NCBI GenBank assembly: GCA_002269645.1
Contig: NIVC01000010.1
Span: 372,001-436,000 of the forward strand
DNA length: 64,000 nucleotides
Direction of reading: 5' to 3'
Origin: Macrostomum lignano
Taxonomy: Eukaryota
In this document: positions 1 through 64,000 of the stretch, piece after piece
Position numbering within the stretch: position 1 is the stretch's first letter
Layout: every line of letters begins with the position of its first letter
Translations under genes and position numbers: made by a program
Notes under the pieces: model-generated
What the model saw: the letters and a program-made list of their open reading frames with translations, nothing else
Database searches by the model: none
What the model was told of the DNA's origin: nothing

Positions 1-1045
1 GTCTGAGCCTAACAGGCACGGTGTAGCTATCAACGGGATGTCGAATGTGAAAACAATCCTCCTGTTCAGCTTCGCTTGCATCTACAAAGCTTGTGGTCCC
101 TGGCCACACTGCAGTTCGCCTAAATTGACCAGATGCTGATGGAATTTTGAACGATTTTCGGCCTTTGCCAAAACCAGTTGATTTCGTTTTGCAAACTGTT
201 GCGAAGTAGTTTTGCATGCCACATTTGTTGCACGTTTTTCCTTTCGCAGGACACCCTCCATTGGAGCCATGCATTGTGCCACATCTGCCACACTTGGAGC
301 TTGTAGAGTGGGAGCCTCTGGTCACCGATGCTGAAATTTTCATTACTTCAGAAGACTGCGGCTGACTGGTGCAACCCTTTAGTATTTGCGTTTGTGATAG
401 GTTCTGGTGCGCCTCAGCGATGTTGATAGCTGTCTCAAACGTGAGAGTGCTGAAGTCCTGTTCCAATAACTTGCTGATGGCCACCTTGTCATTCAAACCG
501 AATACGAGCTGATCTCTCAGTCTCTCATCTCTGGATAGGCCAAACTGACACTTGTCTGCTTGCATGCAGAGTTGCTGTGCATACTCACAAATGCTCATTG
601 ATGCCGTGCGAGTGATATGCTGGAAATTGAATCTCTTAGCCATGACGAACGTCTTTGGTTCCAGGATGCTAGCCAGTAGTTTGGTCAGTTCATCGAAGCT
701 CTTTTCTCCCGGCTTCTTGGGAGCGGCTCGATCTACCAATGCGTCGTACAGCTTGGTGCTGAGCTTCATCAGCAGCAGCTTGTTTTTCGTGTCGTCCTGC
801 CAGCCGTTGAGTTCGCTGCACAATGTGAATCGGTCCAACCACCTCTGGAAGTTCGAACTTTCATCGAGTTTTTCGATGTCAACTTGCTGTCCTCTCGATA
901 CTTGTGCGCTTGGGTTCTGCACTGTCGCTGTTGCCGACTTTGTCGCTTGGACTGATTTCGACGAGATCGCAAGCGGTGGTGCTTTGTTGCTCAAAACCGT
1001 TTTACCAACTCCTTTAGTTGGCGATGCTGGCGTACTTCCAGGCAT
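1..1045 (-). mobile_element. Gypsy/Ty3 LTR retrotransposon gag(-pol) ORF, runs off the window start
   Basis: Hand translation from ATG at 1045 is open to base 1: MPGSTPASP...IEKLDESSNFQRWLDRF...ERLRDQLVFGLND...KCGRCGTMH...CPAKGKTCNKCGMQNYFATVC. It aligns with the gag at 45673 (IEKLEDGKMFERWLDRF, ERLRDQFICGLND, CPAKGKTCRKCG). It is absent from the ORF track because no stop falls in the window. Confidence 0.9.
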
Positions 1046-1073
1046 TTTTGTAGCCTATGCTTGCCGACGCCAC

Positions 1074-1198
1074 TGTTGTGCTTTTGGCTTTTAGCCTTTA
1101 GCAATTGTCAGTCTAGCGGTCTGCTAACCTCTGACGCGTCTATTATTTATTTCATAACTCAATAGCATGGTTCAATTCATCAACGCAGTCGTGTAACA
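1074..1198 (-). mobile_element. Probable 5' LTR (~125 bp) of the Gypsy element, followed by PBS
   Basis: On the - strand it starts TGTTAC, ends CACAACA and contains AATAAA. It is followed after 1 nt by TGGCGTCG, the same PBS start as at 45654. The partner LTR lies outside the window. Confidence 0.65.
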
Positions 1199-2029
1199 AA
1201 AATGTCTATGGCAAAGCCATCAACCCACAACACTTTTACCTTTTAGTTTCTATATGTATATGTCAAAAATCCTGTTGTTACGACCATAAGTGTCATTTAA
1301 GGTTTAATAGCATCTATACTAATGATGATATCTATATGAAACTCTATAAATATATTCTAGACAAAATAATCTTTCATGTAAAATATTGGTTTAGTATATT
1401 CTATTATTAGATTTCATTTTATAAGTAAAAATAGCCTGTCATGTTACAACCGTGCTTATACGGAATGAGCCAATTCAGTAACTCTGAGGTACCAATATTA
1501 TAAAAATATTATCAATTATATAGTGGCTAATGTTTTTATCTGATTATGCAAGTATTATAATTTTATCTATAGTTTGTTTCAACCTTCCAAAACTTTTCAT
1601 TTGTTTTTAAAAGGTACACAAAGTTAATGATGTCTTCTGCTTAGAAAAATGTCCAAATTTTTACAAAAAAAACTTTTTGCCAATTGATAACATAGGCCTA
1701 CTAATACAACATTTTACCATTCATTTATTCTTAGATGGTATATATTACACATTTAAAACATTTGGCAAAAAATTGGCTGATAAGGCAATGGCAGGCAAAA
1801 ATTTTGACTTTTTCTATTTTCCAAATATGTCCATCTTATCTGGAATGAGCCTTTGGCTTTTCTGAGTCTTTAAGTTAGGGCTAAAAGCTGGAGCAAGAGG
1901 GTACTATTGCTATCTACACCCTAGGAGATCAATGTATATGTAAGAATAAAGAATGTACAGTGGGTAAGGGTATGCATATTAGCTTGTGCTCCCTTCCTCA
2001 AGCAACAAGCCTTCTTTCCTTTATATATA

Positions 2030-3331
2030 CCCGCCTGGCTGTCGTAATCCGGTTTTCATCCGGCCTCGTCCGGTTTAACCCATTTTAGGGGGGTGTTTCC
2101 GGACCAAAAAGATGTTGATCTGGTTTTGATCCGGTTTTTGTTTCCGGACCAAAAACCGGGCCAAAATCCGGAGTAAAGCCGGATGAAAGAGTTCTCTTTG
2201 TGACTCTTTTCATCCGGTTGACTCGTCAATTAAACTCGAACAATCAGCCAGATCGAAAACCGGATGAAAACCGAAAGAAAGCATATTTTGGTCCAGAATT
2301 TCGTCCGGTTTTACATCCATCCATTGACCCGCCGAAAGCCGGATAAAGACCGATGCACGAAACAGAAGAAGTCCGGATGAAATACCGAGTTCGGAAAGGG
2401 GACTTGGATTTTTTATGAGTATGTAATTTGCAAGACCGCGTTGAGTTGTTATTAGGTAAAGAAATATGTAATGAGTGACCAGTGTGACCACTGCTGTGTT
2501 ATTTGTGTTTTTCTGTGCTTTTTTACTTCAAGTAAAATAGCTGTGTTATTGTGTTGTTTTAAGAAGTCATCCCTTTTCTGTGTTAAACTTAAATAAACAG
2601 CCCAATTTAGCTGGAAGTTTTTCTTCTGTGAAATTTCTAGTTTTTCTGCCTGGTACTAATTTGTAGCTGCCCAAAAGACAGTGTGTCGTCTCATTCTCCA
2701 TTCCTCCTAATTTGTCCACCCAATGTGAGGTTTTGCCATTCTATTTTTGACTCAAGCATGTCTTGTGTATTTGCATTTTTAGCGACACGCAACTTTAACA
2801 ATTATCTTTGGTTTCAATATATTCAGCTTCCACTACTCTATCCAGCACAGTGAATTAGAGGTTGGCCACCCTCTGTGCAAGTGCAATATACCTTGCTTTC
2901 TTTGAGGTGTTTCCAGCAATTTGTTTTCTTACGTTTTCAAAAGATTTCGTCTTGTTGTCAACCTTACTTAGTTCTTTAACATGTCATCTGCTTTACCATC
3001 CGGTAGACATGTGCATACATTTGATCTGGCATTCATCCGGAATTTCGTCCGGTTTCTCATCCGGTGGAGGCGTGCATACAATTCGTCCAGATTCACTCCG
3101 GAATTTGCTCCGCCCTGTTCTCCGCGGCTTTCCGGATAGCTTCCCGGATGAATTTCCGGACTAATGTTGGTTGAACACCTGGATGAAAGGTCAAATATGC
3201 ATGTTTTCATCCGGTTTGTAAACTTTTCATCCGGCTCTCATCCGGTTTTTAAATGGGACATTTGTATTACGTACCGGATGAAATTCCGGACGTCGCTCCA
3301 GATGAAAACCGGATTACGACAGCCAGGCGGG
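2030..3331. mobile_element. Non-autonomous TIR DNA transposon with subterminal ATCCGG/CCGGAT repeats (CMC/EnSpm-like)
   Basis: CCCGCCTGGCTGTCGTAATCCGGTTTTCATC at 2030 is the exact reverse complement of GATGAAAACCGGATTACGACAGCCAGGCGGG ending at 3331. Both ends have dense CCGGAT motifs. No clear TSD and no transposase ORF. Confidence 0.75.
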
Positions 3332-3724
3332 ATCTGCCCCCTATCACCATTTGGTTAATATCATTTTCATATTGTCTGTTTGGCAAAGCCACTCTCATTC
3401 CCTTCAAGTTTTACTTTTGTCTGTCCTATCTCTCTGCAGGCATTCGTATAGTCCAGAGCACACTGCTCCCTTGTTTTGTTTACCAAAATATGCTTAAGCC
3501 TTAAGGGAAATCAAAAAGAATAAAGTTGCAACAGTGTTTGCGCTTTTCTGATTCCTTAGAGAGAATCCACATTCTCTTGACAACTGTGCATGAGCCACTT
3601 CAGGTTGTAGGCCCCATCACCCTCAATGAGGTGTGGGCCTAATGCTTTTAGTGCAGGGGTTGGCAACCTTTTTACCTTCACAGCTCAGTTTAAAAATTTA
3701 GCAATCTAGTGCATTACTATGGGC

Positions 3725-4035
3725 CAGAGGAGGGAGAGAGGAGAAAAAATAGAGAAGAGAAATAAGAGAAAAGAGAGGCAAATGAATAAAGGAGAAGAGA
3801 GAGTAGACAAGATGAGAGATGAAATAGGATTGAGAAGACACAAAATAGAAAAGGAGAGATAAAATAGAAGACAGAAGAGGGAAGGGAGAAGAAAACGGAG
3901 AGGAAAAGGGAGATAAAAGGAGAGAAGAAAGGTGAGGAGATGAGAGAAGAGAGATAAGTAGATAAGAGGAAAGGAGAGAGAGGACAGGAGAGGACTTAAG
4001 AAGAGAGAGGCAAGACAAGAGATCCAAGAAGAGAG
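3725..4035. repeat. GA-rich low-complexity tract
   Basis: Almost pure purine on the + strand; source of spurious L/S/F-rich ORFs. Confidence 0.9.
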
Positions 4036-5945
4036 ACACAAACATTGAGTGGGCCAGATTGCTGTTGTGAAGATTCAAAGGATCCGAGGGCTAGATTGAA
4101 AGGCTTTGCGGGCCGTATGTGATCTATGGGCCTGAGTTTGCTGACTCTTGTTTTAGTGTTTAGCCCTTTTACTTTACTCTAATTGACATTAAAAATCTGG
4201 AAAATTAACTGATTGGTCTTGCCCTTGCAATTTTCATTCATTTAGGATATTTACTAAATAAATTGATAGTGCAGTTTGAATCTGTTGAAAATTTGAACAT
4301 TTTAAGACTTTTGGCCACTTCCAATTACACACAGAATTGAATATTGGCCTAGTTGTCACAATGTCACAAACTGACATAACAGCAGGAGTTTGGGTGCCCT
4401 TAGATTCCAAAAACATATGTGCAATGCTCCCTCCTACCAATAGCCCCCCACTTTGAAATATGTTCTAACACTGCTATGACTATTGGTGACTACAATATTA
4501 TTAAATCTGCTCAATATTATATAATAATTGTTTTTACTTCTATTATCATCATTGTACATATTTAACAAATAAAAATATTATTGATAGATAGAACAGTGTT
4601 GATAGGCCTAATAGATGCTAATTAAGCTTAATCTTGAATCTCAATTGAATCTTAATTATCTTAAAATTATAGATCTTGAGTTAAAAAAATCTCAAATATG
4701 ATATTGGCTAACCCTATAATTCCTTAATTAATATTTATCTCTATTTTTCTCTTCATTTATGAGCTACAAAATCAATATTCAACTATTGACTTGTTCCAAA
4801 TCTTTATCCTATATCAAAGCAACTATTCAAATATTGGATTACCAAATTTCTGATTCCAAATCTTCCAAATAATCTTTCCATCTCTTGCCCCATCTTATTA
4901 AAGTACCCTAGCTACACTACTTGATGTGTCAAGTATATTAGTCTAATATCTAATAGCTTATTTAATTTTAGTATAATAACATGTTTATATGTGTAAATAT
5001 CTATATAAAATTTTAGTATCAATTTTATTTTTATTTAGCTAGATAGTTAAATGCAATATATATTTATATACAAGTTAAGAACATAGATTATATGTAAACA
5101 TTATATAAAGTATTGATTTGATATATTTTAAGTATTTTTTGTATGTCATTTATAAAAAAGCAGATGACAAATTAGTAAAATGGCAAAAAATCTTATCAGC
5201 CTTCAGTTTTTAACAAATTTATATAAAAAACTATAAATTCAACTTAACCTCTAGCCTCTTTGGCCTATAGGTTTGCCTTATTAAATGTACCATACTGTCT
5301 TAGATATACTAGCCCCTTAGACTAGCTATGACTTATAGTATGATGTTAGAGCCAGGGTCAGGAATTGAAACTTTAGTTTTAAGTAATTAATATGGTATCT
5401 TTTGCTAACTTTTTTGAATATAAAATATAAAACTAAATGTAATGACTTCCACATTTACCTTGTTCATTAATTTTTAACTTTTAATTTTCTTTTATTTATC
5501 TATCTATTGTCAAGACTGATAATAAATACAATTATATATTGGTAAATCCAAGGAGTGAAATCGTTTGGGTGACTTTCCCAAAGAAAATTTAGGGGGGTCA
5601 TACCTGCCTAGGAAAAAAAAATATATATTTGATATTTTTAGTTATTCTAGTTAATTGTCAAGCCTGGTACAATGTTTTCAATATTTGTAAGCCATAATAA
5701 AAATGAAAATAAAAAAGAATAATAACAGAGCATATTAATATACATGGCCAGGGGTGGAGCATCCAATTGCACATTTGAGGGCAAGTTCATAAATGTGCTT
5801 CTTGCTGGCTGTCTGGCTAGGAACCACTGGTTTAGCTGCGTACTAACCGCGACCAATTCCGCTTAACTTGCAGCGGAGCATTAGCCTATTGAGCATAAAT
5901 ATTTAACCAATCTTAGCAATATTTCCCGCACTAATCCCTTCTCAG

Positions 5946-8900
5946 GCAGAGCTGCGGGCCAGCATATTCCTCGCACTTGAGGATCAGGACAAGTTCCTGT
6001 CCAGCCAAAGTTCCCCTAAGCGCCAAGAATTGAAGGACTTTCTGCAAACCGGCGAGGGTCGGCAGGTGTTCGGCCTAGTCAGAGATCTGTTAGAATATTT
6101 TCAATTGGATTACACTTTGGCAGTGCTCAAGCCTGAAACTGGATTGCTCGACCAGTCAACGTGGAACAGTTTGGAAGCGCCGGGATTCGCCCGATCCAAG
6201 TCTAGCAGCAGGCCCTACCTAGCCAGTGTGCTGGCTTTGGCTGCCAGCGCCTCGGCCGGTGGCCCGTCTGCCTCATCAGCGGCTGCTCTTGATGCCAAAT
6301 CTAGCGGCTCCAATGCAAGCGCTGGGGTGAGCTTGGCTCCTGTCTCTGTCAGTCCGCCTCCTCTAGCACTGTGCTGCCCGAGTTAATCTGCTGTCTTTAT
6401 CAGCCTGCTGCCCGAGTTAATCCGCTGTCTTTATCACCCTGCTGCTCTTGTTAATCTGTTGTCTTTATCACCCTGCTGCTCTTGTTAATCCGCTGTCTTT
6501 ATCACCCTGCTGCCCGAGTTAATCCGCTGTCTTTATCACCCTGCTGCCCGAGTTAATCTGCTGTCTTTATCGCCCTGCTGCCCGAGTTAATCCGCTGTCT
6601 TTATCACCCTGCTGCTCGAGTTAATCCGCTGTCTTTATCACCCTGCTGCCCGAGTTAATCCGCTGTCTTTATCACCCTGCTGCCCGAGTTAATCCGCTGT
6701 CTTTATCAGCCTGCTGCTCTTGTTAATCTGCTGTCTTTATCAGCCTGCTGCCCGAGTTAATCCGCTGTCTTTATCACCCTGCTGCCCGAGTTAATCCGCT
6801 GTCTTTATCACCCTGCTGCCCGAGTTAATCTGCTGTCTTTATCGCCCTGCTGCCCGAGTTAATCTGCTGTCTTTATCACCCTGCTGCCCGAGTTAATCCG
6901 CTGTCTTTATCACCCTGCTGCCCGAGTTAATCCGCTGTCTTTATCACCCTGCTGCTCTTGTTAATCTGCTGTCTTTATCACCCTGCTGCTCTTGTTAATC
7001 TGCTGTCTTTATCAGCCTGCTGCCCGAGTTAATCTGCTGTCTTTATCGCCCTGCTGCCCGAGTTAATCCGCTGTCTTTATCACCCTGCTGCCCGAGTTAA
7101 TCCGCTGTCTTTATCACCCTGCTGCTCTTGTTAATCTGCTGTCTTTATCAGCCTGCTGCCCGAGTTAATCTGCTGTCTTTATCACCCTGCTGCCCGAGTT
7201 AATCCGCTGTCTTTATCACCCTGCTGCCCGAGTTAATCCGCTGTCTTTATCAGCCTGCTGGCCCCGTTAATCCGCTGTATTTATCAGCCTACTGGCCCCG
7301 TTAATCCGCTGTCTTTATCGCCCTGCTGCCCGAGTTAATCCGCTTTCTTTATCAGCCTGCTGGCCCCGTTAATCCACTGTCTTTGGAAGTATAAGAATTT
7401 TCCAATTTTAAGAACGCGACCTCGGGAAGCTGCTGTGATGCATATTCTCGCATTCAATTGTATCTCCTTAACCAAAGTCCCAGCGGCAGCCGCGCGGTCA
7501 CCAACAGCAGTCTCAAAAGCAGCAACTAGTTTATGGCAAGCTTCGCCTACCTTCAAAGACTCGTAGCCCCAGCAACAATGGCGGCAACCTAGTAGCCGAC
7601 GCAAAGTCCAGGGTTGTATTGTTTGTACATTTTACATCAAGTGTTTTATCAACAAACAACTCCGTCGCTTGTTTACTGTTTATTCGTTTATTAGTTGATG
7701 ATGCTTGGTTTCAGTTATAAAACTGTTTTTTGAGTTGTTCGACTAATTTGTTTCATACAAATTCTAATTTTGATACCAAAACATCTGATTTTTTGCAGCG
7801 TCATTACGACGACGATCTATTGCCAATGTCAGCTAGCGTTGCTAGGGGCAGCTACGCCGGAGCCGCTTCCGGTAACAGCAACAACAATAACAGTTCCTCT
7901 CTTGGGTAAGTCGTGTCTTTTTAAATGCAGTTTATCAAGTATTTTATGAGCAGACAGACTCAAGGATACTGAGGGAGTGGAGAGGCAGATTCAAGGATAC
8001 TGAGGGAGCGGAGAGGCAGATTCAAGGACACTGAGGGAGCGGAGAGGCAGATTCAAGGACACTGAGGGAGCAGAGAGGCAGACTCAAGGATACTAAGGGA
8101 GCGGAGAGGCAGATTCAAGGACACTGAGGGAGCGGAGAGGCAGATTCAAGGACACTGAGGGAGCGGAGAGGCAGATTCAAGGACACTGAGGGAGCGGAGA
8201 GGCAGATTCAAGGATACTGAGGGAGCGGAGAGGCAGATTCAAGGATACTGAGGGAGTGGAGAGGCAGATTCAAGGATACTGAGGGAGCGGAGAGGCAGAT
8301 TCAAGGATACTGAGGGAGCGGAGAGGCAGATTCAAGGACACTGAGGGAGCGGAGAGGCAGACTCAAAGATACTAAGGGAGCGGAGAGGCAGATTCAAGGA
8401 TACTGAGGGAGCGGAGAGGCAGATTCAAGGACACTGAGGGAGCGGAGAGGCAGACTCAAAGATACTAAGGGAGCGGAGAGGCAGACTCAAAGATACTAAG
8501 GGAGCGGAGAGGCAGATTCAAGGATACTGAGGGAGCGGAGAGGCAGATTCAAGGACACTGAGGGAGCGGAGAGGCAGATTCAAGGATACTGAGGGAGCGG
8601 AGAGGCAGATTCAAGGACACTGAGGGAGCGGAGAGGCAGATTTAAGGATACTGAGGGAGTTGAGAGGCAGATTCAAGGACACTGAGGGAGCGGAGAGGCA
8701 GATTTAAGGATACTGAGGGAGTTGAGAGGCAGATTCAAGGACACTGAGGGAGCGGAGAGGCAGATTTAAGGATACTGAGGGAGTTGAGAGGCAGATTCAA
8801 GGACACTGAGGGAGCGGAGAGGCAGATTTAAGGATACTGAGGGAGTTGAGAGGCAGATTCAAGGACACTGAGGGAGCGGAGAGGCAGATTCAAGGATACT

Positions 8901-11900
8901 GAGGGAGCGGAGAGGCAGATTCAAGGATACTGAGGGAGTGGAGAGGCAGATTCAAGGATACTGAGGGAGCGGAGAGGCAGATTCAAGGATACTGAGGGAG
9001 CGGAGAGGCAGATTCAAGGACACTGAGGGAGCGGAGAGGCAGACTCAAAGATACTAAGGGAGCGGAGAGGCAGATTCAAGGATACTGAGGGAGCGGAGAG
9101 GCAGATTCAAGGACACTGAGGGAGCGGAGAGGCAGACTCAAAGATACTAAGGGAGCGGAGAGGCAGACTCAAAGATACTAAGGGAGCGGAGAGGCAGATT
9201 CAAGGACACTGAGGGAGCGGAGAGGCAGATTCAAGGATACTGAGGGAGCGGAGAGGCAGATTCAAGGACACTGAGGGAGCGGAGAGGCAGATTTAAGGAT
9301 ACTGAGGGAGTTGAGAGGCAGATTCAAGGACACTGAGGGAGCGGAGAGGCAGATTTAAGGATACTGAGGGAGTTGAGAGGCAGATTCAAGGACACTGAGG
9401 GAGCGGAGAGGCAGATTTAAGGATACTGAGGGAGTTGAGAGGCAGATTCAAGGACACTGAGGGAGCGGAGAGGCAGATTTAAGGATACTGAGGGAGTTGA
9501 GAGGCAGATTCAAGGACACTGAGGGAGCGGAGAGGCAGATTTAAGGATACTGAGGGAGTTGAGAGGCAGATTCAAGGACACTGAGGGAGCGGAGAGGCAG
9601 ATTCAAGGACACTGAGGGAGCGGAAAGGCCAATTCTCAAGGACACTGAGGAAGCGGAGGGAACTGAAGAGACAGGCTCAAGTTAATCATAAATTACTTCA
9701 GTTTGTACTCGTAGATGTCATTGTACTGATTAAAGAACTAACAGGACATCTCTCTGTCTCCTAAATAGTTTGTCAAAAATTCCAGTAAGCTCTCGAACCA
9801 ACGGGTGAGTGAGTGTGCTGTCCGTAGGACTACTGAGTATGCACTACGTATTTTGGCGCATATATTTATGTAGTAAATTGTTTATATCAGGGGTCTGCCA
9901 AATTTTCATCTAGATCAAGAATCCAGCTCATGGCTGCCAGCCTGATGAGAGTCGAGAAGAGAGCGTATGGAAAATGAAAGATGAGAAAAGAGAAGACAAG
10001 CGAGAGATACGACGAGTGGTAATATAAAAGATAAAGGGAGAGAAAAGCGTAGAGAGTAGAACTGAGAGAGAGAGACGAGAGGAGAGAGAAGAGATAGGAG
10101 AGGGAAGAGAGGAGAGAAGAAACACGAGATAAGAGAGGGGAGAAAGGAGAGGAGGGAAAAGAGAGAGGTGAGAGGAGAGAGGAGATAGGAGAGGGGAGAA
10201 AGGAGAGGAGGGAAAAGAGAGAGGAGAGAGGAGATAGGAGAGGGGAGAAAGGAGAGGAGGGAAAAGAGAGAGGAGAGAGGAGAGAGGAGATAGGAGAGGG
10301 GAGAAAGGAGAGGAGGGAAAAGAGAGAGGAGAGAGGAGATAGGAGAGGGGAGAAAGGAGAGGAGAGAGGAGATAGGAGAGGGGATAAAGGAGAGGAGGGA
10401 AAAGAGAGAGGAGAGAGGAGAGAGGAGAGGGGAGAAAGGAGAGGAGGGAAAAGAGAGAGGAGAGAGGAGATAGGAGAGGGGATAAAGGAGAGGAGGGAGA
10501 AAAGAGAGAGGAGAGAGGAGATAGGAGAGGGGATAAAGGAGAGGAGGGAAAAGAGAGAGGAGAGAGGAGATAGGTGAGGGTAGAAAGGAGAGGAGGGAAA
10601 AGAGAGAGGAGAGAGGAGATAGGTGAGGGGATAAAGGAGAGGAGGGAAAAGAGAGAGGAGATAGGAGAGAGGAGAGAAGACACAAGAGATAGGAGAGGGG
10701 AGAATAGAGAGAGCTGAAAAGAAACCGAGTTTGAGCGGGGCGGATTGCTTTTGCGAGTCTCGAAGAGAAAGGTTAGCCGACCCCTGATTTATGTGTATTC
10801 TCAGTAGTTGTTTTGTTAGCTTTCTAACATTCTAGCGTTGCTGAGTCAATGGTATTTATTTAGCATATGCATCTTTTGTATCATCAATTAACAAAATGTC
10901 TCCAAGTCCGGCGCTTGGCGTTATGGCACATTGCAGTTGAGCACTGAACGGCGTGGAAAATGCTACAAACAATGCGATGGGGTCTCAGTCTCAGCCAGAA
11001 ATGAGATTCTGACCTCAGTAAATCTTTAGTGCGCGTCAATGCGGATTGTAAATAGGCGATTTAATACCCGAATTCCTCAGATTTGCGTTCATCTTTCAAA
11101 GCAGATAGATACCAAATATCTGGCTTGTTATTAATGCTTCCGCATAAGTCTCTCTGGCAATGGCCCATGGATAAGTTATTAGTTCGTAATCCCCCATTGG
11201 AGGCATACTGAGCTGGATAAGTCAGTGGCTTATATTGATTTTGGTAAGGCAGAGAACTCCCGTTTCATTTCCTGATTGAGTATGAGCAGCATGGAAATGA
11301 GATATGCTGAGCAGTATGTGCTCGTTCTTTTGTATTTGCCTCGCGCCTCCTTAGTCACCGAGTTCGCCTCTCAGATCTCAGTGTCCTTGAGTCTGCCTCT
11401 CAGATCTCAGTATCCTTGAGTCTGCCTCCCTGCTCCCTCAGTGTCCTTGAGTCTGCTTCTCAGATCTCAGTATCCTTGAGTCTGCCTCTCAGATCTCAGT
11501 ATCCTTGAATCTGCCTCTCCGCTCCCTCAGTATCCTTGAGTCTGCCTCTCAGATCTCAGTATCCTTGAGTCTGCCTCTCAGATCTCAGTATCCTTGAGTC
11601 TGCCTCTCAGATCTCAGTATCCTTGAATCTGCCTCTCCGCTCCCTCAGTATCCTTGAGTCTGCCTCTCAGATCTCAGTATCCTTGAGTCTGCCTCTCAGA
11701 TCTCAGTATCCTTGAGTCTGCCTCTCAGATCTCAGTATCCTTGAGTCTGCCTCTCAGATCCTCAGTATCTTTGAGTCTGCCTCTCAGATCTCAGTATCCT
11801 TGAGTCTGCCTCTCAGATCTCAGTATCCTTGAGTCTGCCTCTCAGATCTCAGTATCCTTGAGTCTGCCTCTCAGATCCTCAGTATCTTTGAGTCTGCCTC

Positions 11901-14578
11901 TCAGATCTCAGTATCTTTGAGTCTGCCTCTCCGCTCCCTCAGTATCCTTGAGTCTGCCTCTCCGCTCCCTCAGTATCCTCGAGTCTGCCTCTCCGCTCCC
12001 TCAGTGTCCTTGAATCTGCCTCTCCGCTCTCTCAGTGTCCTCGAGTCTGCCTCTCCGCTCCCTCAGTGTCCTTAAATCTGCCTCTCCGCTCTCTCAGTGT
12101 CCTTGAGTCTGCCTCTCCGCTCCCTCAGTGTCCTTGAGTCTGCCTCTCCGCTCCCTCAGTATCCTTGAGTCTGCCTCTCCGCTCCCTCAGTATCCTTGAG
12201 TCTGCCTCTCCGCTCCCTCAGCATCCTTGAGTCTGCCTCTCCGCTCCCTCAGTATCCTTGAGTCTGCCTCTCCGCTCCCTCAGTATCCTTGAGTCTGCCT
12301 CTCCGCTCCCTCAGCATCCTTGAGTCTGCCTCTCCGCTCCCTCAGCATCCTTGAGTCTGCCTCTCCGCTCCCTCAGCATCCTTGAGTCTGCCTCTCCGCT
12401 CCCTCAGTGTCCTTGAGTCTGCCTCTCCGCTCTCTTAGTATCTGAATCTGCATCTGTTTGTCTCTCTCCCGTCTCTCCCCTGTCTTTCACATGTCTTTTC
12501 CGTCTTACCCCTGGTTCTCGCCTGTCTCCTCTGTCTCTCTCCCCTGTCTTCCCTGTCTCCCCCTTGTCCCTCCCCTGTCTCCCACATTTCTACCACGTCT
12601 TTTTTCAAGTCAACAGACACAGGCACTTTTAGCAAAGTCACCCGCGCATTTCTACTCATTCACTCAGCTCTCCGACATCCAAGCGACCAACCGCGCAAGA
12701 GCCGCAGGCGCAGAAAAGTTTCCCAGCTTCGTCTAGCGACAGTCTGGACCCGCTGTCGAGTCCACGCCGTCAGCAGCAGCCTGTCAGGGAAAGCGGCGCA
12801 AGTTTGGAGCGGCCAAGATCGCGTGGCAACAATTTCGACGATTTGCCATCGCTCTCGGCAGTTGGAGGGGGCGGTGGCGGTGGCGGCAATGCTAGACAGT
12901 CGCCTCGCGGCGGTAAGAGACTGTTTCAGCGGAGTTAGAGACTGGTAGCAGGTAGATAGATGGGTAGCAGGTAGATAGATGCGTAGCAGGTAGATAGATG
13001 GGTAGCAGGTAGATAGATGCGTAGCAGGTAGATAGATGGGTAGCAGGTAGATAGATGGGTAGCATGTAGATAGATGGGTAGCAGGTAGATAGATGGGTAG
13101 CAGGTAGATAGATGGGTAGCAAGTAGATAGATGGGTAGCATGTAGATAGATGGGTAGCAGATAGATAGATGGGTAGCATGTAGATAGATGGGTAGCATGT
13201 AGATAGATGGGTAGCAGGTAGATAGATGGGTAGCATGTAGATAGATGGGTAGCAGGTAGATAGATGCGTAGCATGTAGATAGATGGGTAGCAGGTAGATA
13301 GATGGGTAGCAAGTAGATAGATGGGTAGCATGTAGATAGATGCGTAGCAAGTAGATAGATGGGTAGCATGTAGATAGATGGGTAGCAGGTAGATAGATGC
13401 GTAGCAGGTAGATAGATGCGTAGCATGTAGATAGATGGGTAGCAGGTAGATGGGTAGCAGGTAGATAGATGGGTAGCAGGTAGATGGGTAGCAGGTAGAT
13501 AGATGGGTAGCAGGTAGATAGATGCGTAGCAGGTAGATAGATGGGTAGCAGGTAGATGGGTAGCAGGTAGATAGATGGGTAGCAGGTAGATAGATGGGTA
13601 GCATGTAGATAGATGGGTAGCAGGTAGATAGATGCGTAGCATGTAGATAGATGGGTAGCATGTAGATAGATGGGTAGCAGGTAGATAGATGGGTAGCAAG
13701 TAGATAGATGGGTAGCATGTAGATAGATGGGTAGCATGTAGATAGATGGGTAGCAGGTAGATAGATGCGTAGCAGGTAGATAGATGGGTAGCAGGTAGAT
13801 GGGTAGCAGGTAGATAGATGGGTAGCAGGTAGATGGGTAGCAGGTAGATAGATGGGTAGCAGGTAGATAGATGGGTAGCATGTAGATAGATGGGTAGCAG
13901 GTAGATAGATGGGTAGCAGGTAGATAGATGGGTAGCAAGTAGATAGATGGGTAGCATGTAGATAGATGCGTAGCATGTAGAGAGATGGGTCGCAGGTTGA
14001 TAGATGGACAGCAAATAGAAAGATAGGTAGCAGGTAGAATACACGATGGGACACGGCAGGTAGATAGCGATGAAGCAGGTAGATGGTAGATAGAGATTCA
14101 GTTCATACATACAGAGTATCGTAGCTAACCAGATTGAATGAGCCCACAGACTGATGCCCTTCAATGATCTGCAAAGTCTCCATCTCAATTCCTCATCGAC
14201 CGCAACCCAGGCGACACCAGCAGCAATTCGATGCTGTCCGACCAGCTGGTCTCGAATGCCGCCGGCGGCGGCGGCGGCTTTGACTACGGCGGCGGCGGAG
14301 GTGGAGACTACTTTGACGACTTCGAGGACAGCATCGCTGGCGGCGTCAGCAGCAGCGCTGGCGGCGGCGCTCTCGCATCGGCGCGCAGCTTGAAGTCGCA
14401 GTCGCAGATCAGCGCCGGCGACGACGGCGAAGTTGAAGACGAAGAGATTGAAGTGGAGGAGCTGCCGTCAGCGGCAGACGAGGACCCAACCGACGTAACG
14501 GTCGATAGCGAGATCTCTCTGCAGGCCGACTACGTCGAAGATGCCAATAGGCATGCCACTGGCAGGTCGCAGTTCTGA
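5946..14578 (+). CDS. CEP43: FOP / FGFR1 oncogene partner (CEP43) centrosomal LisH-domain protein, 5'-partial
   Basis: Exons 5946-6326 (phase 0-0), probable 7478-7612 (0-0, weak donor), 7799-7905 (0-2), 12668-12912 (2-1), 14211-14578 (stop TGA). N-terminus AELRASIFLALEDQ...ELKDFLQTGEGRQVFGLVRDLLEYFQLDYTLAVLKPETG and C-terminus DVTVDSEISLQADYVEDA match my recall of FGFR1OP (AELRAAVFLALEEQ..., DFTLAVFQPET, ADYLEDVA). The first coding exon was not found in the window. Confidence 0.85.
6375..7375. repeat. 34-bp minisatellite (GTTAATCCGCTGTCTTTATCACCCTGCTGCCCGA)n, intronic
   Basis: About 29 near-identical tandem units starting ~50 nt after the donor at 6327. Confidence 0.95.
7950..9650 (+). repeat. 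31-bp minisatellite (GAGCGGAGAGGCAGATTCAAGGACACTGAGG)n
   Basis: More than 50 tandem units starting ~45 nt after the donor at 7906. Confidence 0.95.
9950..10720. repeat. GA-rich compound tandem repeat
   Basis: Purine-rich, with recurring GGAGAGGAGGGAAAAGAGAGAGGAGAGAGGAGATA units. Confidence 0.9.
11375..12435 (-). repeat. Inverted copy of the 31-bp minisatellite
   Basis: Units CAGTATCCTTGAGTCTGCCTCTCCGCTCCCT are the reverse complement of the 7950-9650 units; a CAGATCT variant is interspersed. Confidence 0.92.
12945..14000. repeat. 19-bp minisatellite (GTAGCAGGTAGATAGATGG)n
   Basis: Tandem units starting ~30 nt after the donor at 12913. Confidence 0.95.
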
Positions 14579-14629
14579 TTGACAGCTCTCTGATTGTATA
14601 CTGACATTGAATTGGATCCTGCCACCGAG

Positions 14630-15385
14630 CACGTCAGAATCCTGACACCATGTAAGCCAGAATCCTGACACCCAGCAATACAGAATCCTGACACCATGTA
14701 AGCTAGAATCCTGACACGAATCCTGACATCCTGTAAGCCAGAATCCTGACATCCTGTAAGCCAGAATCCTGACATCCTGTAAGCCAGAATCCTGACATCC
14801 TGTAAGCCAGAATCCAGACACCCAGTAATACAGAATCCAGACACCCAGTAATACAGAATCCAGACACCCAGTAATACAGAATCCAGACACCCAGTAATAC
14901 AGAATCCAGACACCCAGTAATACAGAATCCAGACACCCAGTAATACAGAATCCAGACACTCAGTAAGTCAGAATCCTGACACCCAGTAATACAGAATCCA
15001 GACACTCAGTAAGTCAGAATCCTGACACCCAGTAATACAGAATCCAGACACCCAGTAATACAGAATCCAGACACTCAGTAAGTCAGAATCCAGACACTCA
15101 GTAAGTCAGAATCCTGACACCCAGTAATACAGAATCCAGACACCCAGTAATACAGAATCCAGACACCCAGTAAGTCAGAATCCAGACACTCAGTAAGTCA
15201 GAATCCAGACACCCAGTAATACAGAATCCAGACACCCAGTAAGCCAGAATCCAGACACCCAGTAAGCCAGAATCCAGACACCCAGTAATACAGAATCCAG
15301 ACACTCAGTAAGTCAGAATCCAGACACCCAGTAATACAGAATCCAGACACCCAGTAAGCCAGAATCCAGACACCCAGTAAGTCAG
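14630..15385. repeat. 23-bp minisatellite (CAGAATCCAGACACCCAGTAATA/GTAAGT)n downstream of the CEP43 stop
   Basis: Tandem units, many containing CAGTAAGT or GTAAGC; an acceptor-like TTTGTTTTTCCTCAG ends at 15415. Confidence 0.93.
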
Positions 15386-16035
15386 AAAAGTAAGGCATTC
15401 TTTGTTTTTCCTCAGGTCATCACTTTGACATTAACAGAACTTAGGATCCATTGGTCCATTCTAAACACACATACGAACTGCTCTCCTCTACAGTACAGCT
15501 AAAGTTGAAGCTAACAAACAACCGTTGTGCGGTTTGTTAATAGTTTTAATTTGTTGAAATTTGATACAAACACGTTGCCTAATGCAACCACTGTAAGTAG
15601 CTTGTAGTACAATTTTAATCGCTTTTATTTAGCTTGCTTTTCACCGTATTTGTTTTAAATTTATTCCGTCCATTTTTTTATTTAAAACATTCGGTTTAAA
15701 GTGTATATTGATACGTAGCGTGTGTTCGTTGATTGAATAATTTTTTCTAAACATAAAATCCATTGTTTTTTCAAGCAGGTCTTGCCTTAAATTGCTTATA
15801 TTTTGTCTAGTTTTTCTCAATAATAAAATATATTCGATGACATGTAGAATAGAATCTGTATTGTGTTTGTTTATTTCATTTGAAACATTCATGGTATTTA
15901 TTGTTTTTTTCAAAACTCTGATAACCTCACTAAAAATACACATTTCAGCCCATGCATCCTAAGCAATCGCTAATCTTAAGTGGCTACTAGCCCAGTAGTC
16001 TGGATAGCAGTAGATTTTTTCAATCTGCACTGGCA

Positions 16036-19000
16036 ATGCTACTAGTGTTTTATCTGGCCTGGATTTGGAAACTAAGTTGGATTGTTGCAAGCGTACTTGT
16101 CGCATCTTGTGACGGAACAGGTAAATTATTGAACTGCTTTGCTAAAGTAATAGTGTGGTGTTCTGTTGTATGATCCCTGCTAGGGACTGCTTGTTTTAAG
16201 GTCTGAATTAGGGTCGGGGATTGGGGTGTGTGTTCTGGGGTCGGGGAGTGGGGTGTGTGTTCTGGGGTCGGGGAGTGGGGTGTGTGTTCTGGGGTCGGGG
16301 AGTGGGGTGTGTGTTCTGGGGTCGGGGAGTGGGGTGTGTGTTCTGGGGTCGGGTAGTGGGGTGTGTGTTCTGGGGTCGGGGAGTGGGGTGTGTGTTCTGG
16401 GGTCGGGGAGTGGGGTGTGTGTTCTGGGGTCGGGTAGTGGGGTGTGTGTTCTGGGGTCGGGGAGTGGGGTGTGTGTTTTCTGGGGTCGGGGAGTGGGGTG
16501 TGTTGTGGGGTCGGGGAGTGGGGTGTGTGTTGTGGGGTCGGGGAGTGGGGTGTGTGTTGTGGGGTCGGGGACTGGGGTGTATTCTGGGGTGAATTTATTT
16601 TTAAATTAGTTTCGTCTGCCTAATTCACTTTTTAGGACCGATATCAGACGAGGGCACGCCGCCTACTTTTATCCATTGGCCGGCTTCTCAGCGTCACGTG
16701 ATCTTGTTGAAGCCCTATCACGTGACTCTGGAATGCGGCGCATTCGGCGATCCACCGCCTAATTTAGTGTGGCAACGAGACGGTCAAGTTATCGCTACTA
16801 ATAGTAGTCTTGGCCGGAACAAATCTTTCTATGGTGAGCAGATTTTTGTCAATTTCTATCTGATTTTATTAGATCTTGCAATTAAAATAAGCTGGCATAT
16901 TTTAGATTTTAAAGAGTAAATGCTCGAAGTGCTAAGGGTGAAAATCTTGAGCATCTTTATTGTGAAATTTTTAGTCTGACCTTTGTAGTAACCAAGAATA
17001 TAAATATTAATGTTGACTCACCTTCAGTGAACAGCTCGTTTGAGGCAATTTCGCCTGGAGTCTACCGCTGCCTCGCCGTCAATAGCCTGGGCGTTGCCGT
17101 CTCAGACGTTGCCATAGTAACAACCATGGAAGCTGCTCAATCTGCCCCGATAATTACTGTGAGCAGCAGAGCGGGCGACAGCCTGCGGTTGCCATGCAAA
17201 GCTGCTCCAGCCGCGCTCACTGATTCAGGTGGTTCTTCTCATCTGCGTTTGATGGGCGGCCTGTTTACATGGCACAAATTGGTTAGCGCTACTGGCCGGC
17301 TGCACACCGTTCCCATGGCAACCGAAGGTTCGACTTGCATTGTCTTATTTGTTTTATTATTCGAACTTGCAATTGTGAAGCTACTGTACTTTTGTACGAT
17401 TCTGGAAGCTTTGTGCATTTTGAGTTAACTGGGGTTCATTCCTGACACTCCTGTCGAGGAGAAAGTCTGTAGACCCTCTGTGTTGCCTCCGCGTACGTAG
17501 AAGTCACCCTGGCCAACCTGCTCCCGCAGGCGCCGCTCGAATGGGCATCGACCCCAGCAACGGCGCCCTGCTGTTCGCCTCGGTTCGACAAAGCGACGGC
17601 AGCGGCGTCTACAGGTGCGGCTGGCGCGACCCCGGCCTGCGGAGAATTATTGAAGACCGCCTGGCTTACCGGCTCTCCGTGCTGCCGCCTGGCCGACTCG
17701 AACCCGGGACCTCGTCCTCAACCGACAGTCAATATTCTTCGACAGTCGGCCTGATGTCAGCGAGTCCGGCCGATACGTCTGCAGCAAACCCGGCGACAGC
17801 TTTCTCGGGCAGCACTCTGATGCTGTTCTGCTTCTTTTCAGGCAATCCGCCGCCAACTATTGCTTGGCAAGTTGCTTCTAGTAGCGAGTCGGATGGGCAG
17901 TTTTTGCCAGTAGATGATGCCGCTAGCGATGGCGTTGAGCGTCGGGTTGTTGACCAAGGCACCGGACTGGTGCTGAAAATCAGGGCTGACATTGGCAACC
18001 GTCTGGGTAATTATTATTTTTCAAGTTATTCAATTATCTTTAAATAATGAACGTCTTTGGATGCCGTAGTCTAGTGGTCTGCTGTGCCAGCGGCCCAGGC
18101 TCGATTCCAAGTGCAGTCACGTTAATTTGGGGCTGAATTGGAATCTCGGCTTGGCTCTGCTTGTGCAATTAACCCCCAAGGCACAGTGAAGTGTACATGC
18201 CTAACGATAAAATAAAGTTAGGGCCGCTGTACACTCCTGTGTGAGTGTGTGTCTGTGCCTATGACTGCTCAGGGGAGTCGGCGAAATGAGCAGTAATGCC
18301 TCTCGCCGGTTGTGCGACAATGTCGCTTAAAGTGCGCCAGGGGGGGGCAAAGTTAAGCATTCTTCATTGTACGTACATGACGTGTACATATATATGATTT
18401 TAAGAATCGGTGTTGTTAGCGCTCATTTTGGCGCCGCAGACAGGCGCTCATTTTGGCGCCGCAGACAGGCACTCATTTTGGCGCCCTGAAGCAAGATCAG
18501 TGATTTCCACAACGGGTCACAAAGTGATGTGGGGGGGGGGACAAAGCATTGGCATGCCCCCCCCCCCTGTGTGTCCCCCGATGGCGATGCCCTTGTGCGC
18601 CAGAATGCCCCTTGCTCCCATCTCTAACTTAAATAGCAAAGCACAGAAATCAATAATTATTTTCATTCACTGAAAAACTACGCAATCTGTTGACACATAT
18701 TTCACTACCTGCAACCACGCAGGCCGCTATCGTTGCGTTGCCACTAGCAACAGTGGCGTCGTTGCGTTCTCAGATTTTCACCTGAAAATTGTGCCGCCTC
18801 CAATTTGGTCGCCCCGCGGCCGCCCGCCGTCCAACGCTGTCGTTGCCATTGGCGACCGGCTAGTGATGCGTTGCCAAGCAGATCATGCGCAGCGCTGTCA
18901 GTGGATTAGTAGAAATGGCGTCAGTTTGAAATTGAACAGCAGTTCAACAACAGAATCGGTTGTCATGGTTACGGATAGTGCCAGCTACGCCGATAGGGCG

Positions 19001-22000
19001 GTGTACCAGTGCAACTGCACTAGTGGGTTGCCAGGCGCCTATCTCTACGCCAATGCCTACGTGAATGTAGTTGCTAGGCGGCCGAAGATTATAACTAAAC
19101 AGTTGGCCCACTGGGCCTGGGCAAACGCCAGTTTCACTCTGCCGTGTCGATCCGAGCCTCGGCCGGCTAAGGTAGAATGGACTCGCGTGAGCAGTGCGAC
19201 TCCCAGCAAGCAGGTCGACTTTCTCAATGGAGGTCGCTATCAGCTGCTGGGCCTGGAGTGGGGCGGACTGGCGGATTTGACTGTTGACAAATTGCAACTT
19301 AGCGACGGGGGTCAATACCGCTGCCGCCTGATTAACCAGTTTGGTGAGCTCCGACTCCTGATGAACACTGCACCCACCCCACCTCTGCTATAATGATTTC
19401 TCACTCCTGATGAACACTGCACCCACCCCACCTCCGCTATAATCATCTCCGACTAGTGATGTACAATGAACCCACCCCACCTCCGCTATAATCATCTCCG
19501 ACTAGTGATGTACAATGAATCCAGTTCACCTCCGCTATAATCATCTCCGACTAGTGATGTACAATGAATCCAGTTCACCTCCGCTATAATCATCTCCGAC
19601 TAGTGATGTACAATGAATCCAGTTCACCTCCGCTATAATCATCTCCGACTAGTGATGTACAATGAATCCAGTTCACCTCCGCTATAATCATCTCCGACTA
19701 GTGATGTACAATGAATCCAGTTCACCTCCGCTATAATCATCTCCGACTAGTGATGTACAATGAATCCAGTTCACCTCCGCTATAATCATCTCCGACTAGT
19801 GATGTACAATGAATCCAGTTCACCTCCGCTATAATCATCTCCGACTAGTGATGTACAATGAATCCAGTTCACCTCCGCTATAATCAGCTCCCTCACTCCT
19901 GATGTACACTGTACCTACACCACCTCGGCTTTGATCAGCTCCGACTCCTGATGTACACTGTACCCACCCCACCTCCGCTTTAATCAGCTCCCTCACTCCT
20001 GATGTACACTGTACCTACACCACCTCCGCTTTAATCAGCTCCCTCACTCCTGATGTACACTGTACCCACCCCACCTCCGCTTTAATCAGCTCCCTCACTC
20101 CTGATGTACACTGTACCTACACCACCTCGGCTTTGATCAGCTCCGACTCCTGATGTACACTGTACCTACACCACCTCGGCTTTGATCAGCTCCCTCACTC
20201 CTGATGTACACTGCACCCACCCCACCTCCGCTATAATAAGCTCCTACTCCTAATGTACACTGCACCCACCCCACCTCCGCTATAATAAGCTCCTACTCCT
20301 AATGTACACTGCACATATTTACTCGCTGATTTATTCACGCACCAAACCCACCGCAGGCTCGGCATCTGTACAGCAGAACCTGACTGTGCTTCAACCCACC
20401 CGTGTCCTGGCCGGTCCAGCCGACGCCCTGGCCGACGGCCGGGCCTACCCAGCTGAAGCCGAAGAGCTCCGCCTGCCCTGTCGAGTAGCCGTGGATTCGC
20501 GCCTAGCAACAATTCCGGGTAGCAACAGGATTGTCTCAGTCAGTATCAGCTGGCTCAAAGACGGCCTGGCGCTGACGCCCTCGTCAACAACTTTGACTCG
20601 CAAGATTGACAGCTCCGATGCGAAAGCGGAACTTTTAGAGTTTGAAGACTGGCTGGTGCTGTCGCCTGTTCAACCTCAACACGCCGGCAGATACGCTTGC
20701 TCGGCAGGAGCCGTTGCCATGGTAACTAGTATGAGATCCGCCGATCCGGGCGACACAAGCTACACCGGCTTGTTGCGAGTTGTTGAGCCGCCAAGAGCGC
20801 CCAGGGCTTTGCTGCTAATTGGCTGCAACTCTGGCCTGGCCACACTGGCTTGGTCATCGCCGTCGGAGTCTGTTAATGAGACTGCAGCGAATGCTAACGT
20901 TATCAATAGTGTTGCTACTAGTTACGCGGTTGAATTTTCCGAGCAATATTCGAGCTACACAAGATGGCATGCGGTAGAGCACTGCGGCAGTGTTACCGAT
21001 TTGCGCTGTGAAGTTCGTCTGCTGCCCAGTTTGGCGCTCAAATTCAGAGTTCGGGCGCTTAACCTAGCGGGGCCCGGACCGCCGTCTGAGTGAGTCTTTG
21101 TCATTGTGGGCTATTGTGTCAGTTAGTCTTTGTCATTGTAGGCTATTGTGTCAGTTAGTCTTTGTCATTGTAGGCTATTGTGTCAGTTAGTCTTTGTCAT
21201 TGTAGGCTATTGTGTCAGTTAGTCTTTGTCATTATAGGCTATCGTGTCAGTTAGTCTTTGTCATTGTAGGCTATCGTGTCAGTTAGTCTTTGTCATTGTA
21301 GGCTATCGTGTCAGTTAGTCTTTGTCATTGTAGGCTATCGTGTCAATGAGTCTTTGTCATTGTAGGCTATCGTGTCAATGAGTCTTTGTCATTGTAGGCT
21401 ATCTGTCAATGAATCTTTGTCATTGTGGGTTATCGTGTCAGTCTTTGTCATTGTAGGCTATCGTGTCAGTTAGACTTTGTCATTGTAGGTTACCGTGTCA
21501 GTTAGTCTTTGTCATTGTGGGTTATCGTGTCAGTTAGTCTTTTTCATTTTGGGCTATCGTGTCAGTTAGTCTGTCATTGTAGGCTATTGTGTCAGTCTGT
21601 CATTGTAGGCTATCGTGTCAGTTAGACTTTGTCATTGTAGGTTACCGTGTCAGTTAGTCTTTGTCATTGTAGGCTATCGTGTCAGTTAGTCTTTGTCATT
21701 GTAGGCTATCGTGTCAGTTAGTCTTTGTCATTGTAGGCTATCGTGTCAGTTAGTCTTTGTCATTGTAGGCTATCGTGTCAATGAGTCTTTGTCATTGTGG
21801 GTTATTGTGTCAGTTAGTCTTTGTCATTGTAGGCTATCGTGTCAGTTAGTCTTTGTCATTGTAGGCTATCGTGTCAATGAGTCTTTGTCATTGTGGGTGA
21901 GCTATCCTAACCTCCGAACCCCGCGTCCCACCCAGTCCGCCGCTGGACGTGACATCGGACTCTGATTGTCGCTCCGAACCGAAGCCCCCCTCCGCTAATC

Positions 22001-25000
22001 CAACCGAGCTTCGAGTTGACGGCGGCAGCTGCCACAACGTCGAAATTTTAGGACAACCACCTCGCCTGCGGATTCGCTGGCGGCCGGTGTCTCCGTTGGC
22101 CATCAATGGGCCAGGATTTGCCTATAGCCTGACTGTCGCATGCGAAGATTGTCGCTCCGCTCCTATTGGCCAGCAATATGCGACTCGAATCGACGGCTTT
22201 CAACAGGACTGTTTAGTGTTGCATAGTCTGGAAATTGACGGCAAAGATTATCCTATTGAGGCCTATCGCACCTATCGTGTCGAGGTGAGTTATCTAATAA
22301 ACTTTCATTTCTCCACCCACCTCACTTCGCTCTGTACCCACCTCACTCCGCTCTGCAACCACTTCACTCTAATCTGCAGCCACCTCACTCCGCTACGCAC
22401 CCACCTCTATCCGTTCTGCACCCACCTCTATCCGTTCTGCACCCACCTCACTCCGCTACGCACCCACCTCTCTCCGTTCTGTACCCACCTCACTCCGCTC
22501 TGCACCGACCTCACTCCGCTCTGCACCGACCTCACTCCGCTCTATCTCTACCTCCTATATGGCTCACTTATTGAACCACTATTCGGCCCTAGATTCTCTC
22601 TGTAAACAACCTGGGCAACTGCTGCACTAATTCGGCATCCAAGATTGCTGCAACAGCTTCTGCCTCAGGTCGTAGCAGTGAAACAGCGCCTGAAGTGGCG
22701 CCAAAACGCCTGCGGCAGCTGCAAATGGCACCGGCTACTGCCGAAGTGAAAGCAGAACAAGTGGAGCCTAGCGAAGGCGCCGATGTGTGGCTCGCCTGGG
22801 ATATGCCAATGGTAAGAATACTTTAAATGTGACGCTAATACTGGCGGAAAATGTGACGCTAATACTGGCGGAAAATGTGACGCTAATACTGGCGGAAAAT
22901 GTGACGCTAACCCTAGCGCCAAATGAGATGCATTTTTGCGCCTAATGTGACGCTAATCCTGGCGCCAAATGAGATGCTTTTTTGCGCCTAATGTGACGCT
23001 AATCCTGGCGCCAAATGAGATGCTTATCTTGGCGCAAAATGTGACGCTAATCCCGGCGCCAAATGTGACGCTTATCTTGGCGCAAAATGTGACGCTAATC
23101 CCGGCGCCAAATGTGACACTTATCTTGGCGCCAAATGTGACGCTAATCCTGGCGCCAATTGTGTCGCTTTTTGGTGTTTATTTTGACGCGCAAATGTGAA
23201 GCTTTTTGGCGTTAAATGTGACGCTAATATTGGCGCTAATAACGTCTCCCCCTCTCGCCTAAAAACCCATCAGAATCCCCAGACTGACCAGCGCATGAAC
23301 GGTGAATTCCGCGGCTACCGAGTCGATTGGTGCGCAGCCGCTGCTCAGGCCGACTGTCTGGATTTGCTGGCACCGCTCGGTCGATATGAAAAATCCAAAA
23401 CTATTGAGGCCAGCCTAGCCGGGTCTGTTGACATTCTAGTTGACCAAGTGTACAGGCTCGATACTACTAATGCCAGCAGTAGTAGCTACTGCGCTAAAGT
23501 AACCGAACTGCCTGGCGATACTTGGCTGCGCTTGCGACTGCGGCCGGTTAACTCGGCCGGACTGGCTGCGTCCGAGGCGGCGCTGCTGACGCTGCGGACT
23601 CGAGAGGCTCGGCCGGGGCCGGTCGGCGAATTCACTCTGTTGGGCGCGGCAGGTGCCGATCGGCTGGAGCTGGCCTGGACCAGACCGGCCAGGACCAACG
23701 GCCGGTTGCTGGGCTTCTCGCTGGCCTGGAGCGAGGTGAGGAGGCTGAGGCTGTTTTTTGAGCGATTTTTTAGCTTTTTGAAGCATTCAAGTAGGCATGA
23801 GCGGGTCAATCTAGAGAGGCGCCAAAATGTGCGAGGCACCAAACTAAGCTTTGAGTGGCGCCAATCTAAGATATGAGAGGCACCAAACTAAGCTTTGAGT
23901 GGCGCCAATCTAAGATATGAGAGGCACCAAACTAAGCTTTGAGTGGCGCCAATCTAAGATATGAGAGGCACCAAACTAAGCTTTGAGTGGCGCCAATCTA
24001 AGATATGAGAGGCACCAAACTAAGCTTTGAGTGGCGCCAATCTAAGATATGAGAGGCACCAAACTAAGCTTTGAGTGGCGCCAATCTAAGATATGAGAGG
24101 CACCAAACTAAGCTTTGAGTGGCGCCAATCTAAGATATGAGAGGCACCAAACTAAGCTTTGAGTGGCGCCAATCTAAGATATGAGAGGCACCAAACTAAG
24201 CTTTGAGTGGCGCCAATCTAAGATATGAGAGGCACCAAACTAAGCTATGAGAGGCGCTAATCTGAGATGAGAGGCGCCAAACTAAGATTTTAAAGGCGCC
24301 AGACTAAGCTATGAGAAGCGCTAATCTGAGATATGAGAGGCGCCAAACTAAGATTTTAGAGGTGCCAGTCTAAGCTATGAGAGGCGCTAATCTGAGATAT
24401 GAGAGGCGCCAAACTAAGCTATGAGAGGCGCTAATCTAAGATACGCGAGGCGCCAAACTAAGCTATGAGAGGCGCTAATCTAAGATACGCGAGGCGCCAA
24501 ACTAAGCTATGAGAGGCGCTAATCTAAGATACGCGAGGCGCCAAACTAAGCTATGAGAGGCGCTAATCTAAGATACGCGAGGCGCCAAACTAATTAGATG
24601 CGGGGGGCGCTAAGATACGGGGGGCGCCAAACTAATAAGATACGCGCCAAACTAATCAGATACGCGCCAAACTAATCAGATACGCGCCAAACTAATCAGA
24701 TACGCGCCAAACTAATCAGATGCGCGCCAAACTAATCAGATGCGCGCCAAACTAATCAGATACGCGCCAAACTAATCAGATGCGCGCCAAACTAATCAGA
24801 TACGCGCCAAACTAATCAGATACGCGCCAAACTTAGTCCATCAAGCTCTCCTCCAACCCCTGCAGATCCGAGGCCTCCGCCTGCTCCAGCTGGTCCAGCT
24901 GCCGCCAATCGTGGATCCCTGGCAGAGCCGGGCCACTCTGTCCGACCTGAGTCCGGGCTCCGCCTACAGGGTCTACCTGACAGCTCGGACACTGGCCGGC

Positions 25001-26962
25001 GATGGTCCGCCTTCCTGGCTGGACGTTCGGACAGTCGGCGACTCGCTGCTGCCTCCAGGGGCTCCGTCTTTTTCTGTGGCCGCCCTGCCAAACGGCGGCC
25101 TAAATGTCACCAATTTGATTCAGCGGCCCTTTCTAGTGCAGTATCGTCGGCTACTACTGCCCGGCTCAAGTGTCGGCAGTAGTATAAATAGCGATTCTAC
25201 TAAGAAAGATTCGAATCGCTGGCTGGAGACCAGGCGCGAGAGCCGGCGCTCCTGGCTGCTGATTGACGGCCTCGAGCCCGGTGCGTGGTACGAGGTTCGC
25301 GTCGCCACTCCGGGCGGCGTAGCTTTCGCCAACTGGGCCCGGGTTCGAACCTCGGACCTTGGCGTTAACGCCGGCGTTGGCGACGACGATGGCGGAGACT
25401 CGGACGCCGCAGCCGCAGCCGCTGCTCTGTTGAATGGCCGCGGTGCCTGGCTGATCAGCCTCTGTCTGCTGCTTGTCGGCACCACCGCCTGCGTGGCCTG
25501 CCTGTGCGGCCTCCGGCGCCGGGCCGCCGCCGGTTCCTCGGCGCCGCGGCCAGCTGGCAGCGATGGTGCTGTACAGCGACCGGAGACTGAGGCTGAGCCC
25601 ATGGGCTTGCTGGCTGGCGAAGGTAGCTGGCTGGGGATATAGACTTGGGTTCTTTTTATCCCATCTACCTGGGTTCTAATTATCCCATCTGCCAGGATTC
25701 TAATTATCCCATCTACCTGGGCTCTAATTATCCCATCTACCTGGGCTCTAATTATCCCATCTATCTGGGTTCTAATTATCCCATCTACCTGGGTTCTAAT
25801 TATCCCATCTATCTGGGTTCTTTTTATCCCATCTACCTGGGTTCTTTTTATCCCATCTACCTGGGTTCTAATTATCCCATCTATCTGGGTTCTAATTATC
25901 CCATCTACCTGGGTTCTAATTATCCCATCTATCTGGGTTCTTTTTATCCCATCTACCTGGGTTCTTTTTATCCCATCTACCTGGGTTCTTTTTATCCCAT
26001 CTTCCTGGATTCTAATCATCCCATCTACCTGGATAACTAATTATCCCATCTTCCTGGATTCTAATTATCCCATCCATTGTATTCCAATCATCCTATTCCA
26101 CCTGCAACTGCAACCATGGCACACTCTTTACTTCAATTTCAACAAAATGTTTTATTTCAACTGTAAAATCAGAATTCCAAGATCCCAACTCATCTGCAAC
26201 TTCATTCTTCCGTGAACTTCCTCAACAGATCGCAACGGGGATGCCCATCGCTCATCTGGAGCCAGAGTGGCAGCTCGACAGTCTGCGACTGGCCGATTCG
26301 AAAACGAGTTTCCAAGGAGGCAACGAATGCTCGAATCCAATGGCCGCAGTCGGCAGGGTCGAGTTGAACTGCTTGAAGCTGCGTTGCTGGCGAATCACAG
26401 CAGAGGTTAGTTGGGGTCACAAGATTAGAGTAGATGGGTTACAGGGTTAGAGTAGATGGGATCACAGAATTAGAGTAGATGGGATCACAGGAATAGAGTA
26501 GATGGGGGTCACAGGATTCAAGTAGATGGGTCACAGGATTAGAGTAGATGGGGTTACAGGAAAAGAGTAGATGGGTCACAGGATTAGAGTAGATGGGGTT
26601 ACAGGAAAAGAGTAGATGGGTCACAGGATTAGAGTAGATGGGGTTACAGGAAAAGAGTAGATGGGGTTACAGGAAAAGAGTAGATGGGGTTACAGGAAAA
26701 GAGTAGATGGGTCACAGGATTCGAGTAGATGGGATCACAGGATTAGAGTAGATCTTAGGCTAAAACAGGATTTTTATACCAGTTTATACAGGATTCTCAC
26801 ACCTTTCCCCAAATGCACCTGTATATCTGTGCTAAAATTACAGATGTACGTGGAACTCAGCTTCCCAACAGGAAAACAACTCCGCAAGCAACTTCATCAA
26901 ATGCAGCATCATTGTCAAGCAGTGGCCCGTCATTTGCCTTCCCCTATCAGACTAGAGTCTAA
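16036..26962 (+). CDS. L1/neuroglian-family Ig-superfamily cell adhesion molecule (signal peptide, 6 Ig, 5 FN3, TM, tail ending QTRV), 1498 aa
   Basis: 12 GT-AG exons with consistent phases: 16036-16120, 16636-16833, 17028-17327, 17530-18006, 18723-19343, 20357-21089, 21936-22284, 22593-22811, 23274-23735, 24866-25622, 26229-26405, 26844-26962 (sum 4497 nt). Ig Cys/Trp patterns (VTLECGAFGDPPPNLVW, YRC, YQC, YAC) are present. The L1-type Ig2 motif RMGIDPSNGALLFASVRQSD...YRC, FN3 motifs (RVRALNLAG, YRVYLTART) and TM WLISLCLLLVGTTACVACLCGL are also present. The last two exons are less certain. Confidence 0.88.
16212..16590. repeat. 27-bp G-rich minisatellite (GGGGAGTGGGGTGTGTGTTCTGGGGTC)n, intron 1
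   Basis: About 14 units, each with three GGGG runs. Confidence 0.95.
18060..18330 (+). mobile_element. tRNA-derived SINE (family A)
   Basis: A box-like GTAGTCTAGTGG and B box-like GGCTCGATTCC. The body (CACAGTGAAGTGTACATGCCTAACGAT...GTTAGGGCCGCTGTACACTC) recurs inverted at ~50160-50460 and ~57500-57768. Confidence 0.7.
18337..18594 (+). mobile_element. Short copy of the hAT-like MITE family (3 units of CTCATTTTGGCGCCGCAG)
   Basis: Shares TTTTAAGAATCG..GCGCTCATTTT(A/G)GCGCCGCAG and G-run/C-run subtermini with 44533-49716. Confidence 0.65.
19345..20330. repeat. ~49-bp minisatellite with two unit variants
   Basis: CTCCGACTAGTGATGTACAATGAATCCAGTTCACCTCCGCTATAATCAT and variants; begins at the donor GTGAGCTCCGACTCC. 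Confidence 0.93.
21090..21900. repeat. 32-bp minisatellite (GTGTCAGTTAGTCTTTGTCATTGTAGGCTATC)n
   Basis: Begins at the donor itself (GTGAGTCTTTGTCATTGT). Confidence 0.95.
22310..22550. repeat. 21-bp minisatellite (CACCCACCTCACTCCGCTCTG)n
   Basis: Tandem units filling the intron 22285-22592. Confidence 0.9.
22825..23240. repeat. 24-bp minisatellite (AATGTGACGCTAATCCTGGCGCCA)n
   Basis: Tandem units filling the intron 22812-23273. Confidence 0.9.
23815..24835. repeat. Higher-order minisatellite: 44-bp unit (two diverged 22-mers) grading into 20-22-bp GCGCCAAACTAA units
   Basis: GAGGCACCAAACTAAGCTTTGA+GTGGCGCCAATCTAAGATATGA repeated, followed by CGCGCCAAACTAATCAGATA. Confidence 0.92.
25645..26090. 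repeat. 24-bp minisatellite (CTAATTATCCCATCTACCTGGGTT)n
   Basis: Tandem units starting ~22 nt after the donor at 25623. Confidence 0.93.
26410..26750. repeat. ~24-bp minisatellite (GATTAGAGTAGATGGGATCACAG)n
   Basis: Tandem units starting at the donor at 26406. Confidence 0.9.
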
Positions 26963-27559
26963 ATTAACGCTAGTAGTCTTATTTGCATATTTTAGTTAAA
27001 TTATACATTTTTTGACAATCAACTTTATAAAGCACAGTTTTATTTTATTTTATTTTATTTTAGCCCTTAATCAACAAGACAATCCATCCAAGTATTTGTA
27101 AATACGGCCGTCTATAGCATGGTAAATACCTTTTATCATATCAAAAAGTTTTTGAAAAAAAAGAAAATCTCGCTTTTTACTAACTTAACTACTGGTTATG
27201 AGTAGTTTTCGATTGTCTCCCTACTGCTGTTTTATAGTTTTTCTATCTACCATATCTATATTCCTAATCCAGCCTTTGAATTCATTCCGAAACATGCAAT
27301 CAACAGTTCCTTTTTCTAGTCACTTGTGAGTGCATTAGTGAGTTGCTATTTTTATTGAGCTATGCGATTTAAATGAATTTGTGTCTGCAAGTTAAACTCC
27401 GTATTGTATTTATAATTATGCTTTTTTAAGTCAAATACACAAATTTATTTAATGTTTTTTTCTGTAAATATCGTCTGCTTCATTGCTTGTCTATATTTAT
27501 ACTACTGCTAATTTGTAGTGTAAGTAGTATAAGAGGATGTTATAGCTATGTTTAAATAC

Positions 27560-28650
27560 AGAATGGGATCACAAAGTAGATTGCAGAATGGGATCAAAGT
27601 GGATAGGAGAATGGGATTATAGAGTGAATGTGAGAATGGGATCACAAAGTGGATGGGAGAATGGGATTATAGAGTGGATGGGAGAATGGGATCACAAATT
27701 AGATGGGAAAATGGGATCACAAAAATAGATGGGAGCATAGGATCACAAATTAGATGGGAGAATGGGATCACAAATTAGATGGGGGAATGGGATCACAAAT
27801 TAGATGGGAGAATGGGATCACAAATTAGATGGGAGAATGGGATCACAAATTAGATGGGAGAATGGGATCACAAATTAGATGGGAGAATGGGATCACAAAT
27901 TAGATGGGAGAATGGGATCACAAATTAGATGGGAGAATGGGATCACAAATTAGATGGGGGAATGGGATCACAAATTAGATGGGGGAATGGGATCACAAAT
28001 TAGATGGGAGCATAGAATCACAAATTAGATAGGGGAATGGGATCACAAATTAGATGGGAGAATGGGATCACAAATTAGATGGGAGAATGGGATCACAAAT
28101 TAGATGGGAGAATGGGATCACAAATTAGATGGGAGAATGGGGTCACAAATTAGATAGGAGAATGGGATCACAAAGTGGATGGGGGAATGGGATTATAGAG
28201 TGGATGGGACAATGGGATCACAAATTAGATAGGAGAATGGGATCACAAAGTGGATGGGGGAATGGGATCAGTGGGAGAACGGGATCACAAAGTGGATGGG
28301 GGAATGGGATCAGTGGGAGAACGGGATCACAAATTAGATGGGAGAATGGGATCACAAATTAGATAGGAGAATGGGATCACAAAGTGGATGGGGGAATGGG
28401 ATCAGTGGGAGAACGGGATCACAAAGTGGATGGGGGAATGGGATCAGTGGGAGAACGGGATCACAAATTAGATGGGAGAATGGGATCACAAATTAGATAG
28501 GAGAATGGGATCACAAAGTGGATGGGGGAATGGGATCAGTGGGAGAACGGGATCACAAATTAGATGGGAGAATGGGATCACAAAGTAGATTGCAGAATGG
28601 GATCAAAGTGGATAGGAGAATGGGATTATAGAGTGGATGGGAGAATGGGA
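27560..28650. repeat. 25-bp intergenic minisatellite (AATGGGATCACAAATTAGATGGGAG)n
   Basis: Tandem units between the adhesion gene and the DHHC gene. Confidence 0.93.
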
Positions 28651-28764
28651 TCCAAGCTCTTGAATTTATGCTTGAGACCAAGCTACAAAATAGGGTTCAC
28701 GCATATTCATACTAGTGCGGGATCTCACTAGATTCCTGAACGTACATAGCACAGTTCATTCCCG

Positions 28765-31700
28765 ATGCCCGCAGCTGCAGCAAGGGCAGCATCAGCACCC
28801 ACTCGCTCATCAGTCATGGCCGGCGCCATCATGGACTCATTCTACGAAGTGTACAAAACTGCAGCCAACGAGATGGGCCTTCGGGATCGGAACTGGAAGC
28901 AGGAGAAATTCTTTCATCCGCCTGGAGTTGCCGATAGTCAGGTTGACCAGGCGGCCAGCCAGCACGGGCACAGCCACGGCCCCGATGGAGCCTGCCCTTC
29001 CACAGCCGGCAACTCCCACAGTCAGCAGCCCCTGCTGCCGCTGCCGCCGCCGCCGCCGCCAAAGACAATATTCGACGCGGCGAGAAATAACGACATGCAG
29101 TTCCTGCGCTCGGCTGCAGTTGACGGCATCGAAGGTCTGGCAGTCAGGGACTCGTCCGGCCACACGGTGGCTCACTGGGCCTGCCTACACGGTCACCTGG
29201 ATGTTGTCGCCTACCTAGCGGAGGTCAGCTCCAATAGCAAAGGCGTCATTAACCTTTGCCATCGTGCTAGCAGTCACGAACTGGCGCAGTACCCGATTCA
29301 CTGGGCCTGCGTGAACGGTCACGTGCCAGTTGTTGAATTCCTGCTCGACCGCTGCTCGGTTGATATCGACGTTCGCGATGCCAAAGGCGCCACGCCGCTG
29401 ATTATCGCCTGCCAATACGGCCAGACTGTGACGGCCGGCTACCTGCTCAGCAGGGGGGCGAATCGAACCAGCGCCGGCGACAACGAAGGCGACACGCCGT
29501 TGCACTGGGCCGCGTTCAAAGGCCAGCCGGACCTCATGCGCCTGCTGGTGTACTCCGGCTTCAACCCGCACCAGAGGGACGCCTTCGGCCAGACGCCGCT
29601 GCACTTGGCCAGCATTGCTGGAAACATTAACGCTGTCAGGGACCTGTGCCGGGTGGACAAGGTCAGCATGGACTGTCGATCCTCCCGCATGCTTTCAACC
29701 AACACTCACTGCGAATTTCACTTTCATGACTCCTGAGGTGGAGGGTGTGTGACTCCTGAGGTAGAGGGTGTGTGACTCCTGAGGTGGATTGGGTGTGACT
29801 TCTGAGGTGGATTTGGTGTGACTCCTGAGGTGGAGGGTGTGTGACTCCTGAGGTGGAGGGTGTGTGACTCCTGAGGTGGAGGGTGTGTGACTCCTGAGGT
29901 GGAGGATGTGTGACTCCTGAGGTGGATTGGGTGTGACTTCTGAGGTGGATTGGGTGTGACTTCTGAGGTGGATTGGGTGTGACTCCTGAGGTGGATGGGG
30001 TGTGACTCCTGAGGTAGAGGGTGTGACTCCTGAGGTGGATTGGGTGTGACTTCTGAGGTGGATTGGGTGTGACTCCTGAGGTGGAGGGTGTGTGACTCCT
30101 GAGGTGGAGGGTGTGTGACTCCTGAGGTGGATTGGGTGTGACTCCTGAGGTGGATTGAGTGTGACTCCTGAGGTGGATTGGGTGTGACTCCTGAGGTGGA
30201 TTGGGTGTGACTCCTGAGGTCGATGGGGTGTGACTCCTGAGGTGGATTGGGTGTGACTCCTGAGGTGGAGGGTGTGTGACTCCTGAGGTGGATGGGGTGT
30301 GACTCCTGAGGTGGATTGGGTGTGACTCCTGAGGTGGATTGGGTGTGACTCCTGAGGTGGATAGGGTGTGACACCTGAGGTCGATGGGTGTTGACACCTG
30401 AGGTGGATGGGTGTTGACATCTGAGGTGGAGGGTGTTGACTCCTGAGGTGGATTGGGTGTGACTCCTGAGGTGGATTGGGTGTGACTCCTGAGGTGGATT
30501 GGGTGTGACACCTGAGGTGGATGGGTGTACACATCTGAGGTGGAGGGTGTTGACACCTGAGGTGGATGGGTGTGACACCTGAGGTGGATGGGTGTTGACA
30601 CCTGAGGTGGAGGGTGTTGACTCCTGAGGTGGATAGGGTGTGACACCTGAGGTGGATGGGTGTTGACATCTGAGGTGGATAGGGTGTGACACCTGAGGTG
30701 GATGGGTGTTGACATCTGAGGTGGAGGGTGTTGACACCTGAGGTGGATGGGTGTTGACACCTGAGGTGGATGGGTGTTGACATCTGAGGTGGAGGGTGTT
30801 GATACCTGAGGTGGATGGGTGTTGACACCTGAGGTGGAGGTTGACTCAATCCCCAGCCCGTCCCCATGCTGCCCCGCAGGTTGAGCTGAACGTGGCGGAC
30901 AAGAACGGCAAGACGCCGCTGATGCTGGCAGCCGGCCGCAGGCACGATCAGGTTGAGCGCTTCCTCAAGGCCGAGATTCGATCCCGAGCCTCCATGCTCG
31001 GCGCCCGGTTCCGCTGGAGTCACCTGATATTCGGGCCGCCCGGCAACAGCAAAGCTCCCATGCTGTTCCTGCTGTTCTGCATACTGGTTTGGGGCTATCC
31101 GACCTACGTGAGCAAAGCCGTGCCGCTCACCTTTCACCTGTTCCCCTGGCTGCACTGGGCTTTCCTATTGCTCAACGCGTTGATGTGGTTCGCTTTCTAT
31201 CACGCCAACACCTCAGATCCGGGATTCTTGCCGAGGAATGTCCCAGAATACGATAGGGCTATCCAGCAGGCCGGGGTGAACTCTGCCGATATCGGCTTGG
31301 GCCGGATGGGCAACCCGTTAGAGAGGCTGTGCCACACCTGCCGCTGCGTGAAACCTGTTCGAGCTAAGCACTGCCGAGTGTGCGATCGCTGCGTGTTAGA
31401 GATGGACCATCACTGCCCGTACATCTACAACTGCATTGGCAAGAATAATAGGTATGCTGCAGTGCGGGGTGTTATGATTAGTTAGTGTCATTCCAAGGTG
31501 TTATGATGATATAGAGTTATGCAAGATGTTATGATCAGATAGTGTTATGTAAGATGTTATGCTCAGTTAGTGTTATTCCTAGATGTTATGATCAGTTAGT
31601 GTTATGATCAGATAGTGTTATGCAAGGGTGTTATGATCAGTTAGTGTTATGCAAGGGTGTTATGATCAGTTAGTGTTATGCAAGGGTGTTATGATCAGAT

Positions 31701-34700
31701 AGTGTTATGCAAGGTGTGTTATGATCAGATAGTGTTATGCAAGGTGTGTTATGATCAGATAGTGTTATGCAAGGTGTGTTATGATCAGATAGTGTTATGC
31801 AAGGTGTGTTATGATCAGATAGTGTTATGCAAGGTGTGTTATGATCAGTTAGTGTTATGCAAGGTGTGTTATGATCAGATAGTGCTATGCAAGGTGTGTT
31901 ATGATCAGTTAGTGTTATGCAAGGTGTGTTATGATCAGATAGTGTTATGCAAGTTGTGTTACGCTAGGTTATTTTTGGAAAACTTTTCATCCTTTTTTCT
32001 TTTAACTATGCTCGTAAATTTTTAAATCTCTGCAAGCCGCTAGCTGAAACACATTGCCGTTAATAAATCTTATTCTGTTCAAAGATTTGCATTCGCCGTA
32101 TTATCTGTCACGCTGATGACGCTGGGCGGCATGACCATGGTGCTGGCCGCAGCCACCCTCTGGCTTGGCGGCATGGACTGGATTGTCCTGCTTGGCACCG
32201 TCATTGCCACGTTCGGTCTGACTGTTGGCTCCGTTGTGTCCTCCTGTGTGGTGAGACCGCCTGGCTGCCCTGTTCAGGGGAAGAGAGGGGTGCAGTTAGG
32301 AGTGGGCTGTGGATAGGGAGCTAAACAGGGAATGGAGAGACAGGGAGAAGGGAGGGAAGGGCAGAAGAAGGGATAGAAGGGGAGAAGAAGGGAGAGAAGG
32401 GGAGAAGAAGGGAGAGAAGGGGAGAAGAAGGGAGAGAAGGGGAGAAGAAGGGAGAGAAGGGGAGAAGAAGGGATAGAAGGGGAGAAGAAGGGATAGAAGG
32501 GGAGAAGAAGGGAGAGAAGGGGAGAAGAAGGGAGAGAAGGGGAGAAGAAGGGAGAGAAGGGGAGAAGAAGGGAGTGACAGGGAGAAAATGGAAGAGACAG
32601 GGAGAGAAGGGGAGGGAAGGGGAGAAGTAGGGAGCATGAAAGAGACAAAGGGAGCTCAGCGAGAGCCACTGATTAGGTAAAAGTCTCAATTAGGATTAAG
32701 GAATATTTGCAGCTTTAGCAATATTCAGCTGAAAATCTTGCTTCAAGTTTCAAGCAGTGCCGTTAATTTGTGCGCGTTTCTGCCAGATTTCGATAAAAAT
32801 TCTGCATTTTTACCCCACCCCCCCTTAACTAATTGTGGCAGTGGGTACTCATACCTGCATTTTGAGTTTAGAAAATACTCGTTTGGCATATTTGACATAA
32901 CAACTATTTTTGGCATGTTTTGCTTTTCTTTTTTGTGCTGCATTTGTTGATACGCCAAATGTTTTTCTATAAATGTCTATTTAGCTTAAATTGACTTTTT
33001 TAATTAATCTGGTATTCGTACGTATTGCTGTTCAAGTTCTGAATTTCCCTTTTCTGTTACATCCTTCACTTCTAACTCTCTTTCACTTTAAATAATCCCT
33101 TCACTCCTACTTCCCTTCATCCCTCCTTCCCTTCATCTCCACTTCCCTTCATCCCCCACTTCCCTTCATCCCCCACTTCCCTTCATCCCCCACTTCCCTT
33201 CATCCCCCACTTCCCTTCATCCTGCTTCCCTTTATCCCCCACTTCCCTTCATCCCTCTTTCCCTTCATCCCCCACTTCCCTTCATCCCTCTTTCCCTTCA
33301 TCCCCACTTCCCTTCATCAATACTACCCTTCATCGCTCTGCCCTCTCAATTGCCCATTACTGCGTCTCAATATGCTTTGTTATGTTATCGGCAAAGTATT
33401 AATTTATGTTACACAACGCCAAAGTAGCAGTGTTTTCATATTAATCTATCCCCTACATTGCTGCCTCCCCACCAACCCGGCACGCTGCCCTCGCAGACAC
33501 AGCTTTCTGTTGTTCACAACATTTATAACAGCGGCCGGAGTTCTGTCGCTGCTTATTACATATGTTGTGTGGCGCGTCGAAGGCTCCCCAGCGCGCTATC
33601 ACTATTTAATTGGCGTAGTGCTCCAGATGGCATTTGGCGCGCTGCTATTAGTATTGAATCCTTTTGGCGTAAGAGATTCGTGTACTCGCCTTGACTTGCG
33701 TCTTCTTTTGCATTATTGATTTTTTTGCTTCTGCAATGTGTTTCCTTTGTCCCATTACAAGTTTCTATCACTCTATACAGCCCCATAATCCAAGTATAAA
33801 AACCCCAGCCAGACCCCTCCCTCACCCCAGTGTACACACTGGCCCCAGCCAGTCCCCTCCCTCACTCCAGTGTACACACTGGCCCCAGCCAGTCCCCTCC
33901 CTCACTCCAGTGTACACACTGGCCCCAGCCAGTCCCCTCCCTCACTCCAGTGTACACACTGGCCCCAGCCAGTCCCCTCCCTCACTCCAGTGTACACACT
34001 GGCCCCAGCCAGTCCCCTCCCTCACTCCAGTGTACACACTGGCCCCAGCCAGTCCCCTCCCTCACTCCAGTGTACACACTGGCCCCAGCCAGTCCCCTCC
34101 CTCACTCCAGTGTACACACTGGCCCCAGCCAGTCCCCTCCCTCACTCCAGTGTACACACTGGCCCCAGCCAGTCCCCTCCCTCACTCCAGTGTACACACT
34201 GGCCCCAGCCAGTCCCCTCCCTCACTCCAGTGTACACACTGGCCCCAGCCAGTCCCCTCCCTCACTCCAGTGTACACACTGGCCCCAGCCAGTCCCCTCC
34301 CTCACTCCAGTGTACACACTGGCCCCAGCCAGTTCCCTTCCTAACCGCAGTGTACACACTGGCCCCAGCCAGTCCCCTCCCTCACTCCAGTGTACACACT
34401 GGCCCCAGCCAGTTCCCTTCCTAACCGCAGTGTACACCTGACCCCAGCCAGTCCCCTCCCTCACTCCAGTGTACACACTGGCCCCAGCCAGTCCCCTCCC
34501 TCACTCCAGTGTACACACTGGCCCCAGCCAGTCCCCTCCCTCACTCCAGTGTACACACTGGCCCCAGCCAGTTCCCTTCCTAACCGCAGTGTACACACTG
34601 GCCCCAGCCAGTCCCCTCCCTCACTCCAGTGTACACACTGGCCCCAGCCAGTTCCCTTCCTAACCGCAGTGTACACACTGGCCCCAGCCAGTCCCCTCCC

Positions 34701-35248
34701 TCACTCCAGTGTACACACTGGCCCCAGCCAGTTCCCTTCCTAACCGCAGTGTACACCTGACCCCAGCCAGTCCCCTTCCTAACCACAGTGTACACATTAC
34801 CTTTTGTAATACTTGTTCAATGTGATTCTATTTGCCTGTTTTTTCAATTCCATGTGAGTTTTTTCATAGAGATAATTTAAGCACAGTATTCCGATTCCTG
34901 GCAGAAAGGCACAAATTCACTGCACCTTTTTTGCACTTTTCTTAAAGCTTGAAGCAAATTTGTACTACTTAGTATCTAGATATAAGTAGCTAAAGTAGGA
35001 CAATGCTAGATTTAATTATTTTCCTGCCTAATAATCTTCAGTGGTACCACGCCGCAATCAACATGACCACAAACGAGAGCATGAACAAGAAGCGCTACAC
35101 CTACTTGAAAGATTCAAATGGCAATTTCCGCAATCCGTTCGATCGCGGCATCGTTAATAATCTATTGGAGTTCTGTCACATGAGATCGCCCAGGTATACG
35201 GCGCATGAACTGTCCGAAATCAAGTGTCCGTCGCATATGATGGTGTGA
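28765..35248 (+). CDS. Ankyrin-repeat DHHC protein S-acyltransferase (HIP14/ZDHHC17/Patsas-type)
   Basis: Exons 28765 (or ATG 28816)-29661, 30880-31451, then 32085-32250 OR 33497-33668, then 35042-35248. Ankyrin repeats GHTVAHWAC, QYPIHWAC, GATPLIIAC, GDTPLHWAA, GQTPLHLAS, GKTPLMLAA. Catalytic CHTC..KPVRAKHCRVCDRCVLEMDHHCPYIYNCIGKNN. TTxE (MTTNE) and NPFDRGIVNNLLEF (PaCCT-like) are in the last exon. Confidence 0.93.
29722..30840. repeat. ~23-25-bp minisatellite (GTGTGACTCCTGAGGTGGATTGG)n
   Basis: Tandem units filling DHHC intron 1. Confidence 0.95.
31490..31965. repeat. 30-bp minisatellite (GTTATGATCAGATAGTGTTATGCAAGGTGT)n
   Basis: Tandem units in DHHC intron 2. Confidence 0.93.
32330..33335. 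repeat. GA-rich array (32330-32660) and CT-rich array (33100-33335) between the two alternative exons
   Basis: AGAAGGGGAGAAGAAGGGAG units, then CCCCCACTTCCCTTCAT units. Confidence 0.9.
33497..33668 (+). CDS. Alternative (mutually exclusive) TM3-TM4 exon of the DHHC gene
   Basis: CCTCGCAG| acceptor and |GTAAGA donor. 172 nt, phase 2 to 0, identical phases to 32085-32250. Reads (R)HSFLLFTTFITAAGVLSLLITYVVWRVEGSPARYHYLIGVVLQMAFGALLLVLNPFG. Confidence 0.78.
33800..34800. repeat. 40-bp minisatellite (CAGTGTACACACTGGCCCCAGCCAGTCCCCTCCCTCACTC)n
   Basis: About 24 near-perfect units. Confidence 0.95.
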
Positions 35249-35419
35249 TGCTTGTTGTTGAACTTGACTCAATCAGTACCGTTACTATAAGTAGTATGAA
35301 CTGCTTGCTCGGATTTATGGAATTTTCATTAGAAAATTTACCTTACTTTTATAACTTGATACATCAATAGATTTCTCATTAATAATATGTTGAGTCAGTT
35401 TTTTGACCACCTTGTCGCT

Positions 35420-36210
35420 TCCTTTTTCCGTTCCTTCCCTGCCCTCCCTTTCCCTTCCCTCTCCCTCCCTCTCTCTTTCTCTCTGTCATTCTCTCTCTCC
35501 CTCTCCCTCCCTCTCCCTCTGCCTCCCTTCCCTCTCCCTCCCTCTCTCTTTCTCTCTCTCATTCTCCCTCTCTCCCTCTGCCTCCCTTCCCTCTCCCTCC
35601 CTCTCTCTTTCTCTCTCTCATTCTCCCTCTCTCCCTCTCCCTCCCTCTCCCTCTGCCTCCCTTCCCTCTCCCTCCCTCTCTCTCTGCCTCCCTTCCCTCT
35701 CCCTCCCTCTCTCTTTCTCTCTCTCATTCTCCCTCTCTCCCTCTCCCTCCCTCTCCCTCTGCCTCCCTTCCCTCTCCCTCCCTCTCTCTCTGCCTCCCTT
35801 CCCTCTCCCTCCCTCTCTCTTTCTCTCTCTCCCTATACCTTTCTCCCTCTCCCTCCCTCTCCCTTTCCCTCTCTCTTTCTCCCTCTCTCCCTCTCCCTCC
35901 TTCTCCCTCTGCCTCTCTCCCTCTCTCCCTCTCTCCCTCTCCCCCCCTTCCTTTTCCTCTCTCCCTCTCTCCCTCTCTCTCCCTCTCCTTCTCTCCCTGT
36001 CTCACCTTCCCTCCTCCTACTTCCCTGACGAAGAGTAACTTAACTCCAACTATCAGCAACTTAAACTAAATAATCTTCTATTAATCCTTTCACCTTGTCA
36101 GCGCTTGAAATTGGAGGCGCCCTCCACTCTGCCCCTCGCCTTCTCTCCCTTCCTTCTTTCCTCACTTCTCCTCTTCCCTCTCCCCCTACCTCCCCTTCTT
36201 CTCCCTTCTC
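35420..36210. repeat. CT-rich low-complexity tract
   Basis: Polypyrimidine sequence downstream of the DHHC stop. Confidence 0.9.
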
Positions 36211-36935
36211 CATGGCGTGCAATTATTCTCTAACCAATGACTGTCAGAGCACAATAAAAATGTCCAAGTATTTACGCTTCTTGTTGCATGATTCTGCAGC
36301 CGTGTAATCACTGTCTAATCTGATATATTGTTACTCTATATATTTATTACTGACATGCAGCAGTAGTATGTCTATTGTTTTAGTAAGTTAAAGTATATTT
36401 TTGATTCGCCGCTTCAATGATTTTATTTAACTTACTGCCTTACTTAATGCGTTTTTAACTCCTTTTCATTTTAATCAGCTGCTAATTTCGCCGCTTTGTC
36501 AATTTTTATGCTTTAATTGAGCAGTAGCGCACTTTAATTAATTACAGGTATGACTAATTGATTTTGGCATTATCACTCAACTCGAAAACTTTATAACGAG
36601 GCTTGTGACCGTGCAGCTAGAGTATTGAGGGCATCTCAGTTTATGTTGCGGATTTCCTGTGCCTACAACTCGGAACTATTGTACCGACAATGACCTTTGA
36701 AAACCATCAGAAATACACTGATTCACTGCTTTAACGTGACTGTGCTTGCAATGTCCTTTTTCAATTCTAGAATCCGTTTTATAACTGAGAAAAGAAGAAG
36801 CGCCATCCGATTTCTTTTGCTATGCTTTAATCCGATTGTATTTTGAATTCGATTTTTTCAGTTGGTGAGAGAAACTCTCATTGCTCAAGTGGCTTTGGCT
36901 TCGGGTCGGTAATTCAAGGTCCTGGGCTTCTGTCT

Positions 36936-37661
36936 TCACTCAAGCCGGAACTTGACCCAGTCGGCGCTCGTCTCGATCTCCGCCTCCACCTGAGCGTCGG
37001 TGAACAGCAGCAGGCGGCAGGCTCTCAGCTTGCTGTTGTACAGCACGTGTCTGCAGCTGCCGTAAATCATAGCGGCTGCAACGCACTCAAAATCGCTGCT
37101 CACATTCGGCACATCAGTGAAGCAGTACTCGGAGTTGAAGCTCTGGCGCTTGAAGGCAGCGGCCGTCCAGACGCCGGCAGTCGGCGGTCGGGTATCGTCC
37201 GCGAACTCACAGGCAAATCCGAAGCTCAATTTGCAGTTGAAGTCAGCCAGGGTCTTGCCTGCGCGCAGTCGGAGGCAGTTGTCGGTAACTCCACCATTCG
37301 GCTCACCAGTGTGAAACAGGCTGCCGTCCTCCGGGAAGATGCCGTTTCCGTTGACCCTCCGCCAGCCGGCTCTGTTCTGGTTTCTCTCATCGGCCAGGTC
37401 GCTCAGTCCGACCCACAGGTCGCAGCTGCAGATGGCACTGGGGATTTTCCCCATGCGAAACTTCTTGATGGAGCTGTGCGAGTTGACGAGCTCGCCTCCG
37501 ATCGATGCGCACTGCCGATTGGCTGAGCACCAGCTGTGGCTGTGAGCTGTGCTCACGAACAGGCACAGACCGGCCTGCATGGTGAACGGTGCGGGACACG
37601 GCAGGGCCTGCGACTGCAGCAGCAGCAGCAGCAGCAATGGCTGCATCATTGATTTTCGCAA
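36936..37661 (-). CDS. Secreted C-type lectin + C-terminal PAN/apple-like domain, copy 1 (EPN), intact
   Basis: Poly-Leu signal peptide; CTLD C..HSWCSANRQC..GGELV, LWVGLSD, EPN, C.RL, LADFNC..FACEF. Cys-rich C-terminus YCFTDVPNVSSDFECVAAAM..SCRHVLYNSKLRACRL (PAN-like is an inference). Single exon. Confidence 0.88.
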   Translation of the reverse strand: MRKSMMQPLLLLLLLQSQALPCPAPFTMQAGLCLFVSTAHSHSWCSANRQCASIGGELVNSHSSIKKFRMGKIPSAICSCDLWVGLSDLADERNQNRAGWRRVNGNGIFPEDGSLFHTGEPNGGVTDNCLRLRAGKTLADFNCKLSFGFACEFADDTRPPTAGVWTAAAFKRQSFNSEYCFTDVPNVSSDFECVAAAMIYGSCRHVLYNSKLRACRLLLFTDAQVEAEIETSADWVKFRLE

Positions 37662-38639
37662 ATTCTAGATCGGATGCTCTTCTGCGGTTTTCCGAATTAG
37701 AAAATAGTTTCTAAGGATAATTTTCCCTTTACTCTCCGGCAAACGTTACCAATGCTCAAGGCGCAACTCTGGCGACCTCAACGAGTTAAAGCGCATTCAG
37801 CCAGCGTCGGGCGCAACTTAAATAGCCGATCTTGTAAACCTGCCTGCTCCGCTCCCTGCTCTCATTGGTTCAACGCTCAAGTCCATCTAGGCATTGCGGC
37901 TTCCTTCTCGAATCCGTACGAATCCGTACGCCTGACTAACCAAAGCTTGGCATCTGGCAGGTTTCTTAACACTTGGATGCATTAATATGCTAAAGAGTGA
38001 ATTAAAATGCCTTTTTAACACACTATTTATGTCAAATTTTGCTGTACATGTATGACAGTTTATCTACTGAACCTTTTTGGCTAAAGATGTCGCACTGCAT
38101 CCCTGTGTTGCTGTGTCTGTGGTGTAGAAAGGCTGTAGAACGATCGGGCTAGGCAGTTTATTTTTATAGCGTATTCTTTTCAAGTCTTGCATCTGCATAT
38201 GCACCTGCGTGCGTGCCCAGGGTCAGCAGAATGGGCGGGGACTGCTAGCATGGCCACCTCGATGGATGCGGGGTCAACCGTCGTCTTGATTCTTGGCAGC
38301 ACCGAAATGCCCCCATCGCAATCTAACTTTGCTTAACATTCCAAGCAGTAAGGGTACGCGGAAGCTGAGGCTGTTCAAGTTTGCACATAATTGCTATCCG
38401 AAATCTGCTATCTGGAGGAGTTTTGCTTTGAAGCGGAGCGGGTACTATGGCAGGCCGAAATGGGGGTGAAGCCAACGATGTTTGCCCGCGGCCGATGTCT
38501 ATGGCCAAACCAAATGGCATATATTATTTATATTTATGCCTCTCTTTGAAAAAAGGCGAGTAAACCAGCGAAATCAATTTCCGGAATAACAGATTCTAAC
38601 GAAACGTGAGCTAATAAATATAGCTCTTATTTACGTATA

Positions 38640-39060
38640 CGTGAAGTAGGGGACGCATCATTTTCTCAAAAATGCTAAAAGTTCAGTCTGCTCGATCAGA
38701 CACTCCAACTTGTTGGGGGTGATGTTGAAGTTACAGTTTTCGAACTTTCAGTTGCCAAACGATCTAGGTGCTTCGCCAACTGGATTGCTAATGGCTATCA
38801 TTTTCAGTTCGAAAGAGAATTTGAACCAGCATCTGATGCTGTCAATGTCGGTTGGCATTCCCTCCTCCATCAGAAACTTTTTGAACTTTTGATGTTGTTC
38901 CGTCTGCTTGGTGGTAGACTTTCGCTTGCTATCCTCCTCTGCCTGTCGCAGATCTTGTTCTTCAGAGTTCAACTCACGCAACAGAGAAATGTCGTCAATG
39001 TTAGTTGGATCACGGAGTTCCTCGTCGATGAGGCGTTCCTGGTTCTCAGTAAGGCCTGTC
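38640..39060 (-). pseudogene. Decayed ORF fragment, possibly Crypton/DUF3504-type tyrosine-recombinase N-terminus
   Basis: EEQDLRQAEEDSKRKSTTKQTEQHQKFKKFLMEEGMPTDIDSI, followed in shifted frames by RTENDSH* and NCNFNI. Resemblance is from memory only; no catalytic residues seen. Confidence 0.25.
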
Positions 39061-39099
39061 CATTGGCCACTACTACATCGAATTAGTAGTGGTCCTTAG

Positions 39100-39440
39100 T
39101 ACGCAATTTTTACCATAGACAGCGACAGCGAGCGCGAAATAAAGTCAATCTATAGAAGTGAAGGCGTTTTTACCATGGACAGCTGCAGCGGGCGCGAAAT
39201 AAAGTCAATCTATAGAAGTGAAGGCGTTTTTACCATAGACAGCTGCAGCGGGCGCGAAATAAAGTCAATCTATAGAAGTGAAGGCGTTTTTACCATAGAC
39301 AGCTGCAGCGGGCGCGAAATAAAGTCAATCTATAGAAGTGAAGGCGTTTTTGTCATAGACAGCTGCAGCGGGCGCGAAATAAAGTCAATCTATAGAAGTG
39401 AAGGCGTTTTTGTCATAGACAGCTGCAGCGGGCGCGAAAT
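39100..39440. repeat. 60-bp tandem repeat, ~5.5 copies
   Basis: TACCATAGACAGCTGCAGCGGGCGCGAAATAAAGTCAATCTATAGAAGTGAAGGCGTTTT in contiguous units with no spacers. Confidence 0.95.
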
Positions 39441-40399
39441 GTCATTTCGTGCCCGCTATAGTTGCTGGCTCTGTTATGCCATAATAATAATATGGATCGG
39501 CGCCTCTACCGTTTCGCTCATTTCTGCCCTAAGCAGTAAGGGGCGACCCAGTCCCGGGCCCGGTCATCGAAAGAGCAGTTGCACAGTGAAATAAACCGTT
39601 TATTTGCACCGATGCAACTAAATGAAATTTACACTGATACCATAGACGTTCGCCCGGGGCAAGTGGGGGATACATACCATTTATTTACTATATTTTTATT
39701 CTTTTATTTTACAGACTTTTTAGGTACTCGTACTCGTAGTTCTCCGATCCGCAAAGACGTTACCAAAACTTACGATTCCCAAGTTTTTAGCTCGTAAGTT
39801 TTTGACTAGCGAAATTTCTGCTGCCAAATTTCGGCTAACCCATTACGAGAATTTGAGAATTGGAAGCGCTTTTGCCTCAAGCAGCCTCTGTAAACTAGAA
39901 AAACTCTAAGTCCGTGTGACTTCCAGGAGCTTAGGATAAGGGACAGGGTTAGGGTCGCGGCTGTCAAATTGAGACAATTAAGTGGTGTGAACCCGTGGCT
40001 TCCAGGCTCCTTCGACAATGCTGCAATTCTTCTGGATGATTGCAACATCGATTTTGCTTCACGGAAGCTCGCATCTCCGCGTTGAGTGGTGTAAACTTCT
40101 CCAGGTGTCTCAAGTGATGCGAGTATTCAAACCGGTTTTTAACTTCTTCCTCGTTGTCAGCTGTGGTCTTAACTACTAGGCCGTGATCTCACCCGTGAAC
40201 TCACTCATTTAAAGATCCATATTAAACATGTAACTACTGCAGTGAGCAATATTCTTGTACAAAATTTACTTCACAGTCCTTCCGTTCGCGACTCTTCAGT
40301 ACTAAAGAGCACTACTACACTTAGATGTGCGGAGACAACTTAGACACAAGGACAAGTAAAGCAACGTATATACAGGACGCTGCTAATAATAATATTAAA

Positions 40400-43300
40400 A
40401 AACGAGGCCAACTCCTCCGCTGGAGGAGAAAGGGGAAGAACTCCCATCATCGGAATTCCATTCCCTGAAATCTATCAGCTGAATTCCATGACCCGAGTCC
40501 CATCATCCAACTCCGAAGACAAAAATCATCTCCGTGAAATTGAACACCATCGAAATGCTCTCCGGGAAACAGGAATCAGTCGAAATTTTCTCCATCAAAA
40601 AGAACTCAACTCTCAGGATTCATTGGTTAGGGTTATGGTTAGATTAGGGTTAGGGTTAGAGCTCCACAGAGCTGCGTGCTGAAAGACGCCGATAAAAATA
40701 TTGAATTAATTGAATTAATTGATTGCGCAACCGATTTCTCAGTGAGCCAGTATCAGTCTCAGTTAAAGTTAACAAAATGATTGCGCAATCTAAATCAACC
40801 CTCCCATACACAGCGGCAGTAAGAAGTTGAACCCTTCCCCCAACTTTATCTATTACATCTCGCGAAACTGAGTACAATCTTTGCAGAAAGTTAAAAGTAT
40901 GGAAATAATTTTTCGAATGCTGTGCTTTTCCTTTTCACATTTAAAGAAAACAACTTACATCCCCGAACTCAGCGTTGAAAGATCTTTCCAGCAATATAAG
41001 TCTCTCCTCTCAAAGTTCAAAACTCGAGGAACAGTTTGTGTTTGAAATTTTCCAGTTTAAAGCATTGAATTTTTGAGTGTACATTCACTGCCTGCTACAG
41101 TGAGAGGCTTGCAAGTTTATGCATTGAATTTCACTGTCTGCCAGTTAGCAAGGGTCCAAGTGTACACACGAAGCCACTTAGAACGCCCTCACCCCCCACT
41201 GGAGAGAAAATACACTGCCGAGATAGGAAAATGTTGTGGCGCAATCACTCAAAATTGATGCAAATTTTCAGTTCAGAGCAGAAAAAGTAGCCAAAGAAGG
41301 TTGAGAAAACAATTTTCAGCTTTTTTAAAAGACTTAACTTTTTAATTTTCACCATCAAAATAGCCTATTTGTTGTGTAGGAAAATTCTGCATTGATATAT
41401 AAAAGTCTCGCATTTGAGTTGCCAGCCGTCTAGGAGGAGATACGCGTTAAACCCGACCGGTCCATCGATCGATCGGTCCACTCAGCTTTAGATATAACGA
41501 GGCCAACTCCTCCGCTGGAGGAGAAAGAGGAAGAATTCCCATCACCGGAATTCCATTCCCTGAACTCCATCAGCTGACCCACGACCCGAATCCCATCATC
41601 CAACTTTTATCCAAATCCATCAAAATCCTCTCCGCGAAACTGGACTCAATCGAAATTTTCTCCGTCAAACCGAACTCAACTCTCAGAATTCAGTGGTTAG
41701 GGTTAGGGTTAGAGCTGCACAGAACTGCGTGTTGAAAGGCGCCATTAAAAAGATTTAACCAATTCAATCAATTTATTGTGCAACTGATTTCACAGTCAGT
41801 CAGAATCAGTCTCGGTTAAAGGAACAAAATGGTTACGCAATCTAAATCAACCCTCCAATACACAGCGACCGCCCCCCTTCTAATACACAGTGGCAAGTAG
41901 AAGTTGAACCCCCCAACTTTATCTCTGACCTATCGCAAAAATAAGTACAATCTTTCAAAAAGTAAAAACTATGGAAATCGTATTTCGAATGCTCAGCTTT
42001 TTGTTTTCATATTTAAAGCAAACAACTTATATCCCCGAACTCAGTGTTGCAAGATCTTTCCAGCAAGTCTCGATCTTCTCTTAAAGTTTAAAACTCGAAG
42101 AGCAGTTAGCGTTTGAAACTTTCTGATTTAAAGAATTGAAATATCGAGTGTACGTTCACTGCCTGCTCAATACACAGGACTGCCTATTGAAAGACAGAAT
42201 GACTTAACAGTAGCCAAATCATTGCGCCATTGTCTATACAGTCTGCCAGTGAGCTAGGGTTAGATTGTACTCGTACACACGCAGTCACTGAGAACACAAC
42301 CATCCCCCCACAGGAGAGAAAATGCACTTGCAAGATAGGAGAAAGTTGTGGCGCAATCACTCAAAATTGATGCAAATTTTTAGTTCAGAGCAGAAAAGAG
42401 CAGAAAAAACCCACAGGGTCGTAAAAAGATGACAGGTGCGGCCATAAATCAATCAAAATCGCAACAAAAAGATTTATGACTTTTCGCGTAGGATTAACAG
42501 AAATTAATGAAAAAATATACATTAGAAAGCTCTTATTAAATAGAAAGTGAAGATAATGAAGAGAAACCGCTAATCCCTAATCCGAAAGTACTTTTAGGGG
42601 TAAAACGCATAGCTGTCAAAGCTGTCACACGCTTGAGTGAACCCGAACAATAGGCTCTGACCTCATAAATCTTGATGGCCTGTCAAAATGATGAGAAAAA
42701 GCTACCGCCCGCATCCTCTCAGACCATCTGGCACCCGCCTCAACACTGAGTGAGGCGCAGGTGGCTGTCAGACCAGCTTCGAAAGCGATGATTTATGACC
42801 CAAAAAGCTTTGCCTATGTTATTATGACTACTAGTATGACCAAACATTATATCTAGTATAGATTCTATGAAATTTCGCAGAGAAAGGATAAAGATGCCCA
42901 TAGCCTGCTGTTAGTAGGCTAGTAAGTTTAGAGCCCATGTGCTAGCGCGGGATTTGGGAAAAAGTGCGTCCTCATCATATGCCCCCCTATTTCTGAGTTG
43001 ATCGCAGATTAACTCAAAAACAAAGAAGAAAAATGAGCGCAGTTTTGTACAAAATCGCAGCTAGCACATCACAAAGTTAGTAAAAACAATAATTACTCAC
43101 AAATAGGTATAAAAATATTGAACTAATACGCGTCCCAAGAAAGGAAATCGCAAAAGAGAAAGAAATTGGGGGAAAGGGAAGGATTGAAGAAAGAAAGGGA
43201 TCAAAAGAAAGGTGCTTAAAAATAGATATCGCGTTTGCAATACAATATTAAATGCAAGATACATGTAAGGGGATAATAGACAGATAAATTATTGCCGCGC

Positions 43301-43660
43301 GAGAAGACACAGTTCAAAATGTGCGAAATATGAATGAAATAACCAGTGCTTATTCAGGGAGACTAAACTCAATTGTTCGCATTTGAGTTAGCCTCAACCC
43401 GACCTGATAAGCCTCTTGATGGCTTAATTCCTTTGCCGCGCGGCCGATCCGAGCCAGGATGGCCAAAGGTTGAGAAAACAGTTTTCTGCTTTTTAACAGA
43501 CTTTATTTTAAAAAATTCAACATCAAAATAGCCTATTTGCTGTGTAGGAAAATTCTGCATTGATATATATAAGTCTCGCATTTGAGTTGCCAGCCGTCTA
43601 GGAGATACGCGTTAAACCCGACCGGTCGATCGATCGATCGATCCACGCAGCTTTAGATAG
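40400..43660 (-). mobile_element. Head-to-tail pair of a ~1.1-kb non-coding element (second copy has a ~1-kb insert); Helitron-like
   Basis: AACGAGGCCAACTCCTCCGCTGGAGGAG starts both copies (40401, 41497), and the ends CGATCGAT..CAGCTTTAGATA recur at ~41490 and ~43655. On the - strand each copy starts A|TC and has a perfect CTCCTCC/GGAGGAG hairpin near its 3' end, but ends CTCG rather than CTRR. Confidence 0.45.
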
Positions 43661-44842
43661 CTATAAGAGAGATTAATAATATTTTAATAATATTAAATAT
43701 AATCAAAAAATAACATAGAACCCTAAGTTTCTGAACGAAAAGCTTTATGAATATCAATAGAGCAATAAGAAAGGCACAAAATATCAAAAGATGAGCATTG
43801 GGTCTGCCTGCTATCAAAAGAAATACCAATTTTTATGCTGAAGAAATGAAAACTTCTTATCTCCGCGAGTGTATTTTTCGGCGAAAAGTGGCGTTCAAAA
43901 CATTTTTCATAGATTTCGAGTATTGCGTCCTTCTAATTTAGTCCTTGTATGCTTCATCCAACTCACCCAACCTAAGCATCAGTGAGCATCTGTTGAAAAG
44001 AAGCCGTTTTGAATTGCCGAGATATTTCAACAACACTTTTTCAAATAAGCTGATTCTAATATTTGGTTTTCTTGTAAGACTGACACTTCTCGGTATTTTT
44101 GCTCTAGCTTTCTGAGGCGTCCTGTAAGCAACCACCTGTGAGTAAAGTGAGTGGCAGTTTCCTAGCTTAAGATTGTTGAGTCGAAAAGCAAATATTGAGC
44201 TACTTCAACCTTTACCTGCTGCTTGGTTTCAACTACATGGCGTGTTTTAGAGCGCTCTGGCTTTCCTCATATTTTCTATTTGCATAGCGCTGTCAACTGT
44301 CAATTTCCCATACTCCATAATGCCACTCTCCATGGTCGTGTACTATTTTGAAAGTTTGAATCTCCATGCTAGTGAGAATTTTGCAAACGAAATTTAGAGA
44401 AATAAATAAACGCGGATATAGTATTTTTTGGAAAGTTGGCCATAAATAAATAAATTTACACAAGTCTGTAAATAAATAAGTGAATAAATATATAATAAAT
44501 GAATGGGAAATATCATACATTTTAATAAATGTCAGGGGCGTCGGCATGGATTTTATTGGGGGGGAGGGGTGGACAAAGCAGATTATTTTATATGTAACAT
44601 GACTAAATTTCTACATCTACATTATTTTAAGAATCGTATTGTCGCGCTCATTTTAGCGCCGCAGGCACTCATTTTAGCGCCGCAGGCACTCATTTTAGCG
44701 CCGCAGGCACTCCTTTTAGCGCCACAGGCACTCATTTTAGCGCCGCAGGCACTCATTTTAGCGCCGCAGGCACTCATTTTAGCGCCGCAGGCACTCCTTT
44801 TAGCGCCACAGGCACTCATTTTAGCGCCGCAGGCACTCCTTT

Positions 44843-45109
44843 TGTTGTGGACAAGTTCTGCTATTTGTACGCTTTGTACAAGTGCAAATTCACATGTGCT
44901 TATGCTACGCTTGTATGCAGCTGGGAAGCTGTCTATGGTGCTGACGGCCCCTTGGGTACAGGCCCTCGGATGTGATCTGAGGCAAACAGCCCATAGGAAA
45001 TAAAAGGAATAAGAAATAGCCAGAACTAAGGCTACAAGCAGACCAAAATCGGCTGCATTTTATTTTCTATCAAACCTCCGCCTTTTATTTGTTGGTTAAA
45101 GACACAACA
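44843..45109 (+). mobile_element. Solo LTR (267 bp), copy A
   Basis: TGTTGTGG...CACAACA, flanked by CCTTT on both sides. Confidence 0.9.
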
Positions 45110-45387
45110 CCTTTTAGCGCCGCAGGCACTCCTTTTAGCGCCGCAGGCACTCATTTTAGCGCCGCAGGCACTCCTTTTAGCGCCGCAGGCACTCCTTTTA
45201 GCGCCGCAGGCACTCCTTTTAGCGCCGCAGGCACTCCTTTTAGCGCCGCAGGCACTCCTTTTAGCGCCGCAGGCACTCCTTTTAGCGCCGCAGGCACTCC
45301 TTTTAGCGCCGCAGGCACTCATTTTAGCGCCGCAGGTACTCCTTTTAGCGCCGCAGGCACTCATTTTAGCGCCGCAGGCACTCCTTT

Positions 45388-48300
45388 TGTTGTGGACAAG
45401 TTCTGCTATTTGTACGCTTTGTACAAGTGCAAATTCACATGTGCTTATGCTACGCTTGTATGCAGCTGGGAAGCTGTCTATGGTGCTGACGGCCCCTTGG
45501 GTACAGGCCCTCGGATGTGATCTGAGGCAAACAGCCCATAGGAAATAAAAGGAATAAGAAATAGCCAGAACTAAGGCTACAAGCAGACCAAAATCGGCTG
45601 CATTTTATTTTCTATCAAACCTCCGCCTTTTATTTTTGGTTAAAGACAAAAATTGGCGTCGCACAGCTCGATATGTCCAAGAACACAGGGAAACTCCCAT
45701 TGGACGATAAGTCACCCGCTAAGTTACCTGTGAAATCGCCTGCCAAGTCACCTGCAAAGTCGCCCGCTAAGTCACCTGCAAAGTCGACCACCAAATCACC
45801 TAGAGCTACGTCAAAGATGCCATTGCTGGGATTCGGTTCGACATTTCAAAGTCGTGGATATCAGCCATTCGAAGGCTTGTCCAACTGCCGCTCAATGACC
45901 AACATGGCTGAAATCGAGAAGCTTGAGGACGGCAAGATGTTCGAGCGTTGGCTAGACCGCTTCACCGTTGCTGCTCGCTTCTACCGTTGGTCAGATGAGG
46001 ACATGGCTCAGGTTCTGCTAATGCGCTTGGCGCCATCACTATATGATGTATTAGCAGACCGCCTGTCGCCGGACGTCCCAAGCTCAAGGTCGTTCGAAGA
46101 ACTGAAGACTGCGCTTCAGGAGATTCTTCTTCCGCAGACCTATGCGTTGGCTGAACGTTACAAATTTCAGAATCTGAGGCGCGAGACGTCCGAGTCCGTC
46201 AGAGCGTTCGCGGAGCGGCTGCTTAAAGCATCGGACAAGTGTATGTTTGCTGATCGCGAAGAGCGTCTCCGAGACCAATTTATTTGTGGGTTAAACGACA
46301 AGGCGACAATAGCTAAACTACTGGTAAGGGACCACAAGGCGCTGACTTTTAAAGTAGCTGTGGCGGAAGCGGAGGCAATGTCGGCATTGAAGGACACAAA
46401 AATCATGCAGTCCGCAACAGGTCCGCGCACTGAAAGCGTCATGAAGGTGGGACGGAAGTTTCACACCAAGGCTCCGTCGAGACCGGCACGGCCGGCAGAC
46501 AGGAAGCTTGGCATTCAGGCCAATTCCACAGCGAATATCAGATGCTCAAGATGTGGCGGAATGCACAAAAATAAGACCGAGTGTCCAGCAAAGGGAAAGA
46601 CCTGTCGGAAATGTGGAAAGTCAAATGTAAGTCGAAAGGCGAAGGACAACACTTCGTGTCACAGACAAAAGATGCTCAATCGGATGACGTTCTGGCAGTT
46701 GTACACTCTACTGCGACCAGAAATGGATCTTTTCCGACTATCCCGTTGGAGTGCTTGGTCAACGGCCGAGATCAGATGATTGAATGCCAGTTTGACACTG
46801 GAGCCACAGTGTCGGTGATGTCCAGCAGGTTGTGGAAGCAGCTGGGAGAACCTATACTGCAGCCCAGTACAGCAGTCTTGATCGGGTATACGGACAGCCA
46901 CCGGTTCCTGTTTGGACGAGAGTTCACATTAGTCACAGATCATCGACCGCTTACCCATATATTTGGCCAAAACAGTCAACTACCTGAAAGGGTATCTGCG
47001 AGATTACAGAGATGGGCCATCACTCTCTCAGGGTACAGTTACGTCATCACGTACAGGAAGTCGGCCGAAATGAAATCTGATTCGCTGTCGAGATTAGTTG
47101 CTCCAACTGCAGCAGTGTCTACTCATCATGTCGGACGGGTCCCACTGAGTGAACGCGGTCTCTTGAGCCTGCAGGAGGTTATCGTTCACACTCAGGAGTG
47201 TCCTGAACTGAGGAAGCTCACAGATGCCATTGGAACTGGGCAATTCAATGACTCCGACATCCGATCCTACAAGCCAATTGCGGATGAGTTGACAGTGCAG
47301 GACGGCGCGATCATTCGTGGAACCAAGTTGGTGGTTCCCATCACATTAAGGGAGAAGGCACTGGCCGCTGCCCATGGAGTGCACCTCGGGATTGCGCGCA
47401 CGAAATCTCTGCTACGAGAATACTGGTGGCCTCGGATGGACAAGATGGTGGAGTCACGTGTGGGAACATGCCAAGTCTGCAGGACATCAAAGCCACGGAA
47501 CAGAAACTTCTGCACGTCGTGGCCCAAGCCAGAGGGCCCATGGACCAGAGTCCACGTGGACTTTGCCGGTCCAATTGAAGGGCACTACCTACTGGTGTTA
47601 GTGGACGCCTACTCCGGTTATCCAGAAGTGCACCTCACGAAAGACATGACATCAACTACCGTTGTCAACTGCTTCCGACGGACGTTTGCACAACAAGGTG
47701 TCCCAAATCAGCTCGTGTCAGACAACGGCCCCAGCTTCGTGAGCGAGGAGACGCGCCAGTGGTTAACAAGGGTCGGCTGCAACCCGATCACTACGCCCGC
47801 CTATCATCCCCAAAGCAACGGGCTAGCAGAGAGGTTCGTACGCACGATCAAGGAAGCGATCCGAGCGAACGGCCTGACACAAGCCGCCATTGATCGATAC
47901 TTGCTATTTTACCGAGCATCCGTTGGCGTAGGTGGAGCATCTCCAGCTGAACTACTGGTAGGCAGGAAGCTGCGAGCGCCGCTGCTGACAACACAGGTTA
48001 CCTGGAAACCCGGGGAGAACCTGGTCTACCGGGCGGGTCAGCGAGTACAAGAGGCTACGCTTGTCTGTCCGAAGGGGTCCAACACAGCAATAATAAAGGT
48101 TGGGCCAGAGAAATTTAAAAAAGCTCATTTGGATCAGCTGCAAAGGTTCCGCCCACGCAAAACATCGGAGGATCAGACAGAGAGGCAAGACAGTTCGGAA
48201 GGAAGCCACCCGGAAACTGCAGAGTGCACAATGAGAGGACTTGGACCAAGGCAAGACGAGCAAGCGCGGCCCTGCGAACCCGGAGGCGTGTCTGATACTG

Positions 48301-48773
48301 AAGTTGAGCCAGAGACTACGACGCCTGAGGCTATAGCACCCAGTGTCACTAAGAATGTGGCTCGCCCACAGACAGCAGAGCAACCGGAAGTGCGGCGAAG
48401 CTCGCGGTTGCAAGCCAAACCAAGAATTGACTACAAGGAATGAACTGCTAAGAGCCATGGAGTGCTTAAAGGGATTAGACAGTTCTTTTTGTAAAAGGGA
48501 GGGCGGTGTTGTGGACAAGTTCTGCTATTTGTACGCTTTGTACAAGTGCAAATTCACATGTGCTTATGCTACGCTTGTATGCAGCTGGGAAGCTGTCTAT
48601 GGTGCTGACGGCCCCTTGGGTACAGGCCCTCGGATGTGATCTGAGGCAAACAGCCCATAGGAAATAAAAGGAATAAGAAATAGCCAGAACTAAGGCTACA
48701 AGCAGACCAAAATCGGCTGCATTTTATTTTCTATCAAACCTCCGCCTTTTATTTGTTGGTTAAAGACACAACA
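45388..48773 (+). mobile_element. Gypsy/Ty3 LTR retrotransposon lacking reverse transcriptase
   Basis: 5' LTR 45388-~45652, PBS TGGCGTCG at 45654, gag 45673-46779, PR-RH(remnant)-IN 46581-48443, PPT AAAAGGGAGGGCGG at 48493-48506, 3' LTR 48507-48773, TSD CCTTT. Protease FDTGATVS; integrase AHGVH..CQVC, VHVDFAGP, SDNGPSF, HPQSNGLAERFV. Confidence 0.93.
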
Positions 48774-48841
48774 CCTTTTAGCGCCGCAGGCACTCCTTTT
48801 AGCGCCGCAGGCACTCATTTTAGCGCCGCAGGCACTCCTTT

Positions 48842-49108
48842 TGTTGTGGACAAGTTCTGCTATTTGTACGCTTTGTACAAGTGCAAATTCACATGTGCTT
48901 ATGCTACGCTTGTATGCAGCTGGGAAGCTGTCTATGGTGCTGACGGCCCCTTGGGTACAGGCCCTCGGATGTGATCTGAGGCAAACAGCCCATAGGAAAT
49001 AAAAGGAATAAGAAATAGCCAGAACTAAGGCTACAAGCAGACCAAAATCGGCTGCATTTTATTTTCTATCAAACCTCCGCCTTTTATTTGTTGGTTAAAG
49101 ACACAACA
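48842..49108 (+). mobile_element. Solo LTR (267 bp), copy D
   Basis: Same sequence as copies A and C by eye, flanked by CCTTT. Confidence 0.9.
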
Positions 49109-50159
49109 CCTTTTAGCGCCGCAGGCACTCCTTTTAGCGCCGCAGGCACTCATTTTAGCGCCGCAGGCACTCCTTTTAGCGCCGCAGGCACTCCTTTTAG
49201 CGCCGCAGGCACTCCTTTTAGCGCCGCAGGCACTCCTTTTAGCGCCGCAGGCACTCCTTTTAGCGCCGCAGGCACTCCTTTTAGCGCCGCAGGCACTCCT
49301 TTTAGCGCCGCAGGCACTCATTTTAGCGCCGCAGGCACTCATTTTAGCGCCGCAGGCACTCCTTTAGCGCCGCAGGCACTCCTTTTAGCGCCGCAGGCAC
49401 TCCTTTTAGCGCCGCAGGCACTCCTTTTAGCGCCACAGGCACTCCTTTTAGCGCCGCAGGCACTCATTTTAGCGCCGCAGGCACTCCTTTTAGCGCCACA
49501 GGCACTCCTTTTAGCGCCGCAGGCACTCATTTTAGCGCCGCAGGCACTCCTTTTAGCGCCGCAGCCACTCCTTTTAGCGCCGGCCTGAAACGAAATTATT
49601 GCTTTCCAAAACGGGTCGCAAGGTGGGATGGGGTGCGAAGCATTTTCATCTCCCCCCATAGCTTTTACTGGGGGGAACATGTCCCCCTTGTCCCCCCCCT
49701 GGTTGCGACGTCCCTGATAACTGCATGTCTAATCAAATACATTGTTACTCTATATTTATTACTCACATGCAGCAGTAGTACATGTCCACTGTTTAATTGC
49801 AAGTCTCAATTTCTTTTTTATGCAAAGATTTTAACTTGAGCACTTTAACAATTTTATTAAGCTTACTGCTTTGCTTAATGCGCTTTTAAACTCCCTGCTA
49901 ATTTTAATCAGCTGCTAATTTCGCTGCTTTGGTAGTTTTATATACTTTTTAAACAATAAACAATAACATTTAAGCATAAACGCACGTTAATTAATTACAG
50001 CTGTGACTAGATATTTTAGCATTATCATTCTGTAATGCTTGTGACTATGCTAGAGTATTGTAGGGGTCATCAGTTACATTTTACATGCATGTTGCTCATT
50101 TGCAGCAATAAGATTACTGTGCTTTTTCTGTTTAATTTTTTTAGAGGCAGGGGGCTCTT

Positions 50160-50460
50160 AAGTCGAAATTGTCACACAACCGGCGAGAGGCATTAATGCC
50201 CATTCCGCCGACTCCCCTCAGCAGGCACACAAGCAGTACGCAGTCATACGCACAGGCACACACTCACACAGGAGTGTACAGCGACCCTAACTTAATCGTT
50301 ACGCATGTACACTTCACTGTGTCTTACGGGTTGGCCATCAAGCTGGGAGTTAATTGCACGAGCAGAGCCAAGCTGGGACTCCAATTTAACCCCCAAATTG
50401 ATTCACTGCACTTGAAATCGAGTCTGGACCGTTTGAACCACCGAATGTGCTTCCCATGTA
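50160..50460 (-). mobile_element. SINE family A copy (degenerate head)
   Basis: Reverse complement of the 18060-18330 body. Confidence 0.6.
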
Positions 50461-50634
50461 GCTCGTAATTTCAAATTCAAAAGCTGTTTGTAACTCAAAA
50501 AAGCGTAGGACTTCGGATTTCTTTTGCGATGCATTGAACCCATGGTATTTTGAGATGGAATTTGATTTTTAATTGGCGAGAGAAAATCTCTTTATCAGTT
50601 AAAGGTAATTCAATAAAGTCCTGGGCTTCTGCCT

Positions 50635-51378
50635 TCACTCAAGCCGGAACTTGACCCAGTCGGCGCTCGTCTCGATCTCCGCCTCCACCTGAGCGTCGGT
50701 GAACAGCAGCAGGCGGCAGGCTCTCAGCTTGCTGTTGTACAGCACGTGTCTGCAGCTGCCGTCAATCATAGCGGCTGCAACGCACTCAAAATCGCTGCTC
50801 ACATTCGGCACATCGGTGAAGCAGTACTCGGAGTTGAAGCTCTCTCGCTTGAAGGCAGCGGCCGTCCAGACGCCGGCGGTTGGCGGTCGGGCATCGCCCG
50901 CGAACTCGCAGGCGAACCCGAAGTTCGCTTTGCAGTTCGAGTCAGCCAGGATTACACCATGAAACAGTCGGAGACAGTTGTTGGTATCTCCACCATTCGG
51001 ATCAGTGGTGTAAAACAGGCTGCTGTCCTCCGGGAAGATGCCGTTTCCGTTGACCCTCTGCCAGCCGGCTCTGCTCCGGTTTCTCTCATCGGCCAGGTCG
51101 CTCAGTCCGACCCACAGTTCGCAGGTGCGAATGGCAATGGGGATTTCCCCCCTTAGAAACTTCTGGATGGAGCTGTGCCAGTTGACGAGCTCGCCTCCGA
51201 TCGATGCGCACTGCCGATTGGCTGAGCACCAGCTGTGGCTTTGAGCTGTGCTCACGAACAGGCACAGACCGGCCTGCACGGTGAACGGTGCGGGACACGG
51301 CAGGCCCTGCGACTGCAGCAGCTGGCATCTCAGCAGGAGCAGCAGCAGCAGCAATGGCTGCATCATTGATGTTCGCAA
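50635..51378 (-). CDS. Secreted C-type lectin + PAN-like domain, copy 2 (DPN), intact
   Basis: 247-aa ORF colinear with copy 1, with signal peptide and all conserved Cys present. Confidence 0.88.
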   Translation of the reverse strand: MRTSMMQPLLLLLLLLRCQLLQSQGLPCPAPFTVQAGLCLFVSTAQSHSWCSANRQCASIGGELVNWHSSIQKFLRGEIPIAIRTCELWVGLSDLADERNRSRAGWQRVNGNGIFPEDSSLFYTTDPNGGDTNNCLRLFHGVILADSNCKANFGFACEFAGDARPPTAGVWTAAAFKRESFNSEYCFTDVPNVSSDFECVAAAMIDGSCRHVLYNSKLRACRLLLFTDAQVEAEIETSADWVKFRLE

Positions 51379-53242
51379 ATTCTAGATCGGATGCTCTTCT
51401 GCTGTTTTCCGAATTCGAAAATAGTTTCTATGGGTAATGTTCCTTTACTACCGTGCAAACGTTACCAATGCTCAAGGCGCAACTCTGGCGACCTCAACTG
51501 TAAATTAAAACGCATCCAGCCAGCGTCGGGCGCAGCTTAAATAGCCGATCTTATACCCCTGCCTGCTCCGCTCCCTGCTCTCATTGGATTAACGCTCAAG
51601 TCCATCTAGCCATTGAGGCTTCTTTCTCGAACCCGAATCCGTCTGTCCGGTCTGATTATTCAAATCTTGGCAGGTGGCTGGTTTCTTCAACACTTATAGG
51701 GCTACATTAAGACGCTAAAGGTGGGTAAAAATGCCTTTCTGGCGCAAATATTTATGTGTAAAATGTTACTATATACTCTTAATATGACAATCTGTCTACT
51801 ATTAACCTCAGTCTTGTTGGCTAAATTGATGTCGCTGGGTTGCTGTGTCAGCGGTGTAGCAAGGCCAAATCATTTAACAGTCGCGTCTTTTGTGAACATC
51901 ATTATTTTATATTAGTGAAGAAAGTCAAAACTTGCCATTGACACTCTGAGAGTTTGTGCCTGTGCTTACGCATGTCCGTGTGCGCGCTTAGGAGTCAGCG
52001 GAATGAGTAAAATACATTCGGCAGTGTCGGGATCACGCTTTGGAATACTCTATTTGACAACGAATGCATGGATTAGAAGATTGACAATTCACATTCCTTC
52101 CTTGTGACTTTTCAGTAGGCGATATATCTATACGCTAGTACTAAGTGGCAAAGTTTCTGTCTTGCGAATGGATGTCATCGGTTCACTAATTGCTATGATG
52201 TACGCTCTTTGTACAACAGTACGAGTACATGATTTAGTCGAGCCTACTAATATTTTTTTGCGATTTAGGTTATAGAAACTAAATGCTATTTCCTTTTCAT
52301 TCGGTGGTGCTCAGGGCATCGACAAATATTCACTCGCAATCTACCTAAAGTCTTAATTTTATCCATGCACTGCGGTGAACATCTGCTGGGAAGAAACCGT
52401 TTTGGGAAGACAAAGATGCAGCAGCAGCTGCGTACAGTATTGATTGCCAAGAATGATAGACTCAGCTTTTGTTCAAATAGATCGAGTTGATTTTATTACG
52501 TACGTGTTTCGCATGTTAAGTGAGACTTCTGTGTATGATTGCTCTAGTTGGCTTCTCTAAGCATTAACAGTCACGGTAAATAGCTGTTGCAGCCGTTCTG
52601 TAAGCAAAATGTTTGTGAGCTATTGTTTTAATAGCTGTTACATTTGCCATCACACTGCAAGTTATCTTTAGTCAAATACATGACTCGCAGGTGACTGTCT
52701 GCTTGTCTGTGGAGTCGAAAAGCAAATATTGGGACTACTTTAGGTTTTTCCTTCTGTTTGGTTTCAACTACACAGAGTGCTTTTGTTATAATCTAAAATT
52801 GCAGACTCTTAGCATACGTTTAAACGCTGCTAACAGTCCGTATCTCATTCTCCATCAAGTTACTCTCATGAGTTCGAACCTCACTTTTAGACGCACGTTG
52901 AATCTCAAGTACAATGTGTGTAGGATCAATTTGAAATTTTCCAGACTATTAATTTATGAGCATGAAAACATGTGGTTTAGTGCCAGGAAGCAGCTGGTGG
53001 TTTTTCAGAAAGTTCTATAGGCAGAGAGCCTGGCATAAAGGCTCACACACCTCCAATGGCATACTGCTATCAGCAGGCTAGAATAGAGCTTGCTGAATTA
53101 AAGTTCTGTCCAATTATTGCTAGAAGTTCGTATTGGCTTTATTGTGTGAACAACTTCTGATTACGACTGTAAACACCGACGAAAGAACTGCAAAAGCTTT
53201 TATTTAGCCAATATGGTGTCGGACGAAGCTGATCACAGCATT

Positions 53243-53893
53243 TTAAGTTTGACCTTTCCTCGTCTCGATCTCCGCCTCCACCTGAGCGTCGGTGAACAGC
53301 AGCAGGCGGAAGGCTCTCAGCTTGCTGTTGTACAGCACGTGTCTGCAGCTGGCGTCACTCATAGCGGCTGCAACGCACTCAACAGCGCTGCTCCCATGCG
53401 GCACATCGGCGAAGCAGTACTCGGAGTTGAAACTCTCTCGCTTGAAGGCGGCGGCAGTTGACGGTCGGGCATCGCCCGCGAACTCGCAGGCGAATCTAAA
53501 ATTCTTTCTGCAATTCGAATCGGCAAGAAAACGGCAAGTAGTGAATCGCATGCAGTGAAATTTGTCTCTTCCAGACGGCTGCCTAGATGGCATGCTGTTC
53601 TCCGGGAAGATGCCGTTTCCGTTGACCCTTCGCCAGCCGGCTCTGCTCCGGTTTCTCTCATCGGCCAGGTCGCTCAGTCCGAGCCACAGGCCGCAGCTGC
53701 AGGTGACACTGGGGATTTCTCCCATTCGAAACTTCTTGATGGAGCTGTGCGAGTTGACGAGCTCGCCTCCGATCGATGCGCACTGCCGATTGGCTGAGCA
53801 CCAGCTGTAGCTGTGAGCTGTGCTCACGAACAGGCACAGACCGGCCTGCACGGTGAACGGTACCGAACACGGCAGGGTCTGCGACTGCAGCAT
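53243..53893 (-). pseudogene. C-type lectin copy 3 (QPS), truncated at both ends
   Basis: The poly-Leu signal peptide is replaced by unrelated sequence upstream of LQSQ, and the C-terminal SADWVKFRLE is replaced by RKGQT. Confidence 0.75.
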
Positions 53894-53894
53894 T

Positions 53895-54560
53895 GATTTC
53901 CAAGAATGAACTAAATGCTTCATTCGATCCAACGATCCGAGTGCAGATCGATTGCGGAGCTGCGGTGTCCCCCCTTGAATCTGAACTCATAAGAAGCACT
54001 TTGGGCACAAACCACTGTTGCCATCGGACACACGGCTGGAAGCCCATGGCGAATCTGGAAGCCTATGGTTGAGAACCATGTCAAGAACTGCCCAGCTTGC
54101 ATACTGGCGGAAAGTCCGACAAGACGCAACAGACAATCATGTGACTCCCGTCGAGCGGCCCAAGCAACCGTGGAACAAGACTGAGGCAAGGACTGGGGTT
54201 GGCAACTTTGGTGAGATTGTCGCAGCCCCGTGGCACATCAGCGATTCCTGCTGGTTGTGCATGACCTGCACAGAAAATGGCAAAGAGATCGCAGCTATCG
54301 AGATGGTGACATCGTCAAGCATCTGCAGGGCGCTCAGGAAGCTGTTCAACCGCTGGGAGGTTCCCAAGGTGCTCATCAGCGACAACGGACCCCAATTCGT
54401 GAGCGAATTTTTTTGGACTTCCTGGATTCCTTGCAGTGTGTTTCCCCGAAAGAAGAGAGAGGCCCTTCCTCTCTCTGGGCAAGAAATAAAATACACCCTT
54501 GCTCGCTTCAGTTTTTACTACAGCACTGAATACCGAGTTAGCCTTTTTCCTTATCAAGCA
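53895..54560 (+). mobile_element. Heavily deleted Gypsy pol relic
   Basis: Fragments in mixed frames: VQIDCGAAVS (protease), HKPLL, ENHVKNCPAC, PWNK, SDNGPQFVS (integrase). Confidence 0.7.
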
Positions 54561-54762
54561 TAACATACACTTCTTCTTGTATGATTTTACATGCACTTTC
54601 TAATCAGATGTACTGTTACTCTATATTTATTACTGATATGCAGCAATAGTAGGCCTACTGTTTTATTTGCATTTCTCAATTTCGTTTCGATCCAGGATTT
54701 TAGTTTAAGCGCTTTAATGATTTTATTAAGCTTACTTTTGATACCAAGCTGGCGGAGCTGGT

Positions 54763-55075
54763 GGGGTTGTAGCCTAGTGGTTAGAGCGTCGGGCTCACGA
54801 CTTAAAGATCGGGGGTTCGATTCCCGATCGCACTGAAACAATTCGGGGCCTTGAGCAAGACACTCAACTCTGTGCAGTGCTTCAGCTAGTAAAATGAAAA
54901 GCTGTAAAATGGGTGCCAGCATTAGCTGGGGTAACTGAGGGTGTGCGTAGCGACCCCCCCCCCCCCAGTCAACGGACGGAACAGCCGTACGCAGCCTTCA
55001 GATGCGCCGCGCAATAGCTGCGGCTGAGCTGTCGGTTGCACATCTCGCCCAATTGTGGCAGATGTAATTTATTAA
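54763..55075 (+). mobile_element. tRNA-derived SINE (family B) with CORE-like central motif
   Basis: A box TAGCCTAGTGG and B box GGTTCGATTCC, then CCTTGAGCAAGACACTCAAC (CORE/V-SINE-like), with an AT-rich tail. Confidence 0.72.
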
Positions 55076-55077
55076 TA

Positions 55078-56100
55078 TCCCTCAGAAAATGAGTTCGAAT
55101 TCGACAGAATAAGTGAAATTCGTCAGTTCAAATACAGCCTGATCAGAAAATATCTTTGCTTTGTCTATGGCAAAAATATGGTGGCTATGGTAAATTTAAG
55201 TAAAAGTGAGTGAATTTCATCTGTGGAAAACTAGCCCAGATTTACATGCACGGTGTTGTGAATTTCGGGCAACTTGACCAGAAGCTTCAGTTCTTGCCAC
55301 CTTACTTAATTATGTTTCTTGAAGGCCACTGAAATGGCGATTTCTTGCATGAAGGCGGCCCAGAAGCAGCGCTTGACTGATCCTCAAGTCGTCTTTGAAG
55401 TTAATGATCGTCAGGCGGCAGTAGCGGCAGGTGAGACCCTGCAGAACCGGCGTCTTCGCATTTTGGGCCGAGAAGTGGAAGCTGCAATGGCTGCGATCAC
55501 GGAGGAGAAATGCAGACAATGACACGAATTCACACTTTGTTACGGACCGCGATGTCTAGCCCGCGCAGACATTTTTGATTGATTGGATTGACTGTCAGAT
55601 AATTTGGTCCTATTAAATTCTTGTCGCGATTTCGCTCGTCTGTTTTCCTGTTCTGTTTGTTCTGTTACTGTTGTGCTTTGCCTGTTATCAATGTACGCAT
55701 GTTGAACTGACGAATTTCACTTACTCTGTCGAATTCGAACTCACTTTCTGAGCCAGCCGGCCATAGACTACTGGGCCGCGGCTGCTGAGCCACTGCATTG
55801 AATTTGCTATGGCTGACGAATTCGAACTCACTTTCTGAGCCAGCCGGCCATAGACTACTGGGCCGCGGCTGCTGAGCCACTGCATTGAATTTGCTATGGC
55901 TGACGAATTCGAACTCACTTTCTGAGCCAGCCGGCCATAGACTACTGGGCCGCGGCTGCTGAGCCACTGCATTGAATTTGCTATGGCTGACGAATTCGAA
56001 CTCACTTTCTGAGCCAGCCGGCCATAGACTACTGGGCCGCGGCTGCTGAGCCACTGCATTGAATTTGCTATGGCTGACGAATTCGAACTCACTTTTGATG
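55078..56100. mobile_element. Probable TIR element whose right end is amplified as an 87-bp tandem repeat (x4)
   Basis: CTCAGAAAATGAGTTCGAATTCGACAGAATAAGTGAAATTCGTCAGTTCA (~55081-55130) is inverted at ~55703-55752; 87-bp units run from ~55730 to 56095. Confidence 0.55.
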
Positions 56101-56127
56101 AATTCGAAATTGAAAAGGTATATTAAT

Positions 56128-56687
56128 ATATACTTTTTTGCGATTGAGTTCGTCCAAACTGCAAAACCTTTCGTCCACTAACGCTTTCTTAATGGGAGCT
56201 AAATTTAGATTATACCATAGACAACTGTGTTCACGCAAAACGGTTCATCCAGTTTGTAAAACATTTCGTCTAAACCCTTTGTCCAAACAGCTAACAGCTA
56301 AACGGAGCGACTTTATTTGATATCACGAGATATTGAACAAAGCAAAAACAGTGTCTAAAGCCAAGGCTAATCGCCTGCGGTCTTCGTTTGACACTGGATG
56401 GTAGGGGCCTCGGTTCATCTTCGACTGTTTTGCCGGGTTCAGAATGGAAGATATGCGTTGCTGTAGCTGTAGTGGTAGCAAAAGCGAACTGTCAATTGGG
56501 TGTTAACTATGGTAGGAACAGTACACTCGGTCTCTAGTCTAGGGGACGAAATGTTTTACAAACTGGATGAACCTTTTTGCGTGAACACAGTTGTCTATGG
56601 TAGAATCTAAATTCAGCTCCCATTAAGAAAGCATTTGTGGACGAAAGGTTTTGCAGTTTGGACAAATTCAATCGCAAAAAAGTATAT
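56128..56687. mobile_element. MITE with ~140-bp TIRs in an AT/TA-rich target
   Basis: 56128-~56270 is the near-exact reverse complement of ~56545-56687 (ATATACTTTTTTGCGATTGA...CCATAGACAACTGTGTTCACGCAAAA). Confidence 0.8.
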
Positions 56688-56927
56688 TTATAAATTAAGC
56701 TTACTTAACTTATTAAGTTTATTGCGTCATGCCGCAGCCCTGTACTCACTTATTGTACTCTGCATCCCCCGGCTTACCTCCCCCCTCCTTTTATGCCTTT
56801 TATGCCAACGTGGCCGCACATGATTGGCTGAGGCCTGAAGGCCCAAATATATATAGGCGCTCTCGCCCTACTTGGAGGGCCAAGCTGCTAATTTCGCTGC
56901 TTTTTATTTTTTATACTTTATTTAAAC

Positions 56928-57348
56928 CAGGCGCCTAGCCACCGGGGGGACAGGCGGGACATGTCCCCCCCCAGTAAAAGCTATGGGGGGACATGCCACT
57001 GCTTTGTCCCCCCCCACCCCACCTTGTGACTCGTTGTGGTAATAAAAAACTGTTCTACAGGGCACCAAAATATAGCGCCTTAGGCGCCAAATGGTGCCTA
57101 CGGCGCTAAAATGAGTGCCTGCGGCGCGAAAATGAGTGCCTACGGCGCTAAAATGAGTGCCTGCGGTGCCTAAAGTAATGCCTGCGGCGCCAAAATGAGT
57201 GCCTGCGGCACCAAAATGAGTGCCTGCGGCGCCTAAAGTAATGCCTGCCGCGCCAAAATGAGCGCGCTGACAACACGATTCTCAAATAATGGAAATTTAG
57301 GAATTTAGTCATGTACATGATGAATTCTTGGCTTTGTCCCTCCTCATT
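56928..57348 (-). mobile_element. hAT-like MITE family copy with ~8 diverged 20-bp units
   Basis: GGCGCTAAAATGAGTGCCTGC units plus subterminal CCCCCAGTAAAAGCTATGGGGG, the reverse complement of the 49650-49680 segment. Confidence 0.7.
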
Positions 57349-57499
57349 TTGCTTTTGACTATGCAGAGCATTGATGTGCCAGTTACAGTTTTACAGGTAT
57401 GTTGCAGATCTGCCTGTGCGTAAATTCGGAAATGACTTCACTTCTTCCTAATAACAATATTATACCCACAATGACAATTGGCTTAGAGTATTGGCTAGA

Positions 57500-57768
57500 G
57501 GCAAGGGGTCACTTGCGACCTCAGCAGGCACACAAGCGCGCGGATACGTACGCAGTCATACGCACAGGCACACACTCACACAAGAGTGTACAGCGGCCCT
57601 AACTTTTTTTTATCGTTAGGCATGTACACTTCACTGTGCCTCAAGGCCGGTAATTGCACGAACAGAGCCAAACCGAGATTCCAACTTAGCCAATAGTTAA
57701 TGTGATTGCACTTGGAATCGAGCCTGGGCCGCTGGCACATCACAGCTAGACCACTGGGCTACGGCCGC
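57500..57768 (-). mobile_element. SINE family A copy
   Basis: Head GGCGGCCGTAGCCCAGTGGTCTAG...GGCTCGATTCCAAG on the - strand. Confidence 0.7.
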
Positions 57769-57981
57769 CCTGTGACTGTAATTTAAATATTGTTTTTTGC
57801 AAATTCAAAATCTGTTTTGGATATCAAAGAAAGCGTGTTGACTTCGGATTTCTTTTGCGATGCACTGAACCGATTGTATTTCGAAATAGAAATTGATTTT
57901 AACTTGGCGAGAAAAACTCATTAATAAATTGGTATCTGCAGTTTCGGTTCGGTAATTCAATAAAGTCCTGGGCTTCTGTCT

Positions 57982-58707
57982 TCACTCAAGTCGGAACTTG
58001 ACCCAGTCGGCGCTCGTCTCGATCTCCGCCTCCACCTGAGCGTCGGTGAACAGCAGCAGGCGGCAGGCTCTCAGCTTGCTGTTGTACAGCACGTGTCTGC
58101 AGCTGGCGTCACTCATAGCGGCTGCAACGCACTCAAAATCGCTGCTCACAGGCGGCACATCGGTGAAGCAGTACTCCGAGTTGAAGCTCTCTCGCCTGAA
58201 GGCAGTGGATCTCCAGACGCCGTCAGTCGGCGGTCGGGAGTCTCCCATGAACTCGCAGGCGAACCCGAAGTTCACCGTTCAGGGAAAGTCAGCCAAGTAC
58301 CTGCCGTTGTGCAGTCGGAGGCAGTCGGAGTTGAGCCCGCCAGTTGGTTGAGCGCCACTAAACAGGCTGCCGTCCTCCGGGAAGATGCCGTTTCCGTTGA
58401 CCCTCTGCCAGCCGTCTCTGCTCCGGTTTCTCTCGTTTGCAAAGTCGCTCAGCCCGACCCACAGGTTGCAGCTGCAGCTGGCGCCGGGGATGCTGGCACT
58501 CCGAAACAGCTGGATGGAGCTGTGCGAGTTGACGAGCTCGCCTCCGATCGATGCGCACTGCCGATTGGCTGAGCACCAGCTGTGGGTGTGAGCTGTGCTC
58601 ACGAACAGGCACAGACCGGCCTGCATGGTGAACGGTGCGGGACACAGCAGGGCCTGCGACTGCAGCAGCTGGCAGCTCAGCAGCAGCAGCAGCAGCACAG
58701 CTTCCAT
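57982..58707 (-). pseudogene. C-type lectin copy 4 (QPT) with an in-frame TGA at a conserved Cys
   Basis: GAC TTT CCC TGA ACG GTG AAC TTC reads LADFP*TVNFGFAC versus LADFNCKLSFGFAC in copy 1. The two track ORFs are in one frame. Confidence 0.8.
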
Positions 58708-61700
58708 ACCGCCAAGCGGTGTGCTGTGGAACCTAGTCGTGGACGGCTAGGTACGAAAGGAAGCATACTGAAGCCGAACATCCAAGATTTGAACTCCCAG
58801 CATCGGAGGAGCAGGTCGCATCACCGGAGTATGGGCACTGACTGACAGGGGAAAAGGCAGCGGCTTCTGGCCCTACAAGGTTGACAGCAGGCCCCTGCTG
58901 CTCAGAGCAGGCGACGTTGAGAGCAACCCGGTGTTAGAGTTTAGGATCTCCGCGTTTTAGGGTCTCCGGCCCGGAGATCACAAACTGAAAATTGTGTCAT
59001 TTTAAGATCGCCCACACGAAGATCGGAAACCATAACATAAGATAGAGTTACAGGTCTCCGCCGTGTTAAGATCTCCGCGGTTCTTTTCTATATGAAAATT
59101 ATAGCTACTTCTATGTACATCGAGATTGGCACCCCAAAGTGTGAGCAGTCTTGCGTAACTTTCAATAGGCTTTGCACATTTTGGAGATCAGCTTTGTACT
59201 CATATTTTATGGGTGGCGGGAAGCGCTGTAAACATTTATATTGGGCAGATGATAAGAAAGGTTTGTGCTGTGTGATTTTCGTCGATTTCTGCATTTCAAA
59301 GCTTGATGGCTTCGCTCAATCAAATATTTTTCTACGTCCTAAACAATGAATATACGCAGGTACCAGCCAGATTTGACGCCAAAGATAAGGCCAACTTAAA
59401 AAGACGTATTAGAGAAAAGAGCAAGCGTTTCTCCATCCATGACGGAGCGCTTTACTACAGGACTAATAAGGACGACAGTCAGCGAATGCGGCCTGAAGAC
59501 CATCGCAGAGTACTTTTCACAGAGGAAGAGGTACGGGATAAGATCCGCAGCCTTCACTCGCAAGGAAGTCACGTGGGTGTCAACAGCACAGTGAGCCTTT
59601 TTACTGCACGATACTATGCTGACATCCCCGTCACACCGATTGCCAAGGCAGTGGTCGAGTCTTGTGACAGGTGCGAGCTGGTCACACCGTGGGAGCAGCT
59701 GGGGTTCAGGATCTGAAGCGAGGGGACAGAGTTAGGCTTCGCAATCTTCGCAGGGACGATCGGAAGGGTGGTAAGATGCGATACACTTGGAGTCAGCAAG
59801 TCTACATCGTGACCAGGTGTCTTGGTCAAAACGTGTACAGGCTAGGAGGACTAACCAGGTGTGTCAATGGGAAACACCTCAAGAGATGCTTCCTCCAAGC
59901 ACCGGCTGAAAGTGCATCACCGGTTTTTCACTAAGCGGACATTTACTTCATTACTTTAACAGTAAACAGTTTTCCATTTAAATACACAGTTGTGCGAGCA
60001 TTACATATAAAACTAATGCTACGTTGATGATAAAAATGCCTTTCCACTTCTTATACATGTACGCGTTCAATACCATGACCATTGGTTTTACACAAATGGG
60101 GGGGAGATCGGAAACCGGAGATCCTAAACCAGGACTTTGTTTTTGCGGCCCTGACGGAGAGCTGAAACTGGTTTAGAGTCTCCTGGGGGGAGATCAGAAA
60201 CTGGTTTAAGATCTCCGGGTGCGGAGACCTGAAAATGCCCCGGAGACCCTTAAACGGTTTCAGATCTCCTACCCCGGAGACCCATAACCGTTAGAAGTCT
60301 CCAGGGGAGATCCTAAACGGTTTAGGGTCTCCGGGCGGAGATCCTAAACCGTTTAGGGTCTCCGCCCCGGACACCCTAAACTGACCGGACCCCCGGAGAT
60401 TCTAAACCATAACACCGGGGCCACCCATGGCTCGAAGCACCCTCTGTGGGCTCTGCTGCAAACGAGCCACGGGCCGGGGCCCACGCTGCAAGGACTGCGG
60501 TAACCACCTCCATCTCAAGTGCAGCGGCCTGCCCAGAGGTAGATTCTACGCGACGGAGAAGGCTGGCGACTGGACAGGCCCATGCTGCCAAGGAAGCCGG
60601 CCAACCGCCAGCACGCCCGGCAGGATGCCAGGAGAGGACAAGCCCAAGTTGGACAAGCAACCAGGCGGGCGAAGCACGGCGAGGGACGCGATGAGCAAGC
60701 CAACCGTGGCTCAGGACCCACGGTTGGCTTGGTCCTGAGTCCTGAGTCCTGAGTCCTTGGTCCGGCTTGCTCCGTGGCTGAGGAAGACCCGAGGCGTGGA
60801 AACAACATCATTTGGGCCAAGCTCAGGGGCTGGGCCTGGTGGCCGGCCAAGCGCCTGCAAGCGTGTGACGCGCCAGCGGCGCTCAGCCGCATTGCGCATG
60901 GCAGCAATGACGTGCCGGTCAGCTGGTTTGGCTCTGGGCAGGCGTCATGGATCAAGAAGGACAACATCAGACCCTTCAACAGGAGTACGGGGTGCAACGG
61001 GGCGATGTCTGCGAGGTTGCGCCAAGCGGTGAAGATGGCCACGGCCGCCTTGGACGAGAAGGAAGGGCGGTCAGCAGGAGATGCGGAAGTTAGCATCGAA
61101 ATACCGAGGTCTGACGAGGATGTGACAGCGAATAAGAGCGGCCTTGAGAGGCTCGGAGAGGAGCAAGCCAGTACCATCAACTCGCCGGTGGGGAGGAGAC
61201 TCACCGAAGTCGAGGACAGCCGGGAGAATCCGCCACCCAATCCTAAAACTAAAAAACCCGGCGGAACCCCGACGCTCGACCAAGTGGCCCTGCCCGGCAG
61301 GCCGAGCTATTGCGGCAAGTGCGATCGCAAGATCAGAGCCGGCCACAGCGGCACCCCGTGCGCACAATGTCACCGTGTCTTCCATCGCGCCTGCACGACC
61401 ATCTCGCGCTGGAGACCTGCTGAAGGAGCTAGCTGGATATGCCAGCCCTGCGCCGCCAACAACAGAAGCAGAACAGCCGGAAACACCGGGGAGACAGAAC
61501 CACCCCAACGGCCCAGCCTAGCCCGGAACAGTTCGGAGAGACCGCTCGCCGCTGCGAGGGCAGGCCGGTGTGCGGAATGCAAGAGATTCAGGAGGAGAGG
61601 ACAAGGGGCTGAGTGCAAGAACTGCGGCAAGAAGGTTCACTGGTCCTGCTGCCACAGGACCTACACCCGGAGGCAAATCGAAGGTCTGAAACACCGGGGC

Positions 61701-64000
61701 TGGACATGCAACGAATGCGCCCACGAGGCCGCAGCCAAGCCGGAAGGCACAACGCTCCCACCCCCACCACCCGCCGCTGGCCAGGCACAGACAGCGGACG
61801 GACAACAGAGGCCGGCAGGGTGCAGCGGAGAGCCGAAGACCAGCAAGCTCACCATCATACAATGGAACTGTGACCACTTCAAGGCCAAGGAGCCGGAGCT
61901 CAAAGAGCTCGTGAGGCAGCAAGATGCCGATGTCATTATGCTGCAAGAGAGCAAGCTGAAGGCCGAGGACGAGCTGCTAGCCTGGCCAGGCTACACGGTG
62001 CTACGTGCGGACCGCAACCGGCACAGACAGCACCACAGCGCGAGAGGGGGAGGCCTGGTGACCATCATCAGACACGGGCTGCGGTTCGAAAGGATTCAGA
62101 CGCCAGTGACCAACTCGCCGCTGGAAATGCTAGGCGTCAGGCTATACTTTGAAGCAAACAGCGGGCAAGGTCTGGAACAACTGCTGCTGATCAACATCTA
62201 CATCCCGCCCTAAGCCACCTGCAACATGGCAGCAGCCGAGCTGGCGCAAATCCCAGGCGGCGAGAACCTGCTCTTGGCCGGCGACTGGAACGCACACCAT
62301 GAGCTGTGGGACAACAACTCCCCCAGAGACAGGCGAGGCGAGGGGCTCGCCGACTGGATGGACGAGCAGATGTTAACGGCGCTGAACGATGGATCCACCA
62401 CCCGAACCAGCTGGGACGGCGAACACAGGTCTTCGCCGGACGTGACCATAGTCCCGCAAGCGGAGCTAGACCAGTGGGAATGGCGGACAGCAAACAGGCT
62501 AAGCTCCGACCACCTGCCGATCATCATCAGCCGCAGGGCAGAGAACGCAGACCCGGACCCCACCACCAGGAAAATCATGCGCTGGAACTGGAAGAAGGTG
62601 GACTGGCCGCTGTACCAGCGACTGGTCAGTGAGAATCTAAAGAGCGCGAACCTTATGGCTCTCAGCAGCTCGGAGCATGAGGAACAGCTGCGAACGTGCC
62701 TGATGAAGGCGGCCCGCACGGCGGTGGGCATGGTGGCCAGGAAAACCAGGAACGCTGAGTTCATCGACGAGGAAGTCCAGCTCCTGACGGCGGAGAGAGA
62801 CAACATTAGAATGAGTGAGGGTATCGAGTCTGAGGACTGGAAGCACCTGGACCGGCAGATCAAGCAGAAACAGCAGGAGAATAAGAGGGAAAGATGGAGA
62901 GACAAGCTGGACAGCAATGCGACGACGGACAAGATGTGGTCGCTGCTGAAGCAACTGAACGGCGCGTCGCCCCCCCAGAGCGGGGACCAGATCCTTGAAT
63001 ATGAAGGCAAAAGGTACAAGTCGAACAGAGCCAAGGCCAACATCATTGCGAAAGTATACGCCAAGGTCAGCGCCACCACCGTTAGGGCCAGTCACAGATG
63101 GGCACGCAGAGAAATTAACGCCCGGCTGAGACAAAGCGCCGCTACCCCCACCACCGAGGACTGTCAAGCCATGACCATGGACGAACTGCTAGCAGCGCTG
63201 CAAAGCATGGACGCCAACAGAGCCGCCGGAATGGACGGACTGCACCCGAAGCTGCTGAAGGCGCTCCCCCGAGAAGCGCTCCAAGAGGTCCTGAAGCTGT
63301 TTAACCGGTTGTATGACTGCGGCTTCACGCCGCAGAACTGGCGCACGGCCCGCATCATTCCTCTGCTTAAGAGCGGAAAGCCCGCCAAGGACATAGGATC
63401 CTACCGCCCGGTTAGCCTAACCTCCAGCTTAGGTAAGTGGATGGAACGGGTGCTTGCGAACCGAATCAAGCACGTTCTGGAGTCCACCGGCGGTCTCAGC
63501 GAAGCGCAAGCGGGGTTCAGAGGGGGCAGGTCCACGGAGGATCAACTGCTCCGGCTGTCCCAATCGATTGACGACGCTTTCCAAGAGCGAAAACTAACAG
63601 TCCTGGCGCTGTTCGACTTTGCGCGCGCGTTCGACAAAGTTTGGCGCGACGGGCTGCTGATCAAACTGCTTAACGCTGGCATTGGCCCAAAAACGGTCAG
63701 ATGGATACAGAGCTGGCTAGCGAACAGGCTGGCGTGCGTCCGGGTCGGCGACGTGGACAGCAAGCGGGAACTTTTCCAGCAAGGGCTGCCGCAGGGATCC
63801 GTGCTTTCGCCGCTGCTCTTCATCGTCTTCATCGATGACCTTCTCAGGCAACTTGACGCTATCCCGGACCTGCAGGTGAGCGGCTATGCGGACGATCTAG
63901 CCACCTGGACCAGCAGCAGAAGAGTAGCGGAGGCCTTATCCACCCAGCAGAAGGCGGTCGACACCCTGGAAGCTTGGAGCAAAGCATGGCTGCTACCGGT
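58708..64000 (+). mobile_element. Non-LTR retrotransposon (I-group, Ingi-like by inference): 2A - PHD - PWWP - PHD - PHD - APE - RT; inactivated; runs off the window end
   Basis: 2A LLLRAGDVESNPG|P (58890-58931 + 60419); PHD 60445-60590; PWWP IWAKLRGWAWWPA..VSWFG..SW at 60805-60980; two further PHDs. APE IIQWNCDH, IMLQESK, GGGL, LAGDWNAHH, SPDVT, SDHLPI (in-frame TAA at 62211). RT YRPVSLTS, QAGFR, DFARAFDKV, GLPQGSVLSPLLF, YADD, open to 64000. Confidence 0.92.
58932..60414 (+). mobile_element. Internally deleted Ginger1-type DNA transposon
   Basis: TGTT...AACA ends; imperfect TIR TGTTAGAGTTTAGGATCTCC vs TGTTATGGTTTAGAATCTCC (17/20); subterminal GGAGATC repeats; exact 4-bp TSD CCGG. Carries a Gypsy-like integrase zinc finger (LHSQGSHVG..CDRC) joined to a C-terminal domain (LKRGDRVRLRN..YIVT..VNGKHLK), with no DDE core. 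Confidence 0.8.

What the first reader, a model, noticed from the sequence alone, without database searches (positions are those of the whole stretch)
32085..33668. Mutually exclusive exons swap the TM3-TM4 helices of a DHHC palmitoyltransferase
Seen: two exons (32085-32250, 166 nt; 33497-33668, 172 nt) both have canonical splice sites and phase 2 to 0. Both encode two hydrophobic helices around a W..G loop and splice in frame between DHHC...NNR and W.HAAINMTTNE. Including both shifts the frame and loses TTxE/PaCCT; skipping both also shifts it. Established: in zDHHC enzymes, TM3/TM4 residues line the acyl cavity and set fatty-acyl chain-length preference (zDHHC20 Tyr181/Ser217, zDHHC3 Ile182). 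Inference: one gene makes two enzymes with different lipid or substrate selectivity through splicing.
Basis: partly seen in the sequence, partly recalled or inferred. Interest (0 to 1): 0.75.

Follow-up and report, generated by a model that had tools for sequence, protein, structure and literature searches.

The report
Ancient alternative-exon pair in a palmitoyltransferase
A flatworm gene for a protein-palmitoylating enzyme carries two interchangeable exons that each encode the third and fourth membrane helices, and the same exon pair exists in molluscs, an annelid and a ribbon worm, so this is an old, conserved way of making two versions of the enzyme's lipid-binding wall.

Summary
The window (Macrostomum lignano or a very close relative) holds a five-exon ankyrin-repeat DHHC gene of the Patsas / "S-acyltransferase 23-like" group. 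Exons A (32085-32250, 166 nt) and B (33497-33668, 172 nt) have GT-AG sites and the same phase. Each alone gives an intact enzyme (613 or 615 aa). Both together, or neither, shift the frame.

New here: the pair is not a flatworm oddity. Haliotis rubra has a 166-nt exon followed by a 172-nt exon at the same place, in the same phase and order. Lineus has both in that order as well. RefSeq or deposited isoforms that differ only in this segment exist in Haliotis, Pomacea, Biomphalaria and Owenia. In bivalves the isoforms differ here and just downstream. Isoforms from nine non-spiralian species share one 55-aa segment, and the Saccoglossus locus has one exon.

Two M. lignano paralogues each keep only one type, which looks like complementary loss after duplication.

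No transcript of this particular gene could be found. The idea that the isoforms differ in lipid or substrate choice remains untested: the swapped piece covers the cavity-ceiling positions, but they show no consistent type-specific pattern across species.

Verdict: a real, ancient tandem-duplicated mutually exclusive exon pair. It is a new member of a known kind, and my literature searches found no description of it.

The parts
28765..29661 (+). Coding exon 1: N-terminal low-complexity stretch plus ankyrin repeats. The start codon is uncertain: the ATG at 28765, or the in-frame ATG at 28816, which aligns with the paralogue's start. Donor AAG|gtcagc.
   Evidence: ORF list; Pfam Ank_2 at 181 bits; junction inferred from the alignment to paralogue P0002...VDK|V.xNVADxNG.
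30880..31451 (+). Coding exon 2: last ankyrin repeat, TM1, TM2 and the cysteine-rich DHHC domain. It ends AAT AAT AG|gt, with two bases of the Arg codon in this exon.
   Evidence: Pfam DHHC PF01529; helices 59-84 and 89-111 of the model.
32085..32250 (+). Alternative exon A: 166 nt, completing the Arg codon plus 55 codons. Encodes TM3, a short loop (GGMDW) and TM4. This is the ancestral-length '55-aa' type.
   Evidence: tblastn hits come only from 55-type segments. Best pairwise match is Lineus 55-type. Same length, phase and first position as the Haliotis 166-nt exon. AlphaFold helices 191-219 and 223-252 with block-mean pLDDT 93-98. GC3 is 0.73, like the constitutive exons.
33497..33668 (+). 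Alternative exon B: 172 nt, completing the Arg codon plus 57 codons. Encodes TM3, a loop two residues longer by aligned sequence (EGSPARYHY), and TM4. This is the spiralian '57-aa' type.
   Evidence: Scores 35.9 bits against the 57-type profile versus 11.6 bits against the 55-type profile. Identity to the paralogue P0002 segment is 51% (E=1e-19). Same length, phase and second position as the Haliotis 172-nt exon. AlphaFold helices 191-218 and 225-254 with block-mean pLDDT 84-95.
35042..35248 (+). Last coding exon: WYHAAINMTTNE (TTxE motif), the conserved NPFDRG...N C-terminal motif, and stop TGA at 35246-35248.
   Evidence: N, P and G of this motif are nearly invariant in the family alignments.
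32738..32786 (+). Upstream arm of a unique intronic inverted repeat, about 490 nt downstream of exon A. A candidate RNA pairing element (hypothesis only).
   Evidence: the repeat finder I1 and I2 are collinear. This is the best duplex partner of 34890-34965 among all intron windows, at -54.8 kcal/mol against a background of -21.4 +/- 7.3.
34898..34957 (+). Downstream arm of the inverted repeat, about 85 nt upstream of the last exon. Pairing with 32738-32786 would loop out exon B.
   Evidence: The joined arms fold at -51.9 kcal/mol against -28 +/- 3.7 for shuffles, z = -6.4 (the arms were pre-selected, so the z-score is optimistic). Neither arm is repeated elsewhere in the window.
32346..32634 (+). 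Purine-rich 20-bp minisatellite in the A-B intron, complementary as RNA to the pyrimidine-rich array at 33096-33334.
   Evidence: TRF; duplex energies of -62 to -67 kcal/mol per 60-nt window against a background of -18.8 +/- 11.5.
33096..33334 (+). Pyrimidine-rich 17/32-bp minisatellite in the A-B intron, the partner of the array at 32346-32634.

Best explanation
The window holds an ankyrin-repeat DHHC S-acyltransferase gene of the Patsas / 'S-acyltransferase 23-like' group. The exon for the TM3-loop-TM4 hairpin was duplicated in tandem in an ancestor of Spiralia, and the two copies are used as mutually exclusive alternatives. Exon A keeps the ancestral 55-residue form that all animals have. 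Exon B is the derived 57-residue form, with a longer luminal loop.

Splicing exon 2 to A to the last exon gives a 613-aa enzyme. Splicing exon 2 to B to the last exon gives a 615-aa enzyme. Both share the same ankyrin domain, TM1, TM2, catalytic DHHC domain and C-terminus. Because 166 and 172 are not multiples of three, only one-exon products are enzymes.

Shown here: the anatomy; the homology of both exons to the family segment; the conservation of the pair in order, phase and nucleotide length between flatworm and abalone, and in order in Lineus; exon-swapped isoforms in other spiralians; and complementary retention of one type each in two M. lignano paralogues.

Inferred: that both forms are expressed from this gene, and that they differ functionally. 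The swapped hairpin forms two of the four walls and most of the ceiling of the acyl-chain cavity, and it also carries the only luminal loop that differs. The most likely difference is therefore in acyl-CoA chain preference, or in fit to membranes of different thickness or compartment. The ankyrin-mediated substrate docking is unchanged. Exon choice may be helped by a long-range intronic RNA pairing that loops out exon B. That last point is a hypothesis only.
For: Anatomy and frames. Family: Pfam DHHC at 82 bits (isoform A) and 100 bits (isoform B), Ank_2 at 181 bits; homologues named Patsas / S-acyltransferase 23.

Both isoforms model as four-TM DHHC folds. TM3/TM4 block-mean pLDDT is 93-98 (A) and 84-95 (B), and both hit zDHHC9, zDHHC20 and zDHHC15 at probability 1.00.

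Orthologous pair in Haliotis rubra: a 166-nt exon then a 172-nt exon, after an exon ending AAT AAT AG|gt. Lineus has a 55-type exon followed by an intact, unannotated 57-type exon.

Annotated isoform pairs or triplets differ only in this segment in four Haliotis species, Pomacea, Biomphalaria and Owenia. Dreissena, three pectinids and Mytilus differ in this segment and also just downstream. One Logan contig of 2,069 nt encodes the full 55-type Pomacea isoform.

The pair is absent outside Spiralia in what I could examine: one exon in the Saccoglossus locus, and identical segments in the isoforms of nine non-spiralian species.

Cross-species typing: exon B scores 35.9 against 11.6 bits for the 57- versus 55-type profile. 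In the segment tree, A and B of one species never group together.

The three M. lignano genes are monophyletic (100% of 30 NJ bootstraps). P0002 has only a B-like exon and P0123 only an A-like exon. Cavity residues of zDHHC20 lie in TM3 and TM4 (PMC9006032, PMC9105814).
Against: No protein or transcript with either exact junction of this gene exists in the 5.8-billion-sequence collection. Use of both exons in M. lignano is therefore inferred, not seen.

Exon A is only weakly assigned to the spiralian 55-type by profile: 12.0 against 8.3 bits, and 18.0 bits to the non-spiralian profile. Exon B has lower GC3 (0.51) than the other exons (0.69-0.77).

Deep nodes of the segment tree have low bootstrap support, because the sequences are only 55-60 residues long.

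Positions that thread onto the zDHHC20 ceiling differ between A and B, but not in a way conserved between the two types in other species. The chain-length version of the functional claim therefore has no comparative support.

Premature stops of the both-exon and neither-exon products lie in the last exon, so frame alone may not police exclusivity.
Confidence: 0.78

Rival explanations
1. Only one of the two exons is still used in this flatworm gene. The other is a silent relic, because dedicated paralogues (P0002 for the B type, P0123 for the A type) already supply each form.
For: No transcript evidence for either junction. Exon B has atypical GC3 of 0.51. Exon A fits the 55-type profile poorly. 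The only public model of this gene (P0001) contains exon A and not exon B. Paralogues with one type each exist.
Against: Both exons are intact open frames with canonical acceptors, donors and polypyrimidine tracts. Both are recognisably homologous to their type in other phyla. Both give confident helical hairpins in the models. An unused exon would not be expected to stay intact for long.
Confidence: 0.13
2. The exon pairs arose independently, by convergent tandem duplication, in flatworms, molluscs, annelids and nemerteans, rather than once in a common ancestor.
For: Tandem exon duplication recurs convergently in many gene families (PMC9741552). Deep bootstrap support in the segment tree is weak. 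Extra lineage-specific copies exist: Biomphalaria and Owenia have three variants.
Against: The nucleotide lengths (166 then 172), order and phase are identical in Macrostomum and Haliotis, and the order is the same in Lineus. Exon B scores 24 bits better on the 57-type profile built without flatworm sequences. tblastn hits are strictly type-specific. A and B of one species never group together.
Confidence: 0.06
3. Both isoforms are made, but they do not differ in acyl-chain or substrate choice. Instead the alternative hairpin tunes something else: residence in membranes of different thickness (ER, Golgi or endosome), oligomerisation, partner binding or turnover.
For: The most consistent type-specific differences are loop length, a Trp/Ser switch at the start of TM3, a Gly in TM3, and the position of a polar Glu/Gln in TM4. 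They are not at the residues that thread onto the zDHHC20 ceiling. The ankyrin substrate-docking domain and the catalytic domain are constant.
Against: TM3 and TM4 carry Tyr181, Val185, Leu213 and Ser217 of the zDHHC20 cavity, and mutating Tyr181 shifts chain preference (PMC9006032, PMC9105814). In this gene the threaded residues do differ: Leu/Ala, Thr/Ser and Ala/Gln.
Confidence: 0.4

Closest known systems
Tandem duplicated exon substitution events, i.e. mutually exclusive homologous exons (examples: CACNA1C exon 8/8a, SCN alpha exon 5a/5b, SLC25A3 3A/3B; surveys PMC9741552, PMC8373072, PMC5740500)
   Same: Adjacent homologous exons of nearly equal length and the same phase. The isoforms are identical except for one homologous segment. 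The origin is ancient. Such events are enriched in transmembrane segments. Paralogues keep one exon each after gene duplication, as described for CACNA1F/CACNA1S and the FYN family (PMC9741552).
   Different: The gene family. No DHHC/ZDHHC gene is mentioned in the main text of PMC9741552, and my two literature searches for mutually exclusive exons in DHHC or palmitoyltransferase genes returned nothing relevant. The event is restricted to Spiralia, so human, fly and worm surveys would not have seen it.
Drosophila Patsas and the 'probable S-acyltransferase 23-like' ankyrin-repeat DHHC enzymes
   Same: N-terminal ankyrin repeats followed by a DHHC core with the motifs DHHCPYIYNCVG, N.TTNE and NPF.RG. 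Identity over the C-terminal half is 38-51%.
   Different: Arthropod, deuterostome and cnidarian members have a single 55-aa TM3-TM4 segment, and their annotated isoforms differ elsewhere. The window gene and other spiralian members have two or three alternatives.
Human zDHHC20, zebrafish zDHHC15 and human zDHHC9 (solved structures 6BML, 6BMS, 8HF3)
   Same: Same fold for both isoform models (Foldseek probability 1.00). The catalytic DHHC and TTxE motifs are present. TM3 and TM4 line the acyl cavity.
   Different: Only about 21-27% identity. No ankyrin domain in those structures. Tyr replaces the conserved Trp after DHHCP. The TM3-loop-TM4 unit is six residues shorter than in zDHHC20. No alternative hairpin is known for those enzymes.
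Docking-site / selector-sequence control of mutually exclusive exons (Drosophila Dscam exon 6, 14-3-3 xi; from my own knowledge)
   Same: A long-range intronic complementarity (32738-32786 with 34898-34957) brackets one alternative exon and ends close to the constitutive acceptor.
   Different: Only one pairing was found. There is no second selector for the other exon, no conservation test was possible, and the Haliotis and Lineus loci show only weak, chance-level inverted repeats in comparable positions.

Membership tests
DHHC (zDHHC) protein S-acyltransferases, Pfam PF01529 | Cysteine-rich domain with the Asp-His-His-Cys motif | tested here: met
   MDHHCPYIYNCIG in exon 2. PF01529 scores 82 bits (isoform A) and 100 bits (isoform B) against a cut-off of 28.7.
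DHHC (zDHHC) protein S-acyltransferases, Pfam PF01529 | Four-helix membrane core with the DHHC domain between TM2 and TM3 | tested here: met
   AlphaFold models give helices 59-84, 89-111, 191-219 and 223-252 (A), and 191-218 and 225-254 for TM3/TM4 (B). Foldseek hits zDHHC9, zDHHC20, zDHHC15 and Erf2 at probability 1.00 and TM about 0.5. The cysteine-rich domain itself is poorly modelled (pLDDT 39-53).
DHHC (zDHHC) protein S-acyltransferases, Pfam PF01529 | TTxE motif and conserved C-terminal Asn-containing motif after TM4 | tested here: met
   NMTTNE and RNPFDRGIVNN in the last exon. N, E, P and G are invariant or nearly invariant in alignments A1 and A2. Both motifs are lost if both exons or neither are included.
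DHHC (zDHHC) protein S-acyltransferases, Pfam PF01529 | Autoacylation and transfer of a fatty acyl chain to substrate cysteines | not testable with these tools
   Requires biochemical assay.
Patsas-like ankyrin-repeat DHHC subgroup | N-terminal ankyrin-repeat domain fused to the DHHC core, with closest relatives in this subgroup | tested here: met
   Ank_2 at 181 bits in exon 1. All top hits carry Ank plus DHHC domains and are named Patsas or S-acyltransferase 23/24. The gene groups with two M. lignano paralogues inside this family.
Tandem-duplicated mutually exclusive exons | Two adjacent exons homologous to each other, with the same phase and similar length | tested here: met
   166 and 172 nt, both entered after two codon bases and left at a codon boundary. 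Both align to the same family segment and both match the single-exon profile at about 18 bits.
Tandem-duplicated mutually exclusive exons | Only one-exon products keep the reading frame | tested here: met
   Translations of A, B, A+B and skip.
Tandem-duplicated mutually exclusive exons | Mature transcripts of this gene contain exactly one of the two exons, and both kinds occur | not testable with these tools
   No exact isoform of this gene is in the protein collection, and no RNA-seq reads are accessible. In orthologues, exon-swapped RefSeq isoforms exist, and a 2,069-nt Logan contig encodes the full 55-type Pomacea isoform.
Tandem-duplicated mutually exclusive exons | Both exons conserved in other species | tested here: met
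   Haliotis locus, Lineus locus, and isoform sets in gastropods, bivalves and Owenia.
RNA-structure (docking/selector) regulated exon clusters | Conserved competing intronic base-pairings, one per alternative exon | tested here: inconclusive
   One strong pairing brackets exon B. No second selector was found. Only chance-level inverted repeats occur in Haliotis and Lineus. No related Macrostomum sequence was available for a covariation test.

The most novel reading that the evidence does not exclude
The exon pair is a natural switch, more than 500 million years old and specific to Spiralia, that re-tunes the acyl-chain cavity (or the membrane fit) of one ankyrin-DHHC enzyme while leaving substrate docking unchanged. 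In Macrostomum the choice would be steered by competing long-range intronic RNA pairings: the inverted repeat that loops out exon B, set against the complementary purine and pyrimidine arrays inside the A-B intron. Later gene duplicates then hard-wired each form.
Probability: 0.25. Interest if true: 0.7.

Novelty: new member of a known kind. Interest (0 to 1): 0.52.

Why it matters
How DHHC enzymes choose fatty-acyl chain length, and how much that choice matters in vivo, is known mainly from point mutants of a few mammalian enzymes. Here evolution has kept two alternative versions of the two helices that form much of the acyl cavity, inside one gene, across at least four animal phyla. In one flatworm lineage it then split them into separate genes. 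That gives matched natural pairs (same ankyrin domain, same catalytic domain, different TM3-TM4) for testing what this hairpin controls.

It also adds an enzyme family to the catalogue of ancient tandem-exon substitutions, which is otherwise dominated by channels, transporters and cytoskeletal proteins.

Practically, it flags annotation errors: a frameshifted UniProt model of this gene, a fused model in Mya, and a missed exon in Lineus.

Tried and rejected
(1) I searched the 5.8-billion-protein collection with both spliced isoforms to find transcripts of this gene. The only hit from the gene was the frameshifted UniProt model P0001, so there is no direct expression evidence.

(2) Locus look-ups failed for Pomacea, Owenia, Ptychodera and Nematostella. 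I replaced them with isoform lists.

(3) I looked for an A-like exon in the P0002 loci and a B-like exon in the P0123 locus by tblastn at E up to 10. None was found.

(4) I looked for a third alternative exon or a relic in the window's introns by tblastn and by three profiles. None was found.

(5) I tried to map the cavity residues by HMMER alignment to zDHHC20. The alignment places an arbitrary six-residue gap in TM3. I therefore threaded without gaps from the conserved Phe171 and TTxE anchors. This gives Y181 to Leu (A) / Ala (B), V185 to Thr / Ser, L213 to Gly / Gly, and S217 to Ala / Gln. This is inference only, and the pattern is not conserved by type in other species, so I do not rely on it.

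(6) I looked for conserved intronic pairings in Haliotis and Lineus. Only short inverted repeats of 73-88% complementarity were found in comparable positions, and they are not distinguishable from chance.

(7) Literature searches for mutually exclusive exons in DHHC or palmitoyltransferase genes returned only unrelated papers. The nearest is a non-triplet cassette exon in C. elegans dhhc-4.

It is not: Ser217 is named as part of the cavity ceiling in PMC9105814.
Full report
WHAT IS THERE. The region lies in a eukaryotic gene on the + strand. The best database match is a Macrostomum lignano UniProt entry (P0001) that contains the exon-A peptide verbatim inside an otherwise frameshifted model. 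The next matches are two M. lignano paralogues. The window is therefore M. lignano or something extremely close to it.

I reconstructed the gene as five coding exons:
- exon 1, 28765-29661 (ankyrin repeats; Pfam Ank_2 at 181 bits)
- exon 2, 30880-31451 (TM1, TM2, DHHC domain)
- exon A, 32085-32250
- exon B, 33497-33668
- last exon, 35042-35248 (TTxE, C-terminal motif, stop)

All junctions are GT-AG. Every intron carries a minisatellite.

CHECK OF THE OBSERVATION. A alone gives 613 aa and B alone gives 615 aa. A+B or skipping both shifts the frame and removes TTxE and the C-terminal motif.

One refinement: in both aberrant products the premature stop falls in the terminal coding exon. Classical exon-junction-dependent NMD would therefore not obviously remove them, so exclusivity probably needs regulation of splice choice or is simply leaky.

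Both isoforms pass Pfam DHHC (82 and 100 bits). With family alignments, both model as the same four-helix DHHC core. The swapped segment is the best-predicted part: block-mean pLDDT is 93-98 for A and 84-95 for B, and the modelled inter-helix gap is three residues in A and six in B. Both models hit zDHHC9, zDHHC20, zDHHC15 and Erf2 structures at probability 1.00.

THE PAIR IS ANCIENT. Among about 130 family members, the segment between ...N-x-R and the N-x-T-T-x-E region comes in two length classes. A 55-residue form occurs in all animal groups. A 56-60-residue form was seen only in spiralians.

In the Haliotis rubra locus (L004) the same gene has, after an exon ending AAT AAT AG|gt, a 166-nt exon (13951-14116). 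About 400 nt further on is a 172-nt exon (14522-14693). These are the same nucleotide lengths, phase and order as exons A and B.

In Lineus longissimus (L005) the annotated 55-type exon (9441-9608) is followed by an intact, unannotated 57-type exon (12106-12279).

Isoform sets differ only in this segment in the following:
- four Haliotis species (539 versus 537 aa)
- Pomacea (538 versus 536 aa)
- Biomphalaria (three variants)
- the annelid Owenia (three deposited products)

In Dreissena, three pectinids and Mytilus the isoforms differ in this segment and also in the segment just downstream.

A 2,069-nt Logan contig encodes the complete 55-type Pomacea isoform, which is the size of a spliced transcript.

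Outside Spiralia, the Saccoglossus locus has a single exon and no second copy. The annotated isoforms of nine species share one identical 55-aa segment. Those species are Ptychodera, Apostichopus, Anneissia, Nematostella, Pieris, Centruroides, Coccinella, Cimex and Halyomorpha.

WHICH EXON IS WHICH. I built profiles without flatworm sequences. Exon B scores 35.9 bits on the 57-type profile and 11.6 on the 55-type profile. Exon A scores 12.0 and 8.3, and 18.0 on the non-spiralian single-exon profile.

So B is clearly the derived spiralian type. A is the ancestral-length type, but that assignment rests mainly on length, position and the GG(M/W)DW loop. tblastn hits into the window are strictly type-specific. 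In a neighbour-joining tree of the segments, A and B of one species never pair. Exon B joins the P0002 segment at 100% and sits among 57-type exons, and exon A joins Lineus-55 and P0123. Deep nodes are weakly supported.

PARALOGUES. On the constant regions, the window gene, P0002 and P0123 form one clade (100% of 30 bootstraps), so they duplicated within the flatworm lineage. P0002 (two near-identical loci, L001 and L002) has only a B-like exon. P0123 (L003) has only an A-like exon. No trace of the other type was found in either.

This is the pattern of complementary loss described for tandem-exon genes such as CACNA1F/CACNA1S and the FYN family (PMC9741552). It is independent evidence that each hairpin type supports a working enzyme in this lineage.

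FUNCTION. In zDHHC20 the acyl cavity is closed by Ser29 (TM1), Tyr181 and Val185 (TM3), and Leu213 and Ser217 (TM4). Y181A and S29F shift chain-length preference (PMC9006032, PMC9105814).

The HMMER alignment is ambiguous in TM3, so I threaded without gaps from the conserved Phe171 and TTxE anchors. The two exons then differ at three of the four positions: Leu/Ala, Thr/Ser and Ala/Gln (Gly/Gly at the fourth). This mapping is inference. The same positions do not differ consistently between the two types in other species.

The differences that are type-specific are these:
- the loop length
- Trp versus Ser at the second residue of TM3
- a Gly at position 14 of TM3
- the depth of a polar Glu/Gln in TM4

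I therefore commit to this reading: two isoenzymes with different lipid-facing and cavity properties and unchanged ankyrin docking. I leave open whether the read-out is acyl-chain preference, membrane or compartment fit, or partner binding.

POSSIBLE CONTROL ELEMENT. Within the three introns around the alternative exons, the only inverted repeats of 16 nt or more are two collinear pairs. Together they form one interrupted stem between 32738-32786 (A-B intron) and 34898-34957 (85 nt before the last exon).

That segment is the best duplex partner of the downstream arm among all intron windows: -54.8 kcal/mol against a background of -21.4 +/- 7.3. The joined arms fold at -51.9 kcal/mol with z = -6.4. 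That z-score is optimistic, because the arms were chosen for their complementarity. The sequence is unique in the window.

Pairing would loop out exon B and bring the exon-A donor near the final acceptor. Separately, the purine-rich and pyrimidine-rich minisatellites inside the A-B intron are strongly complementary.

I could not test conservation, and comparable positions in Haliotis and Lineus show only chance-level repeats. This remains a hypothesis.

WHAT IS MISSING. No transcript of this gene with either junction is in the collections I could search. Exon B has lower GC3 than the rest of the gene (0.51 against 0.69-0.77), and exon A is the one present in the only public model. I give about 0.13 to the possibility that one exon is no longer used in this particular gene.

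NOVELTY. Mutually exclusive tandem exons that encode membrane helices are a well-known kind. RefSeq already lists the mollusc isoforms as X1 and X2. I found no paper describing such an event in any DHHC enzyme. This is therefore a new member of a known kind, made more interesting by its age, its position in the acyl-binding wall, and the paralogue partitioning.

Noticed in passing
window 29727-30840, 31470-31961, 32346-32634, 33096-33334, 33803-34796, 35444-35993: Every intron of the gene, and the region just after the stop codon, carries a long minisatellite. Unit lengths are 23, 30, 20, 17/32, 40 and about 6-10 bp. The 40-bp array has about 25 copies at 94% identity.
   Followed up: partly
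window 32346-32634 and 33096-33334: The purine-rich and pyrimidine-rich arrays lie in the same intron, between exons A and B, and are complementary as RNA: -62 to -67 kcal/mol per 60-nt window against -18.8 +/- 11.5 background. They could fold the intron into a long imperfect duplex whose loop would contain the 32738-32786 arm.
   Followed up: partly
window 32738-32786 and 34898-34957: A unique interrupted inverted repeat brackets exon B and ends 85 nt before the last exon. It is a candidate exon-B looping-out element. No conservation test was possible.
   Followed up: partly
window 20302-25642 (+) and 36936-37661 (-): Neighbouring genes. Upstream is a multi-exon Ig/fibronectin-III receptor-like gene with a C-terminal hydrophobic stretch: fn3 at 34 bits, with weak Ig hits below the Pfam cut-offs. 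Downstream on the other strand is an ORF with a C-type lectin domain (24 bits).
   Followed up: partly
P0001 (UniProt A0A1I8FGU7), P0105 (Mya arenaria), L005 12106-12279 (Lineus): Annotation problems in public records. The M. lignano model of this gene is frameshifted and truncates exon A. A Mya arenaria model fuses pieces of both alternative exons into one protein. The Lineus 57-type exon is intact but absent from the deposited model.
   Followed up: partly
Isoform sets of Dreissena, Pecten/Argopecten/Mizuhopecten, Mytilus, Biomphalaria and Owenia: In bivalves the isoforms also differ in the residues just after the hairpin, around N-x-T-x-N-E, so the swapped unit is larger or has different boundaries there. 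Biomphalaria and Owenia have three alternative segments (55, 57 and 58 aa; 55, 58 and 60 aa).
   Followed up: no
window 33497-33668: Exon B has GC3 of 0.51, against 0.73 for exon A and 0.69-0.77 for the constitutive exons. The sample is small (57 codons), and the meaning is unclear.
   Followed up: no
L001 and L002 (GCA_002269645.1 contigs NIVC01001745.1 and NIVC01000426.1): The B-only paralogue is present on two contigs. The encoded protein is identical and the gene coordinates within each locus are the same, but the flanking called genes differ. This fits the recent large-scale duplication reported for M. lignano (my own knowledge).
   Followed up: no
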